Source of the DNA: a candidate division FCPU426 bacterium
Lineage (GTDB): Bacteria > Oederibacteriota > JAAXVQ01 > JAUVAV01
DNA: 64,000 nucleotides
Assembly: GCA_040756875.1 (NCBI GenBank)
Contig: JBFLYH010000002.1
Coordinates: 981,246-1,045,245, forward strand
Direction of reading: 5' to 3'
Part shown: positions 1 through 64,000 of the stretch, piece after piece
How positions within the stretch are numbered: the stretch's first letter is position 1
Layout: each line of letters starts with the position of its first letter
The notes under the pieces: model-generated
What the model saw: only the letters and a program-made list of their open reading frames with translations
What the model was told of the DNA's origin: nothing
The model's database searches: none
Made by a program: the position numbers and the translations under genes

Positions 1-480
1 CCGCCGGCCAAGGGCGCCACCCAGCTTTCCCGCATCCTGCGCGACATCCTCTACACCGAACCCGGGCAGCCGGGAACGGACTTCAATCCCGCCCTGGAAT
101 ACCTCAACGAAATCATGAAGCGCAAGAGCATCGTGTTCCTCCTGTCGGATTTCCACGCGCCGGACCATGGCCGCGCCCTGGGCGCGACCAACCGCCGCCA
201 CGACGTGATCGCCGTGGAGATCCGCGATCCCGGCGAGGCTGCCCTGCCCGCGGTGCCTTACCTTGCCCTGCAGGATCTGGAGCAGGGCACGAGCCGCCTG
301 GTGCCCGCCGGTTCGGCCGCTTTCCGGCGCGCCTACGAGGAACACCGGCGGCTGCAGGATGAAGCCCGGCGTTCCACCTGGAAGCGCCTGGGCGTGGACC
401 ACATCGAGGTGAGGACCGACCGCTCCTATGTGGAGCCCTTGATCAACTTTTTCCGTATGCGCGCCCGGCGGTTCCACTGA
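1..480 (+). CDS. DUF58-family protein (vWA-like fold), 5'-truncated at window edge
   Basis: Frame 1 is open from nt 1 to stop at 480; C-terminal sequence ...SIVFLLSDFHAP... typical of DUF58 proteins that follow MoxR ATPases in bat operons. Confidence 0.65.
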   Translation, partial: PPAKGATQLSRILRDILYTEPGQPGTDFNPALEYLNEIMKRKSIVFLLSDFHAPDHGRALGATNRRHDVIAVEIRDPGEAALPAVPYLALQDLEQGTSRLVPAGSAAFRRAYEEHRRLQDEARRSTWKRLGVDHIEVRTDRSYVEPLINFFRMRARRFH

Positions 481-502
481 GCCGGCGCGAAGGCAAGGAC
501 CA

Positions 503-1510
503 ATGACGCGAGCCGCCGTTTTTCACATTTGCCTTCTGGGCCTGGCGCTGGCTTTCAGCCGGCCGGGGCTGGCTTTGGACGTTCGTTTCGGCGATCCGGC
601 GGGCACCACGCCCGCGGCCAGCAGCGCCCTGCTGCCGCCGCTGACCTGCAAACTGCAGACACTGACGCCCAAACCGCGCCAGGGAGAGCCGGTTCAATTC
701 AGCCTCACTTTGCAGCTCCAGCCCGGCGTGGTGGCGGACTCGGGCACGACCCTGACCAGCCTGGGCGAGTGGGAAGTGCTGGGCGTGGAGCGCGGGCCGG
801 CGCAGGACCAGGAAGAAAAGCGCGTGCGCCAGGACCGGCTGACCCTGGTCACCTTTGCCAGCGGCAAAGTGGAAGTTCCGGCCTGGATCCAGACCTTCCG
901 GCTGGCCGACGGCCAGCCCGGCGAATTCCGGACCGCGCCCTTGACCGTGAACGTGGAGCCCGTGCCGCACCACTCCGGAGACCGGCCGGGTGAAATCCGC
1001 GGCTTGAAGCCGCAGCGCGGCCTGTTTGTCGCCTGGCCGTGGCTGTTGGCCGCCGCGCTCGCCTCGCTGGCCGTGGCGGCCGGATGGTGGTGGAGCCAGC
1101 GGCAAAAACCCGGCGCGCTGCCGTTCGCTGCGCCCAGCCGTCCGCCGGCCGAAGTCGCGCGGGAGCAGTTGGAGCGTCTGCGGCAGGCGGATTGGCCCGG
1201 CCAGGGTAACTTTAAAGCTTACTACGTCGAATTGTCGGCCATCTTGCGCTTGTATGTGGAAGGATGCTTTCAAGTGCCGGCGCTCGATCAAACCACGCCC
1301 GAGCTGCTCAAGGCTCTGAAACACGCGCGCGCCAAACTGCCGGACATCAATGCCAGCCGCGAGGTGTTGAACCGCAGCGACCTTGTGAAATTCGCCAAGT
1401 GGCTGCCCACGGCCGCCGAAGCCCAGGCGGACTGGCAGGCGGTCTGGGATATGGTTGAGCGCACGGAACCCAAGCCCGAGCCGGCGGAGGAACCCCATGC
1501 AGCTGGCTAA
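503..1510 (+). CDS. Bat-operon membrane protein: signal peptide, BatD-like N-terminal region, one TM helix, DUF4381-like C-terminal region
   Basis: 335-aa ORF; hydrophobic N-terminus, central TM (WPWLLAAALASLAVAAGWWW); sits between DUF58 and BatA genes. Confidence 0.5.
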   Translation: MTRAAVFHICLLGLALAFSRPGLALDVRFGDPAGTTPAASSALLPPLTCKLQTLTPKPRQGEPVQFSLTLQLQPGVVADSGTTLTSLGEWEVLGVERGPAQDQEEKRVRQDRLTLVTFASGKVEVPAWIQTFRLADGQPGEFRTAPLTVNVEPVPHHSGDRPGEIRGLKPQRGLFVAWPWLLAAALASLAVAAGWWWSQRQKPGALPFAAPSRPPAEVAREQLERLRQADWPGQGNFKAYYVELSAILRLYVEGCFQVPALDQTTPELLKALKHARAKLPDINASREVLNRSDLVKFAKWLPTAAEAQADWQAVWDMVERTEPKPEPAEEPHAAG

Positions 1511-2486
1511 TCCGTGGTGGCTGCTCCTGCTTCTGCCCGTGGCCGGACTAGCCTGGCTGCTGTGGCTGCGCAGCCGGCGGCCCGAGGGCTTCAAGTACGC
1601 GGAGCTGTCCTCCTGGCGAAAACTGGGCCCAGCGCAGGCCTTCGGCCCCGATGAGGCGATCTTCGCGCTTTTTATTCTCGGTTTGTGCCTGCTGGTCATG
1701 GCCCTGGCCAGGCCCCAAGCCGGCGTGAAAACCGAGGAAGTCACGGGCCGGGGCGTGGACATCATGCTTTGCCTGGACACCTCGGGCTCCATGCGGGCCG
1801 TGGATTTCCAGCCGCAGAACCGGCTGGGTGCGGCCAAGGAAACGGCCATCCAGTTCATCCAGGCCCGGCCGCGCGACCGCCTGGGTCTGGTGGTGTTCGG
1901 CGGCGCAGCCCAGACTGTCTGCCCGCTGACCGCGGACAAAAAGGCGCTGCTGGATTTCATGCGGCAGGTGCGGATCGACATGACCGGCGTGGACGGCACG
2001 GCGCTCGGATCGGCCGTGGCCCTGGCTGCGGACCGGCTGCGTTCCTCGAAAGCGGCCAGCAAGGTGATATTGCTTTTGACCGACGGCCGCAACAACACAG
2101 GGTCGGTTTCGCCGCTGACTGCAGCTAAAGCCGCGGCTGCGCTGGGGATCAAGATTTATGCGGTCGGCGCCGGGTCGCCCGGCGGCGGGCTGATTCCGGT
2201 CCAGGACCCGGTTTTCGGCACGCGCTACGCCCGCATGGAGCAGGACTTGGATGAGGACACATTGCGCGCCCTGGCCGCGGAAACCGGAGGCAGTTATTTC
2301 CGGGCCAAGGACAGCGAGGGACTCAAACGGATTTTCGAGCGCATCAATCACATGGAAAAAAGCGATTACCAGATCAAGGCCTTCACCCATTACCGGGACT
2401 TGTATTTCAACTGGCTGGCCGCTGGCTGGTTGCTGCTGGCCGCGGCCCTGGGTCTGCGTTACGCGGTTTTCAGGCGGTTGCCGTAG
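1497..2486 (+). CDS. batA: BatA-like von Willebrand factor A domain membrane protein
   Basis: Start moved to in-frame ATG at 1497 (MQLANPWWLLLL...); N-terminal TM pair then vWA domain with MIDAS-like DTSGSM. Confidence 0.8.
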   Translation: MQLANPWWLLLLLPVAGLAWLLWLRSRRPEGFKYAELSSWRKLGPAQAFGPDEAIFALFILGLCLLVMALARPQAGVKTEEVTGRGVDIMLCLDTSGSMRAVDFQPQNRLGAAKETAIQFIQARPRDRLGLVVFGGAAQTVCPLTADKKALLDFMRQVRIDMTGVDGTALGSAVALAADRLRSSKAASKVILLLTDGRNNTGSVSPLTAAKAAAALGIKIYAVGAGSPGGGLIPVQDPVFGTRYARMEQDLDEDTLRALAAETGGSYFRAKDSEGLKRIFERINHMEKSDYQIKAFTHYRDLYFNWLAAGWLLLAAALGLRYAVFRRLP

Positions 2487-2488
2487 AG

Positions 2489-2615
2489 AAGGGGGGATGG
2501 CGGCCTTTCACCCGCGGGACGGCGGCCATTGGGTAGGCCGCCTCGGCTTGCGAAAAACGATGCCTACCAGTGTTTTTCGCAAACGCCCGCTGGCGAAAGG
2601 CCGCCATCCCCATGA
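2489..2615. repeat. Palindromic intergenic element E1: 17-bp perfect outer inverted repeat enclosing two internal hairpins
   Basis: Arms GGGGATGGCGGCCTTTC (2493-2509) and GAAAGGCCGCCATCCCC (2595-2611); inner hairpins GGCGGCC/GGCCGCC and GCGAAAAAC/GTTTTTCGC; homologous to the element at 23945-24070. Confidence 0.7.
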
Positions 2616-2642
2616 AGATAAGTTGTAAAACACACTAAGGGA

Positions 2643-4436
<1,794 letters not shown>

Positions 4437-4449
4437 GCAAGAGGACAGC

Positions 4450-6330
4450 ATGAGAAGAGGGATAGCCAGACTGGGGTTGGCGGCAGTGGTTTTGGCCCTG
4501 CCGCATGCCGCCCTGGCCCAGGACATTACCATTCAGGCGGATGTGAATCCCAAGCAGGCGGCGGTCGGTCAGCCGCTGCGCTTGGTGGTCTCCATTTCAG
4601 GCCAAGCCAACCTGCAGGGAGGGCCCCAGCTGCCGGATCTTTCGGATTTTCAGGTCTACAACGGCGGGCAGTCCACCAATTTTTCCTGGGTCAATGGCCA
4701 GGTGTCTTCTTCCCTGAATTATACCTATGTGCTGGTTCCAAAACACTCCGGCCAGTTCACCATCGGTCCGGTGCAAATTACGCATGCAGGCCAGACCTAT
4801 GCCACCCAGCCCATGACTGTGAGCGTGGGAGCGGCAGCCAGTGCGCCGCCTGCGGCCAGCGCACCCCCGGCCGGCGCGCCGCAGGCGGCCAATGCGCCCC
4901 AGGCCAGCGCGCCGCCCATCCAGACCGAGCGCAACCGCGGCGCGGCCTTCGTGACCACCAGCGTGGACCGCAAGCACGTTTATGTCAACGAGCCGGTGAT
5001 CCTTTCCTTCCGCTTCTACACCCGCGTGCCGATTTTATCGCAGCCCCAATACCAGCCGGCGGATACCAACGGCTTCTGGGCCGAGGACCTTCCGCCCCAG
5101 CGCCAATACACTCAGATCGTCAATGGCAACGACTACCGGGTCATTGAAATCCGCACCTTGCTGTTTCCGACCACAGCCGGGTCTCTGACCATCGGCCCGG
5201 CCAAATTGATCGTACAGATGGAAAACTTTCAGCGCCGCATGGCCGATCCCTTTGCCGATGATTTTTTCCGCAACTTTTTCTCCCGCGGACAGACCGCGGA
5301 ACTGCAATCCGAGCCGATTACCGTTCAGGTCAAATCCATCCCCCAGGAGGGGCGGCCGTCCAATTTTACGGGTGCGGTCGGGAAGTGGTCCCTGTCCGCC
5401 AAACTGGACCGCAGGGAAGCCAAAGTCAACGACGCCGTGACCCTGGAGGTGCGCATTTTCGGAGAAGGCAACGTCAAGTCCGTGGGCAAGCTCGAGCTCC
5501 CGCCCCTGACCGGATTCAAGGTGTACGAAACCATTTCATCCTCGGAGGTGCAGAAACAGGGAGACCAGGTGCGCGGCGTCAAGATCTACCGAACCCTGCT
5601 GCGGCCTGAAGTCACGGGCGTGCTCGCGATCCCTGAACTCGCCTACAGCTATTTCGATCCCCAGTCCGGCACGTTCGAGCAAATCCGGGTGCCGAGCCTG
5701 AGCCTCAAGGTGCTGCCCGGCGAGCCGGCGGCGGCCGGGCAGGCCGCAGCCGTGTTCGCGCCCGGCGCGTCGGCTGCGCCGGCGGAAGGCGTGAAGCTGA
5801 TGGCGCAGGACATCCGTTATCTGAAAACCAGCCTGCCGCTCGCGCCCCGGGCCCAGCCCCTGGCCGGGTGGTTCTGGCTGCTTGGCTTCGGGCTTCCGCC
5901 CCTGATGCTGGCCGGCTTATGGAGCTGGCATCGCTGGCAGGACCGGCTGGCGGCTGATCCCCGGTTTGCGCGGCGCCTGAGCGCCGACAAAAGCGCGCGC
6001 CAGGCCCTGCGCCAGGCGCATCGCTCGCGCCAGCGCCGCGACGCCAAGACGTTCTATGCGCAGCTTATTCAGGCGGTCAACGGGTATTTGGCCGACCATC
6101 TCGGCCTCTCCCGCGCGGGCGTCACGCAGCGCGAATTGCTGCAGCTCCTGCGCCAGCGCCGGGCCCAGGAAGCGCTTCTGTCCGGACTGACCCGTTTGTG
6201 GGAGGAATGCGATTACGCCCGCTTTGCACCCGGCGCCTCTGACCCTGCCGCCATGGAAGCGCACGAGCGCCAGGCCGAATCCCTGCTGGCACAATTGGGA
6301 CGGATTCTTTCCCGGGAGACAAAAGCATGA
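4450..6330 (+). CDS. batD: BatD-like oxygen-tolerance protein
   Basis: 626-aa ORF with signal peptide, Ala/Pro-rich linker, C-terminal TM segment and TPR-like tail; position after BatB. Confidence 0.7.
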   Translation: MRRGIARLGLAAVVLALPHAALAQDITIQADVNPKQAAVGQPLRLVVSISGQANLQGGPQLPDLSDFQVYNGGQSTNFSWVNGQVSSSLNYTYVLVPKHSGQFTIGPVQITHAGQTYATQPMTVSVGAAASAPPAASAPPAGAPQAANAPQASAPPIQTERNRGAAFVTTSVDRKHVYVNEPVILSFRFYTRVPILSQPQYQPADTNGFWAEDLPPQRQYTQIVNGNDYRVIEIRTLLFPTTAGSLTIGPAKLIVQMENFQRRMADPFADDFFRNFFSRGQTAELQSEPITVQVKSIPQEGRPSNFTGAVGKWSLSAKLDRREAKVNDAVTLEVRIFGEGNVKSVGKLELPPLTGFKVYETISSSEVQKQGDQVRGVKIYRTLLRPEVTGVLAIPELAYSYFDPQSGTFEQIRVPSLSLKVLPGEPAAAGQAAAVFAPGASAAPAEGVKLMAQDIRYLKTSLPLAPRAQPLAGWFWLLGFGLPPLMLAGLWSWHRWQDRLAADPRFARRLSADKSARQALRQAHRSRQRRDAKTFYAQLIQAVNGYLADHLGLSRAGVTQRELLQLLRQRRAQEALLSGLTRLWEECDYARFAPGASDPAAMEAHERQAESLLAQLGRILSRETKA

Positions 6331-7079
6331 AACCCAGCGCCCTGATCTGTTTGTTGTGGCTGGCGCCGGGCCTGGTTTGGGCCGCGGCTGCGACCGATCC
6401 CGCGGCCGCAGCGCGCGCGGCTTATGACGCCGGCAATTACGTTCAGGCGGCGGAAGAATACCGGGCGCTGGAAGGGCGTGGTTTCGGGAGTGCGGCCCTG
6501 TATTACGACTGGGGCAACGCCGAATACAAGGCCGGGCATCTGGGCCGCGCCATTGCCCTTTACCGCCGGGCCGAGAAGCTTGGGCCGTGGGACGAGGATG
6601 TGCGCTTCAATCTGGATTACGCCCGCAAGCAGGTCAAGCGGCCCGAGGATCCCAACGGCCCGCTCACCCGCTGGTTGTTGTCCGTTTACCGGAGTCTGCC
6701 CGGCCCGACCCTGCTGGCCGCAGCCTGGGCCATCTACCTGCTGTTGTCGGCCCTGGCGGCGGTCTTGATCGTGCGCCGCGGCCAGGGCGCGCTCTGGCGC
6801 TGGCTGGCCCTGGCTGCCACTGGTTTATTCCTGATCGCCGCCGGCTGGGCCTCCCTGCGGCTGCTCGATGAGAAACAGGCTGCCATTGGGGTGATTGTCA
6901 CCAACCAGGCCGAGGCCCGCAACGGCCCGGCCGCGGACTTCGACGTGGGCTTCAAGATTCCCGAAGGCCGTGAAGTGCGCGTCTTGGGGCACGAGGCCGG
7001 CTGGGTGGCCGTGGGCCTGGCGCCCGAGGGGTATAAGGGCTGGGTCAAATCCGAAGATATTTGGGAAGACGGGGAATGA
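6327..7079 (+). CDS. batE: BatE-like TPR/SH3b-domain protein
   Basis: ATGA overlap with batD stop; signal peptide, TPR-like repeats (AAYDAGNYVQAAEEY..), TM, C-terminal SH3b-like segment (GWVAVG..GYKGWVKSEDI). Confidence 0.6.
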   Translation: MKPSALICLLWLAPGLVWAAAATDPAAAARAAYDAGNYVQAAEEYRALEGRGFGSAALYYDWGNAEYKAGHLGRAIALYRRAEKLGPWDEDVRFNLDYARKQVKRPEDPNGPLTRWLLSVYRSLPGPTLLAAAWAIYLLLSALAAVLIVRRGQGALWRWLALAATGLFLIAAGWASLRLLDEKQAAIGVIVTNQAEARNGPAADFDVGFKIPEGREVRVLGHEAGWVAVGLAPEGYKGWVKSEDIWEDGE

Positions 7080-7633
7080 ACCGACCAGACTGGCCGAACC
7101 CTTATCGGTTGCTCGCGCATCCTGCTTTCATCCTGGCTTCGGCCGCGCTGATGGTCATTGCTTACAGTTGCATGACCCACGGCTTCGCCCGCCATGCCCT
7201 GGATCACATCCTGGCCTTTCAGCTCTCCTTCACCCCCGCCCGGGCGCTGCGGGCGATTGCGGAGTGGGGCCTGCCGGGCGTCCAGGCGTATATGGCCAGC
7301 ATGTGGCTGGATTTTATTTTTCCGCTGGGCTACGGGCTGTTCATTTCGGGCCTGTTGGCCAGGACGCTGATCCGCGGCGGCGAACAAGCGAATGCCCGCA
7401 CCCTGCGGCTGGCGGCGCTGCCCTGGACGGCCGTGGGCTGCGATTACCTGGAAAACGTGCTGCACCTGTGGATGCTTTCCCGCGGCTGGCCCAGCGAGTG
7501 GCTGCCCCTGCTCGCGGCTTCCATAGCCGCGGCCATCAAGTGGGGGATCATGGCTTTCGTGATCCTGGCCCTGCTCGCCACCTGGGGCCGGCGGCTGATT
7601 GAGCGTTTTTTCCCTATGGCCTCCCGTCCCTGA
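7076..7633 (+). CDS. hypothetical integral membrane protein
   Basis: ATGA-coupled to batE; 185 aa with several hydrophobic helices. Confidence 0.5.
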   Translation: MNRPDWPNPYRLLAHPAFILASAALMVIAYSCMTHGFARHALDHILAFQLSFTPARALRAIAEWGLPGVQAYMASMWLDFIFPLGYGLFISGLLARTLIRGGEQANARTLRLAALPWTAVGCDYLENVLHLWMLSRGWPSEWLPLLAASIAAAIKWGIMAFVILALLATWGRRLIERFFPMASRP

Positions 7634-7750
7634 TTTTTTCCTGGTTATTTCGTTGTTCGTCTGTCCCGGTTGTCCTTGACAGCTCCCCAGCCGCTGCTAT
7701 AATCTGGGCCAACGCGGTTTTCTCATCAAGGGTCCAAAGGAGTCCTGGCC

Positions 7751-7918
7751 ATGAAAGGCAATTCTGCTTGCGGTGGGTGGTACTTCATCGCCATGATCGG
7801 CGCGGCGGTTTATTTCGTCCAGCAATCCGCCACGTTCTGGGGCGGCGTGCTTGGCGTGTTGAAAGCCCTGGTCTGGCCCGCGTTCCTGATTTATCGCCTA
7901 CTGGTCTACCTCGCGTAA
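7751..7918 (+). CDS. hypothetical small hydrophobic protein (55 aa)
   Basis: ATG at 7751 to TAA at 7916-7918, below the ORF-track length cut-off; two predicted TM helices; intergenic location. Confidence 0.3.
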   Translation: MKGNSACGGWYFIAMIGAAVYFVQQSATFWGGVLGVLKALVWPAFLIYRLLVYLA

Positions 7919-7998
7919 CCGGCTGTCTTCCTATTATATAGCGGAAGCCTCCGAACCCCGCGGGCCGGCGTTTTGGCTGGAAACGCGGCTTTCCTTGA

Positions 7999-8027
7999 TT
8001 GACTTTCCCTGGCGCCTTGCGTATATT
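7999..8027 (+). promoter_or_regulatory. sigma70-like promoter TTGACT-17-TATATT upstream of the TCA cluster
   Basis: -35 at 7999-8004, 17-nt spacer, -10 at 8022-8027; about 70 nt upstream of the RBS (GGAGG ~8085) and ATG 8098. Confidence 0.45.
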
Positions 8028-8097
8028 TAACCCCCAAAGCCAGCCGAGTTCTGGTTTGTTTGTCCGGCTGGTATTTGGGAAGAAGGAGGCGCCTGTC

Positions 8098-9489
8098 ATG
8101 ATCAAATACGACCACCACCATCACACTCTCAAGCGGGATGAATTCCGCTATCAGCTGCAGGAAGTCAAGGAACCCAATCTGTACCGCGACATCTATACCT
8201 ATGAAATGCCGCCCCTGCTGTGCTTCAACCACCGCATATCGCCTCTGATGCCGGCCGAGGATATTTGGATCACAGACACGACTTTCCGCGACGGGCAGCA
8301 GGCGCTGCCGCCCTTTACGCCGGACCAGATCGTCCACCTCTACGACCTGCTGCACAAACTGTCCGGGCCGCGGGGCCTGATCCGCCAATCCGAGTTCTTT
8401 TTGTATACCGACAAGGACAAGGAAGCAGTGCGGCGCTGTCTGGAGCGCGGCTACGAGTTTCCCGAAGTCACGGGCTGGATCCGCGCCAAGAAGGAAGACC
8501 TCAGCCTGGTCAAGGAAATCGGCATCAAGGAAACGGGCATTTTGACCTCGGCCTCTGACTATCATATTTTCAACAAACTGAAAATGACCCGGCGCCAGGC
8601 CCTGGACAGCTACCTGGAGATCGTACGCGCCGCGCTGGAGATGGGCGTGATTCCGCGCTGCCACTTGGAGGACATCACCCGGGCGGATTTCTACGGCTTC
8701 GTCATCCCCTTTGCCCAGGAGCTCATGAAGCTTTCGCGGGAAGCCGGCGTGCCGGTCAAGATCCGGGCCTGCGACACCCTGGGGTACGGCGTGAGCATTC
8801 CGGGCGTCATGCTGCCGCGCAACGTGAACGGCATCATCTACGGCCTCAAAGAATATGCCGGCGTGCCTTCGGAGCTGATGGAGTGGCACGGCCACAACGA
8901 TTTCTACCGCGCGCTGAGCAATTCCGTGGCCGCCTGGCTGTACGGCTGCTCGGCTGCGAACGGCACCCTGCTCGGCATCGGCGAACGCACGGGCAACACG
9001 GCCATCGAGGCCCTGATCATCGAATACATCGGCCTGCGCGGGGAATTGGCGGGCGTGGATACGTCCGTGATCACCGAGGTGGCCGAGTACTTCGAAAAGG
9101 AACTCAAATACGTCATACCGCACAACCAGCCGCTGGTGGGCAAGAACTTCAACGTCACCCGGGCCGGGATCCATGCGGACGGGCTGATGAAGGACCAGGA
9201 AATCTATAATATCTTCGACACGGAAAAACTGTTAAAGCGGCCGGTGGACATCGGCATCACGGACAAATCCGGCGCGGCCGGCATCGCCTACTGGCTCAAC
9301 GCGCGCCTCAAGATCCCCGAGGCGCACAAAGTGCAAAAGAACGATCCGGGCGTCATAGCCATCAAGGATTGGGTGGACCTGGAATATAAAAACGGGCGCA
9401 TTACCGGCATTTCCGACGAGGAAATGTGGGAACAGGCCCGCATCCACTTTTCCGAGTGGGTGGGTTACGCCCAGAATGACAGGCGGTAG
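8098..9489 (+). CDS. Re-citrate synthase-like enzyme (homocitrate synthase / 2-isopropylmalate synthase family, DRE-TIM metallolyase)
   Basis: Start moved to ATG 8098 (good RBS); motifs ITDTTFRDGQQ and EWHGHNDF; lies directly upstream of icd and aconitase. Confidence 0.6.
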   Translation: MIKYDHHHHTLKRDEFRYQLQEVKEPNLYRDIYTYEMPPLLCFNHRISPLMPAEDIWITDTTFRDGQQALPPFTPDQIVHLYDLLHKLSGPRGLIRQSEFFLYTDKDKEAVRRCLERGYEFPEVTGWIRAKKEDLSLVKEIGIKETGILTSASDYHIFNKLKMTRRQALDSYLEIVRAALEMGVIPRCHLEDITRADFYGFVIPFAQELMKLSREAGVPVKIRACDTLGYGVSIPGVMLPRNVNGIIYGLKEYAGVPSELMEWHGHNDFYRALSNSVAAWLYGCSAANGTLLGIGERTGNTAIEALIIEYIGLRGELAGVDTSVITEVAEYFEKELKYVIPHNQPLVGKNFNVTRAGIHADGLMKDQEIYNIFDTEKLLKRPVDIGITDKSGAAGIAYWLNARLKIPEAHKVQKNDPGVIAIKDWVDLEYKNGRITGISDEEMWEQARIHFSEWVGYAQNDRR

Positions 9490-9495
9490 CGTCCC

Positions 9496-10743
9496 ATGTC
9501 CAAGCTGACGTACACCCCGCCTGCCTCCGGCGAAACGATCGCCTGGCAGGACGGGCGCCTGCAGGTGCCGGACCGGCCCATCGTCGCTTTCGTCGAGGGC
9601 GACGGCATCGGCCCGGACATCTGGCGCGCCAGCCGGCAGGTGCTGGACGCGGCCGTGGAAGCCGTATACCAGGGCCGGCGGCGGATCCACTGGCTGGAAG
9701 TACTGTGCGGCGAGAAAGCCGTGGCCGCCGGCCATTCCGCGCTGCCCGAGGAAACCCTGGAAGCCATCCGCCGCTACCGCGTGGCCATCAAGGGGCCGCT
9801 GACCACTCCGGTCGGAGGCGGGTTCCGTTCCCTCAACGTCAGCCTGCGCCAGCTGCTCGACCTCTACGCCTGCGTGCGGCCGGTGCGTTACTACGCCGGC
9901 ACCCCGGCGCCGGTGAAACAGCCCGAAAAACTCGACGTGGTGATCTTCCGCGAGAACACCGAGGACGTGTACGCCGGCCTCGAATGGCCCAGCAACAGCC
10001 CCGAGGCGCGCAAGCTCGCGGCCTTTGTCACCGCTGAGCTCAAGCAGCCCGTGGCCGGGGACGCGGGCCTGGGCTTGAAGCCCATGACCCGCGCCAACAC
10101 CCAGCGCCTGGTGCGGGCCGCGATACAATTCGCCCTGGACCACGGCCGGCCTTCGGTCACCCTGGTGCACAAGGGCAACATCATGAAATACACCGAAGGC
10201 GCGTTCCGCGACTGGGGCTACGAAGTGGCGGCCGCGGAATTCGCCGGCCGCGCGGTGACGGAAAAAGACCTGGCCGAAAAACACGGCGGCAAAGCCCCGG
10301 CCGGCTGCGTGGTGATCAAGGACCGGATCGCGGACGCCATGTTCCAGCAGGTGCTGCTGCGGCCGGACGAATACTCGGTGCTCGCCACGCCCAACCTCAA
10401 CGGCGATTACCTCTCCGACGCCTGCGCCGCCCAGGTGGGCGGCCTGGGCATGGCCCCGGGCGCGAATCTCGGCGACGGCCTGGCCGTGTTCGAAGCCACG
10501 CACGGCACGGCGCCCAAGTACGCGGGCCAGGACAAAGTCAACCCCGGTTCGCTGATCCTTTCCGGCGTCATGCTGTTGGAGCATTTGGGGTGGGTGGAGG
10601 CGGCCCGCGCGATTCAACAGGCGCTGGAGCGCACGATCCTCTCGGGCGTGGTAACCTATGATCTGGCCCGGCAGATGCCCAAAAGCCGCGAGGTCAAGTG
10701 CAGCGCCTTTGCGGCCGAGATCGTTTCCCATTTGTCCGCCTGA
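9496..10743 (+). CDS. icd: isocitrate dehydrogenase (NADP-dependent)
   Basis: 415-aa ORF with typical IDH N-terminus and conserved blocks (NLNGDYLSD). Confidence 0.85.
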
Positions 10744-10848
10744 CCACCGCCCCCTCCCCGTTCCGGGAAAAACAGCAAAACCATCCTCCCTTCGCCCCGT
10801 TGGATACCGGCGGAAGACGTCCTTACCAGCCTATCCGTAAAAAGGTTT

Positions 10849-10882
10849 GTTCGGATTCGGATTTGCCCTTCCGAATCCGAAC
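10849..10882. repeat. 13-bp perfect inverted repeat (hairpin) in the icd-mdh intergenic region
   Basis: GTTCGGATTCGGA (10849-10861), 8-nt loop, TCCGAATCCGAAC (10870-10882); flanked by an imperfect outer IR (10801-10813 / 10921-10935). Confidence 0.6.
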
Positions 10883-11023
10883 ATGGAATGCCAGAGGCCT
10901 TAAGGCGGATTCCGACGGTATCCTGCGGAGCGGTGAATGGGCTTTGTTGTTCGAATCTGGTTTTTTTTAGAAAGTATGTTAAGATAGCCCCGGAATTTAT
11001 TCGTTCCTCCGAAGGAGCTCCTT

Positions 11024-11977
11024 ATGGCACGTCGAAAAATCACGGTCATCGGCGCGGGCAACGTGGGCGCGAGCGTGGCGCAGCAGGTGCTGGCCCAGCA
11101 CCTGGGGGACGTGGTGCTGGTGGACGTGCAGGAAGACCTGGCCCAGGGTAAAGCCCTGGATTTGTCGCAGGCCGGCGCGATCCTGGGATATACCGGCAGC
11201 TGCGTGGGCACGGGCAAATACGAAGAGACCATCGATTCCGACGTCATCGTCGTGACCTCGGGTTCGCCGCGCAAGCCGGGCATGAGCCGCGACGACCTGC
11301 TGAAAATCAACTGCGAAATTGTGCACACCGTGGTCGGCCACGCGGCCGCCGCCTCGCCGGACGCCGTGCTGGTGGTGGTGACCAATCCGCTCGACGCCAT
11401 GACCTATGCCGCCCTGAAGGCTTCGGGGTTTCCGGCGCGGCGCGTAACCGGCATGGCCGGGATTCTGGACACGGCCCGCTACCGTTTTTTCCTGTCCCTG
11501 GCGCTGGGCGTGTCGCCGGAGAACGTGGAGGCCATGGTCCTGGGCGGGCACGGCGATGAAATGGTGCCGTGCGTGCCCCTGACCCGCGTGGGCGGTTCGC
11601 CGGTCGCGGACTGGCTGCCTGCCGAGGAGCTGGAGCGGCTGGTGGCCCGGACCCGCGCCGGCGGCGCTGAAATCGTCCAGTTGCTGAAAAGCGGCAGCGC
11701 CTATTACGCGCCGGCCGCGGCCGCGGTGCGGATGGTGGGCGCGATCCTGCGCGACGAGCAGGCGCTCCTGCCCTGCGCCGCCTGGCTGGAGGGGGAATAC
11801 GGACTGCGCGACGTCATGGTGGGCGTGCCCGTGGTCCTGGGGCGCGCGGGCATCCTGAGAATTCCGGAACTCAAGCTCGCAGCCGAAGACCTGGCCGCGC
11901 TCCGGCGTTCCGCCGAGGCGGTGCGCGAGCTGATGCGCCAGGTGGATGAGTGGTGCCTGGGGAACCTGCCCAAATGA
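11024..11977 (+). CDS. mdh: malate dehydrogenase (LDH-like MDH family)
   Basis: N-terminal Rossmann motif ITVIGAGNVGAS; 317 aa. Confidence 0.85.
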   Translation: MARRKITVIGAGNVGASVAQQVLAQHLGDVVLVDVQEDLAQGKALDLSQAGAILGYTGSCVGTGKYEETIDSDVIVVTSGSPRKPGMSRDDLLKINCEIVHTVVGHAAAASPDAVLVVVTNPLDAMTYAALKASGFPARRVTGMAGILDTARYRFFLSLALGVSPENVEAMVLGGHGDEMVPCVPLTRVGGSPVADWLPAEELERLVARTRAGGAEIVQLLKSGSAYYAPAAAAVRMVGAILRDEQALLPCAAWLEGEYGLRDVMVGVPVVLGRAGILRIPELKLAAEDLAALRRSAEAVRELMRQVDEWCLGNLPK

Positions 11978-12081
11978 CGCGGGAGCGGGCGGGCGAAAGC
12001 GGAAAATAGGGAACAGACCGCCGTTCGGGTTGCCGGAGGGTCCGGCGCCGGTTCCGGAGTGGCCAAGAGAGGGGTGGGCGC

Positions 12082-12924
12082 ATGCGGGAAATCACCGTTG
12101 AATCCGTGCAGAAGGCCGTGGTCACGGCCTTGAAAGAGCTCCATTACCAGTTGCGGCCCGATTTACGGACGCGCATCCAATCCGCGATCGAACAGGAAGC
12201 GTCGCCCCTGGGACGTCAGTCCCTGGAGCTGCTTCTGGACAACGCCAAAATGGCTTCGGCCGGCGTGCAGCCCTTGTGCCAGGACACGGGGCTGACCACG
12301 ATCTTCGTGGAACTGGGGCAGGAAGTGCAAATCACCGGGGGCTCCCTCGAAGCCGCGCTGCAGGAAGGCGTGCGCCAGGGGTCCGCGGAACTGCGCCTGC
12401 GGCACTCCGTGGCCGGGCATCCCCTGAAGCGCGTCAACACCGGTGACAACACGCCGGCGTTTATTCATTACGAGATCGTGCCGGGCAAAGGCTGCAAGCT
12501 GCGGGTGCTGGCCAAGGGCGGCGGCAGCGAGAATATGAGCGCCCTGGCCATGCTGCTGCCTTCGGCCGGCATGGAAGGCGTCACGGATTTCGTGCTCAAC
12601 CATGTCCGCCTGCACGGCGCCATGGCCTGCCCGCCCCTGATTGTCGGCGTGGGCGTGGGCGGCAGCTTCGAGACCGCGCCGCTGCTGGCCAAAAAAGCGC
12701 TGCTGCGCCCGGTGGGCCAGCCCTCGTCCGATCCGGAGACCGCGGCGTGGGAGGATAAGTTGCTCGGCTGGATCAACCGCCTGGGCATTGGCCCGCAGGG
12801 GTGGGGCGGCACGACCACCGCCCTGGCCGTGGCCATCGAGACCGCGCCCTGCCACATCGCGTCCCTGCCCGCGGCCGTGAACATCGAATGCCACAGCCAC
12901 CGCATGGCGGAGGTGATGCTATGA
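12082..12924 (+). CDS. fumarate hydratase class I (Fe-S hydro-lyase), alpha/N-terminal catalytic subunit
   Basis: 280-aa ORF with cysteine motifs typical of the two-subunit class I fumarase/tartrate dehydratase family. Confidence 0.75.
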   Translation: MREITVESVQKAVVTALKELHYQLRPDLRTRIQSAIEQEASPLGRQSLELLLDNAKMASAGVQPLCQDTGLTTIFVELGQEVQITGGSLEAALQEGVRQGSAELRLRHSVAGHPLKRVNTGDNTPAFIHYEIVPGKGCKLRVLAKGGGSENMSALAMLLPSAGMEGVTDFVLNHVRLHGAMACPPLIVGVGVGGSFETAPLLAKKALLRPVGQPSSDPETAAWEDKLLGWINRLGIGPQGWGGTTTALAVAIETAPCHIASLPAAVNIECHSHRMAEVML

Positions 12925-13481
12925 GCGGCAAATGGTTGCAGTTGCCCCTGGATCCCAAGGCGGTGGAAGAGCTGGCCGTGGGCCAGTGGGTGAATTTGTC
13001 CGGGCCGCTCATCACGGCGCGCGACGCGGCCTTGAAGCGCATCTATAACCTGCTGCTGGAATACAAAAAGCCGCCGGTGGACCTGCAAAACCAGCTGGTG
13101 TATTTCGTCGGCCCCACGCCCGCGGCGCCGGGCGAGCAGATCGGTTCCGCCGGGCCCACCACCAGCCGCCGCATGGAGCCGTACCTTCCCTCCCTGTTGT
13201 CGGCCGGCGTCAAAGCCGTCATGGGGAAGGGTCCGCTGTCCGAGGGCATGGTCGCCGAGTTCCACCGGCGCGGCGCGATCTATCTGGCCGCGGCCGGCGG
13301 CGCGGGCGCGTACTACGGCTCCAAAGTGCGCGGCGCCATGGTCATGGCCTACGAAGAACTGGGGCCCGAAGCCGTCTACAGCCTGATGGTGGACAATTTT
13401 CCGGCGGTCGTGGCCATTGACCTCAAGGGCGGCAATCTGTTCGAGCAGGGGCCGAAAGCCTATTTCAGGGAGCAAGCATGA
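12921..13481 (+). CDS. fumarate hydratase class I, beta subunit
   Basis: ATGA-coupled to the alpha subunit; 186 aa beginning MSGKWLQLPL. Confidence 0.75.
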   Translation: MSGKWLQLPLDPKAVEELAVGQWVNLSGPLITARDAALKRIYNLLLEYKKPPVDLQNQLVYFVGPTPAAPGEQIGSAGPTTSRRMEPYLPSLLSAGVKAVMGKGPLSEGMVAEFHRRGAIYLAAAGGAGAYYGSKVRGAMVMAYEELGPEAVYSLMVDNFPAVVAIDLKGGNLFEQGPKAYFREQA

Positions 13482-15436
13482 AGCGAAAGACCGTCTCCAG
13501 CCGCGCGCCGCTGACCGCGGCTGAAAAAATCCTGGCCGCCCACGGCATGGCCGCGGGGAGCCGGCCCGGCGATGAAATCGCCCTGCGCATTGACCAGACC
13601 CTGACCCAGGACGCGACCGGTACCCTGGCCTGGCTGCAGTTCGAGGCGCTGGGCCTGCCGCGGGTCAAGACCCGCCTGTCGGTTTCCTACGTGGACCACA
13701 ATACCCTGCAAACCGGATTCGAGAACGCCGACGACCACGCCTATCTGCAGAGCGCCGCCCGAAAATTCGGCGCGGTGTTTTCGCGGCCCGGCAACGGCAT
13801 CTGCCACCAGGTGCACCTGGAACGGTTCGGCAAGCCCTGGGCCACGCTGCTCGGCTCGGATTCCCACACGCCCACGGCCGGCGGCCTGGGCTCGCTTGCC
13901 ATCGGCGCGGGCGGGCTGGATGTGGCCGCGGCCATGGCCGGCGCGCCGTTCTACCTGCTCCATCCGAAGATCCTCAACGTGCTGCTCACCGGCCGGCTGG
14001 CCAGGCGCGTTTCGGCCAAGGACGTGATATTGGAAGTGCTGCGCCGGATTTCCGTCAAGGGCGGGGTGGGCAAGATCCTCGAATACTCCGGTCCGGGCGC
14101 GGCCTCGCTCTCCGTGCCCGAACGGGCCACGATCACGAACATGGGCGCCGAGACCGGCGCCACCACCAGCCTGTTTCCCGCGGACGCCACCACCCGCGCT
14201 TTTCTGGCTTACCAGGGCCGGGCCAGGGAGTACCGGCCTTTGGCCGCGGACCCGGGCGCGGTTTATTCCGGCGGCGAGCTGGCGATCGACCTGTCGCGCC
14301 TGGAGCCGCTGGCCGCCAAACCCCACTCGCCGGACGCGGTCGTGCCGGTCCGCGAGCTGGCCGGGCTCAAACCCCAGCAGGTGGTCATCGGCTCCTGCAC
14401 CAACTCCTCCCTGGCCGACCTGGCGACCGTGGCCGGGCTGCTGGCCGGCCGGCGCGTCCACCCCGACGTGTCGCTGGTGATCACGCCCGGCTCCCAGCAG
14501 GTGCTCAACGCCCTGGCGGAGAACGGCGCGCTCGCGGCCCTGATCACGGCCGGCGCGCGGGTCATGGAGCCCGCCTGCGGCGCCTGCATCGGCATGGGCC
14601 AGGCGCCGGCCACGGGCGCGGTGACCCTGCGCACCTTCAATCGCAATTTCAAGGGCCGGTCCGGCACGCCGGACGCCCAGGTGTACCTGGTTTCAGCCGA
14701 GACCGCGGCCGCGGCCGCGGTCATGGGATCGGTCGTGGATCCGCGCCGCTTTCAGGCCGCCAAGACCTTCCGCCTGCCGAAACGCGCCGAGGCCTCGGAC
14801 AGCCTGCTCATCCGCCCCGCGGCCCGGAAGCAGGCGGTTGAGATCGTGCGGGGGCCCAACATCAAGCCCCTGCCGCAGTTCGCGCCGCTCGCGGACGCGG
14901 ACCAGGGCCAGGTCCTGGCCAAGTTCGGGGACCACGTGACCACGGACGACATCATGCCCGCGGGCGCCAAGCTTCTGCCCCTGCGCTCCAACATCCCGGC
15001 CCTGGCGCAGCACGTCTTCTCGCGTCTGGACGCGGACTTCAGCCGACGCAGCCAGGAGCAGGGGGGCGGCTACGTGGTGGGTGGCGACAACTACGGCCAG
15101 GGCTCCTCGCGGGAGCACGCGGCCCTGGCGCCGCGCTACCTCGGCGTGCGCGCCGTGCTGGTCAAGTCCTTCGCGCGCATCCACCTGGCCAACCTCATCA
15201 ATTTCGGCATCGTGCCCCTGACCTTCCGCGATCCGGCGGATTACGGCCGGGTGGAGGCCGGGCACACGCTGAGCCTGCCGGACCTCAAGGCCGACCTCGC
15301 GGCCGGCCGGGCCGTGCGCGTGAAAAACCTCACCACGGGCGCGGCCTGGGAGATGGAGTGCACCCTGACGCCCCGCCAGCGCGAGCTGGTGCTGGCGGGC
15401 GGGACGCTCAATTATCTGAAACGGCATTTTGCCTGA
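13478..15436 (+). CDS. aconitate hydratase (aconitase family)
   Basis: ATGA-coupled; 652 aa with aconitase blocks (GSDSHT, GSCTNSS, swivel domain). Confidence 0.8.
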   Translation: MKRKTVSSRAPLTAAEKILAAHGMAAGSRPGDEIALRIDQTLTQDATGTLAWLQFEALGLPRVKTRLSVSYVDHNTLQTGFENADDHAYLQSAARKFGAVFSRPGNGICHQVHLERFGKPWATLLGSDSHTPTAGGLGSLAIGAGGLDVAAAMAGAPFYLLHPKILNVLLTGRLARRVSAKDVILEVLRRISVKGGVGKILEYSGPGAASLSVPERATITNMGAETGATTSLFPADATTRAFLAYQGRAREYRPLAADPGAVYSGGELAIDLSRLEPLAAKPHSPDAVVPVRELAGLKPQQVVIGSCTNSSLADLATVAGLLAGRRVHPDVSLVITPGSQQVLNALAENGALAALITAGARVMEPACGACIGMGQAPATGAVTLRTFNRNFKGRSGTPDAQVYLVSAETAAAAAVMGSVVDPRRFQAAKTFRLPKRAEASDSLLIRPAARKQAVEIVRGPNIKPLPQFAPLADADQGQVLAKFGDHVTTDDIMPAGAKLLPLRSNIPALAQHVFSRLDADFSRRSQEQGGGYVVGGDNYGQGSSREHAALAPRYLGVRAVLVKSFARIHLANLINFGIVPLTFRDPADYGRVEAGHTLSLPDLKADLAAGRAVRVKNLTTGAAWEMECTLTPRQRELVLAGGTLNYLKRHFA

Positions 15437-15458
15437 TTCCACCAAGGAGGTTAGGATC

Positions 15459-15998
15459 ATGCGCCAATGGATCGTCCTGGGCACGGCGGCGCTGCTGCTG
15501 GCCGGCGGCTGCGCCAGCGTGCCCGAAATCAAAGGAAAGGAAGCGAAGACCGAAACCATGACCGAAAGCACACCTGCCACCGAAGCTGTTATTCAGACCA
15601 ACAAAGGCGAGATCGTGTTCAAGTTCTACCCTGAAGACGCACCCAAGACCGTGGAGAATTTCGTCAAGCTGGCGCGCAAGGGCTTTTACGACGGGCTGAC
15701 TTTCCACCGCGTGGTGCCGAACTTCGTCATCCAGGGCGGAGATCCCAAGGGCGACGGCACCGGCGGGCCCGGTTACACCGTTCCCGCGGAATTCAACAGC
15801 CGCTCGCACCTGACGGGCACGGTGGCCATGGCGCGGGCCTTGGATCCCAACTCCGCGGGCAGCCAGTTCTACATCTGCCTCGCCCGTCAGCCCGGCCTCG
15901 ACGGACAGTACACGGTCTTCGGCCAGGTCACCTCGGGCATGGACGTGGTGCAATCGATCCGCGTGGGCGACAAAATGCTCAAGGTCACGGTGCGCTGA
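15459..15998 (+). CDS. peptidyl-prolyl cis-trans isomerase, cyclophilin type (probable lipoprotein)
   Basis: Start at ATG 15459 after RBS AGGAGG; signal peptide with lipobox-like LAGGC; cyclophilin motifs FHRVVPNFVIQGGD. Confidence 0.8.
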   Translation: MRQWIVLGTAALLLAGGCASVPEIKGKEAKTETMTESTPATEAVIQTNKGEIVFKFYPEDAPKTVENFVKLARKGFYDGLTFHRVVPNFVIQGGDPKGDGTGGPGYTVPAEFNSRSHLTGTVAMARALDPNSAGSQFYICLARQPGLDGQYTVFGQVTSGMDVVQSIRVGDKMLKVTVR

Positions 15999-16055
15999 AG
16001 CGGATAAAAAAATTTGCGGAACGCAAGAAAACATTTCTCCTTTGACGCGCGAATG

Positions 16056-16064
16056 TGCTATAAA
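16056..16064 (+). promoter_or_regulatory. extended -10-like element TGcTATAAA upstream of the micro-ORF
   Basis: TG at 16056-16057 then TATAAA 16059-16064; no convincing -35. Confidence 0.3.
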
Positions 16065-16102
16065 AGAATTAACACATGCACGTCGAAAAAGGAGGTGACA
16101 GC

Positions 16103-16153
16103 ATGGCGGTGAAGAAGGCGAAGAAAAAGGCCACGAAGAAGAAAAAGAAATAA
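16103..16153 (+). CDS. 16-codon lysine-rich micro-ORF (MAVKKAKKKATKKKKK)
   Basis: Strong SD AAAGGAGGTGA 5-8 nt upstream of ATG 16103; stop TAA 16151-16153; followed by an intrinsic terminator. Confidence 0.3.
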   Translation: MAVKKAKKKATKKKKK

Positions 16154-16194
16154 GTTGATTCGATTTCGTGTGCATTGATACGCTTTGGTTTGCG

Positions 16195-16229
16195 AACCGG
16201 AGGGGGCCCTGCTCCCTCCGGTTTTTTAT
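16195..16229 (+). terminator. Rho-independent terminator (GC stem + T6)
   Basis: CCGGAGGGGG / CCCTCCGG stem then TTTTTTATT at 16221-16229. Confidence 0.7.
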
Positions 16230-16279
16230 TCATCTCCTTTAATCTCCCGCGTCGGCGTTTTTAGCGGCGTCCTTAACGC

Positions 16280-16308
16280 TTGACATTCATGCGGGTCAGG
16301 CGTATCTT
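16280..16308 (+). promoter_or_regulatory. sigma70-like promoter TTGACA-17-TATCTT of the pyr operon
   Basis: -35 at 16280-16285, 17-nt spacer, -10 at 16303-16308. Confidence 0.55.
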
Positions 16309-16344
16309 CTTAAACGGTCGCAATCCTTTAAACTGGTTCCGTGA

Positions 16345-17930
<1,586 letters not shown>

Positions 17931-17947
<17 letters not shown>

Positions 17948-19244
17948 AGGCGGACGCTTGCTCGACCCGGCCAGCCGGCACGACGCGCCGGCGGACCTAT
18001 GGCTGGAAAACGGACGCGTGGCGGAGGTCACTCCGCCGGGCGCCCGCAAACCCCAGGCGCAGGACGAGGTCTGGGAGGCCGGCGGCCTGGCCGTGGCGCC
18101 CGGGCTGGTGGACGCGCACGTGCACCTGCGCGAGCCGGGCGCGGAATACAAGGAAACCATCGCCTCGGGCACGCGCGCAGCCGCCGCGGGCGGCGTGACG
18201 AGCCTAGCCTGCATGCCCAACACCACCCCGCCCATCGACAATCTGGCCATGGTGGAGCTGGTGCTGTCCAAAGCCAAAAGCCAGGGCGCGGTGAACGTCT
18301 TTCCCGTGGCCTGCATCACCCAGCGCCGGGAAGGGAAGCAGCTCACCGAAATGGGCGAACTCAAGGCCGCGGGCGTGGTGGCCGTGTCCGACGACGGCGA
18401 GCCCGTGGAATCGCCGACGCTCATGCGCAGCGCCCTGCAGTACGCCGGCATGCTCGACCTGCTGGTCATCAACCACGCGGAAGACAAGTCCCTCGCCGGC
18501 AAGGGCGTGGCCCACGCCGGGTTCATGGCCTGCAAGCTGGGCCTGGCGGGCGTGCCCCGCTCGGCCCTGGAGGTCATGATCAGCCGCGACCTGCTTCTGG
18601 CCGAGGAGACGGGCAGCCGCATCCACATCCCGCACGTGTCCACGGCCGGGGCCGTGCGCCTGATCCGCGAAGCCAAGGCGCGCGGCGTGCGCGTGACGGC
18701 CGAGACCGCTCCCCACTACCTCGCGCTCACGGACGAGTGCCTCGCGGGCTACGACACCAACGTGCGCGTCAACCCGCCGATCGCCGAGGCCGCGGACCAG
18801 GCGGCGCTTATCGACGGGCTGGTCGACGGCACCCTGGACGCGATCGCCACGGACCATGCCCCGCACTCGCGCCGCGAAAAGGAAATGGAGTTCGCCCTGG
18901 CCGCGCCGGGCATCTGCGGCCTGGAAACTTCGCTCTCCCTCTGTCTCACGGTCCTCGTGGCCTCGGGCCGGATGCCGCTGCTCGAATTGATCGACCGCAT
19001 GTCGCTGCGGCCGGCCCGCCTGCTGGGCGTGCCCAAGGGCACGCTCGCGGCCGGAGCGGACGCGGACCTGGTGCTGTTCGACCCGGACGCGGACCGCACG
19101 GTCCAGGCGTCGGAGTTCCACAGCCAGTCGGACAACACGCCCTTCGACCAGTGGCGCGTGAAAGGCCGCGTGGCCGCCACCTTCGTGGCCGGAGAACCGG
19201 TGTATATCGCTCCTCAAGACCAAGCCAGGCGGAAGCCATCGTGA
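17931..19244 (+). CDS. pyrC: dihydroorotase
   Basis: Start at ATG 17931 (RBS AGGAGG); metal ligands [10 protein letters not shown] and DHAPH. Confidence 0.85.
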
Positions 19245-20005
19245 ACTGCCGCGTGCTGCGCGTCCGGCGGGCGGGTTCCTATGCCCGCCTTTGGCTGGAG
19301 GCGCCGGACATCGCCCGCCGGGCCCGGCCCGGGCAGTTCGTCATGGTCCGGCCCCGGGGCGCGGACGCGCCGTTTTGGCGCCGGCCGTTTTCCCTGTGCT
19401 CGGCCGACGGCCGGCGCAGCGTGGAACTGCTGATCAAAGCCGTGGGTCCGGGCTCCCGCCTGCTCGCCGCCTCGCGTCCGGGGGACCTCCTCGACGTCAC
19501 GGGCCCCTTGGGCACGGGGTTCAGCCTGGACGTCACGGGGCCTGTGCTCCTGGTGGGCGGAGGCTTCGGCATCGCGCCTCTGCGATTTTTAGCCGAGTGC
19601 CTGCGCCGCCGCCGCATTCCCTGCGAGGTGTTCCTGGGCGGTCGATGCCGCGAAGATCTGCTGCTGCAAAGCGAGCTTAAACTCGCGGCCGCGGGCGTGG
19701 CCTGCACCACCGAAGACGGCAGTTTTGGCCGGCGCGGCCGCGTGACCTTGCTTCTGGCCGAGCGCCTGGCCGGCAGCCGGAAACCGGCGCGCATCGCGGC
19801 CGCCGGGCCCGAAGCCATGCTCGCGGTCGTGGCGGACCTGGCGGAAAAGCACGGCGTGGCAGCCGAAGTTTCGCTGGAGACGGTCATGGCCTGCGGCCTG
19901 GGCGTGTGCAACGGCTGCGTGCGCCGCGTCAACGGGCAATACCAGCGCGTGTGCGCCGACGGCCCGGTCTTCGACGCCGCGGCCGTGGATTGGAGCCAAG
20001 CATGA
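19241..20005 (+). CDS. pyrK: dihydroorotate dehydrogenase electron-transfer subunit
   Basis: GTG start overlapping pyrC stop (GTGA); FAD/NAD-binding fold and C-terminal Cys cluster CGLGVCNGC. Confidence 0.75.
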   Translation: MNCRVLRVRRAGSYARLWLEAPDIARRARPGQFVMVRPRGADAPFWRRPFSLCSADGRRSVELLIKAVGPGSRLLAASRPGDLLDVTGPLGTGFSLDVTGPVLLVGGGFGIAPLRFLAECLRRRRIPCEVFLGGRCREDLLLQSELKLAAAGVACTTEDGSFGRRGRVTLLLAERLAGSRKPARIAAAGPEAMLAVVADLAEKHGVAAEVSLETVMACGLGVCNGCVRRVNGQYQRVCADGPVFDAAAVDWSQA

Positions 20006-20931
20006 GCCCGCGTGCCGCAGCACCTTCCCTGTCCTGCACGGTGGGCCGCGTGCGCCTGGCCGCGCCGGTCCTGCTCGCTTCTGGCACCTGCGGCTACGGC
20101 CTGGAGCTGGCCGGGCACGTGGATTTCCCGGCTCTGGGCGGCGTGGTCCTGAAAAGCCTGACCCAGGAGCCGCGCGCTGGCAATCCCATGCCCCGCGTGG
20201 CCGAATGCAGCCAGGGCATGCTCAATGCGATCGGCCTGGCCAATGTGGGCGTGGAGGCGTTTTGCCGCGAGAAGTGGCCCAAGGTCAAAGCGTTGCCTTG
20301 CGCCGTGCTGGCCAACGTGGCTGGCGCTTCGCAGGCCGAGTACGTGGCCGTGGCGCGGCGCCTGGACCGGCTGGACGGGCTCGCGGGCCTGGAGCTGAAC
20401 GTGTCCTGCCCCAATGTCAGCCACGGCGGGATGGAATTCGGCCGCGAGCCCCGCGTGCTGGAACGGCTGGTGGCCGCGGTGCGCAAAGCGACGAAGCGTC
20501 CGCTGTGGGTGAAGCTCACGCCCAACGTGGCGGACATCGCGCCCCTGGCCCGGGCGGCCGAAGCCGCAGGCGCGGACGCAATCACGGTCATCAACACCCT
20601 GCGCGGCCTGCGCATGGACCTCAAGCAACAGCGGCCTGTGCTGGGCAATGTGACGGGCGGGCTCTCGGGCCCGGCCATCATGCCCGTGGCCCTTTTTCAC
20701 GTCTACCGCGCGGCCGGAGCGGTGAAGATCCCCGTGGTGGGCTGCGGCGGCATCGAGACCGCGGAGGACGCGCTCGAATTCATCCTGGCCGGCGCCAGCG
20801 CGGTGCAGGTCGGGACCGCGACCTTCCGCCGGCCGCGGGCCGCGGAGCTGATCGCGGCCGGGCTGCGGCGCCAGCTGCAGGCCCGGGGCCTGCGCAGCCT
20901 CAAGCCCCTGATCGGAGCCGGAAGGATATGA
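20002..20931 (+). CDS. pyrD: dihydroorotate dehydrogenase catalytic subunit (class 1B)
   Basis: ATGA-coupled; TIM-barrel DHODH motifs (NAIGLANVG, LELNVSCPN, GGI). Confidence 0.85.
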   Translation: MSPRAAAPSLSCTVGRVRLAAPVLLASGTCGYGLELAGHVDFPALGGVVLKSLTQEPRAGNPMPRVAECSQGMLNAIGLANVGVEAFCREKWPKVKALPCAVLANVAGASQAEYVAVARRLDRLDGLAGLELNVSCPNVSHGGMEFGREPRVLERLVAAVRKATKRPLWVKLTPNVADIAPLARAAEAAGADAITVINTLRGLRMDLKQQRPVLGNVTGGLSGPAIMPVALFHVYRAAGAVKIPVVGCGGIETAEDALEFILAGASAVQVGTATFRRPRAAELIAAGLRRQLQARGLRSLKPLIGAGRI

Positions 20932-21527
20932 ACTGGCAGGCAGCGGTGATCCAGGCGGTGTCGTGGGACGCGGCCGGGCTCCGCCTGATCAACCAGGGCG
21001 CCTATTGGCGTCCGCTCGCGGATCTGACTTACTGGGTGGCGCGCGACCAGGTCATTCTGGGCGTGCTCGGCGGCGCGGTCGCGGCCTACATCCTGTACGC
21101 GGGCCTGCGCCGCGCGTTGTGGGTGTCCGCCTGGAGCGCCGCGGCCGTAATGCTCACGCAATTGATCCACAACAGCTGGTTCAAGCTTTTTTTCAACCGC
21201 CCCCGGCCGTTTCTCCGCCAGGAGGGCGTGCGGCTGTGCGTGGCTTTGAACGATTTATCGCAGGTTTCGCTGTCCTTCCCGTCCACTCATTCGGCCAGCG
21301 CCGCGGCCCTGGCCGTGGTAATCGCCGGTTTGGATCCGGCGCTCAAGTGGCCGGCCATCGGGTTCGCCCTGCTGATCGGCCTGGGCACCGTGTATTCCGG
21401 CGGGCATTATCCGGCGGACGTGCTCGCGGGGTATGCGGCCGGTGGCGGCGTGGGCTGGCTGTTGCTGCGTCTACGGCCGTTCCTGTCCTGGGCGGACCCT
21501 TGCAGCGCAGGCCAGGGCAGGCCATGA
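20928..21527 (+). CDS. PAP2-family phosphatase (membrane)
   Basis: ATGA-coupled to pyrD; PAP2 motifs SFPSTHS and SGGHYPADV; multiple TM helices. Confidence 0.7.
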   Translation: MNWQAAVIQAVSWDAAGLRLINQGAYWRPLADLTYWVARDQVILGVLGGAVAAYILYAGLRRALWVSAWSAAAVMLTQLIHNSWFKLFFNRPRPFLRQEGVRLCVALNDLSQVSLSFPSTHSASAAALAVVIAGLDPALKWPAIGFALLIGLGTVYSGGHYPADVLAGYAAGGGVGWLLLRLRPFLSWADPCSAGQGRP

Positions 21528-22624
21528 GCAGGGGAGCGGGCATCCGGATGCTGCTGGCCGCGGCCGCGTTTCTGGCCGCAGGCCCGGCGGCAAGGGCGCA
21601 GGACGGGAACACTCTGTCCGCGGCCTCCATACCCGTGCTGTGCTATCATCGCTTCGGCGGGCACAACGCCCAGGACGCTTATTCGGTCACGCCCGAGGAA
21701 TTCGCGGCGCAACTGGAAATGATCCAGGCCGAAGGCATGACCCCCGTTTCCCTGAGCAGCCTGGCCGCAGGGCTCAAGGGCGCGAGCCGACTGCCGGCCA
21801 AACCCGTGGTGATCACGGTGGACGACGGGTACCGGGACTTCAACAAACACGCCCGGCCCCTGCTCGCGGCCAAGGGCTATGCGGCCGCCTTGTTCGTCTA
21901 CCCCGCGTTCGTGGGCACCAAGCACGGCTTTTCGCGGCAGGACCTGGCCGAGCTGCAGGCCGCGGGCTTCGAGATCGGCTCGCACTCCGCGACGCACGCC
22001 TATCTGACGCGCCGTCCCGCGGGAGAAACGCCGGAAGCCCGGCAGGCGCGCCTGCAGGCCGAACTGGCGGGTTCGCGGGAAAAACTCAGGGAGTGGTCAG
22101 GCGGCGAAGTGCTGGCCCTGTCCTATCCCTACGGCCTGTGGGACCAGGAAACGGCGGAGGCGGCGCAGGCCGCGGGGCATGAGTTGATGTTCACCGTGGA
22201 TCCCGGGCCGAACGACGCGGCGACGCCCCGCTATGCCTTGAAGCGCACCATGATCCTGCGCGGCCTCACGCCCGGCATTTTCCTCAGCATCCTGCGGGAG
22301 GCGCCCCTGCGCGTCGGCGGCTGGGAGCCGGCGCTCGGCGCGCGGGTGGCCGGGCCGCTCCTCAGGCTGACCTTCAGCCTGGACCCGGAGCAGAGCCAAC
22401 GCCTTAAGCCGAACACCCTGGCCGTGACGCGCCAGAACCAGGCGCTGCCCCTGCGCTTCGACGCAGCGCGCGGCCGCTACGAAATCACGCTGCCCAAACC
22501 GTGGCAGCGCGGCACGGATTTGCTGATCCTGACCGCGCGGGACCAAGGCAACCGCCGCCTGCGCGACAGCCGCCTGGTCATCGTGGACCCGGCAATGGAA
22601 GCGAAAGGACTCACAACCCCATGA
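21524..22624 (+). CDS. polysaccharide deacetylase family protein (NodB-homology domain), secreted
   Basis: ATGA-coupled; signal peptide; NodB motifs ITVDDGYRD and GSHSATHAYL. Confidence 0.7.
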   Translation: MSRGAGIRMLLAAAAFLAAGPAARAQDGNTLSAASIPVLCYHRFGGHNAQDAYSVTPEEFAAQLEMIQAEGMTPVSLSSLAAGLKGASRLPAKPVVITVDDGYRDFNKHARPLLAAKGYAAALFVYPAFVGTKHGFSRQDLAELQAAGFEIGSHSATHAYLTRRPAGETPEARQARLQAELAGSREKLREWSGGEVLALSYPYGLWDQETAEAAQAAGHELMFTVDPGPNDAATPRYALKRTMILRGLTPGIFLSILREAPLRVGGWEPALGARVAGPLLRLTFSLDPEQSQRLKPNTLAVTRQNQALPLRFDAARGRYEITLPKPWQRGTDLLILTARDQGNRRLRDSRLVIVDPAMEAKGLTTP

Positions 22625-23352
22625 CCGTCAAACCCAAAGACCGCCTGTTCATCGCCCTGGATGTGGATGATTTGAAGGCCGCGGACCATCTTATGAGCCG
22701 CATGCAGGGCGTGGTGTCACAGTACAAGCTGGGCGCGCAGCTGCTCACGGCCGCCGGACCGGAGGCCGTGATGCACGTGCGCCGCCGCGGCTTCGGCGTC
22801 TTTTACGACGCCAAGTTCCACGACATCCCGCGCACGGTCGGCGCGTCCGTGGCCGCGGCCTGCCGCATCGGCGCCACCATCGTCAACGTGCACGCCGGCG
22901 GCGGCAAGGACATGATGGCCGCCGCAGCCCAGGCGGCCCGCGACGTGGCGCACAAACTGCGCCAGCCCCGCACCCTGGTGCTGGGCGTGACCGTGCTGAC
23001 GTCGCTCACCCAGGCCAACCTGACCCGGGAGCTGGGCGTGCGGCGCCGCCTGCAGTCGCAGGTGGTGCAGCTCGCGCGCCTGGCGAAAGCCTCGGGATTG
23101 GACGGCGTGGTCGCCAGCCCGCAGGAGATCGCGGCCGTGCGCCGGGCCTGCGGCCGGGATTTCGTGATCCTCACACCGGGCATCCGGCCGGCCGGGGCCA
23201 GCCTCAATGACCAGAAACGCACCCTGACCCCGGGCCAGGCCATGGCCGCGGGCGCCGATTACCTGGTGGTCGGCCGTCCGGTGTACGAGGCGCGCGACCC
23301 GCTGGCCGTGGTGCGGTCCATTTTCAGCGAAATGGAGGAGTTCATGCGATGA
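22621..23352 (+). CDS. pyrF: orotidine-5'-phosphate decarboxylase
   Basis: ATGA-coupled; FIALDVDD and DAKFHDIP motifs. Confidence 0.85.
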   Translation: MTVKPKDRLFIALDVDDLKAADHLMSRMQGVVSQYKLGAQLLTAAGPEAVMHVRRRGFGVFYDAKFHDIPRTVGASVAAACRIGATIVNVHAGGGKDMMAAAAQAARDVAHKLRQPRTLVLGVTVLTSLTQANLTRELGVRRRLQSQVVQLARLAKASGLDGVVASPQEIAAVRRACGRDFVILTPGIRPAGASLNDQKRTLTPGQAMAAGADYLVVGRPVYEARDPLAVVRSIFSEMEEFMR

Positions 23353-23942
23353 CACCCGCGCAAGTGCAAACCCTGTTCGAAGAGTCCGGCGCCCTGCTCA
23401 GCGGGCACTTCCAGCTGACCTCGGGCAACCATTCCAACCGCTACCTGCAGTGCGCCCTGGTCACCCAGCATCCGGGGCATGCCGCGAGCCTGGCCGACGC
23501 CCTGGCCGGACGGTTCAAGGACCAGGACGTGGACGTGGTCCTGGGCCCGGCCGTGGGCGGCATCGTGCTGGCCCAGGAAGTGGCGCAAGCCCTGTACCGC
23601 CAGGGTCGCCGGCAGGTGCGCGCCATTTTTTGCGAACGCGTGGACGGCCGCATGGCCCTGCGCCGCGGGTTTTCGCTCTCGTCCGGGGAACGGGTGCTGG
23701 CCGTGGAGGACGTGGTGACCACCGGCGGTTCGGTGCAGGAAGCCGTGGCCCTGGCCCAGGCCGCGGGCTGCACGGTGGTCGGCGTGGGCTGCCTGGTGGA
23801 CCGCAGCTCCGCGCCGCCGCAACTCGGCGCGCCCCTGGTCTCGCTGCTCAAGGTGAACGCCGATTTGTTTCCGCCGGACAACTGCCCCTTGTGCCGACAG
23901 GGCCTGCCGGCCATCAAGCCCGGCAGCCGGGGATTAAAATGA
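23349..23942 (+). CDS. pyrE: orotate phosphoribosyltransferase
   Basis: ATGA-coupled; PRPP-binding motif VLAVEDVVTTGGS. Confidence 0.85.
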   Translation: MTPAQVQTLFEESGALLSGHFQLTSGNHSNRYLQCALVTQHPGHAASLADALAGRFKDQDVDVVLGPAVGGIVLAQEVAQALYRQGRRQVRAIFCERVDGRMALRRGFSLSSGERVLAVEDVVTTGGSVQEAVALAQAAGCTVVGVGCLVDRSSAPPQLGAPLVSLLKVNADLFPPDNCPLCRQGLPAIKPGSRGLK

Positions 23943-23944
23943 AA

Positions 23945-24070
23945 GGGATGGGTCGAAGATTCACCCTAGGGCGGACGGCGGTTTGCTCTGCAAACCGCCT
24001 CGGATCGAAAAATCCCCTTGCCAATGCGGTTTTTCTCAACGCCGCCTGCGGGTGAATCTTCGACCCGTGT
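23945..24070. repeat. Palindromic intergenic element E2, homologous to E1
   Basis: 17-bp perfect IR GGGTCGAAGATTCACCC (23950-23966) / GGGTGAATCTTCGACCC (24050-24066); inner hairpin GGCGGTTTG/CAAACCGCC (23977-23999); shares blocks GGGATGG, TTCACCC, GACGGCGG, CCGCCTCGG, CGAAAAA, GTTTTTC, CAACGCC with E1. Confidence 0.7.
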
Positions 24071-24116
24071 TGGGTGTGATGAGAAGGATGTTACACAAAC
24101 CGCAAGGAGCAATGAC

Positions 24117-25034
24117 ATGCCTTCCCGCATGAAGAGCGCGCTCTGGTACCTGGCGCTCACGTTCATCCTCAGCTGGAGCTTGGTGGGCGTTGCGTTCTAC
24201 GGGCTCAAACTCCACCTCAACCAAGGCGCCGGGCTGGCGGTCGCGGTCCTTTATATGTTCATGCCCCTGTGCGCGGTTGTCCTCGTGCGCAAATTCATCC
24301 TGCGCCAGCCTGTCCGGGAAGCGCTGGGCCTGTCCTTCAAGCTCAATGCCTGGTGGCTTGTGGCCTGGCTGCTGCCGCTGGTTTTAAGCGTGGGCGCCTT
24401 GTTCGCTTCACTCCTGGTCCCGGGCGTGGAATGGTCCTGGTCCATGGAGGGGATGATCCAGCGCTTTGGCAGCCAGTTGACGCCGGCCCAGATCGAAGCT
24501 ATGCGCCAGCAAACCGCGGCTTTGCCCTTGCATCCCTTGTGGCTGGGGATGATCCAGGGGCTCCTGGCCGGCGTAACGGTCAATGCCGTGGCCGGGTTCG
24601 GCGAGGAAGCCGGGTGGCGGGGCCTCCTGCAGCGCGACCTGCAATTCTTGGGATTCTGGCGCTCATCCATCTTCATCGGGCTGGTTTGGGGCATCTGGCA
24701 CGTGCCGATCATTCTGCTGGGCCACAATTATCCCCAGCATCCTCGCGAAGGCGCTTTTTACATGGCGTATTTCACCATTTTAATGGCCCCCTTGTTCGCT
24801 TATATCCGCGCCCGCACCCGCTCCGTGGTGGCCGCGGCCGTCATGCACGGCACGCTCAATGCCGTGGCAGGCATTTCCTTCATGACCCTGGCGGGCGGGA
24901 GCGATTTGTCCGTGGGCCTGACCGGCCTGGCCGGCCTGGCGGTGCTGGCCGGCGCCAACGGCCTGCTGTGGGTGTACGACCGGTGGTTGAGCAAAGACCC
25001 GCTGATTCCGAATTACAGAACCTGGGTTTTCTAG
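24117..25034 (+). CDS. CPBP-family intramembrane metalloprotease (CAAX protease-like)
   Basis: Start at ATG 24117 (RBS AAGGAG); motifs EEAGWRG, FxxxH (WGIWHVP), HxxxN (MHGTLNA). Confidence 0.7.
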   Translation: MPSRMKSALWYLALTFILSWSLVGVAFYGLKLHLNQGAGLAVAVLYMFMPLCAVVLVRKFILRQPVREALGLSFKLNAWWLVAWLLPLVLSVGALFASLLVPGVEWSWSMEGMIQRFGSQLTPAQIEAMRQQTAALPLHPLWLGMIQGLLAGVTVNAVAGFGEEAGWRGLLQRDLQFLGFWRSSIFIGLVWGIWHVPIILLGHNYPQHPREGAFYMAYFTILMAPLFAYIRARTRSVVAAAVMHGTLNAVAGISFMTLAGGSDLSVGLTGLAGLAVLAGANGLLWVYDRWLSKDPLIPNYRTWVF

Positions 25035-25042
25035 GGGAGAAA

Positions 25043-25564
25043 ATGGAACCTTGGTTGTACGCTGCTTTGTTGGCTGTGCACAATCTCGTGCTGGTGATTT
25101 TCGGCGGCGGGATGTTCAGCGTCTGGCTCTTGAACCGGAAGCGTTCGGATTACGACCGGACGTCCCTGCACCCGGGCGACCATTTGCTCGAAGCATCAAT
25201 GATCGCCCATCCGGACGGCTACTTGCGTGGCCTGATCATGCTCGCGCTCACGGGCGGCGGCATGCCCCTGGTCCACTTTCTTTATCACGGCCACATCAAG
25301 CCGCAGACCGCGGTCTCCTGGTCCGCTTTCGGGTTTAAAGGCGTGCTGGTGACCGTGCTTTTTGTCGTGCTGATCCGGTGGCTGAAGCAGGTCGAACTCC
25401 CGCTGGGCCGGGCTTACGCCGAAGCCAAGGCTGCGCCCACGCCCGCGAACTGCCAGCGCTACTTCGAGCTCTCGGCCCGGCGCACGCGCTGGTGCCTATG
25501 GGGCTGGGTGGTGGCCCTGCTGGTGCTGCTGGTCACGCCGCTGGTGACTTTTTTCCAGGGCTGA
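25043..25564 (+). CDS. hypothetical membrane protein
   Basis: 173-aa hydrophobic ORF (4 predicted TM helices), ATG 25043. Confidence 0.45.
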   Translation: MEPWLYAALLAVHNLVLVIFGGGMFSVWLLNRKRSDYDRTSLHPGDHLLEASMIAHPDGYLRGLIMLALTGGGMPLVHFLYHGHIKPQTAVSWSAFGFKGVLVTVLFVVLIRWLKQVELPLGRAYAEAKAAPTPANCQRYFELSARRTRWCLWGWVVALLVLLVTPLVTFFQG

Positions 25565-25587
25565 GCGTGACGGCAATCTATAAATGA

Positions 25588-25616
25588 TTGAGTTTGGCCC
25601 GGACCCGGTGTAAAAT
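25588..25616 (+). promoter_or_regulatory. sigma70-like promoter TTGAGT-17-TAAAAT
   Basis: -35 at 25588-25593, -10 at 25611-25616, ~30 nt upstream of ATG 25647. Confidence 0.35.
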
Positions 25617-25646
25617 AAGCTCAACTTCACGACGCCGGGGGGACTT

Positions 25647-26054
25647 ATGCGACGCTATCTCAACATTCTGGAAGAGAAAAACGATCCCCGCCACATCGAG
25701 GAATACCTCGGCGCCTTCAGCGAGAGCCTCAAACTCATCCTGCAGCAAAATCCGGTGGAGCGCATGGGGCACGCCGTGCTCCTGGCCGCGAAAACCGCCA
25801 TGCGGCTCAAGGCCGCGGAACCCCGCTTGCGCGAACATGAAATCGCCAACCGCCTGCAGTTCATCGCCCGCAACATCCGCCTGACCACTATTCTCAAGGA
25901 CCTGACTCCCGAGGAGAAACGCATTCTCAAGCTGCATCCGAGCAATCACAACGCTCCGGTCTCCAAACCGCGGCGCAAGCCGGCGGCTTCCTCCGGTGTG
26001 ATTCCCCGCGGCGTCCGCAAGAGATCACAAAGGAGTAAGCCGCGGGGACGCTGA
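25647..26054 (+). CDS. hypothetical protein with highly basic C-terminal tail
   Basis: 135-aa ORF; C-terminus rich in R/K (RRKPAASSGVIPRGVRKRSQRSKPRGR). Confidence 0.45.
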   Translation: MRRYLNILEEKNDPRHIEEYLGAFSESLKLILQQNPVERMGHAVLLAAKTAMRLKAAEPRLREHEIANRLQFIARNIRLTTILKDLTPEEKRILKLHPSNHNAPVSKPRRKPAASSGVIPRGVRKRSQRSKPRGR

Positions 26055-26130
26055 ATGTCACACCCCGAACCTGTCATCCTCCCTCCGAATCCCCGATGCA
26101 TACTGCGAGGCGCTGGTGAAGGGGTGAAAC

Positions 26131-27456
26131 GTGCCTGAATCTTTCTCCGCCAGACAATTAATCGGTTGCGCCCTGGCTATCGGGCTGCTGCTTACAGGCT
26201 GCCGCGGCGCCACCCAGGCCCCGGCCTGGTCCCAGCGCTCCCTGATCGCCGGCCCTGAAATCCTCGTCCGTCTCTGGCGCAAAACCCCCTTCACGCAAGT
26301 GCAGCTCTCCTGGGACGGCACGCCGCTGCTGGCGGTGGATGCCAACGGAGAAATCATCCCCCTGCCGCAGGTCAACCGGCTCTATTTCTACCAGCGCGGC
26401 GAGCAGGTGGCCCTGGCATTCAAAGCCGGCCGCAAGGCGGCCCGCGAAGCCCAGGCGTACTCCTCGCTGGTGCTGCGGGTCCCGGGATCCGAGGTCAAGG
26501 CGTTCACGGTGTTGATCCCGGAATACGGCCGGCGGCGCAACTACGGCGCCCAAGCCGTGAGCCTGTCCGTGAAATACGGGCACTTGGCGCTGATCAACCA
26601 TCTGCCGCTGGAAATGTACCTGGCGCGCGTGCTGCCCGAGGAAATGGATCCGGAGCATTTCACGCTGGAGGCGCTCAAAGCCCAGGCCGTGGTGGCGCGC
26701 ACCTGGTCCCTGACCAATCTCAACCGGCACGCCCGCTATGGGTATCATTTTTGCGACGGGCCCCACTGCCAGGCCTACCGCGGCCGCAAGCGGGTGTCCG
26801 GCCGGGCCGAGGACGCGGTGAAGATGACCCTGGGCGAAGTGGTGCTCTCCGGCGGCGAGCCGGCCGAGGCGTTTTACCACAGCACCTGCGGGGGCAACAC
26901 GGCGTTCGTGGAAGACGTATGGCCCGGGGCCCGGCTTCCGTATCTGAGGCGCGTCGAGGACCGCTTCCGCCCCGGTCAGCGCGCCTACTGCGCCCATTCC
27001 CCCTATTCACGCTGGACGCTGTGGACTTCGCTCCGGCACGTGGAGCGGGTATTGAAACGCCGCCAGGCGATCGCCGCCGAAACCAATCTGCTGGACGTCA
27101 AAGTGGACGCGGTCAACCGTTCCGGCCGCGTGCTCAGGATTTGGCTGGCCACAGACCGCGGCGAATTGACACTGGGCGGGGAGTCCTTTCGCGCGTGGCT
27201 GAACGAGGAGTTCGGGCGAAAGCTCCTGAGCACGTTTTATTCCATCAGGGTGGAGGACGGGCAGTTTAAGCTGGAGGGGAAAGGCCTGGGACACGGGGTC
27301 GGCATGTGCCAATGGGGCGCCCGGGGCATGGCCCAGCTCGGTTTTTCCTACCAGGACATCCTACAGCATTACTTTCCGGGGACCACGATCGGCCGGTTCG
27401 AGGGGGCGGCCGTGGAACCCGGGGCGACCACGGTGAATTCGCACGCCGGGAAGTAG
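26131..27456 (+). CDS. SpoIID/LytB-domain protein (putative peptidoglycan-acting lipoprotein)
   Basis: GTG start at 26131; lipobox LLTGC; SpoIID/LytB blocks HSTCGGNTAFVEDVW and GHGVGMCQWGARGMA. Confidence 0.7.
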   Translation: MPESFSARQLIGCALAIGLLLTGCRGATQAPAWSQRSLIAGPEILVRLWRKTPFTQVQLSWDGTPLLAVDANGEIIPLPQVNRLYFYQRGEQVALAFKAGRKAAREAQAYSSLVLRVPGSEVKAFTVLIPEYGRRRNYGAQAVSLSVKYGHLALINHLPLEMYLARVLPEEMDPEHFTLEALKAQAVVARTWSLTNLNRHARYGYHFCDGPHCQAYRGRKRVSGRAEDAVKMTLGEVVLSGGEPAEAFYHSTCGGNTAFVEDVWPGARLPYLRRVEDRFRPGQRAYCAHSPYSRWTLWTSLRHVERVLKRRQAIAAETNLLDVKVDAVNRSGRVLRIWLATDRGELTLGGESFRAWLNEEFGRKLLSTFYSIRVEDGQFKLEGKGLGHGVGMCQWGARGMAQLGFSYQDILQHYFPGTTIGRFEGAAVEPGATTVNSHAGK

Positions 27457-29621
27457 CGGGGCGTGCGGGTTACCTGCAGGGGCGAACGCGAACGGCGGGC
27501 CGATCCCATGGGCGCCACTTTCAGGTTCACCTGATACCGGCCGGCCGGAAGGCCCGGCGGCACTGCCAGCTGATAAATTTCCTCCAGATTGCCGGGCGCG
27601 TAGGCCCACGAGGGCGGGGGCCAGTAACCCAGGCGCCGGACCGCTTTCCAGGGCCGGCGCAGGGTTCCGGAAACGGACGGCTGGATCCAAAAATACACCA
27701 CCCATTGTTCGCCGTTGGGCGCGGGCAGAAATTGCCAGCGCAAGGAAACAGTCAGCACGGAATCCAAACCCTCCGAAGCGGCCGGCGGCTGCACGCCGGC
27801 TGCCACCAGGCGCATGGGTCCTGCCGTCTCCAGCGGAGACGGGGTTTTGGCCGGGCCCAGGCCTGATTCGCCCCAGACCGGGCCGCGGGCCACGGGAAAC
27901 GGTTCAACGTGATAGGCTGAAAACCGCCGGTTGGTTCCGTCCGGGCCGTTCACTAAATAGCCTCCATCCTCCATTGCCAATAATCTGAAGCTTTGCAGAA
28001 AGTATTCCCAAGCCGGAGAGGACAGTTTGGGCCTGGCCAAGACCACCACCGGTTTTCCCGCCGACACCTGTTGGCCGAGTTCCCGGTTCCAGGCGGCCCA
28101 TTTGCGCCAGGCCTTGCCTTTTTCCGCAGCGCGGGCGCCGGCGGCAGCCGGCCAGGGTTTGGACAGAGGTTGCAGCAGCAAATCCGGACGCACGCCTTTG
28201 CGGGTTTGCAGCAACAAAGGCAGCAGCCCCTGCTGCATGTCCGGAAAAACCACGATGGCGGATTCGGGCAGGCTTTTCATCCCGCGGCCGACTTCGTCCA
28301 CGTCGGAAATCCGGGGGCCGGATGCCGCTTCCGGCCATCCCTGCAGCAACATCAGCACCGGGGCCAGGGCCACCAGGCTCATGCCGATCCAGGTGGGCTT
28401 GAGACGCATGCCCAGGCTCAAGCGGTGGTCGCCCTGCCCCAGCACGGTCAGGACATACTGCAGGGCTTCCAAACCCAGCCAGGGGCCGGCCATGGCCAGC
28501 CCCAGCATCACGTCCTCGCTTTGCCGCAGGGGCAGCAGCAGCAAACCCGCCAGGGAACAGACGATCAGAAGCGCCAGGAACTGGCGTCCCGGCAGGTTGA
28601 TTTCCTCGGTTACGCGCAGCGGGGTTTTGAGAAACAACCGGCGCAGGTTGGCGGCCAGCCCCAGGCCGGCCAAGGCCCAGGAAAAAACGGGAAAATGCCG
28701 CAGCCAGACGGACCAGACCGTCGACCAAGGTCCCTGCGGGGCAGCAGGGGGGGACCCGTGCGACTGGAGCTGGGTCAGGAAGCCCTGCCAGGCGTGAAGG
28801 TTCAGGGCCGGGCCGAGCGGCTGGAAATGATCCGTGTTGATGAAGACGTGATCCGCAGTCAAGCGCAGGGGCAGGTACAGATAGGGCAGCAAGGCGCCAA
28901 CCAGGGCCGCGGCCACGGCCTGGCCGTACATCCAGGCCTGCACGCGTTGGCGGGGGAGCCCCAGCACCAACCCCAGGAGCAGGGCCGAGGCTGCCCAAGG
29001 AAGCAAGCCCAGGGATTGGGAAGCCGTGGCGCCCAATAAAGCGGCCCAGGCCGTGAGGCGCCAGACGGACACCGGGTGACGGCCGGGCGTGAGCAGACCC
29101 AGCGTTAAGTACACGCCAACAGCCAACAGCCAAAGGTGGAAGGACATCGGGCCGATGCGCAAGCCGGCCTGCCAGACCGGAAAAAACCAAAAACAGGACA
29201 AAGCCGTGGCCAGGGAGACGAAGGGCGGAAACAACAGGCGGCGCGCGATCAAATAAACGAACAGGCAGGTTCCGGAGCCGAACAGCAGGCTGAGCAGGCG
29301 GTACCGCCACAGCTCTTCGCCCAAGGGCAGCACGACGGACAGGAACTTGGCGCTGAGCAGATACAACGGATAGCCCGGAAAACGGACCACGCCCAGCGTG
29401 CTCGCGCCCAGCACCCATTCGGCCTGGCCGCCGGCCCACGAGCTTGTGGCCAGCCAGGGCCAGGAAGTCAGCAAGGGCAGGAAAAAAGCCAGCAGGCCGA
29501 ACCAGCCGTCGGGTTTAAGGAAGAAAATCGTCTGATCCACCCGTTCCGGGCGAGAGGGTGCGTACACGAGCAGCAAGCCTCCGCGGAGCCTGAGCCGGTG
29601 ACGGCGTACGCTCCAGAGCAT
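27369..29621 (-). CDS. DUF2723-like polytopic membrane protein (GT-C-fold glycosyltransferase-like)
   Basis: Only supported minus-strand gene; 750 aa, N-terminal half strongly hydrophobic with LGVVRFPGYPL motif; start uncertain (alternative GTG at 29567 with GGAGG SD). Confidence 0.6.
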   Translation of the reverse strand: MLWSVRRHRLRLRGGLLLVYAPSRPERVDQTIFFLKPDGWFGLLAFFLPLLTSWPWLATSSWAGGQAEWVLGASTLGVVRFPGYPLYLLSAKFLSVVLPLGEELWRYRLLSLLFGSGTCLFVYLIARRLLFPPFVSLATALSCFWFFPVWQAGLRIGPMSFHLWLLAVGVYLTLGLLTPGRHPVSVWRLTAWAALLGATASQSLGLLPWAASALLLGLVLGLPRQRVQAWMYGQAVAAALVGALLPYLYLPLRLTADHVFINTDHFQPLGPALNLHAWQGFLTQLQSHGSPPAAPQGPWSTVWSVWLRHFPVFSWALAGLGLAANLRRLFLKTPLRVTEEINLPGRQFLALLIVCSLAGLLLLPLRQSEDVMLGLAMAGPWLGLEALQYVLTVLGQGDHRLSLGMRLKPTWIGMSLVALAPVLMLLQGWPEAASGPRISDVDEVGRGMKSLPESAIVVFPDMQQGLLPLLLQTRKGVRPDLLLQPLSKPWPAAAGARAAEKGKAWRKWAAWNRELGQQVSAGKPVVVLARPKLSSPAWEYFLQSFRLLAMEDGGYLVNGPDGTNRRFSAYHVEPFPVARGPVWGESGLGPAKTPSPLETAGPMRLVAAGVQPPAASEGLDSVLTVSLRWQFLPAPNGEQWVVYFWIQPSVSGTLRRPWKAVRRLGYWPPPSWAYAPGNLEEIYQLAVPPGLPAGRYQVNLKVAPMGSARRSRSPLQVTRTPRYFPACEFTVVAPGSTAAPSNRPIVVPGK

Positions 29622-29645
29622 TTAAAGCAGACAGGGTGATTCGAG

Positions 29646-29702
29646 AGCAGACAGCAGCAAGGTGAAAGGGCAGCCACTGCGTTCACCTTGCTGCTGTCTG
29701 CT
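29646..29702. repeat. 21-bp perfect inverted repeat with 15-nt loop
   Basis: AGCAGACAGCAGCAAGGTGAA (29646-29666) / TTCACCTTGCTGCTGTCTGCT (29682-29702); direct repeat AGCAGACAG also at 29625. Confidence 0.8.
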
Positions 29703-29904
29703 TATATTGTATCTGATTCACTGTCCGAGTGCCGGATGGCGCTCAGTCCGATTATACCCGCCCGGCGCCTTGAGCCAAGCATTAAGTTGCTGGACGCCCA
29801 TTTTTCTTCTCTATCTCGCCGCAAGCCGGAGGCAGGGCAGGGACGGGAGCCGGGTCTGACGAAAATCATTCATTTAAGCTGGTCGGCGTCAAAGGCTTTA
29901 AAAG

Positions 29905-29933
29905 TTGACAAGGCCATGACCCCCGACTATAAT
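29905..29933 (+). promoter_or_regulatory. consensus sigma70-type promoter TTGACA-17-TATAAT
   Basis: Perfect -35 (29905-29910), 17-nt spacer, perfect -10 (29928-29933); about 280 nt upstream of the YYY gene. Confidence 0.55.
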
Positions 29934-30212
29934 TGCACCAATTGTATTAAATTTTAGGCTTTTTCTGACCCTCGGTCTGTTCCGCCCTACCCGAACGAAC
30001 GGGTTCCCGCAAGTTATCCCGCAACGCCGAAGACCTTGGGTATGCCAGGGTATAAAGGCGTCATCAAGCGTTGCGGGATGTCGCCTGCCACTTGGCCGAC
30101 GACGCGAGGATGTTTAGTTATACCCCGGGCTTCGCCCGGGGGCTCTATATATATAATGTAGGCGTGGGCTTGGCACGGGAATGGCTTTGACACAGGAAGG
30201 GGATTCGCGCTG

Positions 30213-32618
30213 GTGACCGGTATTTTCGTGTGGTGGTTGTTGATCACAATCATGGGGCTGGCTGTTGTCCCGATCGCGTTCCGGGTTTTTCCGTTTCTTC
30301 CTGACCGGGGATATGCGTTTTCCAAACCCTTGGGGCTGGTGCTGGTCGGGCTGCTGACCTGGTGGATCGGGCAGGTGCATTTTTCAGTCCTTACCATTCT
30401 CCTGGCATTCGGGCTGATCGCCGGCCTGTCGTATTGGCTGTGGGTCCGCTCGGCCGCGGAGTTCCGTTCCCTGCTGTCCGAGCGGCTCGGGTTGATCGTG
30501 GCGGTGGAACTGTTTTTCGCGGTTCTCTTCCTCCTTTTCTGCTGGTTCCGCATGTACAACCCGGACATCATCGGCACCGAAAAATTCATGGACCTGGCGT
30601 TTCTCAATTCGCTCTCCCGCGCCACGTCGTTTCCGCCGCCGGACCCGTGGATGGCCGGCTCGAAATTTTTCATCAGCTACTATTATTTCGGCTACCTGCT
30701 CATGGCCATTCTGCTCCGCCTGTCGGCCGTGGCGCCGGCCGTGGGCTTCAATCTTTCCCTGGGCATGCTGTTCGCGCTCGCCGGGATCAGCACGTTCGGC
30801 GTGCTGTACAACCTCACGCGGCGCCTGAGCGCGGGCTTTGGCGGCTGGGCGCTGATCTACCTGATCGGCAATCTCGACGGGTTCAGGCAGGTGCTCGCCA
30901 CCAAAAGCATCGCCAGCTTCAACTGGTGGACGCCGTCGCGCGTCATCCCCGACACCATCAACGAGTTTCCGTTTTTCTCCTTTCTCCTCGGGGACATGCA
31001 TCCGCACATGCTGTCCATCCCCGTGGTCATGCTGACCCTGGGGTTCACGCTGAACCAGCTCAAATCCATGAACCGCGAGCCGAACTTCCGCGAGCCGGAG
31101 CAGCTTGCGACTACGCTGCTCTGGGGCCTGCTGATCGGGGCGCTGGGGTTCGCCAACAGCTGGGACCTGCCCACCACCTTCGGGCTGGCAGGGGCGGCGT
31201 TTCTGCTGCAGCAGTTGCGTTTCAAGCCGCGCCTGGCTGACCTGCCCTGGCGGCAGTGGGGGCTGGGCCTGGCGCTGATGCTGGGCGCCATGTTCGTGCC
31301 GTACCTGCCCTTTTATTTCCACTTCCACAGCCAGGCCAAAGGCCTTGCCTGGACCACGCAGAACACCCGGTTGGGGGATTTTCTGCTCCTCTTCGGCGTG
31401 TTCGCCTATCTCGGCCTGACCTTTCTCCTGGCCCGATACCATGCCTGGTTTTTGGCCGTGCTGTCCCGTCCGCAGGCCGCCTCCGGGGAAGGCAAGGCCG
31501 CCAAAGCCAAAGCCAGCCGTTTCTGCCCGCAGTGCGGGCATACGCTGCGCGAAGGCAAGCGCATTTGCGGCCAATGCGGGTACCAGACGGCGGGCGGAGG
31601 GTCTGAACAGGAATCTTCGCTCCTGTTGCGGCCCGTGGAAGAAACGCCGGAATGGCTGCGCGGGCTGTTCCTGTTCCTGCTGCAGCCCGTGGCGCGCTGG
31701 CGCCAGGGCCGGGGCGCGGCCCTGATCACAGCCGGCGTGCTCGCGGCGGCGGTCGGCGGCGCGCTGGTGAAAGGCCTCTTTTTCTCCACGCCGGGCAATC
31801 CCGCGCCCGTGTTCCTCGGCATCATGATTTTCGCGCTGGCGGCCGCCACCCTGCTGCTGTTCGCCCGCGTGGACAAGCCGGAGACAGTGTTCGCCCTGCT
31901 GCTGCTGGCCACGGCCCTGGCGCTGTTCATGGGCTGTGAAGTGCTGCATATCAACGACACCTTCAATCCGCCGCTGGACAGGATGAACACGGTTTTCAAG
32001 TTTTACTACCAGGCCTGGTTCCTGCTGGGCATCGCCGGCGTCTACGGCGTTTTCTGGACCTGGAAGTATTCGCTGCGCCACGCGAACCTCAAGGTGGTCT
32101 GGCTGTCGGGCCTGGCCCTGCTGCTGGCCGCGAGCCTGGTTTATCCTTACGCGGCCGCGGGCGTCAAGACCAACCGGTTTGCCACCCTCCCGACCCTGGA
32201 CGGCTCGGCATACCTGAATCAGGCGTACCCGGCCGACCGCGCGGGCATCGAATGGCTGCGCCGTTCGGTGGCCGGCAATCCCGTGGTGCTGGAAGCCACG
32301 GGCGGCGAATATACGGATTTTGCCCGCGTGTCCACGTTCACGGGCCTGCCCACGGTCCTGGGCTGGGCCGGCCACGAACTGCAGTGGCGCGGGAACTACG
32401 ACGAACCCGGCCGGCGGATTCCGGACATCGACACGCTCTACGGCTCTTCGGACGTGGCGGCCACTCAGGCCCTGCTGGACAAATACCAGATTACTTACGT
32501 TTTTGTCGGCACCCTGGAGCGGCAAAAATACCCGGAAGAAGCGCTGGCGAAATTCACCCAGTTGATGGACGTGGCGTTCGAACACCCCGGCGGCGTGCGG
32601 ATCTACCGCCGGCGGTGA
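30213..32618 (+). CDS. YYY-motif polytopic membrane protein (DUF2298 / TIGR03662-like) with inserted zinc ribbon
   Basis: GTG start; 801 aa; FISYYYFGYLL motif; CPQCG...CGQCG insertion; many TM helices. Confidence 0.65.
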   Translation: MTGIFVWWLLITIMGLAVVPIAFRVFPFLPDRGYAFSKPLGLVLVGLLTWWIGQVHFSVLTILLAFGLIAGLSYWLWVRSAAEFRSLLSERLGLIVAVELFFAVLFLLFCWFRMYNPDIIGTEKFMDLAFLNSLSRATSFPPPDPWMAGSKFFISYYYFGYLLMAILLRLSAVAPAVGFNLSLGMLFALAGISTFGVLYNLTRRLSAGFGGWALIYLIGNLDGFRQVLATKSIASFNWWTPSRVIPDTINEFPFFSFLLGDMHPHMLSIPVVMLTLGFTLNQLKSMNREPNFREPEQLATTLLWGLLIGALGFANSWDLPTTFGLAGAAFLLQQLRFKPRLADLPWRQWGLGLALMLGAMFVPYLPFYFHFHSQAKGLAWTTQNTRLGDFLLLFGVFAYLGLTFLLARYHAWFLAVLSRPQAASGEGKAAKAKASRFCPQCGHTLREGKRICGQCGYQTAGGGSEQESSLLLRPVEETPEWLRGLFLFLLQPVARWRQGRGAALITAGVLAAAVGGALVKGLFFSTPGNPAPVFLGIMIFALAAATLLLFARVDKPETVFALLLLATALALFMGCEVLHINDTFNPPLDRMNTVFKFYYQAWFLLGIAGVYGVFWTWKYSLRHANLKVVWLSGLALLLAASLVYPYAAAGVKTNRFATLPTLDGSAYLNQAYPADRAGIEWLRRSVAGNPVVLEATGGEYTDFARVSTFTGLPTVLGWAGHELQWRGNYDEPGRRIPDIDTLYGSSDVAATQALLDKYQITYVFVGTLERQKYPEEALAKFTQLMDVAFEHPGGVRIYRRR

Positions 32619-32702
32619 TCGCTGTGTATTGCCCCGGTGAGGAGCTCTCCGGGGTGACGTTGCCGGAACGACAAATTGAGTGAATATCGAAGGAGGCTCG
32701 GC

Positions 32703-34691
32703 GTGAACTGCCCGAACTGCGGCGCGGAAAACCCCGCCACCAACCTGTTCTGCGACTCGTGCGGGACCAAGCTGGTCAAACGAGACGCAGAAAAGCAGAA
32801 GAAAAAGCACATTCCCGAAGGGAGGGGCGTTCAGGTGAACACCCCTGCTCAAACCAAATCCTACCTGCCGGCCGAACCCGTAAAGCCGGCGTTGTCCCTG
32901 ACCGCCGTTCCGCTCGAAACCCTGGCCTGGGCCGTGGTCTTCGCGGTGGGCGCCTGGCTGCTGTTTTTCCAACTGGGCATGAAGCCCCTCCACCACGACG
33001 AGAGCCTGCACGCCTATTACGCCTGGGAGCTGTTCAAGGGCATGGGCTACAAGTACAACCCCATGATGCACGGCCCCTTCCTGTTCCACGCCAATGCCCT
33101 CATGTATTTCCTGTTCGGCGCCTCGGATTACACCTGCCGCATCATGCCCGCGCTCGCGGGCCTGACGGTGCTGGTGGTCACGTACTTCCTGCGCCCCTAT
33201 CTGGGCCGGACCGGCGCCCTGTTCACGGCGGCCATCATCGCCCTGTCGCCGTCCTTTACGTACTTCGGCCGGTTCATCCGCAACGACATTTACATTGCCG
33301 CGGATTCCATGCTCATGATTTACGGTTTTTTCCGCTATCTGGACACGCGCAAGCCCCGCTTTCTCTACCTGGCCGCCGTCGGCCTGGGCCTGGCGTTTTG
33401 CACCAAGGAAGTCACCTACATCAACGGCGCGATTTTCGTGACGTTCATGTTTTTCCGCTGGCTGTGGGAGTACACCATGCGCCCCGGCGCGGGCGAGAGC
33501 CGCTTCCTGCCGGCGCTGCAGGACCTGCTTAAACAGAGGAAGCCGCTGTGGGTTTCAGCCGGCATATTCTTCGGCCTGGTGCTCGTGCTCTACACCACCG
33601 TGTTCACCAACCCCAAGGGCTTCCTGGACGCGTTCACCGCTTCGCTGACCTATTGGCTGGGGCAGCACGAGGTGCAGCGCGGCAGCCAGCCGGTCTACTT
33701 CTACGCCGGGTTGATCCCCCTGTACGAAACCCTGACCACCCTGGGCGCGATCGGCGCCCTGGTTTACTACAGCTTCCTCAAGGACCGGGCCCACCGCGTC
33801 TGGCGCCTGTCCGCCTACCTGATCCTGGCCGCGGCCTGGTGGCTGTTCGCCTCGCAGGGCAACGAGACCTTCGGCCTGATATTCTCGCTGCTGCTCGTCA
33901 CGCTGGGCGTGGGTATGCTGGCGTATTTTTCGTTCGCCGAGGGCAATACGTTCGTCACGTTCCTGCAGTTGTGGACCCTGGCGGCTTTTTCGGATTATTC
34001 CTTCGCGGGCGAGCGCATGCCCTGGCTGATCCTCCACCCCCTGCTGCCCATGACGCTTTTGACCGGGTTTTGGCTGGGGGAACTGTGGAACCGCTTCCAG
34101 CGCCAGCGGGCCTGGCTGCTCGCCGTCTTTACCGCGGGCGCCGTGCTCATGCTGCACAACGCCAGCCTGGTGAACTTCTACGGCGGCGGGGCGAACCCCG
34201 CGGAGCTCCTGGTGTACGTGCAGTCCTCGACCGACGTCAAGCAGGTGGTGCGGCAGCTCACCAATATGTCCAAGCGCCTGACCGGCGGGCTGGAGATGAA
34301 GATCACCTGCGAGGATTACTGCTCCTGGCCTTTCGCCTGGTACCTGCGCGATTTCAAGTTCGTGGGGTATCCCAAGTTTACGGCCACCCAGTCGCCGGGC
34401 TCGATCGAGGAAAACCCCGTGATCATCACCGGCGTGGAAATGGCCGCGCCCGGGCACGATGACCGCGTGGCCGAGCTCCTGGCGGAGAAGTACGTGGCCC
34501 AGCGCTACAAATTGCGCGTGTGGTGGGCCCCGGACAGCCGCGCGTTTTTTGACGACACCTTCGGCGGAAAACTGAAGAAGATCTGGAAATTGGTGGTGTA
34601 CAAGGAGCCGTGGAGCGGGCTCGGGTCCTACGACATGATCGTGTACGTGCGCAAGGACCTGGCCCATTTGTACTGGAGCCACGCGGAGTAA
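32703..34691 (+). CDS. TIGR03663-like membrane protein (PMT/ArnT-like GT-C N-terminus) with N-terminal zinc ribbon
   Basis: Start moved to GTG 32703 (AGGAGG SD 6 nt upstream); CPNCG...CDSCG; DE dipeptide (HHDESLH) and HGP tripeptide (MMHGPFLFH). Confidence 0.6.
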   Translation: MNCPNCGAENPATNLFCDSCGTKLVKRDAEKQKKKHIPEGRGVQVNTPAQTKSYLPAEPVKPALSLTAVPLETLAWAVVFAVGAWLLFFQLGMKPLHHDESLHAYYAWELFKGMGYKYNPMMHGPFLFHANALMYFLFGASDYTCRIMPALAGLTVLVVTYFLRPYLGRTGALFTAAIIALSPSFTYFGRFIRNDIYIAADSMLMIYGFFRYLDTRKPRFLYLAAVGLGLAFCTKEVTYINGAIFVTFMFFRWLWEYTMRPGAGESRFLPALQDLLKQRKPLWVSAGIFFGLVLVLYTTVFTNPKGFLDAFTASLTYWLGQHEVQRGSQPVYFYAGLIPLYETLTTLGAIGALVYYSFLKDRAHRVWRLSAYLILAAAWWLFASQGNETFGLIFSLLLVTLGVGMLAYFSFAEGNTFVTFLQLWTLAAFSDYSFAGERMPWLILHPLLPMTLLTGFWLGELWNRFQRQRAWLLAVFTAGAVLMLHNASLVNFYGGGANPAELLVYVQSSTDVKQVVRQLTNMSKRLTGGLEMKITCEDYCSWPFAWYLRDFKFVGYPKFTATQSPGSIEENPVIITGVEMAAPGHDDRVAELLAEKYVAQRYKLRVWWAPDSRAFFDDTFGGKLKKIWKLVVYKEPWSGLGSYDMIVYVRKDLAHLYWSHAE

Positions 34692-34698
34692 AACGACA

Positions 34699-34722
34699 CC
34701 CTCCCCTTTGAGGGGGAGGGGG
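34699..34722. repeat. CCCTCCCC/GGGGAGGG palindrome
   Basis: CCCTCCCC-TTTGA-GGGGGAGGGGG directly after the stop at 34691. Confidence 0.6.
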
Positions 34723-34747
34723 AAAAATAAAGACGGAGGAAAGAAAC

Positions 34748-35704
34748 ATGCGTCAGCAGGAAAAAGTTGCGGCGATTGTGTTGGGTGCCAGCGTCGTGGT
34801 TTTGGCGGTCGCCATTTTCTTCGGTTTGCAGCGCGGCCGCGACGGCAACGCCAAACCCGGCGGCCAGGCCAACCCCATGGCCGGCGGCGACCGGGGCAAG
34901 GCGTCCGGGCAGTTGTGGGACCCGCGCGGTGTGGCCGTGGACGCCAAGGGCTTCGTGTACGTGGTGGATTCGAGCAACCACCGCATCCAGAAGTTCGACG
35001 CCGAAGGCAAGTTCGTGGCCAAGTGGGGGCAGGAAGGGCAGGGCGACGGCGAGTTCAAGACGCCGGGCGGCATCGACGTGGGGCCGGACGGGAACGTGTA
35101 CGTGGCGGACACCTGGAACCACCGGATACAAAAGTTCGACAACCGGGGCAAGTTCCTCAAGCAGTGGCCGGGCGAGGGCGGGTTCTGGGGGCCGCGTGAC
35201 GTAGCCGTGGATTCCAAAGGCTTCGTGTACGTGACGGACACGGGCAACCGCCGCATCCAGAAGTTCACCGGCGACGGCCAGTTCGTCAAGATGTGGGGGC
35301 AGAAAGGCTCGGGCCCCAACGACTACGACGAGCCCTTCGGCATTAAAGCCGACGACAAGGATTTGCTGTATATCTGCGACCGCCTCAATTTCCGCATTCA
35401 GGTCTGCGACACCGAGGGGCGCCTGGTCCGTTCCTGGCCCGTGGACGGCTGGCAGAAGGAACAGTTCTTCATGGAGCCCTACCTCTCCATCGACAACCGC
35501 CGCGACCGGGTGTACGTGACCGACCCGACCAAGCACCGCGTGCTGGTGTACGACCGCCAGGGCGGATTCAAGCAGCACCTGCTGCAGGACCCGGCCACCC
35601 AGCAGGCGTTTTCCACGCCCCTGGGCGTGGCGGTGAACGAGGAAACCGGCATGATTTATATCACGGATATGACGGCCAACCGGCTGTATAAAATCCAGCC
35701 TTAG
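34748..35704 (+). CDS. NHL-repeat beta-propeller protein, N-terminal membrane anchor
   Basis: Repeated blocks GVAVDxxGxVYVxDxxNHRIQKF; N-terminal TM helix. Confidence 0.75.
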   Translation: MRQQEKVAAIVLGASVVVLAVAIFFGLQRGRDGNAKPGGQANPMAGGDRGKASGQLWDPRGVAVDAKGFVYVVDSSNHRIQKFDAEGKFVAKWGQEGQGDGEFKTPGGIDVGPDGNVYVADTWNHRIQKFDNRGKFLKQWPGEGGFWGPRDVAVDSKGFVYVTDTGNRRIQKFTGDGQFVKMWGQKGSGPNDYDEPFGIKADDKDLLYICDRLNFRIQVCDTEGRLVRSWPVDGWQKEQFFMEPYLSIDNRRDRVYVTDPTKHRVLVYDRQGGFKQHLLQDPATQQAFSTPLGVAVNEETGMIYITDMTANRLYKIQP

Positions 35705-35715
35705 GAGGGATGAAC

Positions 35716-36828
35716 ATGGCCACCAAACGCAAACCAAGCCGGACGCAAACCAAGCCGGCGGCGCGCAAATCCGCGGCGGCGCGCAAGCCTGCTGGCGCCG
35801 CACTCAAAACCAGCGCGGCCAAAGCCGCCGCCGGACGCAAACCCGCCCACCGCGAAAGCCATAAAACCGCCTCCGGCGGCAACCGCGGCCTGGTGTTTTT
35901 CGGCGCGATCGCCGTGCTGGTCGTGGCCATGGCCGTGGTCGCAAAACTCAGGCAGGGGCCGCCGGTGAAGCTCCTGCCCGCGGAGGTGCTGGGCACTTAC
36001 ACCGCGGCGGACAACGCCGCCGGCGCCCTGTCGTCGCCGCGCGGGATCGCCGTGACGCGTGAAGGGGAAGTGGTGGTGGCTGATCTGGGCAACCACCGGA
36101 TCGTGGCTTTTGCGCCGGACGGCAGCGTGGCCGACACCTGGGGCCGCAAGGGCACGGCCGCCGGCGAGTTCAACGAGCCGTCGGGCGTGGCCGTGGACAG
36201 CCGAGGCGACTTCTACGTGGCCGACACCTGGAACGGACGCATCCAAAAATTCTCCCCCCGCGGCGAGTACTTCGGCGAAATCACCTCGAAAACCGGGAAC
36301 TTCTATTCGCCGCGCAACGTGGCCGTGGACAGCCATGGGTTCGTGTACGTGGCGGACACGGGCAATTCCTGCGTGAAGAAATTCGACACGGACGCCAACC
36401 TGGTGAAACGCTGGGGCGAATACGGCTCCGGGCACGACCGGTTCCAGGAAACCTTCGGCCTGGCCGTGGACGCGGCCGGCCAGGTGTACGTGGGCGACGC
36501 GGGCAACCGCCGCATCAAAATTTACACCAGCGACGGCAAGTTCCTGCGCGACCTGCGGGTCAAGGGCTGGCAGAGCGGGGTGGGCTGGCCCATGCTGGCG
36601 CTGGACGCGCAGGGCCGGGTTTACGCCACGGACGTGCAGCACAACATGGTATGGATTTACAGCCGCGAGGGCAAGTACCTGGGGAGCTTCGGCAACCAGC
36701 CGGGCAAGGAGCTGTTCTCCTCGCCGCTGGGGATCGCCATCGGGCCGGACGGCAGCGTGTACGTGTCGAACATGAACCGCGGCGAGATTCTGAAACTCAA
36801 AGGCTTGGCCCCGGAGCCGCCGAAATAG
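35716..36828 (+). CDS. NHL-repeat beta-propeller protein, basic N-terminus and membrane anchor
   Basis: Start at ATG 35716 (SD spacing); NHL blocks (GIAVTREGEVVVADLGNHRIVAF...). Confidence 0.75.
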   Translation: MATKRKPSRTQTKPAARKSAAARKPAGAALKTSAAKAAAGRKPAHRESHKTASGGNRGLVFFGAIAVLVVAMAVVAKLRQGPPVKLLPAEVLGTYTAADNAAGALSSPRGIAVTREGEVVVADLGNHRIVAFAPDGSVADTWGRKGTAAGEFNEPSGVAVDSRGDFYVADTWNGRIQKFSPRGEYFGEITSKTGNFYSPRNVAVDSHGFVYVADTGNSCVKKFDTDANLVKRWGEYGSGHDRFQETFGLAVDAAGQVYVGDAGNRRIKIYTSDGKFLRDLRVKGWQSGVGWPMLALDAQGRVYATDVQHNMVWIYSREGKYLGSFGNQPGKELFSSPLGIAIGPDGSVYVSNMNRGEILKLKGLAPEPPK

Positions 36829-36876
36829 GGCGCGCCCGGGCATCGTGGTCATCCCCGAGGGATGAGGAGGGACGGC

Positions 36877-37923
36877 ATGGCAACAGCAAGCGACAAACGG
36901 AAGCCGAAAAAGACAGCGGCCCAGGGAAGCAAAGCGGCCACCCGGGCCAGACAGGCCAAAAGCCAGGCGGCGATTCCCGCCCCGGTTGCGGCCTCCGCGC
37001 CCGCGGCGCCGCCCCGGGCTGCCAAACCGGGCTTGCCGCACGGAATCATTCTGGGCGTTTTGCTGGCCCTGGTGGTTTTGGTCAGCGTGGAGGTCGTGAT
37101 CCTCATGAAGGACAAGGCGGACCGGAAGCGCATTCTGCGCGTGGTGGAAGTGGTGCCGGAACGCGGCGGGCCGCCGGACATGCCGGGCAAGTTCTGGGGG
37201 CCGTACCAGGTCAAGGTCAACGAACAGGCGGGCCGCTTGGCCCTGGTCGACCACGCGTTCAACAAGGTCGTGCTGTGGGACCTGGCCACCAAGAAGCACG
37301 TGGTCGACGTCAACGCCGCCTTGCTGGGACGGGAGCAGTTCGTTCCAAAGGACGTCGATGTGGCCGATGACGGCGACTATTACATCCTCGACCACTCTGA
37401 CATGACGGTCAAACGGTTCTCGGCCCAGAACCAGCTGGTCCAGCAGTGGAAGATTCCGGAGAGCGTCAGCCTGACGGCCGGCAAGGACCGCGATGTGTAC
37501 GTGCTGGACGGCAGGGCCCAGGAGATCGTCCATTATCAAAACGACGGCACCGAACTCGGGCGTTTCGGCAAGGGTAAGTTGAAAAACGGCCTGTTGATGG
37601 ACACGGATGAGGCCGGCAACATCTACGTGGTGGATTCCGGCTACAACGGCATGGTGGTTTTCTCGAAGGCGGGCAAGCACCTGTATTCCTGGCCGATCAA
37701 GGAAGTGAAGCCCTTGCAGATGTCGCGCATGGCGGCGGTCAACAACCAAGTGTATTTCTACGACCTGGTCAACAACAACGGGATCATCAGAGTGTACACC
37801 CCCAAAGGCCGCCTGGCGTGGGATATCGGCCCGCAGCGCACAGAATCATTTGACGTCGGCCGCTCGGGGACGGTGTACATGTCCGGCAACGACGGCATCG
37901 TCATTCAGCAAATCGAGAAGTGA
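36877..37923 (+). CDS. membrane-anchored beta-propeller-like protein (divergent NHL-like paralog)
   Basis: Start at ATG 36877 (RBS GAGGAGGGA); N-terminal basic region and TM; repeated YVLD/YVVD blocks. Confidence 0.5.
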   Translation: MATASDKRKPKKTAAQGSKAATRARQAKSQAAIPAPVAASAPAAPPRAAKPGLPHGIILGVLLALVVLVSVEVVILMKDKADRKRILRVVEVVPERGGPPDMPGKFWGPYQVKVNEQAGRLALVDHAFNKVVLWDLATKKHVVDVNAALLGREQFVPKDVDVADDGDYYILDHSDMTVKRFSAQNQLVQQWKIPESVSLTAGKDRDVYVLDGRAQEIVHYQNDGTELGRFGKGKLKNGLLMDTDEAGNIYVVDSGYNGMVVFSKAGKHLYSWPIKEVKPLQMSRMAAVNNQVYFYDLVNNNGIIRVYTPKGRLAWDIGPQRTESFDVGRSGTVYMSGNDGIVIQQIEK

Positions 37924-37937
37924 GGCCCAGGTAGCCA

Positions 37938-40900
37938 GTGGCGGATAAAATCAAAGCGGCCTTCGAGGCCTTGAAAAAAAGCGGAATCAATGTTTCTTTG
38001 CGGTTCGTGTGGCTGGCGCTGGCCGTCGGGCTGATTGGCCTGGGCCAGGTCAATTTCTTCTCGCGCAATCTGGCCGCGGGCATGGGTCTGACCCTGCTGG
38101 GCGCCGTCGTGCTCCTGCTGGCGGCGGGCGAGAGCGGCAAACAGGCCGCCCTCCTGCAGCGGGCGGGGAAGTGGTTTGGCCGGGCGGCTGAGCGCTTTTC
38201 CGCGTTCGCCCGCGCGCGCCAAAAGGCCGAGGATCTCGCCACCGGAACCGCCGGCCAGCCGGCCGCCAAGACGAATTGGAAACCGCTGAAAACCCAGTTC
38301 GAGGAAACCCGGCGCTCCTGGCTGGCCTTTGCCGAGGAAACCACGTTCACGGCGCCGAAGAACCTGGTCATGATCCTCGGCATTCTCTTGATTCTGGCCG
38401 GCCAGCCCTTCCTCGTCGCCGAGAAGTTCGTCCTGGCCCTGATCCTCATCATTCCCGGCTTGTACCTGCTGGTCAACGTCATTTTCGCCCCCCAGGAACG
38501 GTACGTCATCGGCCGGCTCGACCACATCATCCGGACCGTTTTATTCCTGATTCCGGGCGTGGGCTTGATCATCCTGGGATGCATGATTCATTTCCAGGCG
38601 GTCAGCCTGAGCCTCCCCCGCGAAGCCCTGGGCTTGGGGCTGAACGCGCTCGGCATTTTCATCATCTTCTCCCTGTTTCCGAGGATCATCCCCGATTCGT
38701 TCCCTGAGTCAGGCGATCCGGTGGATCAGGTGACCGGCCGGGCCGCGAACCGGACGCAGGTATTCATGAAAATCGGACTGGTGGCCCTGGCCCTGGTGTT
38801 TTTCCTGGCTTCCAAGCATTATGCCAACCCGGCTACCCTGAACCTTTCCGCGCTGATGGCCCTTCTGTTTCTCACGGCGATGAGCCTGTCTTTTCCCTGG
38901 AGCGCCGAACCTCGCGACCAAACCAGCGGCGAAAACATCGTCCTGAAATGGCTGGTGAAATACCTGCGCCTGGCGGCTTTCGGCCTGGGCCTGTATTGGG
39001 CCTACCGCGGGCAGGTGCTGATCTCGCACGAACAGCTTTATCCGGGGCTGTACCGGTTCCTGGCCGCGGCCATCGCCATGTGGATCGCCCTGCGCGAACC
39101 GGACCCCAAGTACGTGGATGAATTGAAGGAAAAGCCCCTGGCCTGGTACTGGGAGGCGCTGGCCCTGGTGGCCATCCTGTCGGCCGCCACCTGGGTCCGT
39201 GTCCATCTCCTGAAGGACATACCTTACGGGATCGAGTGCGACGAGGCGGGCGCCGGCGCGCACGCCGTCGATGTTTTGCAGAACCACTTCAGTTCGCTGA
39301 CGATCCATCCCAGCGGACGCCCGCTGTTCATGCTGCTGGACAAAGTGGTCACCATCCGCTTCTTCGGCATCGACAACATCGGGATGAAGCTGGGCGCAGC
39401 CATCTGGGGGACCGCGGGCGTTTTCTGCGTTTATCTCATGACCCGGTTTTTGTTCGGCACGCGCGCGGCCCTGGCCACGGCAGCCCTGATGGCCTGCTCG
39501 CGCTGGCACATCCATTTTTCGCGCTACGGCTGGGCGAACACCCTGATGCTGGTGCTCCAGATCACGGGATTCTATTTCATCGCCAAGGGCATCCAGACGC
39601 GGAACAAATGGTTCTTTTTTCTCGCGGGCGTGGGCCTGACCCTGTCCATCCACACCGAGACCGCGGCGCGCATGGTGCCCTTCATGTGCCTGGGCCTGCT
39701 GGTGTACTTCGTCCTGTTTTACAAGCGGTTTTTCCGGCGCAATTGGCAGACCCTGCTGGTGTTCCTGCTCGGGGTGTGGCTGGCCGGCGCCAGCCTGTTC
39801 CTGTTTTGGGTGAAGCAGCCGCGCTACCTGTTCAACCGCGTGTACGAAGTGTCGGTGTTTTCCGGCGACGCCAACGCGCCTCGGAACCTGGTCAAGGGGC
39901 TGGTCGAAAGCACCAAGCTCAGCCTCACGCAGATGAACTGGCACGGGGACACCCGGACCCGCCACAACGGCGGCCTTTCGGGCGAGCCGGTGCTCGATTT
40001 CTGGTCGGCCATCCTCTTCGCCCTGGGGTTCGGCTTTTCGCTGTATTACTGGAGGCGGTTCCGATACACCATACTGCTAATGTGGTTTTTCGGGTCCATG
40101 GCCGCCTCGATCTTCGCCCTGGAGGCGCCGCAATCCCACCGGGCCTTTGGCGCGCTTCCGCCGATTTTCATGCTGATGGGCGCGTTCATCGACCGCTCCC
40201 GCAGGCTGCTGCGGGAGACGCTGGGCAAGCCCGGCACCCTGGCCGGCGGCCTGGTGCTCCTGCTGCTCCTGGTTCCCATCGCCAAGATCAATTACAAAAA
40301 ATACTTCGACGCGTATCCGGGGTTCGACACGGCCTGCACGGCCGCGGCCAAGTACATGGGGCGCGTCTGGCCGAAGGCGGAGCAGGTCATCATGTCCGCT
40401 TATTTGTGGATCGGCCATCCGCCCTTCGAGCTGTACGCCCGCGGGATATCCGGCCACTTTTACTTTGCGGCCTCCGAAGCGGTTCCGTTCCGCCAGCAGA
40501 CCGACCGGGATGTGAATTACACCCTGATCCTGGAATATCCGGAGATCATGCCGACCATCCAATGGTACTATCCGGAAGGCGAATATTCCGAGGAGACGCA
40601 CGTCCGCTACGGGCTGCAGTACCGCGGCTGGGGCGTGAAACACGAGATCATCCAAAAATACCGCGGCCTGAACGCTTCGTACTGGTCGAATCCCTATTGG
40701 GCCGGGGAGCCGAAACTGCGGCGCAAGGACGCGGATTTGAACCTGACCTTCGACCAGACCACCTGGCCCTGGAACGGCCCGGGGTCGGTGAAATGGGAAG
40801 GGACCGTGTTCATCCCCCGCGAAGGGAAGTACGTTTTCTACCTGTACGGCACCAATGAGGTCGAAGTCAAGGTCGGCTCCCAGGTGCACCTCCGCGCCGG

Positions 40901-41537
40901 CAACAAGCAGGAACAAACCTACGAAACGTATATGGCCGGCGGCTTGCACCGGCTGGACGCCCGGGCGGTTCACAGCGCCCCGGGCGAAAGGATCCTGTTC
41001 GCCTGGAGCTGCAGCCAGGATGTGCCGTACTACCTCTATGACGAAGCGCACCAGAACCGGTTTGCCAAGGAGCCTGTCCCGAACACGCACCTGTTCACCT
41101 ACCCCGAACCCAAAGGGCTCCTGGCCACTTTTTATTACAAACCGGACTGGACCGGCGGGATCGCCCGGCAAGTGGTGGAACCCGCCCTGTTCTACTTGTG
41201 GATGGGGCCGCCGTACGGCCTTAACATGCCCTTCTCAGCGGATTGGAAAGGCTGGATCGACATCGAAAAACCCGGCACGTACCAGTTCGGCGTGGACTGC
41301 AGCGGGTACTCGGATGTCACGATCGACGGCATCCCGGTCGTCGTCCAGGGCGAGCCGCCTTTTTCCGGCGTTCCCCGCCTGCAGGGCCGCAATTCAGTCC
41401 AGCTGGCGGCCGGGCGCCATCCGGTGACTGTCCGCTGGTCGCAGCAGTACGGGCTGTTGTTCAGGTTCTGGTGGGTTCCGCCCGGCCAAAAGAAGGAAAT
41501 CGTTCCCGTTTGGGTTCTGACGCCTCAGGACAAGTAA
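37938..41537 (+). CDS. large GT-C-like membrane protein with two C-terminal PA14-like domains
   Basis: 1199 aa; polytopic N-terminal two-thirds with acidic loop motif GIECDEAG; C-terminal PA14-like beta-sandwich patterns. Confidence 0.55.
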   Translation: MADKIKAAFEALKKSGINVSLRFVWLALAVGLIGLGQVNFFSRNLAAGMGLTLLGAVVLLLAAGESGKQAALLQRAGKWFGRAAERFSAFARARQKAEDLATGTAGQPAAKTNWKPLKTQFEETRRSWLAFAEETTFTAPKNLVMILGILLILAGQPFLVAEKFVLALILIIPGLYLLVNVIFAPQERYVIGRLDHIIRTVLFLIPGVGLIILGCMIHFQAVSLSLPREALGLGLNALGIFIIFSLFPRIIPDSFPESGDPVDQVTGRAANRTQVFMKIGLVALALVFFLASKHYANPATLNLSALMALLFLTAMSLSFPWSAEPRDQTSGENIVLKWLVKYLRLAAFGLGLYWAYRGQVLISHEQLYPGLYRFLAAAIAMWIALREPDPKYVDELKEKPLAWYWEALALVAILSAATWVRVHLLKDIPYGIECDEAGAGAHAVDVLQNHFSSLTIHPSGRPLFMLLDKVVTIRFFGIDNIGMKLGAAIWGTAGVFCVYLMTRFLFGTRAALATAALMACSRWHIHFSRYGWANTLMLVLQITGFYFIAKGIQTRNKWFFFLAGVGLTLSIHTETAARMVPFMCLGLLVYFVLFYKRFFRRNWQTLLVFLLGVWLAGASLFLFWVKQPRYLFNRVYEVSVFSGDANAPRNLVKGLVESTKLSLTQMNWHGDTRTRHNGGLSGEPVLDFWSAILFALGFGFSLYYWRRFRYTILLMWFFGSMAASIFALEAPQSHRAFGALPPIFMLMGAFIDRSRRLLRETLGKPGTLAGGLVLLLLLVPIAKINYKKYFDAYPGFDTACTAAAKYMGRVWPKAEQVIMSAYLWIGHPPFELYARGISGHFYFAASEAVPFRQQTDRDVNYTLILEYPEIMPTIQWYYPEGEYSEETHVRYGLQYRGWGVKHEIIQKYRGLNASYWSNPYWAGEPKLRRKDADLNLTFDQTTWPWNGPGSVKWEGTVFIPREGKYVFYLYGTNEVEVKVGSQVHLRAGNKQEQTYETYMAGGLHRLDARAVHSAPGERILFAWSCSQDVPYYLYDEAHQNRFAKEPVPNTHLFTYPEPKGLLATFYYKPDWTGGIARQVVEPALFYLWMGPPYGLNMPFSADWKGWIDIEKPGTYQFGVDCSGYSDVTIDGIPVVVQGEPPFSGVPRLQGRNSVQLAAGRHPVTVRWSQQYGLLFRFWWVPPGQKKEIVPVWVLTPQDK

Positions 41538-41539
41538 GC

Positions 41540-42817
41540 ATGGCCGCGGAACGGAAGGAAGGCTTGGTCGGCGTCTCCCTGCTGCTGTTCCTGCTGACCA
41601 TGGGGAACAGCGTCTGCGGCTTTGCGCTCCACGCCGTGGCCAGCCGCGTGCTGGGCCCGGAGGACTATGGCGCCTTCGTAAGCCTGCTGGCCCTGCTGAT
41701 GATCCTGGCCGTGCCCAGCCAGGCGGTGCAAATGATCGTCGCCAAACAGATCACGCTCGAGTTGATCCAGAACCAGCTGCGCCGCGCCGTCGTCCTGACC
41801 TGGCAGGCGGTGCGCTGGTCGGCGGCCGCCGGAATGCTGTTGTGGCTGGCCGTGACGCTCGCCCTGCCGGTCCTGAAATCCTTCCTGCACCTGCCTTCCG
41901 CGTCCCCCCTCCTGGCGGTCGGCGCCGCGATCGTCCTGACGCTGATCACCCCGGTGCTGCGCGGTTTTCTGCAAGGCACTCAGCGTTTCCAGGCTTTGGG
42001 CTGGAACTTCTTTTTAGAGGGCGTGGGGCGTCTGGCCTGGGGCGCACTGTTTCTGCTGGTGGGGTGGGGCGTCCTGGGCGCGGTCCTGGCCAGCGCCGCC
42101 GGCGCCTTGACGGCCGCGCTGATCGCCGTCTGGCTGCTGGGCGCCGCAGCCAAGGGCCTGGACCGGAACGGCCCGGAGCAGCCGGCCGCCCGGACGTCGC
42201 TGGGGCTGCAGGATTACGGCTGGCTGGTGCTGGTCACCATGGCCGCGTTTTTCGCCCTGTCCAACCTGGACGTGCTGATCGTCAAACACCTCTTTCCGCA
42301 GGCCGACGCCGGATATTATTCGGCCGGTTCTCTGATCGGCAAGGCGTTTCTGTTCCTGCCCTACACCTTTGCCCAGGTCCTGTTTCCGAAAGCCAGCCGC
42401 CACCATGCCCTGGGCGAGAGCACCCTCTCCCTGTTGAACCGCAGCCTGCTGTACACGGCCGCGGCCCTGCTGCTGGGGATGATTGCGGTCTACGCGCTGG
42501 CGCCGGTCCTGCTGTCGGTGCTGTTCGGGCCGGAATACAACAATCCCACCACCCTGCGCATGATCCGCTATTTCGGCGCGGCCATGACGCCGCTGGCCCT
42601 GGTATACGTGATGATGCAGTACAGCCTGGCGCTTAAAAACGCCGAGTTGTCCCTGCTGATGCTGGCGGATCTTCCGGTCTTCATTATCCTGCTCATGACT
42701 CTGCCCCGCAGCCTGGAAGGCGTACTCCTGGCCATGGGCTTGAATTTCCTGATCCTGGCGGCGGCCGGCTACGCGGCCATCCGGGCCAAGGCGCAGCCCC
42801 TGGCCGCGAAAGCCTAG
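41540..42817 (+). CDS. polysaccharide/oligosaccharide flippase-like membrane protein (Wzx/MOP-like)
   Basis: ATG 41540, 3 nt after the previous stop; 425 aa, ~12 predicted TM helices. Confidence 0.5.
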   Translation: MAAERKEGLVGVSLLLFLLTMGNSVCGFALHAVASRVLGPEDYGAFVSLLALLMILAVPSQAVQMIVAKQITLELIQNQLRRAVVLTWQAVRWSAAAGMLLWLAVTLALPVLKSFLHLPSASPLLAVGAAIVLTLITPVLRGFLQGTQRFQALGWNFFLEGVGRLAWGALFLLVGWGVLGAVLASAAGALTAALIAVWLLGAAAKGLDRNGPEQPAARTSLGLQDYGWLVLVTMAAFFALSNLDVLIVKHLFPQADAGYYSAGSLIGKAFLFLPYTFAQVLFPKASRHHALGESTLSLLNRSLLYTAAALLLGMIAVYALAPVLLSVLFGPEYNNPTTLRMIRYFGAAMTPLALVYVMMQYSLALKNAELSLLMLADLPVFIILLMTLPRSLEGVLLAMGLNFLILAAAGYAAIRAKAQPLAAKA

Positions 42818-42830
42818 AGGGAGGCGGCGC

Positions 42831-43685
42831 ATGGACCCCCTTCGCCCGCAGGATGCCGGCGTGGACGTCACCCTGGTCATTCCGGCTTATAATGTGGAAA
42901 CCCGCATCGTGCCCCTGCTCCAGTCGGCCCGGGACCAGCAGGGAGCGAAGGTTGAGACCCTGGTGGTCGACGATGCGTCGACCGACCGCACGGCCGAGGT
43001 GGCCGAGCACTGGGGCGCGCGGGTCGTGCGCAACGAGGTCAACCTGGACCGCTCGGAGGCCCGCAACGTGGGGGCCCGGGCGGCGCGGGGCAAATACATC
43101 TGGTTCATCGATTCGGACATGGAACTGACCCCGGGCATCGCGCAGGCGGCTTGGGAGGCCTGCGAACGCGAACAGCTGGACGGGCTGGTCATTCCGGAGC
43201 GCATCCGGCCGGCGAACCTGTGGGCCAAGAGCCGCAACCTGGAATTTATCATCAACGACAGCGACGAGGAGCGCTTTGTCCTGCGCTTCGTCCGCCGGGA
43301 CTTCTTCCTGCAAACCAAGGGGTTCGACGCCAGCCTGATCGCGGCCGAGGATTACGACTACCACCGCCGCATGCTGGACCATGGCGCCCGTTACCGGCTG
43401 CTGACAGGCTGGCACGTCTGGCACCACGAGCTGACCTCCATGCGGCGGGTGCTGAAAAAGTACTATTACTACGGGCTGACCATGTCGCTGTACATCCGGC
43501 GGCACAAGCAGCTGGCCGTGCGGCAGTTCTCGTTTCCCCGGCGCGGCTACCTTAAGCGGCTGGACCTGCTGCTGGGCCATCCCTGGCTGACGGCGAGCCT
43601 TTTTTTCTTCAAGACCCTCCAGTACGCGGCCGGCTTGGCGGGCATTGTGATGGCCTGGCTGGGATGGGACCGGGCGAAAAAATGA
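42831..43685 (+). CDS. glycosyltransferase family 2
   Basis: VTLVIPAYNVE...LVVDDASTDRT...DSD motifs. Confidence 0.75.
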   Translation: MDPLRPQDAGVDVTLVIPAYNVETRIVPLLQSARDQQGAKVETLVVDDASTDRTAEVAEHWGARVVRNEVNLDRSEARNVGARAARGKYIWFIDSDMELTPGIAQAAWEACEREQLDGLVIPERIRPANLWAKSRNLEFIINDSDEERFVLRFVRRDFFLQTKGFDASLIAAEDYDYHRRMLDHGARYRLLTGWHVWHHELTSMRRVLKKYYYYGLTMSLYIRRHKQLAVRQFSFPRRGYLKRLDLLLGHPWLTASLFFFKTLQYAAGLAGIVMAWLGWDRAKK

Positions 43686-44827
43686 GGCCCGCGCCCGCGT
43701 ATTTCATCGCCTGCCATATCGGAGACGACTACGGACCGCAGTTCGCCCTGCGCAACCACCTGGTCAAGCGGCGGGCGTCGTTCGTGTTTGTCACCTGCCC
43801 GTTCGATTTCGCCCGGGTTCCGGCCGCGCGGCTCGAACGGTACGAACAGGGGCAGTGCGTGGAAACCGTCGTCGGGCACGCCAACCGGAGCAAAGGGGTG
43901 GTCAGCTGGGTCAAGGACGTGCTGTTCGTGCTGGCCGCGGGCTTGCGCTGGTGCGGGCGCCGGACCCAGTTCATCGGCATCAACAACCTGCACGCCTCGG
44001 TGGGGGTGTTGCTCCGCTGGCTGAAGCGCTGCCAAAGCGTGGTGTACTACATCGTGGACTACACGCCGCGGCGCTTTCCCTCGCGGGTGCTGAACCTGGT
44101 CTACCAGCGGCTGGCCCGGTTCGCGGGCCGGCACGCGGATTGCCTGTGGGCCGTGTCGGAGCGGATCAAGCGGGTCTATACGGCCTGGGGGGCCGCGGAG
44201 CCGGCCAGCCTGGTGGTTCCCATCGGCCTGGACCCCGAGGACATCAGCGTGGCCGAACCCGGCCAGGTGGAGCGCAACACGCTGGTGGTCGTCAGCACGC
44301 TCTTCGAGAACAAGGGGGTCCAGCTGGCCATCGAGGCGCTGCCGGCCCTGCCCGGGGCGCGGCTGAAAATCATCGGCGTGGGCCCGTACGCCGACGCCCT
44401 GCGCGGCCTGGCCCGGTCCCGGGAAGTGGAAGACCGGGTGGCGTTCCTCGGGCATCTGGACCGCAAGGCGCTGTTCGCGGAGGTGGCGCGCAGCCGTATC
44501 GCCCTGGCGACGTACGTGGCCGACGCGGCCAACTATTCCTACTACGCGGATTCAGCCAAGCCGAAGGAGTATCTGGCCTGCGGCGTGCCGACGGTCATTA
44601 CCCGGGTGCCCTGGATCGCCGAACTTATTGCGGAAAAACCCATGGGTCTTGCGATAGAATATCGGGTCGAGGAACTGGTCGCGGCCTGCCGCCGCCTGTT
44701 CGAGGACGACGCCTTGTGGCGGACCTGCCGCGAGAACGCCCTGCGTTTCTCGCAGGGGCAGACCTGGGAGGCCATTTACGACGCGGCCCTGTCCCGGACC
44801 GGGGCCGGGCGCGGGAGGACGGCATGA
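43682..44827 (+). CDS. glycosyltransferase family 4 (GT-B fold)
   Basis: ATGA-coupled; C-terminal GT4 donor-binding block with EYLACGVPTVITRV. Confidence 0.65.
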   Translation: MRPAPAYFIACHIGDDYGPQFALRNHLVKRRASFVFVTCPFDFARVPAARLERYEQGQCVETVVGHANRSKGVVSWVKDVLFVLAAGLRWCGRRTQFIGINNLHASVGVLLRWLKRCQSVVYYIVDYTPRRFPSRVLNLVYQRLARFAGRHADCLWAVSERIKRVYTAWGAAEPASLVVPIGLDPEDISVAEPGQVERNTLVVVSTLFENKGVQLAIEALPALPGARLKIIGVGPYADALRGLARSREVEDRVAFLGHLDRKALFAEVARSRIALATYVADAANYSYYADSAKPKEYLACGVPTVITRVPWIAELIAEKPMGLAIEYRVEELVAACRRLFEDDALWRTCRENALRFSQGQTWEAIYDAALSRTGAGRGRTA

Positions 44828-45597
44828 ACCCGTTTAAACGGCTGCTCAAATGGTACGCGCCCATGGCCTTCGGCGACGGGTTGAACCGCTGCAATCAGCT
44901 GGCCCTGCGGCTGGCGCGGCGGGAGCCGTGGCAGCGGCTGCTGGATGTCGGCTGCGGTGACGGGGAACTGACCGCGAAATTCCTCGCGGGCGCGTCCGGC
45001 CGCCGGGCGGACGGCATCGAATACGTCGCCGCGCTGCACGAGGCGGCCGGACGGCGGGGGATCGCCTGCCGCAGCCTGGACGTCAACCTGCCGTGGACCG
45101 GCGTCGGCGATTCGGCCTACGACCTGGTGCTGTCCAGCCAGAACATCGAGCACGTGCACAACACGCGCCTGTACCTGGAGGAGTGCCGCCGCTGCCTGAA
45201 ACCCGGGGGGAGGCTGCTGGTGCTGACCGAAAACCTGGCCTCCTGGATCAACATCGGCGCGCTGCTGTTCGGGTGGCAGCCCTTCTCGACCACCAACATC
45301 GACGGCTGGAGCGTCGGCAATCCCTGCGTGTGGCACGCCGACGAGCCGAAGGACATGGCTTTCGTCGAGGAGCAGAAAAAGCACGGCGTGACCGGGACCA
45401 CCGGCCACATCCGGGTGTGGACCCGCGCCGGCCTGGCGGATCTCCTGAAACGCGTGGGCTTTGAGGATGTCCGGCTCTACGGACGGGGGTATTTGCCGTT
45501 TTGGGGCTGGCTGTCGGACTGCCTGAGCGCGCTGGACGGCCGGCACAGCCATTTTCTCGTCGCCAGCGCCCGGAAGCCGGGCGGAGCGCCGGCCTAA
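44824..45597 (+). CDS. class I SAM-dependent methyltransferase
   Basis: ATGA-coupled; SAM motif I LLDVGCGDGELT. Confidence 0.7.
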   Translation: MNPFKRLLKWYAPMAFGDGLNRCNQLALRLARREPWQRLLDVGCGDGELTAKFLAGASGRRADGIEYVAALHEAAGRRGIACRSLDVNLPWTGVGDSAYDLVLSSQNIEHVHNTRLYLEECRRCLKPGGRLLVLTENLASWINIGALLFGWQPFSTTNIDGWSVGNPCVWHADEPKDMAFVEEQKKHGVTGTTGHIRVWTRAGLADLLKRVGFEDVRLYGRGYLPFWGWLSDCLSALDGRHSHFLVASARKPGGAPA

Positions 45598-45654
45598 GGC
45601 GGCCGGAAAGGCTCCGCAGCACGTCCATTCTGAAGCAAAGGGGGATGAACCCGC

Positions 45655-46623
45655 ATGCCTTCCCAGCCCCGCTCCGGAACGGCCAAACCCCGCTTGGTGG
45701 TGGTGGCGCCGTTCTACAATGAGCAGGAAGTGCTTCCCGAAACCGCCAAGCGTCTGACGGCGGTGCTTGACCAGTTGAAGCGGAAGGGGCGGATATCGCC
45801 CCAGAGCCACCTGCTGTTCGTGGACGACGGCAGCGAGGACGGCACCTGGAACCGGCTGAAAGAGCTGAAGAAGCGCCAGCCGTCCCTGGCCGCGCTGCGC
45901 CTATCGCGGAACTGCGGGCATCAGAACGCCTTGATGGCCGGATTGATGGCCGCGCGCACGCAAGCGGACTGCGTCATTTCCATCGACGGGGACCTGCAGC
46001 AGGACGAAAACGCGATCCCGGCGTTCGTGGAGAAGTACCGCGAGGGCTATGACCTCGTGTACGGCGTGCGCAAGAACCGGAGCACGGACTCGTTTTTCAA
46101 ACGGGCGACCGCGGAGATATTCTACCGGTTCATGCACATGCTGGGCGTGCGGGTGATCCGCAACCACGCGGATTACCGGCTGGCCAGCCGGCGGGCGCTC
46201 GACGCCCTGGCCGAGCACGGCGAGACCATGCTGTTCCTGCGGGGGATTTTCACCACCCTGGGGTTTAAAAGCACGGTCGTCTACCACGACGTGCGCGAAC
46301 GGTACGCCGGCGCCTCGAAGTACTCGGTGCGCAAAATGATGTCCTTCGCGCTGAACGGCATCACCTCGTTCACGTTCAGCCCCATCCGCTTCGTGAGTTT
46401 TCTGGGGCTGGGAGTGGTCGCGGCCAGCATCGTGGTGGGCATCCTGACCTGGCTGCTGACCAAGCCCGGCCAGGTCATTGATTTTAAAATCATCCTGTTT
46501 TTCGCGATCTACTTCCTGGGCGGCGTGCAGCTGGTCTGCCTGGGCGTGATCGGCGAATACGTGGGCAAGGTGTACGTGGAAGTGAAGAAGCGCCCCAAAT
46601 ACATCGTCGCCGAGGAGTTCTGA
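45655..46623 (+). CDS. polyprenyl-phosphate glycosyltransferase (GT2; DPM1/GtrB/ArnC-like)
   Basis: VVVAPFYNE...FVDDGSEDGT...IDGDLQQD motifs plus two C-terminal TM helices. Confidence 0.75.
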   Translation: MPSQPRSGTAKPRLVVVAPFYNEQEVLPETAKRLTAVLDQLKRKGRISPQSHLLFVDDGSEDGTWNRLKELKKRQPSLAALRLSRNCGHQNALMAGLMAARTQADCVISIDGDLQQDENAIPAFVEKYREGYDLVYGVRKNRSTDSFFKRATAEIFYRFMHMLGVRVIRNHADYRLASRRALDALAEHGETMLFLRGIFTTLGFKSTVVYHDVRERYAGASKYSVRKMMSFALNGITSFTFSPIRFVSFLGLGVVAASIVVGILTWLLTKPGQVIDFKIILFFAIYFLGGVQLVCLGVIGEYVGKVYVEVKKRPKYIVAEEF

Positions 46624-46626
46624 TCC

Positions 46627-47265
46627 GTGCGTCCCATGGAGCGGTTGTACCTGGACCGGCTTTTCCGCCGGGTGGAGGGCTTGCTGGCGGCCGGCGGCCT
46701 GAGGCCGGGCGCCTCGGTGCTGGATATGGGCTGCGGCGTCGGCCTCGACGCGGAATATCTGCTGGAGCGCGGTTTTCAGGTCACGGGCCTGGATGTGGAG
46801 CGGCACGACGGCGACTGGAAGGCCCTGGCCGGCCGCGGCATCCGTTTTGAATGCGCTTCAGCCGAGGACCTGCCGTATCCGGACGACAGTTTCGACGCCG
46901 TGTGGATCAAGGACGCGCTGCACCACATGCAACAGCCGGAACGGGCGCTGGCCGAAGCGCGCCGCGTGGCCAAGCCGGGCGGGCCGGTCATCGTGATCGA
47001 AGCCAACCGGTACAACCCGGTTTTTTACTTCCACCTGACGCTGTTCGGCGGGCACCAGCACTTCTCGCGGCGCCGGTTCAGGCAATTGCTGGGCACGGCT
47101 GCGGGCGACTACGCCCTGGCCCGGGCCGAGAGCCGCTGCCTGCCCTGGGACGCCGCCTGGCTGCGGGCCCTGCTGGGCTGGTTCGAGGACCGGGTGGAAG
47201 GCTGTCCGCTCCTCGCGCCGTGGCTCACGTATCAGATCGCAGTAATAAAAGGCGGGGCAGCATGA
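46627..47265 (+). CDS. class I SAM-dependent methyltransferase
   Basis: GTG start (alternative ATG at 46636); SAM motif VLDMGCGVGLD. Confidence 0.65.
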   Translation: MRPMERLYLDRLFRRVEGLLAAGGLRPGASVLDMGCGVGLDAEYLLERGFQVTGLDVERHDGDWKALAGRGIRFECASAEDLPYPDDSFDAVWIKDALHHMQQPERALAEARRVAKPGGPVIVIEANRYNPVFYFHLTLFGGHQHFSRRRFRQLLGTAAGDYALARAESRCLPWDAAWLRALLGWFEDRVEGCPLLAPWLTYQIAVIKGGAA

Positions 47266-48059
47266 AACATCGATGGCTGCGCGGGCTCTACCATTGGGCC
47301 TACCAGTTTGGCTGGGACGGTTTGCGCTGGCTGCAGGCCTGGCGGGGCCTGCCGGCGTTCCTGCGCAACCGGGCGCGCTTCAAGCGCCAGTGGAAACGAA
47401 CTCCGTCTCCCTTTGCCTGGGGCAAGCTGAGGCCCTGCCCGGCCGACCGCTTTGCCGACGCCGGCCAGGCCCGCGGGCATTACTTCCACCAGGACCTGTG
47501 GGCAGCCCAGCGCCTCTTTGCCAACCAGCCGGACCAGCACGTGGACGCCGGCTCGCGCGTGGACGGCTTCGTGGCGCACGTGGCCTCGTTCCGCGAACTC
47601 GAGGTCTGGGATCTGCGGCCCCAGCCCGGGCCCCTGCCGCGCAATCTCCGTTTCCGGCGGCAGGATCTGACCCAGCGGCCCTGGCCTTTGAACGGATACT
47701 GCGGCTCGCTCTCCTGCCTGAGCGTGCTCGAACACCTGGGGCTGGGGCGCTACGGCGATGCCGTGGACCCGGAGGCTTATCTGGCCGGCTGGGAGAACCT
47801 GCACGCCGCGCTGAAACCTGGGGGGCGGCTGTATTTCTCCGTGCCCATCGGGCCGGGCCGCATCGAGTTCGACGCGCACCGCGTGTTTGATTTGAGTTAT
47901 TTGCTGCCGCTGATCGAGGAAAAATACCTCGTCGAAGCCCTGGCGTATGTGAACGACGAGGGCGATTTGGTGGAGCCGGCGGGCCGGGACCAAGGGGCGG
48001 AACGCGCCAGCTTCGGCTGCTGGTTCGGCTGCGGACTGTTTGTGTTGAAGAAAAAATAG
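47262..48059 (+). CDS. methyltransferase-fold protein, DUF268-like
   Basis: ATGA-coupled; 265 aa; family assignment from motif memory only. Confidence 0.45.
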   Translation: MKHRWLRGLYHWAYQFGWDGLRWLQAWRGLPAFLRNRARFKRQWKRTPSPFAWGKLRPCPADRFADAGQARGHYFHQDLWAAQRLFANQPDQHVDAGSRVDGFVAHVASFRELEVWDLRPQPGPLPRNLRFRRQDLTQRPWPLNGYCGSLSCLSVLEHLGLGRYGDAVDPEAYLAGWENLHAALKPGGRLYFSVPIGPGRIEFDAHRVFDLSYLLPLIEEKYLVEALAYVNDEGDLVEPAGRDQGAERASFGCWFGCGLFVLKKK

Positions 48060-48136
48060 GACTGCCAAGCTCAAGGTAGGGGCGTTCAATTGAACGCCCC
48101 TACAAAACGAAAACCCACCGAAAGGAAGAAACATCC

Positions 48137-50878
48137 ATGTCCCGCGTTTCCTGGGGCGCCCTTAGCCTGGGCGCCCTTTTCCTGATCGGCCAGGTGGTGA
48201 TACTGGCCGGAAATCCGCCGCTGGGAGGCGCTGCCAGCCTCCTGGCCGTGGCGCTCAGCCTCGGCTGGTGGCTGAAGCGTTCCGGCAAGCCCATTGCGCC
48301 CTGGGTCGCGGTGGCGGCCCTGGGCTGTGCGGCCTGGGCCCAGGCCCTGGTGAAAGCCGAGCCCAAGGACGCGCTGTGGCTGTTTATTTTGTCCGGCCTG
48401 CTGCTTTTTTTGGCCAAGCCCGCCGGGCTTGGCTGGAAAGAGGACGGCGCCGTGCCGTCCGGGCGAGCGCCCCTGGAAAAATGGGAACCCTGGTTTGTGC
48501 TGGGGTTGCTGGGGCTGGCAATAGTGACGCGCTTCGTACCGATCAACGGTTTTCCCTTTGGGTCCATCGCCGAGGAAGCCCAGCACGTGCCCGTGCTCGA
48601 GGGCGCCATGGCCAGCCAGGTTTACGTGCCGCATTTCACGCACGGCAATATGGGCACACCCACCCTGATGAGCTACCTCGGCGCGGCCGCGTCCCGCGTT
48701 TTTGGCCGGCACATCAACAGCTACCGCATGGGCGTGGAGTTGTTCAGCGTCTTTTCCATCCTGGCCTTCTATTTCACAGCCCGGCGGGCAAGTTCGCCTT
48801 TCACGGCCGCGGTCACCAGCATCCTCTATTCGGTCTCCCTCTTGCACCTCACGCTCTCGCGGCGTTTTTATCCCTACATCGTGATTTTTTTACCCGTGGT
48901 CCTGGGCTGGGGGCTGTGGCTGGAGGGGCTGGCGCGCAGGCGCTGGTACTGGTTTTTCCTGGCCGGCCTGGCCGCGGGATTCAGCCTGCACGGCTATGAA
49001 CCGGGCCGGGGTGTGTTTCTGATCTTTTTAGCCTGGGCTGCCTGGATGTGGCTGGCCCACCGCCCCCGCCGGATGGTGAAGGGACTCACCCCAGGGGACT
49101 CCCTGCAGCCGGCTTCGCCTGGCCCCGCCCTGCCCTCTGGCCGGGACTTCGCCCTGTTTTGGGTGGGGTTCCTCATAGTCGCCGGTCCGATTTTTTATCA
49201 TATGAGCGTGCATTGGGACAATTACTGGCACTATGTGGCCAGCAAGAACCCCAACCGCACGCAAACACTGGCTGCGTATGTCAAGCAGGTGTGGTCCTTG
49301 GTCGGCGTTTATGCGCACTTGTTCCAGGTTAAGAGCGACGGCAATTACACGATGTACACCACCTACCAGCCCCTGCTTGACCCAGTGACCAGCGCCCTGT
49401 TCGGGCTGAGCTTCTTTTTCGTGCTGGCCCGCGCCTGGCAGCCCATGCCTTCCTTTGTCCTGCTGTTCTTTTTCGCCGGCCTGGCGCCTGCGCTGATCGG
49501 CGGCGGGGAGGAGCATCCGACCGCCCGCCGCACCTGCCTGGCCACCCCGGCCATCTATCTCATCATAGCCTTGGGCCTGGAGCGCCTGCGGCTGCTTTTC
49601 CGTCAGGGCCTGCCGTCCTGGGGGCGCAGGATCTTGCTGGCCGCGGCTGTTTTCCTGACCGCGGGCGTGGCCGCCTATTCGCTGCATTACTACTTCTTCG
49701 TGTTCGGCGACTCGCCCGAGGCGCGGACCGGGTATTGCTGGCGCGGCTTGAAGATCGCCCAGGCCCTGGACGCCCATCCCAAGGCGTACAGCCGGCTGCA
49801 ACCCCTGTTGTATCACGAACAGATTTGGGTGCTGGCCAAGCACCCCGGACAACCCGGGCTAGTGCCCACCCAGGAGGACCTGCTGGTGCTGGCGCCTGAC
49901 CAGGACCAGCAGCTCTTTTTGGAAGGCTACATGGAGCCGACCCTGCCGTTTTGGCGCTCCCAATTTCCCAACGCGCAGGTCACCGTTTACCGGGAGAAAT
50001 ATCCGGACCGGCCCTTTTGCGAGACCTGGCCGTACTTCAAACTGGGCACGGATCCCAACAATCCGGCCACGTACTTGATCCAGATCAACATTCCCAGGCA
50101 GGACGTGGCGTTTTTCCAAATGCTGGTGGACGCCACCACCGGACAGCACCTGCCGGTCTGGAATCCCGAGTTCGGAGCCGGACTGGTTCCCGGCCAGCGC
50201 CTGCGCCTGGCCGGCGCGGTGGTCACCCATCCTGGAGCGGTTTATTCCTGGAAACTGGGCTGGCTTGGCTGGCAAATAACCGTGGACAAAAAACCCGCGG
50301 AGTGGAGCCAAGACATCCCTCTGGACCAGGGCGTGCACTATTTCGAAATTTCCGGGCCGGTTCCTGCCGGCTGCGAGGGTCCGCTGCCCCTGGTGGTGCT
50401 GGAAAACGGCCGCAATGTGCAGCGCCTGGGGAGCGTGGTGGGGTTGCCCGCCAGGCAGGGCATGCTGGCCGAATACCGCAACAGTCCCAGCCGCTGGGAC
50501 GGGCCGGCTGAGGTTACCAGCCAAAAGCTATTCGGCCAGGAGCGATTCTACAGCGTACCTCCGGGCTTTGGGCTGCCGTTGTCGGCGATTTACCGCTGCC
50601 GGCTGCAGGTGCCCGAGGACGGCGAGTATTCTTTCGAGACCAAGCATTTTTCGCGCTGCCGGCTGCTGCTCGACGGCCGCGAAGCTTTCAATAACTTCAA
50701 CAATGTACAGGCGCCCGTGATCACGCCCATGGCCCTCGCCGCCGGCAAGCCGGTTGCGCTTGAAGCCCAGTTCATCGTCGAGGGCGAAACCCTGACCATG
50801 ACTTTTCAGCTTTTTTACCGCCGTCCGGGCCAAAAACAGGCGCAATGGGTGCCCATGGAGTGGCTCCGGTTGCCTTGA
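48137..50878 (+). CDS. large GT-C-like membrane protein with C-terminal PA14-like domain
   Basis: 913 aa; polytopic; acidic loop motif SIAEEAQHV; C-terminal beta-sandwich-like region (YRCRLQVPEDGEYSFE...LLLDGREAF). Confidence 0.5.
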   Translation: MSRVSWGALSLGALFLIGQVVILAGNPPLGGAASLLAVALSLGWWLKRSGKPIAPWVAVAALGCAAWAQALVKAEPKDALWLFILSGLLLFLAKPAGLGWKEDGAVPSGRAPLEKWEPWFVLGLLGLAIVTRFVPINGFPFGSIAEEAQHVPVLEGAMASQVYVPHFTHGNMGTPTLMSYLGAAASRVFGRHINSYRMGVELFSVFSILAFYFTARRASSPFTAAVTSILYSVSLLHLTLSRRFYPYIVIFLPVVLGWGLWLEGLARRRWYWFFLAGLAAGFSLHGYEPGRGVFLIFLAWAAWMWLAHRPRRMVKGLTPGDSLQPASPGPALPSGRDFALFWVGFLIVAGPIFYHMSVHWDNYWHYVASKNPNRTQTLAAYVKQVWSLVGVYAHLFQVKSDGNYTMYTTYQPLLDPVTSALFGLSFFFVLARAWQPMPSFVLLFFFAGLAPALIGGGEEHPTARRTCLATPAIYLIIALGLERLRLLFRQGLPSWGRRILLAAAVFLTAGVAAYSLHYYFFVFGDSPEARTGYCWRGLKIAQALDAHPKAYSRLQPLLYHEQIWVLAKHPGQPGLVPTQEDLLVLAPDQDQQLFLEGYMEPTLPFWRSQFPNAQVTVYREKYPDRPFCETWPYFKLGTDPNNPATYLIQINIPRQDVAFFQMLVDATTGQHLPVWNPEFGAGLVPGQRLRLAGAVVTHPGAVYSWKLGWLGWQITVDKKPAEWSQDIPLDQGVHYFEISGPVPAGCEGPLPLVVLENGRNVQRLGSVVGLPARQGMLAEYRNSPSRWDGPAEVTSQKLFGQERFYSVPPGFGLPLSAIYRCRLQVPEDGEYSFETKHFSRCRLLLDGREAFNNFNNVQAPVITPMALAAGKPVALEAQFIVEGETLTMTFQLFYRRPGQKQAQWVPMEWLRLP

Positions 50879-51019
50879 CGATGAAAGACACCCCTCCCCA
50901 GGCATTATGGTGGGAGGGGTTAGAGGAGGAGAGTAACTGATGAAAATGGATATGCTCAAATTTAATTATGCATGGAAAATTTGGGCAACCCGGTCTAAAT
51001 AAGCAGGAAGATAATCATT

Positions 51020-51128
51020 CCCCCTCGCCCCGCGGGAGCGGGGAGAGGGTGGGGTGAGGGGTACAACTAATAAATCTGGGGATGACCCTCACCCTAGCCC
51101 TCTCCCTATTAGTAAGCAGGGAGAGGGG
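51020..51128. repeat. composite G/C palindromic element (CCCTCxCCC / GGGxGAGGG family)
   Basis: Hairpin CCCCGC-GGGA-GCGGGG; GGGAGAGGG (51040-51048) and GGGTGAGGG (51052-51060) mirrored by CCCTCACCC (51086-51094) and CCCTCTCCC (51098-51106); another GGGAGAGGGG at 51119-51128. Confidence 0.7.
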
Positions 51129-51156
51129 AAGCGTTGTCTAAGATCCGGGAGATGGC

Positions 51157-54100
51157 ATGGTACTGCGCAAGCGGCAAAGCTCCATAACCCTGTTGCTTTC
51201 CTTATTATTAGTCATACCGCCCGGTACGCTGCAAGCCAAGAGCCAGCCCGAACCAACCGAGCCTTCCACCCGCCCTGAGCGCCTGACTCCCGAAATCGTC
51301 GTCCTGGTGCCGGATGTGCTGGATTCGGCCAAGACCTTAGCCAATGCCAGGCAGCGGTTGATCAAACGCGGCTTGAAATCCCGGGACGTGGTCGTGACCG
51401 CTGAACAGCCGGGGTTCAGTCGTTCGGGCGGGTTGGACCAGCAGGCGCGGCAGCTGGAAAAAATCCTGATTGATCTGAAAATCCGTCAGCCAAGCGCACG
51501 GTTGCACGTGGTCGGCAAGGGCAGCGGCGGCTTGGTGGTCCGGCAGTACCTGGCGAGGCAGGCGGGCCTCGGGCCACAGGCAGTGACCGTGGAAAGCGCG
51601 GTCGGCTTGGGCGTGCCGCACCACGGCCGCTGGTGGGCGGGCGTGGCCAGCAGCCTGGGCGCCAAGTCGCAGGCCCTGGCTGACCTGGCGCCGGGTTCTG
51701 CGTTTTTAAACCAGCTTAACCAGCCCATTGAAGCGCGCCGGGCCGAGGTCAGGCGCGTGCAGGGTGTGCTGGCCAGCCTGCGCCAGCCGAACCTGCGGGC
51801 CCAGGTCCGGGGCAAACTGTCAGCCATTGAAAGCCAGCAGGCGGACATACGCGAATCCGTGGAGCGGGCTCTGCACTTTCCACAGCGCGCCGCTTTGAGT
51901 CCTGATGACCAGAAACGCCGCCAGGAAGCGGAACGGTTCAAGGCGAAACTCAACCGCCTTCCGGCCGCGGAAGCGCGGCACCAAGCCGCGTCCCTGGCCG
52001 CTGCCAGCCAGCGCCAGGTTCTGGCCGCGGAAAAATTCGCAGGACAATCCCTCCCTTGGCAGGCGCCGGCCCGGCAATCAACCCGTACGGCCGAAGAGGC
52101 CCTGGTTCGCGCCCAACAAACCCTGCTGGAAAAACTGTCCCAGCCCCAGGCCAAGTTGCCGGCCGGATTCCAGCCGCCGAAGACCCAAGCCCAGCCAGGG
52201 CAATGGCTTTCCGTTTTGCAGGCCCTGGAGCACAGCAGCCAGGCTGCGGCTGAAAAAGCCGCCAGCCAGGCTGGCGGCCTGCAAAAACAATTCGCGTCCC
52301 TGGATTTCGAAGGGCTCGAAGCCCGTTTAAAAAACGCCGGCACGGAGGCAGCGGGGCGCCTGCCTGCCGACTTGCTGCAACTCAAGCCCCAGCACATGGC
52401 CAGGGACCTGGAGCGCGCCGCGCGCAAATATGAAACCGCGGCTGCGTTGGAAGCTGCCTGGCGGCAGAGCCAGGCCGGCAAAGAGCAGTGGCTCGATCAA
52501 GTGGAGCGGTTGACCCAGGTCGCGGCCAAACAGCAACTGGCCCGGGACCTGGCGGCGTACGCCGCAAAGGCCGGACTTGCGCCGGCCCGGCTGCGCGCCG
52601 GGGCGGCTGAGGCAGGGGATTTGCCCGAGCGCGCCCAGGCCGCGTACCGCGCGTGGCGCCAGAAGGAAGCCGCCCTGGACCAGGCTTTTGCCGCGGCCAA
52701 GGAACAGGGGTTGGAAACAATCGTCAAACCCGAGTTTTGGAAACTGCGCGAGCGGACGGCCCAGGTGGCTGAGCGCACCCACCAGGCGATTGCGCGCGAC
52801 AGCCTAAAAGCCTGGGAAGGACTGGCAGCCCTGCGCCTGGGGCCCGCGGCCAAGGAACAGGCCATGTTCGCCCAGGCCACTGAGCACCGCCTTAACCGCG
52901 AACTGGCAGCCTGGAAGCAGGAACTGCTGAAGCCGGATTGGGAAGCGCGCTTTTCGCAGGCTGCCTCGGCCCTGAACCGCAGCCTGCCGGCGGCAGAACA
53001 GGCCGGAGCCTTGAAGCAGGCTTTAGTACAGCAGGCAGGCGCTTTGCAGTCGGCTTTGGCCGCTGTTCGTTCCGACCTGGCGGCGCGTGAGCGGCAAAGC
53101 GCCTGGGAGCGGTTGGCAGCTGACAGCCGACAGGCAGCTGCGCAGTTGCTGCAGCAACAAGCGGATCATGGCTTCGTGGCCGACGCCCTGGCTGCCGGCA
53201 ATTTCCTGGCCGCCGGCAGAAAACAGGAACAGCAACGCCTGCTGGACCTGGTCAGGCAGAATGATCCGGCTGCCAGCCGTCAGGTGGCGGTGCTGGCCCA
53301 ATTGGCGCTTCAGCGCCACGGGCTGCAGTCCAGGCTGCTGGAGACCGGCGGCCTGGATGCAGGGCCTGCCCCGCAGTTGCTGGAGCGGATCGCCGGGCAA
53401 GCCAAGGCCCTGGGGCTGAAGACCGCCCTGCCACCCAAAGCAATGGAGCACCTGGCCCAGGCCCAGGAGGAGCGGCAAAACCGCTGGAAACAACTGAACA
53501 CCAGCTGGAAGCGGCAGTGGTCGCAGGCTGTCCAGGAGGACCGCGAACGCAACCAGCCGGCCAAAGCCTGGTCAGCCTGCCAGGAGACAGTTGCCGTCAG
53601 CCGCAGCCTGGCTGTGCTGGAAGACTGCTCGGCCGCGCTTTCGCAAATGAAATCCTGGCGGGATATGGGAACCCAAGCCTCGGGCCAGCAAGGCCGCTGC
53701 CAGGTCCTGGAGCAGCAGTTGTCCGCTTGGCTGCAAACGTCCGGACTTGGCAGCCGGATCCCGGCCGTGCAATCAGCCGCAGCCGCGGCCCAGGAAAAAT
53801 TTGCGCCCGCGGCCTGGCAAGCCATTCTCAGCCAGTGCGGCCAGAAGCAGGAACAGGCAAGCGCCAGACTGCAAAACTTGAGGCGCGAACTGGCCAGGCA
53901 GCCTGAATGGATTTTGCCGCAAGTCGCCGGAGTGTCGGAACAGCTGGCTCAGGCAGCCCAGGACCCCAGCCGGATCAAGGGCTTGTTGCTCGAAATTTCC
54001 GGCTTGCGCGAGCAAACCCAAAAACACCTGACACAGGCGCGGGAACAAACCCTGGAGGCGCTCTGGCCCGGACAGGGCAAGGGGAAAGCTTCGGCCCTGG

Positions 54101-57100
54101 GCCAGGAGTTGAATCAAGTTTTATCCAGCCTGCAGGACTACCGCCAGTTGAGCCGGATGAATGCCCAGGCTGATACCCTGCAAGACCTGCTGTCAGCGAA
54201 AGCGCTGTTGTGGCAGCAACAGAATCTGCAAGCCCAAGGGCTCGGAGCGGTCAAGACCCTCGAATCCCTGCTCGCCCAAACAGCCGGAATCCCGGGCAAA
54301 CCCTCCGGGCAAGTCTTCAGCCAGATCACCGCCACCCTGAGCCTGATGCAAAAGCTGACTGCCAACCAGATGCAATCCGCGGGATTGCTGCCAGGCCTTA
54401 TGGATCGGGAGTGCGGGATGCCGGCCAAAGCCGCGCTCCAAAAAGAATGGAGAGCCTGGCTGGACGGGCAGTTTTCCGCCCAGCAAGGCTTGGATTGGGC
54501 CGGCGGGCAGCTTCAATTAAGCACAGTGCTGTCAAACCCAGGGGCAGGCTGGCGGCAACAGACCAACGCCCTGGCCACTGGCATGCTGGAGAATCTGGTG
54601 GACCAGGCGGCTGAGCGCCAGATCAGCCTGGGCCTGGCTGAAGTGCAGCGCTTGAGCAACGAGGCGCGGGAACTGCTTTCAGCGCCTGTGCGCCAATTGC
54701 GCGCCGAACTGGGGCAATTGGGGCTGTTGGACCCAAGGCAGGATCAGGGGCCGGGCCTGAGTATCGTGTCCTGGGCGCAGCATTTCGTGCAGCAGGGCGT
54801 GGCCCAGGGCGTGGCGCAGGCCCTGGCCAGCCTGGAGCGGACGCAGGCCCAGTTCAGCAACCGCCTGGAGCGGGGCCTGCTGGAACTCGCGCGCGCCCAG
54901 GCCACCATGGCGATCAATGCCCTGAGCGGCCAATACGCGGGCCTGGCCGTTGAGGTGAAGCGCCTGTGGGAGGGCGTTGGGCCTGAGGCCGGCGAAGCGT
55001 TGAACCTGCAGGGATTGCTGAACGTGGCCCAGGACCAGGAGTTTCTGCAAACCTGGCAGGAAGATATCTTCAGCAAACTGGTGGCGGAGAATCCCTTGCA
55101 GGCTGACCTGGGACGGCTGGGCCAGGTTGCCTCCTCGCTTCAGGCTTTGATCGACCAGCCGGCCAGCCAGCTCGGCGACTGGCTGGTGAGGAGCGGAGTG
55201 AACCTGGGCGTGGAGCGGCTGCAGTCCCTGCAGGCCGAAGCCCAGAAGCTGCTGCACGAGGCTATGACCACGGGCGCGGTCAACGAGCTGCGGACGCGCC
55301 TGAATGCCGTTCTGCTCAAGTTGGACCAGGAAGCAGGCCGCTTGAGCCGTTATCTGGACCAGACCCTGGCCAAGCTTCCGTCCGGAGTGGTTCCCGCGGG
55401 CTTGCGGGACGCGCTGCGGGAATTGCGCGACCTGCCCGGCACCCTGGCTGCCGGGATCGACGGCCTCATGCAGGACGTGGAGAGTTACCTTGCCAACCAG
55501 GTGCTGCAGTCCGGATTTGACCGCCTGAACGCCATGCTCAACCAGTACGGCGGACAGGCGTCCTTGTGGGCCGTGGGCGCCAGGCTGCAATTGTCGCTGA
55601 CCGAGATTTCCAGCCTGGGCCAAACCGCGGTGGCGCAGTTGGAAGTGTCCCTCGCGGATCTGGGGACCGGAAATCTGACCGGTTTGTGGGAAAACGTGGC
55701 AGCCGGGCTCTCGGATTTCGGCGGGAACCTTCTGAACCTGCTGCAGGATTTCGTGGCTAGCGCGAGCCCGGTGGATTTGGGCGGGTTTCTCAACATCACG
55801 GGCCTGGCTGATTCGCTGTGGGCCTCGGCCGGCGAAGTGCTGGGGCAATTCACGGGCCTGTTCGAGCTACAGGTGCCAATGGCCGGCGATTGGTGGCAGG
55901 CAGACGAGCTGTGGCAGCAGTTGTCCGGCATTTTCAATGCGGAGAACTGGCAGCTTGATTTCTATCAGGCTGCGGACGGGTTCCTGCGCAATATCAGCGA
56001 AAACCTGGAAAACCTGCTCAACTCGGGTCTGGCCTGGGTGAACGACCGCTGGACAGAATACATGAACCAGGCGCGGGAATACTGGGACATCCTGGCCGGC
56101 GGGCCTGGCCGGTGGTGGGATGAACTGGCCAGCGGCCGCTGGGACCAGAGCCTGGGCAACCTGATGACGCAATACCTGCCGCCTGAATACCAGCCTGCTG
56201 TGAGCGCCCTGCAGCAGGTGCGCCTGGCGTTCAACGCGGACTTTCAGCTGAGCGCGGAGTGGATTACGAACATTTTGGACAACTTAAGCGCCTACCTGAG
56301 CGAGGACGCGCGGGCCGTGTACCAGCAGGTGCGCGAGTTATATGATACGGGCAGCGAATATTATTCCGCTGGCAGCGACATCCTCAACGCCATTTCGAGC
56401 GGGGATGTCACCAGCGTGCTGACCAACATCAGCCGCCTGGGCAGGTTTCATTTCAACACCGGCGGACAGATGTACCAGTGGGGCAAAGGCCGGGCCAATA
56501 AAAAAGGGAAGTACGACGGCCAGGCCCTGTCGGCTGCCAGCGAGGAAGAAGTGCTGGCAGCGTACGTCAATGCCCTCCCAGCCAGCATGCGCGAACAGGC
56601 CCTGCGGATGCTGGAAAACGGAACCCTGCCCGGCAGTAATCCCGAACGCGAAATCGACGTCGCGGACTACGACCCGGACGTGGACGGCCAGCCAGCTGGC
56701 CCGGCAGCCTATGAAGCCGCCCAGGAAGCTGACGCGTCTGCCACTTTGCCAGATGTAGCAGCCGCATCCGCTTCGGATCGTCACCCCGGCGTGCCTGAAG
56801 CCGGGGTCCAGGAGCAAACTCCCCCCCGCAGGTCCCCCTCTTTGCCAAAGAGGGGGCGGGGGGAGTTGGATAGTGGCTTAGGCGGGAACGACAGTCAAGG
56901 CTCAACAACCGATGAGGGTGATGCTTCTGCTGCCGGCACCCAGCCAGGCGGTGAAGGCGAATCCGGCCCCCCAGACCTCGGCCCGCCGCGCATGTCCGGC
57001 GTGCCCACCCCGCCGCCTGTAAAGCAGAGCTTGTTGGATAAGATGAAAAATGTATACACCAACCTAAATCCAGTTGGATTATCCAAGAACGCCGCCCAGG

Positions 57101-64000: not shown

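Follow-up and report, generated by a model that had tools for sequence, protein, structure and literature searches.

Between batA and batB in a contig of a candidate division FCPU426 bacterium lies a long palindrome, which raises the question of what kind of object it is, namely, an RNA element dedicated to batB or one copy of a dispersed DNA repeat. A preliminary description of the window (that is, the whole 64-kb stretch of DNA analyzed here) recognized a 17-bp perfect inverted repeat enclosing two perfect hairpins, took it for the first copy of a repeat family reminiscent of ERIC elements and MITEs, and proposed that it could modulate batB expression through mRNA stability or attenuation. 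Here, this element is denoted c1 and the second copy in the window c2; P1 is the closing stem, and P2 and P3 are the inner hairpins (Table 1).

Table 1. Coordinates of the two copies of the palindromic element in the window, the parts of c1 and the flanking genes
Feature	Position	Strand	Description
batA (VWA protein)	1494-2486	+	upstream of c1; product 100% identical to P0001 (candidate division FCPU426 MAG)
c1 element	2493-2611	+	119 nt; three-way junction; + strand is "forward", as set by the asymmetric core
P1 5' arm of c1	2493-2518	+	outer 17 nt GGGGATGGCGGCCTTTC perfectly paired; inner part CC + GCGGG, interrupted by two mismatches
Junction AC, P2 and junction TCGG of c1	2519-2546	+	P2: GGCGGCC-ATTGGGTA-GGCCGCC
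P3 hairpin of c1	2548-2582	+	TTGCGAAAAAC-(13-nt loop)-GTTTTTCGCAA, then junction ACG
P1 3' arm of c1	2586-2611	+	CCCGCTGGCGAAAGGCCGCCATCCCC
batB (VWA + TPR, poly-Q tract)	2643-4436	+	downstream of c1
pyrE	23349-23942	+	ends 7 nt before c2; PyrE 100% identical to FCPU426 MAG protein
c2 element	23950-24066	+	between pyrE and the Rce1-like protease gene; architecture as in c1
Rce1-like/CPBP protease gene	24117-25034	+	starts 50 nt past c2

A three-way junction in the batA-batB spacer

The gene names adopted in the preliminary description are reasonable, judging by the gene order in the orthologs of relatives, for which the precomputed Pfam annotation reads MoxR, DUF58, VWA (BatA), VWA+TPR (BatB) and BatD. 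The batA stop at 2486 and the batB start at 2643, 2646 or 2652 delimit a spacer of 156-165 nt, of which c1 fills 119 nt, leaving 6 nt on the batA side and 31-40 nt on the batB side. The assertion that the palindrome takes up almost the whole spacer was thus slightly generous, given that the part left downstream includes the ribosome-binding region; the likely batB ribosome-binding site, AAGGGA, lies outside c1 and is not sequestered in the stem. Within batB, a long CAG/CAA tract at 4054-4203, between the TPR region and the C-terminus, encodes a poly-glutamine stretch of about 40 residues with a few Lys, Glu and Asn.

The 17-bp inverted repeat is exact: the outer 17-mer is found at 2493-2509 on the + strand and its reverse complement at 2595-2611, and the bounds first assigned to the element (2489-2615) overshoot it by 4 nt on each side. 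The closing stem as a whole is a 26-nt inverted repeat that is 92% complementary (2493-2518 / 2586-2611); its arms enclose 67 nt. The two inner hairpins also pair perfectly, with the P2 stem at 2521-2527 / 2536-2542 and the P3 stem, which is longer than originally claimed, at 2548-2558 / 2572-2582. RNA folding, one of the checks proposed at the outset, yields a three-way junction with an energy of -83.7 kcal/mol (z -7.3) for the + strand and -90.0 kcal/mol (z -10.4) for the - strand, and none of the 200 shuffled sequences folds as well. A covariance model scores c1 at 137 bits in the forward orientation versus 44 bits in reverse. An independent Logan assembly from the same sample (L225, a 5.2-kb contig) shows zero mismatches over the 4151 bases that overlap the window, including the element, so c1 is not an assembly artifact.

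The structure does not correspond to any family in Rfam, which also had been suggested for the check: neither the window nor six related loci had matches at gathering thresholds, and at E<=10, the element itself drew nothing but generic hairpin matches to models of microRNA precursors. No sigma-70-like promoter was detected in or beside c1 or c2, although the promoter consensus of this phylum may differ. The proposal of attenuation finds no support either, because the stem of c1 is not followed by a U-tract and no terminator-like site lies in or beside c1 or c2.

Copies, gain, loss and inversion among relatives

The claim that c1 belongs to a repeat family stands. The second copy, 21 kb away from c1, has the same geometry, with 25-nt arms and 67 nt between them (pair I17 of a window-wide repeat search), and is recognized by a covariance model built from c1 only (49.5 bits, E=7.7e-9 in the window) as well as by a model built from four other sequences with c2 excluded (E=2e-11); no copies beyond these two were found in the 64-kb window with the covariance model. 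The fold of c2 is a three-way junction of the c1 type, with -71.9 kcal/mol for the + strand and -71.5 kcal/mol for the - strand. Its P1 arms, GGGTCGAAGATTCACCC and GGGTGAATCTTCGACCC, are unrelated to the arms of c1. The motifs common to the two copies are, in window order, GGACGGCGG ... CCGCCTCGG, GAAAAA ... GTTTTTC, CAA and CGCC, and the combination ACGGCGG-N-CCGCCTCGG has two matches in the window compared with 0.01 expected.

Another hairpin in the window, at 29646-29702, consists of a perfect 21-bp stem with a 15-nt loop and is located in the spacer between the ORFs 27369-29621 (-) and 30213-32618 (+). It was rejected as a member of the family because the covariance model scores the stem alone, with no core. 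The inner end of its stem, GGTGAA/TTCACC, is similar to the inner arms of c1 and c2, and this hairpin could be unrelated or a core-less relative.

A third member, E3, is absent from the window and lies in a contig of a relative (L216), so that, across the 64-kb window of the 1.13-Mb contig and the contigs of relatives, the family so far consists of three distinct members at two loci. The elements are 117-122 nt long, have fold z-scores between -6 and -12 for each strand of every copy, and form, in either orientation, a branched hairpin of -66 to -90 kcal/mol with 17-20 contiguous base pairs. P2 comprises 7-10 G-C-rich pairs with a loop of 3-9 nt, and all five sequences of the family retain the junction motifs CTCGR, AACGC and, at the foot of P2, GACG. 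The outer arms are mutually unrelated in c1, c2 and E3 (GGGGATGGCGGCC..., GGGTCGAAGA... and AGTCTTTGGACG..., respectively): the sequence of the outer 13-14 bp of the 25-26-bp closing stem is locus-specific, yet these segments are always self-complementary. Indels in the loops break the reading frames and rule out a conserved one, and a protein-coding element was accordingly rejected.

Both c1 and c2 are located within operons, in the same orientation as the flanking genes, and therefore are presumably transcribed. No transposase or recombinase was found among the Pfam-annotated genes of the window (about 26 of the approximately 40 ORFs) and of the loci of relatives. Several other features of the window are of note. 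Repeated units of about 90 nt within coding sequence at 34900-37700 (direct-repeat families D2-D4) are, we presume, NHL-type repeats. A 2259-residue ORF at 51157-57936, with no Pfam family at E<=1e-5, follows a gene cluster encoding PMT_2 and GT2 glycosyltransferases. Between 57000 and 64000, the G+C content drops from about 0.64 to 0.37-0.50, and that of third codon positions in ORFs from about 0.8 to 0.37-0.59; this region includes four ORFs without a Pfam match (between 58300 and 62887) and AT-rich repeats at 63163 and 63436, and may be a foreign island.

In the batA-batB gap of relatives, the element comes in both orientations. Three contigs with a BatA that is 87% identical (L122, L123 and L124) carry it forward (113.9 bits), and two with an 83% identical BatA (L125 and L126) carry it inverted (R2; 124.8 bits on the - strand versus 25.6 on the + strand). 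Among the contigs at hand, the orientation is uniform within each lineage, forward in three of three contigs of the P0002 lineage and inverted in two of two of the P0004 lineage. In L127 and L128 (BatA 66-67%), the gap is occupied by other sequence, and the covariance model finds no element there.

The batA-batB spacer is variable across the phylum; in the more distant FCPU426 relative L128 (10997-11169), it is 173 nt long, lower in GC, and contains a different 10-bp hairpin, GGTTCTTGTT...GAACAAGAAC. The batB-batD spacer, which is only 13 nt long in the window (4437-4449), holds a structured insert of about 190-210 nt in relatives (L122:6921-7133 and L125:5563-5792), with several hairpins, closed by GCGTCCAAATG... 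/ ...CATTTGGACGGC (MFE -98.5 kcal/mol, z -4.2). This insert has no match in Rfam and falls outside the c1/c2 family; its presence in the relatives therefore suggests that this FCPU426 clade accumulates varied palindromic inserts in operon spacers.

The site that follows pyrE is equally changeable. In L216 (PyrE 87% identical), E3 is found at 4032-4150, in the forward orientation, with arms of its own and compensated P2 and P3 stems. About 100 nt past E3, at 4254-4329, lies the ortholog of c2, inverted and cut by the contig end; its reverse complement agrees with c2 at 63 of 76 nt, and the alignment score is 50 in this orientation versus 10.5 in the same orientation. This Logan contig stops inside P2 of the inverted ortholog, and the contig from the sister run (L217) stops 47 nt past pyrE; these ends could reflect assembly trouble at the palindrome or population heterogeneity. 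Four contigs with an 80% identical PyrE (L218-L221) have no element, with only 67 nt between pyrE and the Rce1-like gene. Relatives with a PyrE identity of 72-74% have a different gene downstream, after gaps of 33-41 nt, and are uninformative on the ancestral state. At both loci, then, the element is gained or lost and flipped among close relatives. The outcome that the preliminary description had named as fatal to its claim, a unique element with no conserved structure in relatives, is not what is found: there is a second copy, and the structure covaries in relatives.

Searches farther afield yielded no additional members. BLASTN against plasmids and phages gave zero matches; in viral contigs, a loose core pattern had 120 chance matches, none with the flanking motifs, and a strict P3 pattern had none. 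A scan of 185,579 species genomes with the exact core pattern gave 79 matching stretches, and a scan of JGI metagenomes gave 8; none of them is in the context of the element, and those that could be identified by inspection of the surrounding sequence were coding. Because the exact pattern misses variants such as E3, these counts do not prove absence of the family elsewhere; so far, it is confined to one narrow FCPU426 clade, which has been encountered in a few metagenomes.

Covariation, rates of change and competing explanations

The structure is supported by extensive covariation. In a four-sequence MAFFT alignment, 94.2% of the cells are paired, versus 41-53% with slid partners, and 21 of the 43 pairs changed on both sides; in a five-sequence structural alignment that includes c2, the respective values are 93.5%, 40-52% and 29 of 43, with a bias toward the model because c2 was aligned by fitting to it. 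Among the three batA-batB copies (c1, L122 and L125), the arms are 63-83% identical, compared with 78-82% for the flanking coding DNA and 61-68% for third codon positions: the arms diverge at about the pace of silent sites. In the outer arms, about half of the variable positions have changed, each change mirrored in the partner arm, and where the 5' arm of L122 is 1 nt longer than that of c1, so is the 3' arm. The cores of these copies are 91-94% identical, and all differences fall in the P2 or P3 loop; across the three lineages, about 35% of the silent sites and about 29% of the loop positions differ. Pairs that are G-U on one strand only are about as frequent on one strand as on the other, which gives no sign of selection on one RNA strand.

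Our best reading, which we hold with roughly even confidence, is that c1 is a member of a small, lineage-restricted family of non-coding palindromic DNA repeats of about 119 nt, similar in kind to REP, ERIC and Correia elements, that is presumably co-transcribed as a stable hairpin in either orientation. On this reading, the element acts as a DNA repeat rather than as a dedicated regulator of batB. A repeat of the REP/ERIC/Correia/YPAL type is favored over a strand-specific RNA because the element is dispersed beside unrelated genes, is present or absent among relatives and is free in orientation.

As a DNA repeat, the element consists of a conserved asymmetric two-hairpin core (P2, P3 and the junction motifs) clamped by the 25-26-bp closing stem; it is inserted or lost at the DNA level, and its core flips between the arms. 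The flipping may result from recombination between the inverted arms or from template switching between them during replication; short spacers between inverted repeats are known to be inverted by recombination or strand switching. The complementarity of the arms could be maintained by hairpin-templated (quasipalindrome) correction and/or by near-neutral single mismatches that are compensated later. Quasipalindromes are subject to template-switch mutation, and the concerted change of the arms, including the matched length change in L122, is the expected product of hairpin-templated switching (PMC7202029). Classical transposition finds no firm support, as the arms are not common to the members and a consistent target-site duplication is not seen.

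Assuming co-transcription within the operons, the element would place a branched hairpin in the mRNA in either orientation. Any effect on batA-batB probably would be generic, with the long stem serving as an RNase III-type processing site or a barrier to decay, such that the upstream and downstream mRNA segments are uncoupled, as with Correia and ERIC elements. Whichever way it is oriented, the long stem could plausibly affect how the mRNA is processed or how stable it is.

An alternative that we consider possible but on the whole unlikely is that the element is a structured nucleic acid maintained by selection in the host, with the core as the specific binding site of a putative protein (as folded RNA, single-stranded DNA or half-sites in palindromic double-stranded DNA) and the arms as a clamp. 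The P2 and P3 stems and the junctions are identical in c1, L122 and L125, whereas the loops differ and third codon positions are only 61-68% identical; the three junction motifs recur in five of five members, and the combination of fixed stems with free loops of fixed length resembles protein-recognized palindromes. This invariance of the c1 core looks like purifying selection at the batA-batB locus, which would be unexpected of a purely selfish relic, and the fixation of stems and junctions while the loops drift points to a constraint at the sequence level that keeps a host-selected or protein-recognized junction in play. However, the core of c2 is just 83% identical between the window and L216, with stem changes included, and so is less constrained than that of c1. 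Furthermore, L218 and more distant relatives do without the element, its neighbors are functionally unrelated (the bat operon versus pyrE and the Rce1-like gene), its orientation relative to transcription is not kept, and it has no match in Rfam.

It seems rather improbable, but would be of interest if true, that the element represents an undescribed class, in which a core of about 70 nt enters local hairpins or makes an inverted target duplication, giving rise to locus-specific arms and free flipping, or else that the invariant three-way junction is the recognition site of a structure-specific protein system in FCPU426.

We are still more doubtful of insertion of the core only, whereby a mobile core of about 70-90 nt would land in a hairpin of local sequence, or build one, so that the outer arms are derived from the target. 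The locus-specific outer arms would be accounted for, and YPAL elements have been reported to target dyad symmetries (PMC2229807). The key case is the "empty" site of L218, which keeps the 17-mer GGGTAAATCCCCGACCC, a 14/17 match to the 3' arm of c2 that runs into the orthologous right flank, and which itself forms a small terminator-like hairpin. However, this is a single filled/empty pair with an ambiguous alignment, in which CGACCC alone is secure and an alternative alignment puts AAATCCC in P3, and a deletion between short GGG repeats accounts for L218 equally well. The 17-mer could indicate that the arms are partly target-derived or, equally, be a deletion scar between short repeats; the more distant relatives, with their different downstream gene, do not inform the choice.

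A mini-inverton, in which the expression of flanking genes would be altered through recombinase-mediated flipping of the 67-nt core between the arms, is quite unlikely. It would fit the long inverted arms around an asymmetric core, the difference in orientation between close relatives at both loci, and the break of the L216 contig within the inverted c2 ortholog. However, neither c1 nor c2 contains promoter-like sequence, 67 nt is very short for recombinase synapsis, and the arms are copy-specific, so they contain no common recombinase site; in addition, the orientation is uniform per lineage (3/3 and 2/2 contigs), and the annotated regions of the window encode no recombinase. Finally, a strand-specific cis-regulatory RNA for batB (a riboswitch, leader or attenuator), as envisaged in part in the preliminary description, is hardly credible: in the window and L122, the element immediately precedes batB and lies in the sense orientation, and its structure is very stable and covarying, but it is inverted at the same site in L125 and L126, is missing from the same operon in L127 and L128, has related copies next to unrelated genes, lacks a U-tract or terminator, leaves the batB ribosome-binding site accessible, belongs to no Rfam family and shows no one-strand excess of G-U pairs.

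If our best reading is correct, candidate division FCPU426 gains its first described family of small palindromic repeats, which also is a clear natural example that joins near-neutral concerted evolution of arms, a fixed branched core and flipping between near relatives. The family then would be useful as a marker in typing strains and in flagging contig breaks in FCPU426 MAGs, and would caution that covariation in palindromic DNA does not prove that an RNA is functional. In the bat operon, the element probably would do no more than affect mRNA processing or segmental stability. If the arms turn out to derive from the target, or the core to be recognized by a protein, the element would imply a novel mechanism of insertion or a novel system of DNA/RNA binding.

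Comparison with known systems

An integron attC site was rejected: the ends of the palindrome lack the AAC/GTT cores of such sites (RYYYAAC ... GTTRRRY), and the flanking genes form a conserved operon rather than cassettes. A GTAG- or CGTC-tagged REP was discarded because GTAG, found in the P2 loop of c1, is not conserved (it does not occur in L122, L125, E3 or c2) and because the stem composition, loop length and tail are unlike those of CGTC families 1-4; in CGTC REPs, the stem is 8-9 bp long and starts with A-T pairs, the loop measures 4-5 nt, and the tail is CCA (PMC3733652). The FCPU426 element resembles the CGTC-tagged REPs in having GACG (that is, CGTC) at the foot of P2 in five of five members (PMC3733652) and, more generally, resembles REP/BIME/REPIN sequences, which are short GC-rich intergenic hairpins downstream of genes and can pair into larger hairpins. 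Unlike these, the FCPU426 unit is a fixed three-way junction, not a dimer of like hairpins.

The likeness to ERIC elements and MITEs suggested in the preliminary description is borne out in part. Presence in operon spacers, presence/absence between relatives and occurrence in both orientations agree with it, and the element shares with MITEs small size, lack of coding capacity, dispersed copies and presence/absence polymorphism. In the strict sense, it is not a MITE: terminal inverted repeats shared across the family were not found. As for target-site duplications, the repeats seen at the five junctions inspected are short, offset and rich in purines (GAAG for the window, AAAAAGA for L122, AAT for L125), with no consistent length or position. 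Invertons likewise consist of inverted repeats around a segment with genome-dependent orientation, but the FCPU426 element has no promoter or nearby invertase, a 67-nt interior and copy-specific arms.

ERIC/IRU elements are 127-bp imperfect palindromes of enterobacteria with a stem-loop transcript that has been linked to mRNA stability, in an orientation-dependent manner (PMC2229807). The FCPU426 element is of similar size, also is non-coding, and occupies presumably transcribed operon spacers in either orientation with presence/absence between related genomes (PMC2229807). However, there is no sequence similarity between the two; ERIC ends are common to all copies, whereas the FCPU426 arms are locus-specific, and the FCPU426 element is GC-rich, lacks TA ends and has a branched core. 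The Correia/NEMIS elements of Neisseria differ in that their terminal inverted repeats are conserved over hundreds of copies and that they come with a TA target duplication as well as an IHF site or promoters; no such feature, conserved ends included, was found in the FCPU426 element. The two are alike in that the ends pair into a closing stem of about 24-26 bp and in co-transcription, which is presumed for the FCPU426 element; RNase III acts on Correia stems, and the long FCPU426 stem is a plausible RNase III substrate (PMC2229807). YPAL/RU-2 of Yersinia is longer (168 bp), contains internal inverted repeats and generates direct target duplications of 3-26 bp, whereas no consistent direct duplication accompanies the FCPU426 element. 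The two nevertheless have in common that they are not AT-rich, lack TA termini and show filled and empty sites between close relatives, and the insertion of YPAL at dyad symmetries also may have a parallel here (PMC2229807).

Follow-up and report, generated by a model that had tools for sequence, protein, structure and literature searches.

A predicted Re-citrate synthase in a lineage-specific tricarboxylic acid cycle locus of an FCPU426-like bacterium

Analysis of a 64-kb stretch of genomic DNA (64,000 nucleotides, hereafter the window) very probably identifies a Re-citrate synthase (Re-CS) of the Clostridium kluyveri, Syntrophus aciditrophicus and Clostridium acetobutylicum clade, encoded in a lineage-specific and probably two-unit tricarboxylic acid (TCA) cycle locus that combines an oxidative arm with a fumarate/malate arm. 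Re-CS is a known enzyme, of which this is a new example from a phylum that has received little study; the locus reveals no new enzyme, pathway or mechanism. The NCBI designation of these proteins as 2-isopropylmalate synthase is a persistent mis-annotation, corrected here. It distorts metabolic reconstructions, since FCPU426, Omnitrophota, Elusimicrobia and Brocadiales genomes then appear to lack a citrate synthase. The locus also provides a first handle on the central carbon metabolism of a barely studied candidate phylum.

Organization of the TCA gene cluster

The source bacterium is uncultured and FCPU426-like, with a GC content of approximately 65%. Six plus-strand genes (8098-15436) were found to encode an HMGL-family synthase, an NADP-isocitrate dehydrogenase (IDH), a malate dehydrogenase (MDH), a two-subunit class I fumarase and an aconitase, which is the gene set that had been predicted, with the HMGL-family gene at its head. 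This first gene (gene 1; 8098-9489) has an ATG start preceded by the Shine-Dalgarno sequence GAAGGAGG, and encodes a 463-aa protein with a DRE-TIM/HMGL-like fold that is assigned below to the clostridial-type clade of Re-CS (EC 2.3.3.3). It is followed after 6 nt by the gene for a homodimeric prokaryotic-type, NADP-dependent IDH (9496-10743; 415 aa; TIGR00183, 625 bits, cut-off 567). The MDH (11024-11977; 317 aa; TIGR01763, 399 bits, cut-off 352) belongs to the LDH-like family, and its SPRKPGMSRDDL motif holds the substrate-defining Arg. The class I (Fe-S) fumarate hydratase is encoded as an alpha subunit (12082-12924; 280 aa; NF004885, 361 bits, cut-off 276) and a beta subunit (12921-13481; 186 aa), and the last gene (13478-15436; approximately 650 aa) encodes an aconitate hydratase of the Aquifex/PRK07229 type (NF005558, 909 bits, cut-off 612). 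Curated NCBIfam cut-offs were thus exceeded by all five proteins downstream of gene 1; for the fumarase beta subunit this applies to the domain model only (TIGR00723, 155 bits, cut-off 145), since its equivalog score was 189.5 against a cut-off of 238.

Two 4-bp ATGA stop/start overlaps could be read from the sequence, one between the fumarase subunit genes (12921-12924) and one between the beta subunit and aconitase genes (13478-13481). The originally predicted translational coupling of the last three TCA genes is thereby confirmed. A gene for a cyclophilin-type peptidyl-prolyl isomerase (PPIase) with a lipoprotein-like N-terminus (15459-15998, plus strand) begins 22 nt after the aconitase gene and is probably co-transcribed with it in the window. 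Since other genes intervene at this position in three related loci (L002, L011 and L012), the PPIase is not counted as a functional part of the cluster. The first convincing terminator 3' of the cluster is a strong intrinsic terminator at 16194-16224 (plus strand), which has a 14-bp stem with nine GC pairs and a T-run.

Upstream of gene 1, a small plus-strand ORF (7751-7918) encodes a predicted 55-aa membrane protein with two transmembrane segments, which also precedes the Re-CS gene in related genomes. It was present in 13 related loci and had no match in Pfam. Its identity values are 51-55%, with 18 invariant residues; its link to the TCA cluster is positional only. A sigma-70-type promoter sequence (TTGACA-16-TATAAT with a TG extension, 12/12 matches; 7676-7703, plus strand) is located 5' of the small ORF. 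A second promoter-like site (TTGACT-17-TATATT; 7999-8027, plus strand) lies directly 5' of gene 1, and its TTGAC and GTATAnT elements were invariant in four genomes.

Gene 1 is predicted to encode a Re-citrate synthase

The sole Pfam domain in the gene 1 protein was HMGL-like (PF00682; 1.2e-28), and both Pfam and PDB relatives placed the protein in the HMGL-like/DRE-TIM metallolyase superfamily and not in the Si-citrate synthase fold. Its nearest solved structures were those of HCS, IPMS and CMS, which were matched only at E = 1e-23 to 1e-18, and therefore as distant paralogues. Full-length BLASTP comparisons gave much higher identities to clostridial-type Re-CS proteins: 62% to the Clostridium thermocellum candidate, 57% to SYN_02536 of S. 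aciditrophicus (Kim et al. 2013, J Bacteriol 195:1689), 56% to CKL_0973 of C. kluyveri (Li et al. 2007, J Bacteriol 189:4299) and 54% to CA_C0970 of C. acetobutylicum. The last three are purified enzymes. The reference sequences for BLASTP and for the tree came from Table S1 of PMC12016533 and were machine-read from the PDF with errors, which can only lower these identities. Identity to LeuA, NifV/Lys20 and CimA was 20-27%. In agreement with these values, the phylogenetic placement that had been proposed as a check grouped gene 1 with the characterised Re-CS proteins and apart from LeuA, NifV and CimA; this clade (clade I) was recovered in 300/300 bootstraps of a neighbour-joining tree with few outgroups.

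Sequence motifs told the same story. The metal ligands are retained in gene 1 (the Asp of TTFRDGQQ and the His-x-His of EWHGHND), as are the clade I signatures, namely an N-terminal extension of approximately 55 aa (EPNLYRDI...), TTFRDGQQ, GIIRQxEFFLY, EWHGHNDF, PRCHxEDITRADFYGF with a 5-aa insertion, and a 6-aa insertion before LPR. The catalytic-loop motif is NVTRAGIHADG, as in proven Re-CS, where AHESGIH stands in the LeuA/NifV type, and the PRCHLEDITRADFYGF motif is common to gene 1, CKL_0973 and SYN_02536. The association with IDH and/or aconitase that serves as a criterion for Re-CS was also found, with IDH 6 nt downstream and aconitase within the cluster. Some JGI records already name homologues of gene 1 "citrate (Re)-synthase".

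It could be argued that gene 1 encodes a 2-isopropylmalate (or homocitrate or citramalate) synthase for leucine, lysine, isoleucine or FeMo-cofactor biosynthesis, and that its TCA neighbours are incidental. Most NCBI-named homologues carry the 2-isopropylmalate synthase label, the NCBIfam models that match best are those for NifV, LeuA and archaeal LEU1, and the DRE-TIM fold, the Arg-Asp and His-x-His site and the Claisen condensation of acetyl-CoA with a 2-oxo acid are common to LeuA, NifV/Lys20 and CimA. However, the best LeuA/NifV score was approximately 145 bits, compared to LeuA/NifV/CimA cut-offs of 413-950. LeuA-type models gave at most 141-144 bits (NCBIfam cut-offs 485-748), the homocitrate synthase models 144.9 (TIGR02660, cut-off 462.9) and 99.5 bits (TIGR02146, 413.6), and the CimA models 51.8 (TIGR00977, 450) and 70.2 bits (NF042433, 950), and Pfam revealed no LeuA_dimer regulatory domain (PF08502). 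The 25-27% identity to NifV, LeuA and CimA compares with 54-62% to Re-CS, and VTRAGIH replaces AHESGIH. Furthermore, gene 1 lies among TCA genes and not amino-acid or nif genes, no leu, lys, ilv or nif genes were found in the 64-kb window, and linkage of its homologues to IDH, aconitase and MDH genes is kept across phyla. A biosynthetic synthase is therefore highly implausible, and the evidence supports the predicted assignment of gene 1 as a Re-type citrate synthase, not LeuA, NifV or CimA. Both C. kluyveri and C. thermocellum have Si-CS as well as Re-CS (PMC6115520), so a Si-CS gene elsewhere in the genome would not refute this identity.

Comparison with other Re-CS loci

The gene 1 protein, known from sequence alone and from an uncultured FCPU426-like bacterium, shares its clade, N-terminal extension, insertions, metal ligands and NVTRAGIHADG motif with the purified enzymes CKL_0973 and SYN_02536, but lacks the C-terminal extension of approximately 190 aa of SYN_02536. 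A second Re-CS clade comprises Dehalococcoides mccartyi CAI83711, Heliomicrobium modesticaldum HM1_2993, Clostridium difficile AksA and Thermoanaerobacter Teth514_0415 (PMC12016533). These enzymes catalyse the same reaction and belong to the HMGL-like superfamily but, unlike gene 1, they have neither the N-terminal extension nor the insertions and keep the LeuA/NifV-like TTLRDGEQ and AHESGIH motifs. Membership of gene 1 in this Dehalococcoides/Heliomicrobium clade was ruled out by an identity of 27-30%, a position outside it in the tree and the different motifs.

In C. acetobutylicum, work on the purified products of CA_C0970-0972 (citA-citB-citC) demonstrated that they are Re-CS, aconitase and an NADH-dependent IDH (PMC4669385). 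The window resembles citABC in grouping Re-CS with aconitase and IDH, an oxidative arm to 2-oxoglutarate, and its aconitase is approximately 57% identical to the aconitase adjoining Re-CS in Bacillota loci. It differs in its order, ReCS-IDH followed by MDH-FumA-FumB-Acn, in the presence of MDH and fumarase, and probably in comprising two units. The IDH is of the E. coli-like NADP type (TIGR00183) and only approximately 32% identical to that of Bacillota Re-CS clusters; the cluster is therefore not simply a clostridial citABC. Homologues from Brocadiales (62-66% identical to the window protein) belong to the clade of gene 1. 13C tracing has connected one of them, which is 55% identical to CKL_0973, with a bifurcated TCA pathway of the oxidative type, and KSMBR1_RS10820 of Kuenenia stuttgartiensis and its Brocadiales homologues were proposed from such tracing to be the missing citrate synthase of that pathway (PMC8027424). 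Unlike the five-enzyme cluster in the window, the Brocadiales Re-CS gene is located alone or approximately 7 kb from fumAB.

The same gene order was found in approximately 12 species-level genomes, most of which are labelled candidate division FCPU426 (loci L002-L004, L006, L008-L014, L016, L017 and L020; L009, on contig CAZVUO010000001.1, is from the closest MAG). It was kept in every locus that had a Re-CS at least 78% identical and enough downstream DNA, and the arrangement is therefore not due to chance. The order was not seen in the more distant Re-CS carriers, since Omnitrophota, Brocadiales and Bacillota order these genes differently. Re-CS is nonetheless linked to aconitase and/or IDH in Bacillota and Omnitrophota loci, with clostridial relatives having a ReCS-Acn(-IDH) arrangement (loci compared here; PMC6115520). 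As judged from these comparisons, the arrangement in the window appears to be a consolidation specific to the FCPU426-like clade.

Transcriptional organization

The original prediction had treated the genes as one cluster; their set and order were borne out, but a single unit was not, since the locus probably consists of two adjacent transcription units, ReCS-IDH and MDH-FumAB-Acn. This proposal is based on conserved promoters and a terminator-like gap. The 280-nt gap between the IDH and MDH genes contains a plus-strand stem-loop region (10770-10969) that folds with unusual stability (z = -5.9). It includes a perfect 14-bp hairpin (10848-10883), and a T8 run lies downstream of this hairpin (10961-10968). 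The region probably terminates the first unit or serves as a processing element at its end; the T-run is kept in L009, but the hairpin sequence is not. An extended -10 element, TGTTAAGAT (10977-10985, plus strand), is located 5' of the MDH gene and is probably the promoter of the second unit; AAAGTATGTTAAGATAnCCCCG is identical in the window and L009, with a similar sequence in L008.

An alternative in which all six genes belong to one operon and are co-regulated as a TCA module would agree with their common strand and short gaps, with the gene order conserved in relatives and with the fact that no strong canonical terminator was scored on the plus strand before 16194. Such an operon is nevertheless unlikely. 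The hairpin and T8 run separate IDH from MDH, the extended -10 element before MDH is conserved in the window, L009 and L008, and the gap is highly variable across related loci (174-650 bp), with an additional ORF of 84-87 aa in L002 and L006.

Proposed pathway

Gene identities, clade membership by homology, catalytic residues, synteny, gene overlaps and promoter conservation come directly from the analysis. In the proposed model, two separately promoted units, ReCS-IDH (perhaps with the small ORF) and MDH-FumA-FumB-Acn(-PPIase), would encode two arms. The gene 1 enzyme would carry out a divalent-metal-dependent, Re-face-specific Claisen condensation of acetyl-CoA and oxaloacetate to citrate on its DRE-TIM scaffold, and together with aconitase and NADP-IDH would convert oxaloacetate and acetyl-CoA to 2-oxoglutarate, supplying glutamate and NADPH. 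MDH and the oxygen-labile class I fumarase would connect oxaloacetate, malate and fumarate in the second arm. We infer both the direction of flux in the two arms and a bifurcated ("horseshoe") pathway rather than a complete cycle.

As had been predicted, succinate dehydrogenase (SDH) and 2-oxoglutarate dehydrogenase (OGDH) were absent from the cluster, and no TCA genes outside it, including these two, were found in the 64-kb window. A branched TCA pathway, argued solely from the lack of further TCA genes in the cluster, is plausible. Genes for SDH/FRD, OFOR/OGDH, succinyl-CoA synthetase or Si-CS may be encoded elsewhere in the genome. The locus could conceivably serve a complete TCA cycle, either oxidative or reversed for CO2 fixation, with OFOR/OGDH, succinyl-CoA synthetase and fumarate reductase/SDH encoded elsewhere. 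Sixty-four kb without the missing genes is poor evidence on the content of a genome that spans several Mb, a succinate-CoA ligase gene adjoins the Re-CS candidate of K. stuttgartiensis (PMC8027424), and H. modesticaldum, which has an other-clade Re-CS together with KFOR, SCS and FR, oxidises acetate in the oxidative TCA direction (PMC12016533). This reading is the less favoured one, given that the studied carriers of this Re-CS clade (C. acetobutylicum, C. thermocellum and Kuenenia) mostly have incomplete or bifurcated pathways, and that the genes for the missing steps were unlinked to the cluster (within +/-10 kb) in all of the approximately 12 syntenic genomes. At the other extreme, it is improbable that the 7.7-kb locus is the whole TCA complement of the lineage, with Re-CS the sole citrate synthase of a purely anabolic bifurcated pathway, a genome devoid of SDH, OGDH/OFOR and Si-CS, and the 55-aa membrane protein a functional partner (e.g. 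in regulation or localisation).

On the basis of approximately 55% identity, the gene 1 enzyme would be expected to have Re-face specificity at C-2 of oxaloacetate, together with the O2 sensitivity and Mn2+/Co2+ dependence that are reportedly properties of Re-CS. The cluster adjoins a Bat aerotolerance operon. The location of a predicted O2-sensitive Re-CS and an Fe-S fumarase beside this operon points to an anaerobic or microaerophilic lifestyle of the source bacterium.

Composition of the TCA cluster

Six plus-strand open reading frames (ORFs) nearly abut one another between positions 8098 and 15436. The first, gene 1, is the candidate Re-citrate synthase (Re-CS) gene (8098-9489, +; 463 aa), in whose product only an HMGL-like domain was recognized. 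It is followed, all on the same strand, by the genes for an NADP-isocitrate dehydrogenase (IDH; 9496-10743, 415 aa; TIGR00183, score of 625 against a cut-off of 567), an LDH-like malate dehydrogenase (MDH; 11024-11977, 317 aa; TIGR01763, 399 against 352), class I fumarase alpha (12082-12924, 280 aa; NF004885, 361 against 276), class I fumarase beta (12921-13481, 186 aa; TIGR00723, 155 against 145) and an aconitase of the PRK07229 'Aquifex' type (13478-15436, 652 aa; NF005558, 909 against 612). All six assignments were consistent with Pfam, and the substrate-defining arginine of MDH was found within the motif SPRKPGMSRDDL. Gene 1 and the IDH gene are separated by 6 nt, and ATGA overlaps join fumarase alpha to fumarase beta and fumarase beta to aconitase, in agreement with the coupling that had been proposed for the last three genes. 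Given the ORF coordinates, the scores against curated models, the Pfam matches and these junctions, the original prediction of a compact cluster was therefore accurate to the base.

Identity of gene 1

The top NCBIfam matches of gene 1 were the NifV, archaeal LEU1 and LeuA models, at approximately 141-145 bits against cut-offs of 463-517; citramalate synthase models gave 52-70 bits against cut-offs of 450-950. A LeuA_dimer domain was not found in the product by Pfam analysis, and the nearest solved structures were those of homocitrate, isopropylmalate and citramalate synthases (E = 1e-23 to 1e-18). Since the scores were below the cut-offs, the LeuA_dimer domain was lacking and the structural matches were remote, gene 1 is, by its sequence, a distant paralogue of the LeuA, NifV and citramalate synthase families and not a member of them.

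A search of 5.8 billion proteins returned thousands of homologues of approximately 460 aa that were 60-92% identical to the gene 1 product, from FCPU426, Firestonebacteria, Elusimicrobia/Endomicrobia, Omnitrophota, Brocadiales and Thermodesulfobacteriota. Most were named '2-isopropylmalate synthase' at NCBI and several JGI records read 'citrate (Re)-synthase'; an identical protein was found on a 5.8-kb contig from sample SRR29635779. BLASTP over approximately the full length gave 57% identity to SYN_02536 of S. aciditrophicus, 56% to CKL_0973 of C. kluyveri, 54% to CA_C0970 of C. acetobutylicum and 62% to the C. thermocellum candidate, values that could only be lowered by some letters dropped from the reference sequences, which were machine-read from PDF text (Table S1 of PMC12016533). 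CKL_0973 and SYN_02536 have been termed 'known and isolated' Re-CS enzymes (PMC12016533), and CA_C0970, CA_C0971 and CA_C0972 have each been purified, as Re-CS, aconitase and NADH-IDH, respectively (PMC4669385).

The original prediction had favoured a Re-type citrate synthase over an enzyme of leucine or lysine biosynthesis, and phylogenetic placement upheld this reading. In a neighbour-joining tree of 25 sequences and 438 columns, which included the machine-read references, the window protein, its database homologues and the four clostridial-type (clade I) sequences were split from all others, including LeuA, NifV and CimA, in 300 of 300 bootstraps computed from numpy distances. An identity as LeuA, NifV or CimA was rejected on the sub-cut-off scores, a BLASTP identity of 25-27% and differing motifs. 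Membership of the second Re-CS clade (clade II; Dehalococcoides, Thermoanaerobacter, Heliomicrobium and C. difficile) was likewise rejected, with an identity of 27-30% and differing motifs.

Alignment revealed every clade I hallmark in the window protein. Common to both were an N-terminal extension of roughly 55 residues (EPNLYRDI...), TTFRDGQQ in place of TTLRDGEQ, a GIIRQxEFFLY segment, PRCHLEDITRADFYGF with its 5-residue insertion, a 6-residue insertion ahead of LPR, and EWHGHNDF, which keeps the His-x-His metal ligands. Both also carry NVTRAGIHADG at the place where LeuA, NifV and clade II Re-CS have AHESGIH; we infer that the arginine of this loop helps to bind the extra carboxylate of oxaloacetate. 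An extra C-terminal domain of approximately 150-190 aa, missing from the window protein, is present in SYN_02536 and in some of the database homologues (602-605 aa; P0022, P0023). A gene for a dCache sensor histidine kinase comes after Re-CS in Endomicrobiales (L005, 11394-13217; L007, 11576-13291). In these other lineages, the extra domain and the kinase neighbour may tie Re-CS to ligand sensing or regulation.

Conservation of gene order

GTDB species representatives were scanned, and the six enzymes were then compared by tblastn with all 88 loci retrieved. The order ReCS-IDH-MDH-FumA-FumB-Acn was present in every locus that had a Re-CS at least 78% identical and enough downstream DNA (L002-L004, L006, L008-L014, L016, L017 and L020). 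These genomes were mostly labelled candidate division FCPU426, with a few Firestonebacteria, Goldiibacteriota and 'uncultured bacterium'. The closest locus, L009, lies on a 1.19-Mb contig; its Re-CS was 92% identical and its other enzymes 82-88% identical. Synteny in L006 and L008 also extended to the Bat aerotolerance operon on the upstream side and, on the downstream side, to the genes for a cyclophilin-type peptidyl-prolyl isomerase (PPIase), pyrR, pyrB and pyrC. PPIase was rejected as a cluster member; it adjoins aconitase only in the window, L009 and L008/L020 and lies 3-5 kb away in L011, L012, L016 and L017.

At 60-69% Re-CS identity the arrangement differed. The order was Acn-MDH-ReCS in Omnitrophota (aconitase 37% identical) and ReCS-Acn in Bacillota (aconitase 57% identical), followed in some by a 32%-identical IDH, which is the known clostridial citABC-type arrangement. 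In Brocadiales the Re-CS gene was solitary or approximately 7 kb from fumAB, and in L005 (Endomicrobiales) it was divergent from glutamate synthase genes. Because the order was constant at 78% identity and above and altered at 60-69%, the five-enzyme cluster is a lineage-specific assembly of components already known.

Re-CS itself has been recognized since 2007; earlier work has documented that it clusters with aconitase and IDH and has noted it in anammox bacteria and 'dark-matter' phyla. The additions made here are modest: a predicted Re-CS enzyme in an FCPU426-like bacterium, whose phylum has hardly any published genomics; the inclusion of MDH and fumarase in the gene order; an NADP-IDH of the E. 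coli type where the clostridial cluster has an NADH enzyme; and a conserved small membrane-protein gene 5' of Re-CS.

Transcriptional organization

This small gene is a 55-aa ORF (7751-7918, +) with two predicted transmembrane segments, preceded by a perfect sigma-70 consensus promoter (7676-7703). No Pfam family was matched by the ORF. Thirteen related loci keep it upstream of Re-CS, at 51-81% identity and with 18 invariant residues; it has counterparts of 55-56 aa at 9724-9891 in L002, 9638-9808 in L006, 9657-9827 in L008 and about 9641 in L009, and was retained just 5' of Re-CS even where the context farther upstream varied. A second promoter-like site lies directly 5' of Re-CS (7999-8027); its TTGAC and GTATAnT elements were invariant in four genomes in which the remaining spacer had diverged.

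The IDH-MDH spacer ranged from 174 to 650 bp across loci, with an extra small ORF inside it in L002 and L006. In the window this spacer (10744-11023) had a folding energy of -109 kcal/mol (z = -5.9 against shuffled controls) and contained a perfect 14-bp hairpin (10848-10883), the structure stopping ahead of a T8 run; no further copies of the palindrome were found in the window. A conserved structured RNA was rejected, as the hairpin sequence was not kept in L009, whose proteins are 86-92% identical and where the spacer was only marginally stable (z = -2.0). Only the T-run and the downstream AAAGTATGTTAAGATAnCCCCG, an extended -10 element, were conserved in L009. The spacer element is read as a putative terminator-like hairpin plus T-run. 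Scanning the whole window for tRNAs and against Rfam (at the gathering threshold) gave no matches, so no riboswitch or known RNA was tied to the cluster.

The first strong terminator 3' of the cluster (16194-16224) lies past the PPIase gene. The promoters, the variable spacer with its hairpin and T-run, the conserved extended -10 element and this terminator together suggest two adjacent transcription units, ReCS-IDH and MDH-FumA-FumB-Acn(-PPIase). A tiny lysine-rich ORF, MAVKKAKKKATKKKKK (16103-16153, +), with a strong Shine-Dalgarno sequence, lies after the PPIase gene and ahead of this terminator. Its position was kept in five related genomes (L009, 17858; L008/L020, 17949; L011, 21026; L012, 20978), and its length varied with AKKK repeats from 16 to 36 aa.

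Predicted pathway

By homology, Re-CS would join acetyl-CoA to oxaloacetate, and aconitase and NADP-IDH would take the citrate on to 2-oxoglutarate to feed glutamate synthesis; the Fe-S fumarase and MDH would connect oxaloacetate, malate and fumarate. The original prediction of a branched pathway had noted that succinate dehydrogenase and 2-oxoglutarate dehydrogenase are absent from the cluster, and indeed no further TCA enzyme was encoded in the 64-kb window. A bifurcated pathway is usual among users of clade I Re-CS, such as C. acetobutylicum, C. thermocellum and Kuenenia (PMC8027424, PMC12016533, PMC6115520), and a complete TCA cycle in its place is considered less likely. A canonical Si-citrate synthase elsewhere in the genome, which had been proposed as grounds for refutation, would not be decisive against the Re-CS assignment, because both types occur together in C. 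kluyveri and in C. thermocellum (PMC6115520).

Flanking regions

Genes in the window were called with a codon-usage model trained on the TCA cluster. Directly upstream is a Bat/MoxR-type aerotolerance operon (1-7079, +) encoding DUF58, BatA, BatB, BatD and TPR-SH3 proteins, in which BatB bears a long poly-Gln tract; the operon fits an oxygen-sensitive organism with a presumably O2-labile Re-CS and an Fe-S fumarase. Directly 3' of the cluster is a nearly complete pyrimidine biosynthesis operon (16450-23942, +) in the order pyrR, pyrB, pyrC, pyrK, pyrD, PAP2 phosphatase, polysaccharide deacetylase, pyrF, pyrE. Between 27369 and 50878 there is a dense run of very large membrane glycosyltransferase-like proteins (PMT_2, DUF2298, TMEM260-like), two of which end in C-terminal PA14 domains, interspersed with three NHL-repeat beta-propeller proteins and polysaccharide-synthesis genes (flippase, GT2, GT4, methyltransferases).

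A giant ORF of 2259 aa (51157-57936, +) had no Pfam match; it has a signal-peptide-like N-terminus and a long Q/A/L-rich middle that is probably coiled-coil, and a lipase-like AHSQGT motif occurs in its C-terminal segment. The GC content, approximately 64% in the window, drops inside its 3' end and is 37-47% over the final 8 kb (about 56000-64000). The low-GC ORFs that follow (57933-58433, 58300-59364, 59457-60050, 60149-60982 and 60992-62887) have foreign codon usage, and those tested matched no family. This region is probably a horizontally acquired island, and it may represent a toxin C-terminus and an immunity-like cassette behind the giant ORF.

What the first reader, a model, noticed from the sequence alone, without database searches (positions are those of the whole stretch)
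16056..16229. Self-contained mini transcription unit encoding a 16-residue polylysine peptide
An extended -10-like element (TGcTATAAA), a near-perfect Shine-Dalgarno (AAAGGAGGTGA), the ORF MAVKKAKKKATKKKKK (16103-16153) and a strong intrinsic terminator (16195-16229) are packed into ~170 nt between the TCA cluster and the pyr promoter. Consecutive AAG/AAA lysine codons are known to stall or slip ribosomes. This could be a micro-protein, a ribosome-stalling regulatory ORF, or a small RNA with a decoy ORF.
Basis: seen in the sequence. Interest (0 to 1): 0.55.

Follow-up and report, generated by a model that had tools for sequence, protein, structure and literature searches.

The report
Tiny conserved gene for oligolysine peptide
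A 160-base stand-alone gene in an uncultured bacterium (candidate division FCPU426) encodes a 16-residue peptide with ten lysines; relatives keep it as a 15-55-residue lysine-repeat micro-protein that was absent from the protein catalogue I checked, and it is more likely a small nucleic-acid-binding polycation than a ribosome-stalling device.

Summary
An extended -10 (TGTGCTATAAA, 16054-16064), an 11-nt Shine-Dalgarno (16088-16098), the ORF MAVKKAKKKATKKKKK (16103-16153) and a 14-bp terminator (16194-16231) form one compact unit between a cyclophilin gene and the pyrR leader.

It is a real gene. The same unit follows the cyclophilin gene in every syntenic relative examined (PPIase identity 62-89%). 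All share the TGnTATAAA box, the same SD-to-ATG spacing, an M[A/V/P][V/A]KK start and a lysine-run end. Terminator stems keep pairing through compensatory changes. Peptide length ranges from 15 to 55 residues through in-frame [14 protein letters not shown] units.

Close relatives differ from the window only by synonymous AAA/AAG changes, at the same rate as in the neighbouring gene. One lineage has also lost a Lys codon.

A metagenome scan found at least 20 similar stand-alone ORFs of 11-56 residues in unrelated contexts.

Long A-runs are strongly depleted, which argues against a slippage or stalling design. The unit is also insulated from the pyr operon.

No Pfam, NCBIfam, PDB or Rfam family matches it.

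Best reading: a minimal stand-alone version of bacterial histone-H1/Hc2-like lysine repeats, acting as a polyanion-binding polycation. The function is inferred, not shown.

The parts
16054..16064 (+). Extended -10 promoter element TGTGCTATAAA (TGnTATAAA)
Evidence: TGnTATAAA is invariant in all 12 syntenic units aligned. There is one exact match in the window.
16088..16098 (+). Shine-Dalgarno AAAGGAGGTGA, with GGAGG 7 nt from the ATG
   Evidence: AAGGAGGTG occurs only once in the 64-kb window, though 29 of 100 shuffles also gave at least one match. The spacing to the ATG is the same in all 12 syntenic units.
16103..16153 (+). Micro-gene encoding MAVKKAKKKATKKKKK (16 aa, 10 Lys) plus the TAA stop
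   Evidence: The peptide is identical in the 89%-PPIase lineage (11 contigs) with 3 synonymous Lys-codon changes. It is 15 aa in the 85% lineage and 21-55 aa in more distant syntenic relatives.
16154..16193 (+). 3' UTR spacer, conserved within the window's own clade; predicted to pair with the Thr-codon region of the ORF
   Evidence: No covariation is available, because the three sequences are too similar.
16194..16231 (+). Intrinsic terminator: 14-bp stem, 3-nt loop, T-run
   Evidence: In 9 relatives the equivalent stem keeps pairing through changes on both sides at 12 of 20 pairs.

Best explanation
The unit is an independently transcribed, efficiently translated micro-gene. Its product is a 16-residue oligolysine peptide (net charge about +10). 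It is the shortest form of a lineage-conserved family of lysine/alanine/valine/threonine repeat micro-proteins (15-55 aa) whose repeat number expands and contracts in frame. I infer that the peptide works as a sequence-unspecific polycation. It would bind cellular polyanions (DNA, rRNA/mRNA, possibly polyphosphate) and neutralise or condense them, as the lysine-repeat tails of histone H1, chlamydial Hc2, Bordetella BpH1, Pseudomonas AlgP and mycobacterial HupB/HbhA do. In effect it would be a genetically encoded, polyamine-like counter-ion. What the sequences show: the gene is real and under purifying selection as a coding sequence, it is insulated from the pyr operon, and it avoids slippery poly(A). 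What is inferred: high expression (from the signal strength) and the polyanion-binding function (from composition and analogy). My confidence that it is a genuine translated gene is about 0.85. My confidence in the polyanion-binding mechanism is about 0.45.
For: 1) Synteny. The unit follows the cyclophilin gene in every syntenic relative examined: L001, L005, L007-L009 and L201-L226, with PPIase identity 62-89%. In L225/L226 the downstream gene is recQ rather than pyrR, so the unit travels with ppi and is not tied to pyr.
2) Translation signals. TGnTATAAA, AAGGAGG plus the same spacing to the ATG, an M[A/V/P][V/A]KK start and a (K)n stop are all conserved, while the UTR sequence otherwise diverges.
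3) Close lineages. Compared with the 89%-PPIase lineage there are 0 amino-acid changes and 3 of 10 Lys codons changed synonymously. That equals the Lys-codon rate in the flanking ppi gene (2-3 of 8), whose protein differs by 11-15%. The 85% lineage has one Lys codon fewer, and one of its contigs has K8T.
4) Coding signature. In 21 ORFs, GC3 tracks contig GC (rho 0.71, p 3e-4) whereas GC1 and GC2 do not. The purine codons for Arg, Glu and Gly are almost absent.
5) Poly(A) avoidance.
6) Terminator stem covariation, 12 of 20 pairs.
7) Antisense ORFs have no conserved start, frame or SD.
8) Wider class. A pattern scan of metagenomes returned 20 stand-alone 11-56-aa Lys-repeat ORFs among 80 loci, at GC 32-63% and in unrelated contexts. 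Most are followed by a hairpin and T-run. The same scan returned 92-185-aa H1-like AKKA-repeat proteins with the same N-terminus, so sizes form a continuum.
9) Literature. Lys-rich tetra/pentamer repeats bind DNA or RNA and vary in copy number in Hc2 and BpH1 (PMC2848022). AKKA repeats are proposed as DNA-binding motifs in HupB and HbhA, which binds DNA without sequence preference (PMC10665949).
Against: There is no expression, proteomic or binding data for any member. A 16-mer is far shorter than any characterised H1-like protein. It has no significant match to Pfam, NCBIfam or PDB, and HMMER bias filters make that negative result uninformative. The sequence is low-complexity, so homology with the non-syntenic metagenomic ORFs cannot be shown and may be convergence. 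Their MAVKK start was imposed by my search pattern. Some 3'-UTR structure is conserved, which leaves room for an RNA-level role. Three metagenomic members sit just downstream of rsfS and two next to prmC, which hints at the ribosome rather than the nucleoid as the target.
Confidence: 0.5

Rival explanations
1. The peptide is a dedicated, ribosome-bound micro-protein: an analogue of the tiny basic ribosomal proteins bS22, eL41, bTHX and bL37, which fill an rRNA pocket.
For: It is very small, 62% basic and unannotated, like Borrelia bS22 (61% K/R, found only through cryo-EM density; 10.1101/2023.04.16.537070). Its expression signals are consensus-like: the SD core occurs only once in the window. 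Metagenomic look-alikes lie directly downstream of rsfS in L146, L123 and L140, and next to prmC in L085 and L087.
Against: Syntenic orthologues range from 15 to 55 aa through repeat gain and loss. bS22 is almost invariant across Borrelia groups, and a defined rRNA pocket should fix length and sequence. There is no NCBIfam, Pfam or PDB match to bS22, bL37 or THX at E<=10. The peptide is lysine-only, without the mixed K/R and hydrophobic positions of bS22 (the latter from my own knowledge).
Confidence: 0.13
2. The RNA, or the act of translating it, is the functional entity. It could be a dual-function small RNA whose (AAR)n tract is an (ARN)n-type Hfq-binding or other protein-binding site, or a translation-sensing ORF that reports lysyl-tRNA or ribosome status. 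On this reading the peptide is incidental.
For: The transcript is compact at about 160 nt. It has a hairpin just after the stop codon, an A/U-rich spacer and a terminator with a U-tail. The window transcript folds better than shuffles (z -3.4). The 3' UTR is conserved within the window clade. Lys codons fit the A-R-N triplet pattern (my own knowledge of Hfq distal-face binding).
Against: No Rfam family matches. Outside the terminator only a 4-bp stem is shared, with weak covariation, and the UTR sequences diverge between clades. Purine triplets other than AAR (AGR, GAR, GGR) are nearly absent, whereas GCN, GTN and ACN third positions vary freely, which points to selection on the amino acids. 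SD, ATG and stop are invariant. No downstream target gene is consistently linked: pyrR in most relatives, recQ in L225/L226.
Confidence: 0.12
3. It is a lysine-rich leader peptide or slippery ORF that attenuates or tunes the downstream pyr operon through ribosome stalling or sliding.
For: It lies upstream of pyrR in most relatives. Lysine runs are known to slow or slide ribosomes on long poly(A) tracts (my own knowledge: Koutmou et al. 2015).
Against: A strong terminator with compensatory stem changes is followed by a separate TTGACA-17-TATCTT promoter (16280-16308) and a PyrR-binding attenuator (16321-16426). The stop codon lies 40 nt before the terminator stem. In L225/L226 the downstream gene is recQ. 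Lysine has no link to pyrimidine control. The longest A-run is 5 nt here, and long A-runs are depleted family-wide.
Confidence: 0.03
4. It is an exported cationic antimicrobial or membrane-active peptide.
For: The longer relatives, such as (VVKK)n in L007, have the periodicity of amphipathic cationic helices.
Against: There is no signal peptide and no neighbouring transporter, immunity or maturation genes. The window peptide has almost no hydrophobic residues. Its contexts are housekeeping genes.
Confidence: 0.05

Closest known systems
Chlamydial Hc2 (HctB), Bordetella BpH1 and related bacterial histone-H1-like lysine-repeat proteins
   Same: Tandem 4-5-residue units, each with 2-3 basic residues plus A/V/T/P. 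Repeat number changes in frame between strains and species. The positive charges are evenly spaced. These proteins bind DNA and RNA (PMC2848022). The metagenome scan also returned 92-185-aa AKKA-type proteins with the same MAVKK start.
   Different: Hc2 is 165-237 aa with non-repeat flanks. This family is 15-55 aa (11-56 aa in the wider class) and consists of nothing but the repeat. The window version has essentially lost the repeats. It does not match the Pfam models, and its basic residues are lysine only, not K plus R.
AKKA/PAKK lysine-alanine tails of mycobacterial HupB and HbhA, and Pseudomonas AlgP
   Same: The composition is the same. HbhA binds DNA without sequence preference, and the authors link this to its AKKA-repeat C-terminal region (PMC10665949). 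AlgP associates with polyphosphate granules (PMC9239181, abstract only).
   Different: Those are tails appended to folded domains. Here the tail is the whole protein, with its own promoter and terminator.
Tiny basic ribosomal proteins bS22, eL41, bTHX and bL37
   Same: All are under 35 aa, more than 55% basic and routinely missed by annotation.
   Different: Those have fixed length and near-invariant sequence, with mixed K/R. This family varies 3-4-fold in length among syntenic orthologues.
Coxiella ScvA (about 30-aa basic DNA-binding peptide of small-cell variants)
   Same: It is a very small basic peptide proposed to condense the nucleoid (my own recollection, not checked here).
   Different: It is Arg/Gln-rich, restricted to one lineage and developmentally regulated, and it has no repeat-number variation.

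Membership tests
Bacterial histone-H1-like lysine-repeat proteins (Hc2/BpH1/AlgP type) | Tandem 4-5-residue units with 2-3 basic residues plus A/V/T/P | tested here: met
   Syntenic relatives carry (KKVA)n, (KKKVA)n, (VVKK)n and (KKKAT)n units. The window peptide keeps only about two degenerate units (KKAKK-KAT-KKKKK).
Bacterial histone-H1-like lysine-repeat proteins (Hc2/BpH1/AlgP type) | In-frame repeat-number polymorphism between close lineages | tested here: met
   Lengths of 15, 16, 21, 26, 27, 28, 31, 36, 44 and 55 aa occur at the same syntenic position.
Bacterial histone-H1-like lysine-repeat proteins (Hc2/BpH1/AlgP type) | Significant match to the curated family models (Pfam Hc1/HC2, NCBIfam) | tested here: not met
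   No such hit at E<=10 for the 25-55-aa members. Composition-bias filters make this a weak negative.
Bacterial histone-H1-like lysine-repeat proteins (Hc2/BpH1/AlgP type) | Protein of roughly 100-240 aa with non-repeat flanking regions | tested here: not met
   16 aa here and 15-55 aa in orthologues, with no non-repeat domain.
Bacterial histone-H1-like lysine-repeat proteins (Hc2/BpH1/AlgP type) | Binds and condenses DNA or RNA | not testable with these tools
   Needs peptide binding assays.
Tiny basic ribosomal proteins (bS22/eL41/bTHX/bL37) | At most about 35 aa and more than 55% Lys+Arg | tested here: met
   16 aa with 62.5% Lys.
Tiny basic ribosomal proteins (bS22/eL41/bTHX/bL37) | Fixed length and near-invariant sequence among related genera | tested here: not met
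   15-55 aa among syntenic orthologues, against a single substitution across Borrelia groups for bS22.
Tiny basic ribosomal proteins (bS22/eL41/bTHX/bL37) | Match to family models or to solved ribosomal chains | tested here: not met
   Searches gave nothing.
Tiny basic ribosomal proteins (bS22/eL41/bTHX/bL37) | Occupies a defined rRNA pocket in a ribosome structure | not testable with these tools
   The organism is uncultured and no structure exists.
Leader-peptide transcription attenuators | The ORF lies in the leader of the regulated operon, with the terminator or antiterminator overlapping the ribosome's path and no separate promoter downstream | tested here: not met
   The stop codon lies 40 nt before the terminator stem. 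A separate promoter (16280-16308) and a PyrR site (16321-16426) follow. The downstream gene is recQ in L225/L226.
Leader-peptide transcription attenuators | Regulatory codons match the pathway being controlled | tested here: not met
   The codons are lysine, upstream of pyrimidine genes.
Poly(A)-tract slippery or stalling ORFs | Uninterrupted A-runs of about 9-11 nt or more | tested here: not met
   The maximum is 5 nt in the window and at most 8 nt in all members. Runs of 9 or more: 0 observed against 8.4 expected.
Known small-RNA or cis-regulatory RNA families (Rfam 15) | Covariance-model match | tested here: not met
   Nothing meaningful over 16054-16231 at E<=10; only chance-level microRNA-like and flavivirus-hairpin-like hits.
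Type I toxin small ORFs | Hydrophobic transmembrane peptide with an overlapping antisense RNA | tested here: not met
   The peptide has no hydrophobic segment. The antisense strand has no conserved ORF or signals.

The most novel reading that the evidence does not exclude
Bacteria from several uncultured lineages carry an unannotated class of self-contained micro-genes encoding pure oligolysine or lysine-repeat peptides of 11-56 aa. These would be abundant, genetically encoded 'protein polyamines' that set the charge balance and condensation state of ribosomes, nucleoid or polyphosphate. Their dose per molecule would be tuned by rapid in-frame repeat gain and loss, and their codon order would be selected to avoid poly(A) slippage. 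The 16-mer here would be among the shortest such peptides, with the 11-residue ORFs of L103, L105 and L128 shorter still.
Probability: 0.3. Interest if true: 0.75.

Novelty: new variant of a known kind. Interest (0 to 1): 0.6.

Why it matters
If it is translated, this is among the shortest conserved bacterial proteins known to have its own promoter, ribosome-binding site and terminator. It belongs to a class missing from the databases I searched. Ten family peptides of 22-56 aa are absent, as exact sequences, from a 15-billion-protein collection. HMM searches return nothing because of composition filters. Trypsin-based proteomics would probably destroy such peptides (my inference). The family offers a simple system for asking how cells use polycations other than polyamines and Mg2+ to manage RNA and DNA charge. 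It also shows selection against poly(A) slippage inside lysine runs. Practically, these ORFs can be found by pattern rather than by gene callers.

Tried and rejected
- Protein homology: the search for homologous proteins with the 55-aa relative gave 0 hits, because of low-complexity bias.
- Family and structure libraries: Pfam, NCBIfam and PDB scans gave nothing meaningful.
- Exact look-up: none of 10 family peptides is in the protein collection.
- Rfam: nothing over the unit.
- Antisense gene (a poly-Phe ORF on the minus strand, 16069-16233): rejected. Relatives show no conserved start, frame or SD, and two have no start at all.
- Upstream ATG at 16076 (25-aa version): rejected. It overlaps the SD, and its extra residues change between close lineages.
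- TTGACG as the -35 for TATAAA: rejected on spacing and on lack of conservation.
- pyr attenuator role: rejected (see rivals).
- Long-range 5'/3' pairing in the window clade: it cannot be evaluated, because the three sequences are too similar to covary.
- Neighbour analysis of the metagenomic look-alikes: contexts vary. The rsfS and prmC adjacency is suggestive but rests on very few independent lineages.
- Structure prediction: not attempted, because the tool needs at least 30 aa.

Full report
**Observation**

- TGTGCTATAAA at 16054-16064, an extended -10.
- AAAGGAGGTGA at 16088-16098.
- ATG at 16103, followed by GCG GTG AAG AAG GCG AAG AAA AAG GCC ACG AAG AAG AAA AAG AAA TAA, ending at 16153. 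This encodes MAVKKAKKKATKKKKK.
- A 14-bp hairpin with 9 G-C pairs at 16194-16224, running into a T-run.

The 9-mer AAGGAGGTG occurs nowhere else in the 64-kb window. This is a weak statistic on its own, because 29 of 100 shuffles also gave at least one match. A six-frame scan for SD-preceded ORFs with at least 50% K/R finds only this one.

The neighbouring genes are malate dehydrogenase, class-I fumarate hydratase, aconitase and a cyclophilin PPIase upstream. Downstream lie the PyrR-binding leader, pyrR, pyrB and pyrC. The PPIase is 100% identical to a protein NCBI labels 'candidate division FCPU426 bacterium', so the window comes from an uncultured candidate-phylum MAG.

**Is it a gene?**

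I used PyrR to fetch loci from species-representative genomes and the PPIase to fetch further contigs. A lysine-rich ORF sits directly after the cyclophilin gene in every relative examined that keeps that gene in this neighbourhood:

| Relative | PPIase identity to window | Peptide |
|---|---|---|
| L001, L201-L210 | 87-89% | Identical 16 aa |
| L211-L218 | 85% | MAVKKAKKKATKKKK (15 aa; one contig has K8T) |
| L219 | 72% | [31 protein letters not shown] (31 aa) |
| L220, L221/L222 | 69-70% | 21 aa |
| L223/L224 | 71% | 44 aa |
| L225/L226 | 73% | MPVKKAAKKVAKKVVKKAVKKATKKK (26 aa) |
| L005, L007, L008 | 62-63% | 28, 36 and 27 aa, ending KKATKKK |
| L009 | 62-72% (two adjacent ppi matches) | 55 aa |

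In L225/L226 the gene downstream is recQ, not pyrR. The unit therefore travels with ppi and is not a pyr element. L003, L004 and L006 lack ppi upstream of pyrR and lack the ORF there.

An alignment of the 12 units shows what is conserved:
- the TGnTATAAA box;
- AAGGAGG (GGGGG in one relative), with the same spacing to the ATG in all;
- the M[A/V/P][V/A]KK start;
- the lysine-run end followed at once by a stop;
- a terminator hairpin.

The rest of the 5' and 3' UTR sequence diverges between clades. The terminator stems differ in sequence but keep their pairing: 12 of 20 pairs show changes on both sides.

Between the window and the 89% lineage the ORF has three differences, all AAA/AAG. That is 3 of 10 Lys codons, the same rate as Lys codons in the flanking ppi gene (2-3 of 8). 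The ppi protein itself differs at 11-15% of residues.

Over 21 family ORFs, GC3 follows contig GC (rho 0.71, p 3e-4), while GC1 and GC2 do not. The codon repertoire is almost entirely AAA/AAG plus GCN/GTN/ACN/CCN, and the other all-purine codons (Arg, Glu, Gly) are nearly absent. One caveat applies: one antisense frame shares its third positions with the sense frame. I therefore checked the minus strand directly and found no conserved start, frame or SD. Two relatives have no start there at all.

I conclude with about 0.85 confidence that this is a translated, independently transcribed micro-gene.

**Wider class**

Of these, 80 were returned.

Twenty of the 80 are stand-alone 11-56-aa lysine-repeat ORFs. 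One is MAVKKAKKKATKKKATKKKVTKKKATKKKATKKKKK (L123), which is the window peptide with extra KKKAT units. Another is an 11-mer, MAVKKAKKKKR, found in three contigs that differ synonymously. These contigs span 32-63% GC, none has ppi or pyrR nearby, and most ORFs are followed by a hairpin and T-run.

The other 60 hits include 92-185-aa AKKA-type H1-like proteins with the same N-terminus, uS11 N-termini, and small CxxC proteins with lysine-rich N-tails. The mini-ORFs therefore look like the short end of a continuum of lysine-repeat proteins.

Two cautions apply. Homology cannot be demonstrated for low-complexity peptides, and the MAVKK start of these hits was imposed by the pattern.

None of ten family peptides (22-56 aa) is present as an exact sequence in the 15-billion-protein collection. 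HMM-based searches return nothing.

**Stalling or slipping?**

The longest A-run in the window ORF is 5 nt. I permuted AAA and AAG among the lysine codons of 20 lineage representatives (350 Lys codons). The permutations give 13.6 A-runs of 8 or more and 8.4 of 9 or more. The observed counts are 2 and 0, and none of 5000 permutations did as well.

Poly(A) is thus avoided. This is the opposite of what a programmed sliding or stalling element would show, and it is further evidence that accurate decoding matters. That long A-tracts cause ribosome sliding and transcriptional slippage is my own knowledge (Koutmou et al. 2015), not something tested here.

**Relation to pyr**

Several features insulate the unit from the pyr operon:
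- The terminator is strong and structurally conserved.
- It is followed by a TTGACA-17-TATCTT promoter at 16280-16308 and a PyrR-binding attenuator at 16321-16426. The attenuator scores 43.3 bits against RF00515, below the gathering score of 54, but it sits in the expected place.
- The stop codon lies 40 nt upstream of the terminator stem.
- The spacer between the terminator and the pyr promoter is strain-variable.

An attenuator role is therefore rejected.

**Mechanism**

The peptide is nearly pure charge: 10 Lys in 16 residues, pI about 11. Its longer orthologues are built from the same 4-5-residue units (two or three Lys plus A/V/T/P) that make up chlamydial Hc2 and Bordetella BpH1. In those proteins the repeat number also varies in frame, and the proteins bind DNA and RNA (PMC2848022). 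The AKKA tails of mycobacterial HupB and HbhA have the same composition, and HbhA binds DNA without sequence preference (PMC10665949).

A 3-4-fold length variation at a single syntenic locus fits a non-specific, charge-driven interaction with polyanions. It does not fit a shaped binding pocket.

I therefore favour, at about 0.45, a polyamine-like polycation that binds DNA, RNA, ribosomes or polyphosphate. High expression is inferred from the consensus-like signals, not measured.

The main rival is a bS22/eL41-like ribosomal micro-protein. It gains some support from rsfS lying immediately upstream of three metagenomic look-alikes and prmC lying next to two others. It is weakened by the length variation and by the near-invariance reported for bS22.

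An RNA-level or translation-sensing role remains possible. A small hairpin follows the stop codon in most relatives, and the window clade has its own conserved 3' UTR. Even so, the features conserved across clades are translational.

**Novelty and verdict**

Lysine-repeat, H1-like proteins are known in bacteria. A stand-alone version reduced to 11-56 residues, with its own promoter and terminator and conserved across lineages, is not described in any library I could search: Pfam, NCBIfam, Rfam, PDB, or the literature searches.

I rate it a new variant of a known kind, with interest 0.6.

Noticed in passing
window 16280-16426: The pyr operon has its own promoter (TTGACA-17-TATCTT, 16280-16308) and a PyrR-binding attenuator (RF00515, 16321-16426). 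The attenuator scores 43.3 bits, below Rfam's gathering score of 54, but sits directly upstream of pyrR. The binding loop and the terminator are conserved in L001, L005, L007 and L008.
   Followed up: partly
L201-L210 and L001, 60-400 nt after the mini-ORF stop; equivalent to window 16232-16280: The spacer between the mini-gene terminator and the pyr promoter is strain-variable. Two alternative sequences diverge right after a perfect palindrome, aggggcgttcaattgaacgcccct. At least seven of the ten independent assemblies fetched end within about 140-190 nt of the ORF stop, and one more ends earlier. This may be a small inserted repeat or a REP-like element.
   Followed up: partly
L219, L220, L222, L223, L008, L225, L009: 5-25 nt after the mini-ORF stop: A short hairpin immediately follows the stop codon: CACC-N4-GGTG, CCACC/GGTGG, CACCGGC/GCCGGTG or GCATC/GATGC. 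An A/U-rich spacer and the terminator come next. In the window clade, the Thr-codon region CACGAAG is instead predicted to pair with UUUCGUG in the 3' UTR. The purpose is unknown.
   Followed up: partly
L103 1589-1624, L105 662-697, L128 5285-5320: An 11-codon ORF, MAVKKAKKKKR, is conserved in three metagenomic contigs with synonymous differences. Its 3' UTR carries an anti-SD-like uuuccuccuuucc that could pair with the ORF's own SD. A LemA-family gene lies downstream on the opposite strand in L103 and L105.
   Followed up: no
L146 12565-13215, L123 645-1376 and L140 2-580 (coordinates on the strand that carries the ORF): In three metagenomic contigs a lysine-repeat mini-ORF, with promoter-like TTGAC elements upstream, lies directly downstream of rsfS (ribosomal silencing factor). 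In L085 and L087/L150 the mini-ORF is convergent with prmC.
   Followed up: partly
L089, L092, L119, L121, L124, L125, L131-L133, L148, L149, L153, L154, L157: A recurrent family of proteins of about 57-70 aa has a lysine-rich MAVKK... N-tail fused to a Cys-rich core (..Y.C.VCGL.V.VD..CGC....IICC..PM..K.R). It turned up repeatedly in the metagenome pattern scan and was not identified further.
   Followed up: no
window 16014-16026: A small hairpin, TTGCGGAACGCAA, lies just after the cyclophilin stop codon. It has an A-run on its 5' side, so it scores as a terminator only on the minus strand, where no gene is evident.
   Followed up: no
window 15459-15520: The cyclophilin upstream of the mini-gene starts MRQWIVLGTAALLLAGGCAS, a lipoprotein-type signal with a lipobox-like LAGGC. 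It is therefore probably an exported or lipid-anchored PPIase. The mechanical ORF list starts it 10 codons too early, at a TTG.
   Followed up: no
window 60818-60828: This is the only other near-match (1 mismatch) in the window to the TGTGYTATAAA promoter box: TGTGTTATATA on the + strand. Its context was not examined.
   Followed up: no

Follow-up and report, generated by a model that had tools for sequence, protein, structure and literature searches.

A predicted envelope-modifying PAP2-CE4 gene pair fixed upstream of pyrF-pyrE in the FCPU426/Goldbacteria lineage

The pyrimidine biosynthesis locus of an FCPU426 bacterium (GCA_040756875.1, contig JBFLYH010000002.1, positions 981,246-1,045,245 of the forward strand) raises the question of why two genes for envelope enzymes stand between pyrD and pyrF. 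The window is the whole 64-kb stretch that was analysed; all coordinates are positions in it, and all features described lie on its forward strand. At 16450-23942, a gapless operon of nine genes reads pyrR-pyrB-pyrC-pyrK-pyrD-PAP2-CE4-pyrF-pyrE. It starts with pyrR (16450-17019), encoding a regulator of the uracil phosphoribosyltransferase type, whose reading frame carries a PRPP motif and whose orthologues in relatives carry Pfam Pribosyltran/UPRTase. Then come pyrB for aspartate carbamoyltransferase (17003-17947; NCBIfam NF002032, 415 bits vs a cutoff of 263), pyrC for dihydroorotase (17931-19244; TIGR00857, 417 bits vs 279), pyrK for the electron-transfer subunit of dihydroorotate dehydrogenase B (19241-20005; Pfam DHODB_Fe-S_bind, NAD_binding_1 and FAD_binding_6), and pyrD for the type 1B catalytic subunit of that enzyme (20002-20931; NF005574, 390 bits vs 269; PF01180, 2.4e-74). 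Beyond the inserted pair, the operon is completed by pyrF for OMP decarboxylase (22621-23352; NF001273, 256 bits vs 193; PF00215, 7e-54) and pyrE for orotate phosphoribosyltransferase of the pyrE_Therm type (23349-23942; TIGR01367, 203 bits vs 150). The operon lacks carA and carB and is not confined to UMP synthesis or salvage, PAP2 and CE4 being located between pyrD and pyrF.

A first reading made from the sequence only had placed a PAP2-family membrane phosphatase and a secreted NodB-type deacetylase at this position, joined to their neighbours by ATGA overlaps, and both points were borne out, the former by Pfam and the latter by reading the junctions. More precisely, the pyrD stop (TGA, 20929-20931) overlaps the PAP2 start (ATG at 20928) in the ATGA of 20928-31, the PAP2 stop (21525-21527) overlaps the deacetylase start (ATG at 21524) in that of 21524-27, and the deacetylase stop (22622-22624) overlaps the pyrF start (ATG at 22621) in that of 22621-24, so that the PAP2 start and the CE4 stop are the two ends of 20928-22624. 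These stop/start codon overlaps at all three junctions are of the kind expected for translational coupling. Besides, each of the six junctions from pyrC to pyrE was read as a 4-nt GTGA or ATGA overlap (GTGA at the pyrK start on pyrC, ATGA at the pyrD start on pyrK and at the pyrE start on pyrF), while pyrB shares 17 nt with pyrR and likewise 17 nt with pyrC. The 4-nt overlaps are therefore common to the whole pyrC-pyrE part and not peculiar to PAP2 and CE4.

The control of the operon is predicted to reside in its leader. A consensus scan placed a sigma-70-like promoter, TTGACA-17 nt-TATCTT, at 16280-16308 (10/12 matches), and the alignment of relatives keeps CTTGACA and TATTGT/TATCTT at the same position. 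It is followed by a putative transcription attenuator (16319-16428), composed of a PyrR-binding hairpin (16319-16365) and of a G+C-rich terminator hairpin with a T-run (16390-16428). Rfam RF00515 scored 43.3 bits on the leader hairpin (E 0.0024), under its gathering score of 54. Hairpin, terminator and T-run are kept in 11/11 relatives, where 99% of cells are paired and two pairs show compensatory double changes. The hairpin loop in these relatives agrees with the consensus ARUCCAGAGAGGYU published with the PyrR mechanism (PMC7430163). A purpose-built covariance model, R1, gave 57.7 bits at the leader, a score that is circular since this window belonged to its training set; its informative part is the absence of a second match, the site upstream of pyrR being the sole one found by R1 in the 64-kb window. 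The combination of a pyrR gene, a PyrR-binding hairpin and a leader terminator thus points to PyrR-dependent attenuation. Internal promoters or terminators separating the pair from the pyr genes, which would have spoken against the sequence-only reading, did not appear in the consensus scan of 20928-22624. Directly 3' of pyrE, at 23948-24068, lies a strongly structured element made of a 17-bp perfect inverted repeat around a second hairpin; both arms were found where chance would give 0.02 matches, and its RNA fold reaches -79 kcal/mol (z = -5.0) without a T-run. It is possibly the 3' end or a stabiliser of the operon transcript, the role of terminator being inferred.

Regarding the first of the two inserted genes (20928-21527), its 199-aa product is a predicted integral membrane lipid-phosphate phosphatase of the PAP2 family, LpxE/PgpB-like, with Thr154 at the position of the motif-3 arginine. 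Pfam PF01569 is matched at E 5e-21 (75.2 bits vs a cutoff of 27.2), and by all 36 aligned family members. A profile search against the PDB retrieved Aquifex LpxE (6ebu, E 4e-23), and the AF2 model (mean pLDDT 89.3), all-helical with long membrane-type helices, found 6ebu (target-normalised TM-score 0.68) and 5jki as best Foldseek matches, in line with the LpxE/PgpB helical membrane fold. The NCBIfam model for the undecaprenyl-diphosphatase SepP gave 33 bits vs a cutoff of 250. K86, R93, P94, P118, S119, H121, H160 and D164 are invariant in 34 family sequences, so that motif 1 (KX6RP) is intact as K86, R93 and P94, and motif 2 (PSGH) is present as P118-S119-T120-H121 with Gly replaced by Thr. 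Motif 3 (SRX5HX3D), in which Arg binds phosphate, His is the nucleophile and Asp relays charge, is incomplete: H160 and D164 are kept but Gly153-Thr154 replaces Ser-Arg. None of the 34 family members has the arginine, Ser-Arg being replaced by Gly or Phe followed by Thr, Ala, Ser or Cys, whereas the outgroup PAP2 proteins P0175 and P0198 and LpxE retain it. The phosphatase activity of such a protein may hence be weak or altered.

The second gene (21524-22624) encodes a putative exported CE4/NodB de-N-acetylase of 366 aa, supported by Pfam, PDB profile matches and AF2/Foldseek. PF01522 (Polysacc_deac_1) is matched at E 1.4e-20 (73.9 bits vs a cutoff of 23.1). The protein comprises an N-terminus, MSRGAGIRMLLAAAAFLAAGPAARA/QD, that resembles a Sec signal peptide, a catalytic domain of the PgaB/IcaB/PplD type (residues ~35-258) and a C-terminal Ig-like beta-sandwich (~264-355) that matches CopC/PKD-like folds in Foldseek. 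The profile search against the PDB returned BpsB, PplD, BC0361, IcaB and PgaB, and the AF2 model (mean pLDDT 89) retrieved the same set with Foldseek. Among 31 orthologues, H42, D100, D101, H154, H158 and R241 are invariant; they comprise the metal triad D101, H154 and H158 and the catalytic D100 (TxDDG; HSxxH), and correspond to H105, D167, D168, H223, H227 and R302 of PplD (PMC8807736). The N-terminal histidine of PVLCYHRF (H42) and the late arginine R241, assigned by position alone, place the protein in the PgaB/IcaB/PplD subgroup with permuted motifs. An identity as the PNAG de-N-acetylase PgaB itself was considered and rejected: TIGR03938 gave 90 bits vs a cutoff of 322 with the N-terminal part of the model alone matched, the C-terminus is an Ig-like sandwich of ~95 aa, and no pga genes lie nearby. 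The protein is likewise under the NCBIfam IcaB cutoff (43 vs 248 bits). CE4 homologues outside the clade are located among glycosyltransferases.

A comparison of relatives shows where the pair is placed. The same gene order occurs in 13/13 GTDB species representatives carrying the orthologue, at 3/3 clade pyrF loci picked independently of the pair, and in independent assemblies from NCBI, ENA, JGI and Logan; these relatives keep both genes in this very place. Some relatives have PAP2 and CE4 as one in-frame fusion, whose location remains between pyrD and pyrF. The fusions retain the hydrophobic segment of the signal peptide, which there becomes an additional membrane helix (residues 190-208), so that CE4 and the active site of PAP2 would share one side of the membrane. 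In Goldbacteria-type contigs, where pyrF is only 39-46% identical, PAP2-CE4-pyrF-pyrE stands behind a gene for a PMT_2+DUF2298 GT-C glycosyltransferase protein (at least 15 contigs), and neither pyrD nor, in the R1 scan, a PyrR site was found in these clusters. As judged from gene order, the conserved core is thus PAP2-CE4-pyrF-pyrE and not the whole pyr operon, because these contigs keep the block without pyrD or a PyrR site; given the absence of that site, control of the pair by pyrimidines is not an ancestral trait. In the FCPU426-type branch, to which the window belongs, this block of four genes comes after pyrR-pyrB-pyrC-pyrK-pyrD without any intergenic gap. Three sequences depart from the pattern: L054, an FCPU426-labelled MAG, has a related PgaB-like CE4 but no PAP2, directly before pyrF-pyrE and itself after a sugar-1-phosphate nucleotidyltransferase gene and LPS-type genes; the L092 contig has PAP2-CE4 without pyrF after CE4; and the L014 relative has an in-frame stop in CE4. 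The last two could be seen as hints of artefact. PAP2 and CE4 diverge in parallel with pyrF and pyrE (Spearman 0.73-0.81). The GC of the two genes (0.68-0.69) and their GC3 (0.85-0.86) agree with those of the pyr genes; the tracking of divergence and the GC3 match argue for vertical inheritance. The arrangement had been called atypical, and it does appear so, since pyrD adjoins pyrF directly in a nearest outgroup and literature searches found no published description of PAP2-CE4 within a pyr operon.

Taken together, domain, fold and gene-order evidence indicates that the pair is a two-gene envelope module, made of an LpxE/PgpB-like PAP2 lipid-phosphate phosphatase and a Sec-exported, metal-dependent CE4 de-N-acetylase of the PgaB/IcaB/PplD subgroup, and fixed directly in front of pyrF-pyrE in the FCPU426/Goldbacteria lineage. 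In the explanation that we prefer, one mRNA would cover all nine genes, UMP/UTP-bound PyrR would stabilise the leader hairpin and thereby lower read-through, and translation of PAP2, CE4 and pyrF would be coupled through the ATGA overlaps, so that the output of the envelope enzymes would follow that of UMP synthesis. Both active sites would face the periplasm and share a membrane-anchored substrate, most likely a glycan that contains GlcNAc, is linked to polyprenyl-(di)phosphate or to lipid A/LPS, and passes through the neighbouring GT-C transferases. On it, CE4 would deacetylate GlcNAc to GlcN, and PAP2 would remove a lipid phosphate, by C55-PP recycling or lipid A 1-dephosphorylation as among the activities of LpxE. 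The candidate transferases include, by Pfam, a DUF2298 membrane protein (30213-32618) and a PMT_2 GT-C glycosyltransferase (32676-34691), which together span 30213-34691; five GT-C genes lie within 27 kb downstream in the window. In Goldbacteria-type relatives, ORF maps and clustering show DUF2298 and PMT_2 as one ~1,480-aa protein encoded immediately upstream of PAP2-CE4-pyrF-pyrE; in the FCPU426-type arrangement these GT-C genes are 6-9 kb away from the block. The tie to pyrF-pyrE would most economically reflect shared transcription inherited from a common ancestor, a match between UDP-sugar supply and envelope glycan processing being a possible but unproven benefit. To this explanation as a whole we give somewhat better than even chances.

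That the pair could be more than an inherited passenger is the strongest of the alternatives. It would have been kept with pyrF-pyrE to tune envelope glycan and lipid remodelling to pyrimidine (UDP-sugar) status, PyrR making PAP2 and CE4 a read-out of UMP/UTP in the FCPU426 branch. The linkage indeed persists down to the pyrF identity of the Goldbacteria-type contigs while the flanks differ, PAP2-CE4 having stayed with pyrF-pyrE where the neighbour changed between GT-C and pyrD and the GT-C genes moved kilobases away; junctions are tight in most lineages, and L054 again places a PgaB-like CE4 directly before pyrF, downstream of nucleotide-sugar and LPS-type genes. Nevertheless, no biochemical step joins OMP/UMP formation to a periplasmic phosphatase or deacetylase, the Goldbacteria-type clusters are without a PyrR site, a single rearrangement breakpoint on one side of the pair is weak evidence, and conservation inside one phylum-level clade is explicable by inheritance alone. 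We therefore consider such adaptive tuning unlikely, albeit a serious contender, and the coupling of UDP-sugar or pyrimidine supply to envelope processing that the sequence-only reading had suggested is speculation.

The missing motif-3 arginine invites another proposal, namely that PAP2 is a phosphotransferase or has altered chemistry, moving a phospho-headgroup from one lipid or glycan to another as Aur1, LpxT and sphingomyelin synthase do, onto an acceptor that CE4 would have made ready. Ser-Arg is lost from 34/34 family members but kept by the outgroup proteins, all members match PAP2_3 (Aur1-type) and 27/36 match PAP2_C (sphingomyelin-synthase type), and Aur1 is among the structural matches; yet K86 and R93 of motif 1, missing from the transferase families, are invariant here, PAP2 proper scores far higher (75 vs 35 bits), and the closest solved relative is a hydrolase, which leaves this chemistry doubtful. 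It concerns mechanism alone and is compatible with either account of the pyrF-pyrE linkage. A role in pyrimidine salvage, in which PAP2 would dephosphorylate external nucleotides or UDP-sugars and CE4 would help to process UDP-GlcNAc-derived material towards uridine or uracil whenever de novo synthesis is switched on, by analogy with pyrP of the Bacillus pyr operon, appears very improbable: although the FCPU426-branch pair lies inside a predicted PyrR-controlled operon and the weaker structural matches include soluble class A PAP2 acid phosphatases, PAP2 is closest in sequence and fold to the integral membrane lipid phosphatases LpxE and PgpB rather than to soluble nucleotide phosphatases, CE4 falls with de-N-acetylases of polysaccharides and linkage units, no transporter is encoded in the operon, and the ancestral neighbour is a GT-C glycosyltransferase. 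Finally, errors in ORF calling, a chimeric assembly or a cassette gained recently and in no stable relation to the operon, for which no point in favour was found, are refuted by the strong domain matches, the catalytic residues invariant across 31-34 orthologues, the same order in independent assemblies and a base composition like that of the neighbours, and deserve next to no credence.

The locus matters since, in uncultured phyla, gene order surviving to ~40% protein identity is one of few functional clues, and here it ties two envelope enzymes, one with an unusual active-site change, to pyrF-pyrE, the pair being in one branch also under a predicted nucleotide-sensing RNA attenuator. If the link were adaptive, it would offer a simple example of nucleotide-sugar precursor supply setting envelope glycan processing, and a way into the function of the uncharacterised DUF2298/PMT_2 transferases; if it were inherited architecture alone, it would provide a clean synapomorphy for the FCPU426/Goldbacteria lineage and a caution for guilt-by-association annotation. 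At its boldest, and with little confidence on our part, the pair and the PMT_2/DUF2298 GT-C protein could be an undescribed envelope glycolipid-remodelling module tied to the last UMP steps, with PyrR switching envelope glycan de-N-acetylation and lipid dephosphorylation and PAP2 possibly acting by phosphotransfer.

Among known systems, modules for lipid A/LPS modification such as ArnT/ArnD of E. coli and FlmK/NaxD/LpxF of Francisella bring together a PAP2 phosphatase, a GT-C transferase and an enzyme for deacetylation or deformylation. These aminosugar-modification modules have the same kinds of component as the Goldbacteria-type cluster, where a PMT_2/ArnT-like GT-C occurs with an LpxE-like PAP2 and a sugar de-N-acylase. 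Both ArnD and NaxD work at the cytoplasmic side, and NaxD is not a CE4 enzyme; unlike them, the present CE4 carries a signal peptide, and none of the NCBIfam ArnD models matched it at E<=0.001. A GT2 gene that could serve as polyprenyl-P-sugar synthase did not appear in the Goldbacteria-type cluster, and to our knowledge none of the ArnT/ArnD- or FlmK/NaxD/LpxF-type modules is tied to pyr genes. Within the permuted-motif CE4 subgroup, the deacetylase resembles PplD (6dq3), the PgaB N-terminal domain (3vus/4f9d), IcaB (4wcj), BpsB (5bu6) and BC0361/BA0330, with target-normalised TM-scores of 0.78-0.88 to the PplD, PgaB, IcaB, BpsB and BC0361 structures, and is likewise predicted to be extracytoplasmic. 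Unlike PgaB and IcaB, it lacks the PgaB C-terminal domain and pgaACD or icaAD neighbours, has its own Ig-like domain, and is paired or fused with PAP2.

As for the phosphatase, its best profile and fold matches, Aquifex aeolicus LpxE (6ebu) and B. subtilis PgpB/YodM (5jki), are also small (~190-200 aa) and all-helical and share motif 1 KX6RP and the HX3D of motif 3, at just 22-27% identity. LpxE is a periplasm-facing phosphatase of lipid A at position 1, of C55-PP and of PGP (PMC6581854), and the PAP2 active site would be expected at the same face. Unlike LpxE, whose R137 binds phosphate, the present family has Thr, Ala, Ser or Cys at that position, and the motif-2 histidine (PSTH) is an Asp in Aquifex LpxE.

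At the level of the operon, the B. subtilis type under PyrR attenuation reads pyrR-pyrP-pyrB-pyrC-pyrAA-pyrAB-pyrK-pyrD-pyrF-pyrE (PMC7430163). The present one shares with it a leading pyrR, the order B-C-K-D-F-E, a type 1B dihydroorotate dehydrogenase with PyrK, and a single promoter followed by a leader PyrR-binding hairpin and an intrinsic terminator. It differs by one attenuator instead of three, by the lack of pyrP and of carA/carB, by the PAP2 and CE4 envelope genes between pyrD and pyrF, and by its host, of an uncultured and probably diderm phylum as opposed to the Firmicutes. Non-pyr reading frames are found in other pyr operons, namely Rv1382, a membrane protein gene between pyrC and carA of M. 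tuberculosis, and 'bbc' between pyrB and pyrC of Thermus. These are precedents for a foreign ORF kept inside a pyr operon, with different proteins and positions; unlike the case of the FCPU426/Goldbacteria lineage, neither is known to involve two enzymes recognisable as envelope-related, a gene fusion, or a linkage that persists outside the full operon.

Both genes of the pair, the membrane PAP2-family phosphatase gene (PAP2, 20928-21527) and the NodB-type deacetylase gene (CE4, 21524-22624), belong to one uninterrupted string of nine plus-strand genes, as established from the DNA itself and from Pfam and NCBIfam searches with the ORFs: pyrR (16450-17019), pyrB (17003-17947), pyrC (17931-19244), pyrK (19241-20005), pyrD (20002-20931), PAP2, CE4, pyrF (22621-23352) and pyrE (23349-23942). 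The three ATGA start-stop overlaps by which the sequence-only reading had joined the pair to its neighbours are real, and a GTGA or ATGA overlap is also present at pyrC/pyrK, pyrK/pyrD and pyrF/pyrE, the first two junctions of the operon (pyrR/pyrB and pyrB/pyrC) being overlaps of 17 nt. GC3 is uniform along the operon, with a G+C content of about 69% in the region of interest and about 62% in the window overall. In NCBI, identical matches to the PAP2 and pyrF proteins come from a MAG that carries the label 'candidate division FCPU426 bacterium'.

The upstream context of the operon (2643-15998) consists of Bat-like genes (VWA/TPR protein, BatD, TPR/SH3 protein), a TCA-cycle run (isocitrate dehydrogenase, malate dehydrogenase, fumarase, aconitase) and a PPIase gene; several FCPU426-type relatives keep aconitase, PPIase and pyr in this order. 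The PPIase gene and the pyr leader are separated by a tiny stand-alone unit (16042-16224), in which a lysine-rich ORF of 16 codons (MAVKKAKKKATKKKKK, 16104-16154) is preceded by a promoter-like site (16042-16069) and a strong Shine-Dalgarno sequence, and followed by a strong terminator of the intrinsic type (16194-16224). The pyrE stop is immediately followed by a perfect inverted repeat of 17 bp that surrounds a second hairpin (23948-24068); the arms of the repeat are GGGTCGAAGATTCACCC at 23950-23966 and the complement at 24050-24066. This very stable structure of 120 nt, with an RNA fold of -79 kcal/mol (z = -5) and no T-run, may form the 3' end or a stabiliser of the operon mRNA, and is followed by an Rce1-like protease gene.

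Upstream of the operon, a consensus scan detected a promoter-like site (TTGACA-17-TATCTT, 16280-16308), and Rfam returned a match to the PyrR binding site at 43.3 bits (E 0.0024), which is below the gathering score of that family; the element ends with a G+C-rich hairpin and a T-run (16390-16428). A consensus scan of 20928-22624 found no promoter-like or terminator-like site that would separate the pair from the pyr genes. Since Rfam at the gathering threshold gave no match in ten related loci, the relatives were assessed instead by aligning the leaders and by deriving a regular expression and a covariance model from the aligned hairpins. In the aligned leaders of eleven loci, the promoter hexamers are conserved, as are a hairpin (ATCCTTTAAnCTrGyTCnGnGArrCyrGrAAGG) and, downstream, a second one (GCCTCCC...GGGAGGC) with a T-run. 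The two-helix structure proposed for the PyrR hairpin has 99% of cells paired and two-sided changes in two of its pairs, and pairing becomes much worse in all versions with slid 3' partners. Its loop corresponds in several relatives, for instance GUUCGGAGAGGCU, to the published PyrR consensus ARUCCAGAGAGGYU, for which the mechanism is described in Bacillus (PMC7430163). The regular expression and the covariance model agree on exactly one PyrR site per locus in which the pair lies within a pyrR-B-C-K-D operon (FCPU426-type), and on a single site in the whole 64-kb window, with no extra site inside the operon. Applying the Bacillus mechanism (PMC7430163) to this single leader site, PAP2 and CE4 would be expressed in the window organism from a PyrR-attenuated transcript.

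Homologue searches retrieved about 31 orthologues each of PAP2 and CE4, many of them on shared contigs, before a sharp fall in score. A CE4 profile scan of one genome per GTDB species yielded 13 loci with a full-length orthologue, labelled FCPU426, Goldiibacteriota or Firestonebacteria by their submitters, whose phylum labels are used throughout. The order pyrD-PAP2-CE4-pyrF-pyrE is found in all 13 species representatives, preceded by pyrR-B-C-K wherever the contig reaches. Clade members with neither gene are missed by searches based on PAP2 or CE4. A reverse test was made from pyrF, whose search delimits a discrete clade at ≥64% identity: three clade members, and only three loci, were chosen as contigs absent from the PAP2/CE4 searches, and the pair lies upstream of pyrF in all three. 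The possibility, raised by the sequence-only reading, that relatives would carry these genes elsewhere is thus not borne out. In other lineages, the next-closest pyrF genes (50-52% identity) occur either as pyrK-pyrD-pyrF-pyrE, with pyrD adjoining pyrF, or as pyrF-pyrE-pyrD-pyrK, with no insert between the pyr genes in either arrangement.

The junctions are also largely kept. A 4-nt overlap joins pyrD and PAP2 in almost all loci, and in most loci the PAP2/CE4 and CE4/pyrF distances lie between -4 and some tens of nt. The exceptions are PAP2/CE4 gaps of about 100-200 nt, where the choice of start codon is uncertain, and CE4/pyrF gaps of 218 nt in a fusion locus (L084) and 548 nt in another locus (L014). 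In the latter, CE4 (6188-7260) is truncated by a single in-frame stop at the otherwise invariant Glu180 position, a stop that reflects either a consensus error of the MAG or a nonsense mutation. In three protein clusters (P0018, P0021 and P0022), PAP2 and CE4 are fused in frame, the fused gene still lying between pyrD and pyrF and the hydrophobic segment of the former signal peptide being kept as an extra membrane helix. PAP2 and CE4 identities to the window track those of pyrF and pyrE (Spearman 0.73-0.81), and this co-divergence, together with the uniform GC3, fits vertical co-inheritance of the pair and pyrF-pyrE. A recent horizontal insertion is rejected on the same grounds, GC3 of the pair matching that of the pyr genes. 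Our literature search found no relevant account of a pyr operon with PAP2, or of a pyrF-pyrE operon with a polysaccharide deacetylase.

Beyond these relatives, a distant PAP2 homologue (35% identity) lies in the arrangement DUF2298-PAP2-CE4-pyrF-pyrE, with no pyrD, and a metagenome scan with the PAP2 profile identified at least 15 further distinct contigs with PAP2-CE4-pyrF-pyrE, of 29-51% G+C and with pyrF 39-46% identical to that of the window. Metagenome matches without CE4 or pyr neighbours were not counted as counter-examples, as only the C-terminal catalytic half matched, and were treated as generic PAP2 proteins. The upstream gene of these Goldbacteria-type clusters encodes a protein of about 1,470-1,500 aa with an N-terminal PMT_2 and a C-terminal DUF2298 domain. 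PMT_2 is a GT-C glycosyltransferase domain using polyprenyl-phosphate-sugar donors; no functional literature was found on DUF2298. By clustering, the pyrE proteins of the same contigs group with MAG proteins that carry the label Candidatus Goldbacteria or Goldiibacteriota in NCBI. FCPU426 and Goldbacteria are listed by NCBI as two candidate phyla, and the FCPU426 cluster and Goldbacteria have been placed in one phylum-level lineage on 16S grounds (PMC7031533).

When all ORFs of 16 representative loci were clustered, only pyrF, pyrE and the PAP2/CE4 pair were common to all, with PAP2 and CE4 merged into a single cluster via the fusions and one locus (L054) contributing CE4 only. Since the GT-C protein is common to ten of the 16 and the other flanking genes differ, the conserved core is PAP2-CE4-pyrF-pyrE. 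In the FCPU426-type branch, this core was joined on behind pyrR-B-C-K-D, the link being older than the nine-gene operon. Neither the regular expression nor the covariance model detected a PyrR site in L054 or, in Goldbacteria-type clusters, ahead of PAP2; PyrR control of the pair would thus have been gained when the block joined the pyrR operon, and would not be ancestral to the PAP2-CE4-pyrF-pyrE linkage. On one Goldbacteria-type contig (L086), the A-rich spacer upstream of PAP2 (873-947) contains four tandem GTCAAAA/GTAAAAA heptamers.

Two loci depart from these arrangements. In L054, from an FCPU426-labelled MAG (145-9346), a third configuration is observed: an O-antigen ligase-like gene, a GT9 heptosyltransferase gene, a minus-strand sulfatase-family gene and two ORFs without family match are followed by a sugar-1-phosphate nucleotidyltransferase gene, a PgaB-like CE4 gene (35% identical to that of the window), pyrF and pyrE. 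No PAP2 gene was found in the 7 kb upstream, and the reading of an unannotated ORF in this locus as a divergent PAP2 is rejected (best profile E 0.56, no Pfam or NCBIfam match). The related contig L092 is 98-100% identical to its counterpart L091 through the GT-C, PAP2 and CE4 genes, and unrelated to it from about 140 nt past the CE4 stop (about position 6700), where minus-strand ORFs stand in place of pyrF-pyrE; it is either a strain-level rearrangement or variant, or an assembly chimera.

In the window, separate DUF2298 and PMT_2 genes lie 6-9 kb downstream of pyrE, in an island of five GT-C-type membrane glycosyltransferase genes (27369-50878): a TMEM260-like gene (27369-29621, minus strand), a DUF2298 gene with an inserted zinc ribbon (30213-32618), a PMT_2 gene with an N-terminal zinc ribbon (32676-34691), and two genes for large PMT_2+PA14 proteins (37938-41537 and 48137-50878). 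Next to it, an ORF of 2,259 aa (51157-57936) has no Pfam match at E≤0.001.

The PAP2 protein (199 aa) matches PF01569 well above threshold. The best solved relative of its family profile is Aquifex aeolicus LpxE (6ebu, E 4e-23), followed by B. subtilis PgpB/YodM, and the same proteins are the best fold matches of its all-helical AlphaFold model (mean pLDDT 89). As a Kyte-Doolittle scan under-calls its Ala/Gly-rich helices, the topology argument is based on this model and on the homology to LpxE. LpxE acts on lipid A as a periplasm-facing 1-phosphatase and accepts C55-PP and PGP as further substrates; in its sulfate-bound structure, the phosphate mimic is held by K73, R80 and R137 (PMC6581854). 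K86, R93 and P94 of motif 1, H121 of motif 2 and H160/D164 of motif 3 are invariant in the family. Thr154 of the window protein stands at the site of LpxE R137, where none of the 34 family members has Arg, whereas more distant PAP2 proteins keep Ser-Arg in motif 3. This Arg-less motif 3 is a consistent departure from the canonical tripartite motif, for which no prior description was found.

The CE4 protein (366 aa) comprises a signal-peptide-like N-terminus, a CE4 domain and a C-terminal region of about 95 residues modelled by AlphaFold as an Ig-like beta-sandwich (mean pLDDT 89). Sequence-profile and fold searches agree in grouping its catalytic domain with BpsB/PgaB, IcaB, PplD and Bacillus BC0361/BA0330, the CE4 subgroup whose catalytic His is supplied by an N-terminal motif. 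H42 (in PVLCYHRF), D100, D101, H154, H158 and R241, invariant in the 31 orthologues, correspond one-for-one to H105, D167, D168, H223, H227 and R302 of PplD (PMC8807736), which makes it very probable that CE4 is exported and active as a metal-dependent de-N-acetylase of GlcNAc-type substrates. Identity with PgaB or IcaB is rejected, the protein falling far under both NCBIfam cutoffs, with no PgaB C-terminal domain and no pga or ica neighbours. The same holds for an ArnD-like deformylase, as no ArnD model matched, and for a PuuE-like cyclic amidohydrolase of pyrimidine or purine rings, given the kept metal triad, the signal peptide and best matches to sugar de-N-acetylases.

The LpxE-type topology of PAP2, the signal peptide of CE4 and the extra membrane helix in the fusions suggest that both enzymes share one membrane-anchored substrate, on which they would act at the outer side of the cytoplasmic membrane. 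The Rosetta-stone fusion and the GT-C transferase as ancestral neighbour point to a polyprenyl-phosphate-dependent glycan or LPS/lipid A pathway, in which GlcNAc would be converted to GlcN and the lipid phosphate removed or recycled. Outside the clade, CE4 homologues are found among glycosyltransferases, or adjoining a GlcNAc-1-phosphodiester glycosidase-type gene. The homologue of Desulfarculus baarsii (L168) is flanked by a GT4 and a GT2 glycosyltransferase gene, and at another locus (L169, 6001-8058) a close homologue is followed by an NAGPA-type gene of the GlcNAc-1-phosphodiester glycosidase family. No literature was found on Goldbacteria and lipopolysaccharide.

The most sparing reason for the pair staying with pyrF-pyrE would be inherited architecture, the four genes having formed one transcription unit since the common ancestor, so that breaking it would be costly. 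The sequence-only reading had proposed that envelope glycan processing may be adjusted to the supply of UMP/UDP-sugars. Such an adaptive coupling, which we treat as a hypothesis, has some support: the pair stayed with pyrF-pyrE, and not with the GT-C gene, when the neighbourhood changed, and in L054 the PgaB-like CE4 directly precedes pyrF, after the nucleotidyltransferase and LPS-type genes. However, a biochemical link is not known, and PyrR sites are absent from the Goldbacteria-type clusters. The resemblance of both enzymes to lipid- and glycan-processing enzymes makes a direct role in pyrimidine salvage unlikely. Throughout, transcription, regulation, topology and activity are inferred from sequence.

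A GT-C transferase occurring with a deacetylase and a PAP2 protein is reminiscent of lipid A aminosugar modification systems (ArnT/ArnD; FlmK/NaxD/LpxF), which we take as a lead only. Taken separately, a PyrR-attenuated pyr operon, an LpxE-like PAP2 protein and a PplD/PgaB-like CE4 enzyme are all of already known kinds; what is new is the union of the pair with pyrF-pyrE, conserved across a phylum-level lineage, together with the in-frame PAP2-CE4 fusions and the arginine-less PAP2 motif.

Follow-up and report, generated by a model that had tools for sequence, protein, structure and literature searches.

To our knowledge, almost all structured palindromic repeats described so far (e.g., REP, REPIN, Correia and ERIC) come from cultured members of the Proteobacteria, Firmicutes and cyanobacteria. 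The copies of the Correia and ERIC elements have terminal inverted repeats in common and are associated with target-site duplications, TA in the case of Correia. In the attC sites, structure is conserved more than sequence, only one strand folds, a length of ~120 nt is within the range, the distal part may branch, and the site directly follows the 3' end of an ORF. In the IS200/IS605 elements, as in IS608, the hairpins at the left and right ends are alike. The REPINs combine conserved blocks with a part in which only length and pairing matter and in which compensatory changes are common (PMC3116915); they are vertically inherited and are found at orthologous positions (preprint 10.1101/2024.10.14.618302). 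Repeats of the REPIN/MITE type have been reviewed (PMC2229807, PMC10969869), and the CREE has been reported to bind RNase III and to alter the expression of neighbouring genes (PMC2649163). In E. coli, template switching at quasi-palindromes can make the arms complementary by copying clusters of changes and indels between them (PMC7202029). The family described here comes from a candidate phylum without a cultured member, and its layout is that of a REPIN reversed, i.e., a branched core set in a helix of free sequence.

The window, i.e., the whole 64-kb stretch of DNA that was analysed, belongs to a candidate division FCPU426 MAG and contains copy A, between batA-like and batB-like genes, and copy B, after pyrE (Table 1). 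The second structured copy that had been proposed after pyrE is indeed present, as indicated by its arms, its hairpins, the CM match of 48.7 bits and folding (z about -8 to -10 against shuffled sequence for both copies, on either strand, as RNA or DNA). Within the proposed span of 23945–24070, the element proper occupies 23950–24066. A 17-bp outer stem with two inner hairpins was found in both copies, and the layout of copy A is that of copy B, as had been described. Five of the sequence blocks said to be shared are exact and in order, but CAACGCC reads CAAACGCC in copy A, and the GGGATGG of copy B is located outside of the paired stem. When mismatches are allowed, the arms reach 26 nt with 92% complementarity in copy A and 25 nt with 88% complementarity in copy B, with 67 nt in between in both. 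On the minus strand, the outer helix of copy A comprises 20 bp, including one G·U, and hairpin X of copy B comprises 9 bp, three of them G·U, while the plus strand of the latter provides only 6 bp. Fold energies are -65 to -90 kcal/mol on both strands.

Copies A and B share about 73% identity, within the range of about 70–75% for the paralogues. A CM built without copy B recovers it with an E value of about 1e-9. With filters off, the CM identifies A and B as the only two copies in the 64-kb window, the remaining strong matches being the reverse strands of these palindromic copies. The window contains exactly two occurrences of the core pattern GACGGCGG-N(5-25)-CCGCCTCGG, and none of 100 shuffles contains it.

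Table 1. Positions of the two copies of the element, their parts and the flanking genes in the window.
Feature	Positions	Strand	Remarks
batA-like VWA gene	1497–2486	+	stop codon 6 nt before copy A
Copy A, whole element (119 nt)	2493–2611	- (F = minus)	between batA-like and batB-like genes; CM 133.5 bits
Copy A, outer-helix 5' arm	2493–2512		pairs with 2592–2611; 17 bp perfect
Copy A, hairpin Y: GGCGGCC-attgggta-GGCCGCC	2521–2542		stem identical in three species
Copy A, hairpin X: (GC)TTGCGAAAAAC-13 nt-GTTTTTCGCAA(AC)	2546–2584		11 bp at 100%; stem identical in three species
Copy A, outer-helix 3' arm	2592–2611		pairs with 2493–2512
batB-like VWA/TPR gene	2652–4436	+	probable ATG 40 nt after copy A
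pyrE (orotate phosphoribosyltransferase)	23349–23942	+	last gene of pyr cluster; stop codon (23940–23942) ends 7 nt before copy B
Copy B, whole element (117 nt)	23950–24066	-	F strand (better folding) = minus; CM match 23948–24068 (-), 48.7 bits
Copy B, outer-helix arm GGGTCGAAGATTCACCC	23950–23966		perfect 17-bp complement of 24050–24066
Copy B, second helix 5' side GGCGG	23970–23974		pairs with 24042–24046
Copy B, hairpin Y: GGCGGTTTGC-tct-GCAAACCGCC	23977–23999		10 bp, 100% complementary
Copy B, junction TCGG (F strand: CCGA)	24000–24003		conserved in A, B and A's orthologues
Copy B, hairpin X (built on GAAAAA/TTTTTC)	24004–24040		from fold
Copy B, second helix 3' side CCGCC	24042–24046		pairs with 23970–23974
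Copy B, outer-helix arm GGGTGAATCTTCGACCC	24050–24066		pairs with 23950–23966
Rce1-like CPBP intramembrane protease gene	24117–25034	+	start 50 nt after copy B

Relatives were reached via homologues of the flanking proteins. The family amounts to six copies at three loci in four genomes, all full copies having a length of 117–122 nt. The four copies outside of the window, together with the pairing kept through changes on both arms, speak against the outcome that would have refuted the original prediction, i.e., no further copies and no covariation. L262 (BatA 87% identical) carries the element at batA|batB in the same orientation as the window, and L259 (BatA 83%) carries it there in the opposite orientation to both. 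In L242 (pyrE 87% identity), a full copy C with an entirely different outer stem is located after pyrE; it was found only in this genome. Copy D follows ~100 nt beyond copy C and is 83% identical to copy B, on the other strand (flipped); its first 77 nt are present, the contig ends inside it, and its second half was not recovered by a search with rce1 homologues. No element is present in the relative with 80% pyrE identity (L244 and eight more contigs), where the pyrE-rce1 spacer is 67 nt. Likewise, no copy was detected in ~20 kb from each of the relatives at 66–67% BatA identity, including their batA|batB spacers, or in ~20 kb from each of those at 72–73% pyrE identity. Among the 240 loci listed as matching GACGGCGG-N-CCGCCTCGG in genome contigs or CCGCCTCGG-N-CGAAAAA-N-TTTTTC in metagenome contigs, inspection, nhmmer and the CM revealed no true copy, and the listed matches of both loose patterns are chance occurrences in G+C-rich DNA. 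Viral contigs contained no match to the specific core pattern, and blastn gave none in plasmids and phages. All carriers of the family fall within a narrow clade of candidate division FCPU426, of roughly genus level, to which it is restricted.

The F strand is defined by the order of the core, i.e., outer arm, second helix, hairpin X, CCGA, hairpin Y, GU, second helix, outer arm. The architecture consists of an outer helix of 17–20 bp, a second helix of 5–6 bp, and a three-way junction with two hairpins. The second helix differs from copy to copy, reading GCGGG/CCCGC in A, GGCGG/CCGCC in B and GAAAG/CTTTC in C. In the CM alignment of the five full copies, 96.4% of the pairs are standard and 28 of 45 pairs have changed on both sides (outer helix 16/19, second helix 4/6, hairpin X 4/13, hairpin Y 4/7), figures which are somewhat inflated because the alignment was fitted to the model. 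None of 500 shuffles reaches any of these measures, and sliding the partners by 1–3 columns gives a pairing of 40–52% and two-sided changes in only 3–8 pairs. All helices are also plain in the minimum-energy fold of each individual copy. Thus, the proposal that pairing had been kept through changes on both arms holds for the five full copies.

Where selection acts was assessed from the three orthologous batA|batB copies (window, L262 and L259), using the fourfold-degenerate sites in batA as the neutral baseline. The identity between species is 0.62–0.71 at these sites, 0.57–0.70 in the outer helix and 0.67–0.85 in the loops; in the stem of hairpin X (26 nt), the stem of hairpin Y (14 nt) and the junction (4 nt) it is 1.00 in every pair. 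Under the neutral rate, such conservation of the core (44 positions together with the 12-nt second helix) has a P of 1e-7 to 3e-11, from which it follows that purifying selection acts on the sequence of the core, i.e., on the stems of the inner hairpins and on the junction. In the outer helix, three substitutions and a 1-nt indel separate the window from L262, each of them mirrored on the opposite arm, and ~96% of this helix is paired despite the near-neutral drift, mirrored indel included. The outer stem of L259 has mismatches at 3 of 20 positions, or 6 of 27 with the internal loop and the second helix included. Compensatory change at the neutral rate, accompanied by a mirrored indel, would be hard to obtain via independent mutations followed by selection. 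The covariation of the outer stem could also stem from templated copying from arm to arm in the absence of selection, and for this reason it is the core, where selection is clearest, that supports a function. The original prediction was right that copy B is a second member of a structured family, but its argument from covariation to selection on structure is weaker than stated, and not safe when taken alone, for an outer stem that evolves at the neutral rate (57–70% versus 62–71%) and has a mirrored indel. Because the outer helix in this clean comparison of three orthologous copies is neutral yet paired, covariation alone can mislead.

Compared with its complement, the F strand gains 2.1 to 6.9 kcal/mol on folding in each of the five full copies. 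Within the helices of the model alignment, G·U is found on F in 10 cells as compared to 3 cells with A·C (which is G·U on the other strand), with one conserved U·G position contributing 4 of the 10 cells. Hairpin X of copy B, aligned by hand, adds three further G·U on F, and the independent events amount to roughly 9 versus 1. This strand asymmetry is suggestive of a preference for F, in a small sample. Relative to the flanking genes, F reads antisense in four of the six copies (window A and B, L262 and L242 C) and sense in L259 and L242 D, a distribution that is a poor fit with selection on the mRNA. In L259, conservation of the junction and the stems follows the frame of the element and not that of the mRNA. 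Outside of the outer helix, no sequence is common to the copies, and none flips along with the element. Neither a sigma-70-like promoter nor an intrinsic terminator was detected at copies A and B on either strand; the 3' flanks, ATGAAG... and GTGTTG..., contain no U tract. Target-site duplications, which the original prediction had proposed to look for in the flanks, were not found; the arms are not consistently bordered by direct repeats, and the best flank repeats (3–7 nt) are within the range for random positions in the window, with the 7-nt one in the upper tail. A search of Rfam 15 gave no hits for the whole window and, with E values up to 10 on A, B and C/D, only chance-level matches well below the gathering scores.

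The family resembles the REPINs as an extragenic element of ~100 nt which can form a long hairpin in ssDNA or mRNA; the REPINs may also take up an alternative fold with small hairpins. However, a REPIN consists of the same REP inverted at the conserved ends with a variable paired part inside, whereas here two different tandem hairpins are conserved in the middle and the outer helix is variable; in place of one REP at both conserved ends, the outer arms of copies A, B and C are unrelated. Copies within a genome are ~70–75% identical and not near-identical, and their density is low (2 in the 64 kb covered); REPIN systems comprise tens to hundreds of near-identical copies in a whole genome. REPIN systems also have a single-copy RAYT flanked by repeats, and none was seen here in 64 kb; no RAYT-like (Y1, IS200-like) protein was seen among the window proteins tested or in the relatives' 20-kb loci, which are a small part of each genome. 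The Correia elements (CREE/NEMIS) of Neisseria and the enterobacterial MITEs of the ERIC type are similar in their length of 100–150 nt, in an inverted repeat around a conserved core, in their intergenic position with co-transcription, and in the formation of long RNA hairpins. They differ in far higher copy numbers, while the arms here are copy-specific and no duplication was seen; rather than identical terminal repeats, the arms are GGGGATGGCGGCCTTTC in A, GGGTCGAAGATTCACCC in B and AGTCTTTGGACGCGCGGAT in C. Similarity to attC sites extends to structure over sequence, a strand-specific fold, the length and the position after an ORF. In contrast to attC, there are no R and L core sites, and the distal Y core, variable in attC, is conserved. 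The helix ends, GGGG.../...CCCC (A), GGGT.../...ACCC (B) and AGTC.../...GACT (C), provide no AAC/GTT pair, the neighbours belong to pyr and bat operons, and no integrase was seen among the window proteins tested. Template switching at quasi-palindromes would account for an outer stem that is paired at the neutral rate; it is, however, a mutational process and explains neither the invariant core nor the spread to several loci. No existing family fits, since the features which define the REPIN, the MITE, the attC site and the intrinsic terminator are missing.

We tentatively favour, with somewhat less than even confidence, the interpretation that the copy B family is a non-autonomous, hairpin-recognised repeat with a REPIN/MITE-like lifestyle, but of a new type. 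Copies would have entered intergenic spaces, some of them inside operons, and would then have undergone long vertical inheritance with occasional loss, gain or flip. The working form would be the F strand folded as a three-way junction, in which the pair of inner hairpins, together with the nucleotides of the junction, might constitute a sequence-specific module read by a putative factor encoded elsewhere, a single-strand DNA transposase or recombinase being the obvious candidate. The outer helix would need only helicity, so that its sequence could drift freely, and the complementarity of the arms may be maintained through selection for pairing, through templated correction from one arm to the other at replication, or through both. 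Because of their location inside operons, such copies would also be transcribed, giving rise to a very stable RNA stem that, as a by-product, probably alters how the mRNA is processed or degraded. The family, its fold and covariation, the conserved core, the drift of the paired outer stem, the strand asymmetry and the differences among relatives in presence and orientation are observed; that the element is mobile, that a factor acts on it in trans, that it is active as DNA and not as RNA, and that it influences the mRNA are components of this proposal that we only infer.

Several observations agree with a repeat element. Copies are present at several loci, with gain or loss among relatives (B is missing in the L244 type, C is found only in L242, and none is present at batA|batB of the 66–67% relatives), and their orientation relative to the same flanking genes varies, L259 being flipped and D being flipped with respect to B. 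The structural support, the invariant core and a near-neutral outer stem that stays paired are as expected, as are the asymmetry in favour of the F strand independently of host gene direction, the two copies ~100 nt apart in L242, and the recurrence of unrelated palindromic inserts in the clade. On the other hand, no transposase, RAYT or integrase was identified among the window proteins tested, target-site duplications are absent, and the terminal arms vary between copies, unlike the inverted repeats of MITEs or the REPs of REPINs. The low density (2 per 64 kb) and the divergence of the paralogues (~70–75% identity) give no sign of recent transposition, and the G·U asymmetry is based on few independent events. 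Moreover, sequence conservation in place across three species is unlike a decaying selfish insert and points to host function or ongoing recognition. It appears unlikely that the invariant Y-shaped core (two specific hairpins and the junction nucleotides, on one strand), clamped by a helix of free sequence, is the substrate of an undescribed recognition system, either as the target of a new ssDNA transposase or recombinase or as a new structured RNA module or ribozyme; if so, an uncultured phylum would have provided a new class of element that persists vertically, and not a variant of REPIN or MITE. Should a partner enzyme or a processing activity be found, the family would offer a compact model for the persistence of hairpin elements in operons; if there is no partner, it would be another lineage-specific repeat family for annotation pipelines and RNA-motif screens to recognise.

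The main rival, which we regard as possible but not probable, is a cis-acting element of the polycistronic mRNA that serves the host as a branched stem-loop, either cut by a double-strand-specific RNase such as RNase III or blocking exonucleases, such that genes upstream and downstream of it (batA|batB, pyrE|rce1) would become independent of each other in stability or translation. The window copies are indeed located between co-directional genes, 6–7 nt past the stop codon and 40–50 nt before the next start, their near-perfect helices of 17–20 bp are highly stable on both strands (-65 to -90 kcal/mol), and three species have retained the element at batA|batB, with a core under purifying selection; the Correia elements, which bind RNase III and alter the expression of neighbouring genes, provide a precedent (PMC2649163). 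Such a role is difficult to reconcile with the better-folding, G·U-bearing strand being antisense to the mRNA in four of six copies and with the flipped element at the same site in L259, the mRNA of which has the complementary junction and loops. In addition, a close relative (L244 type) is without copy B, distant relatives lack the element at batA|batB, and a plain stability hairpin needs no 44 invariant core positions. The repeat-element and mRNA-element interpretations are not mutually exclusive, since a resident repeat in an operon is transcribed in any case. The functional RNA and the hairpin-recognised mobile element of the original prediction both remain the leading readings, and the data do not choose between them. 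We consider it improbable that the copies are functionless DNA palindromes, i.e., remnants of ancient insertions or duplications in which template switching, without selection, perfected the arms. An outer stem and loops near the neutral rate and a mirrored indel are what arm-to-arm copying predicts (PMC7202029), the outer stem of L259 has mismatches (3/20), and most of copy B appears to have been lost in one relative; but the identity of 44 core positions in three species, against a neutral 62–71% (P about 1e-7 or less), speaks strongly against a relic, and neither paralogues that keep the architecture and a length of 117–122 nt through many two-sided changes in all four helices nor the G·U strand asymmetry would be expected of one.

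More doubtful still is a stand-alone small RNA gene on the F strand, encoding an RNA of ~118 nt whose ends are paired in a long helix, similar to Y RNA or 6S. The better folding of F in all full copies, the bias of G·U to F, and the combination of a conserved core at a three-way junction and loops that vary, which is typical of structured RNAs, are consistent with it. However, the absence of conserved or co-flipping sequence beyond the outer helix leaves no room for its own promoter or terminator, neither a sigma-70-like promoter nor an intrinsic terminator nor an Rfam match was found, and several diverged copies per genome with presence and absence among relatives would be unusual for a housekeeping RNA. 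An inverton, in which the outer arms serve as inverted repeats and a core of 67–84 nt flips to switch the downstream gene, is very improbable. While inverted repeats of 17–26 bp do surround a short segment just upstream of genes, and this segment is oppositely oriented at the same site in different species, the arms of copies in one genome are unrelated, which means that no single site-specific invertase could act on all of them. The core contains no promoter-like sequence in either orientation, no recombinase gene is nearby, and the inner-arm asymmetries flip with the core, leaving no fixed inner break point. Furthermore, a single orientation is seen in all 10 L262-type and all 3 L259-type contigs, each set representing one strain (0–1 differences in 1.4–1.7 kb). 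Least probable of all, in our opinion, is a single-strand recombination site resembling an integron attC or an IS200/IS605 end. The long helix with its conservation of structure over sequence, the strand-specific folding, the length in the attC range and the position just after ORFs would be compatible with such a site, but neither strand has RYYYAAC/GTTRRRY boxes at the helix base, there is neither a cassette array nor an integrase, the neighbours are housekeeping operon genes, and the inner hairpins are not alike, whereas the end hairpins of IS200/IS605 are.

The L244 spacer retains one arm-like 17-mer, GGGTAAATCCCCGACCC at positions 8021–8037, with a 14/17 match to the copy B arm GGGTGAATCTTCGACCC, and aligns in register with the window flanks and the 3' arm only. 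The order in L244 is TAAAAGGG-TAAATCCCCGACCC-TTTTTGGGTGTGA, and the matching site in the window reads TGAAAGGG(5' arm, core, ...GGG)TGAATCTTCGACCC-GTGTTGGGTGTGA. Deletion of one arm and the core between GGG repeats would be the simpler account of L244. An arm that represents the old target sequence, copied in inverted form on insertion, would fit too. The one syntenic outgroup that was fetched has an extra gene in the pyrE-rce1 spacer, so that it does not set the direction of change, i.e., gain versus deletion.

A number of other candidates were considered and rejected. The CM match following those of copies A and B (24 bits at 29647–29701) is a plain, unrelated hairpin, and L181, which matched two of the patterns, consists of a simple hairpin located behind a tRNA gene. 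A small peptide is not encoded in common, as the ORFs of copies A and B start at GGGATGG but read the core in different frames and L262 is without the ATG. With respect to three-way-junction ribozymes and riboswitches, the strands of the junction (CGU / YYGA / GU) do not match the hammerhead core, and Rfam gave no hit. Loop-loop kissing between the hairpins would involve 3–4 complementary bases in the A-type copies, but the corresponding loop of copy B has 3 nt, and kissing is, therefore, not a feature of the family. As a separate observation, other operon junctions of the relatives carry large palindromic inserts that are unrelated to this family, indicating that such insertion recurs in the clade.

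Palindromic inserts other than the ~118-nt Y-shaped element seem to recur within operons in this clade. The batB/batD spacer of L262 and L259, the contigs of relatives with an orthologous copy of the Y-shaped element at batA/batB, carries an insert that differs from that element; the L262 version is a palindrome with several hairpins and an outer stem of its own (CGTCCAAATG.AG / CTCATTTGGACG). This insert is missing from the window genome, where the batB/batD spacer is only 13 nt (4437-4449). At the pyr operon junctions, the long-stem inserts of L253, L255 and L244 are unrelated, with an outer stem of ~30 bp in one of them, and the genes at the corresponding junction of the window overlap.

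Coordinates of additional palindromes, inserts and open reading frames in the window and in contigs of relatives
Feature	Location	Remarks
Perfect hairpin	window 29646-29702	21-bp stem, 15-nt loop; arms AGCAGACAGCAGCAAGGTGAA...TTCACCTTGCTGCTGTCTGCT
Second inverted repeat	window 30016-30079	same gene-free stretch as the hairpin
Near-perfect 28-nt palindrome	window 48075-48104	13-bp stem; GTAGGGGCGTTCAATTGAACGCCCCTAC
batB/batD insert	L262 11206-11416; L259 4632-4859	~190-210 nt
Long-stem palindromic inserts	L253 5383-5695; L255 5717-5825; L244 1882-2011	more distant relatives; located at pyr operon junctions
Gp49/HigB-like gene and HTH gene	L244 9131-9864; also L245-L250, L275	80%-identity relatives; insertion located 3' of rce1
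2259-aa ORF	window 51157-57936	precedes the five ORFs below
ORFs of low-G+C end (n=5)	window 57933-58433, 58300-59364, 59457-60050, 60149-60982, 60992-62887	

Further palindromes were found in the window itself. Neither the perfect hairpin nor the second inverted repeat, both located in a gene-free stretch of ~590 nt (29622-30212), is a member of the Y-shaped family. No T tract accompanies the near-perfect palindrome, which lies 16 nt downstream of a stop codon; based on coordinate arithmetic (offset 13724 plus a contig of 34380 nt), the window genome's Logan contig terminates exactly at this palindrome.

Within copy A of the Y-shaped element, in the batA/batB spacer, the outer arm GGGGATGGCGGCC is similar to GGGACGGCGGCC, the stretch that leads up to hairpin Y of the same copy (window 2493-2530, 2596-2611), and alternative pairings are therefore possible. 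The corresponding resemblance in copy B, between pyrE and rce1, is weaker and involves the outer arm and hairpin X. Such resemblances may be due to chance in G+C-rich DNA, or may be a trace of the origin of the nested palindrome.

Among the neighboring genes, the batB-like gene includes a CAG/CAA repeat run (window 4054-4203) which, as read from the DNA repeat, probably encodes glutamine. The Gp49/HigB-like and HTH genes of the 80%-identity relatives resemble a toxin-antitoxin pair, and no such pair is present in the window at the corresponding position downstream of rce1. Toward the end of the window (56000-64000), the G+C content drops steadily from ~0.64 to 0.37. No Pfam family was found for the 2259-aa ORF or for the five ORFs that follow it, and this region, together with the 2259-aa ORF, may constitute a foreign island.
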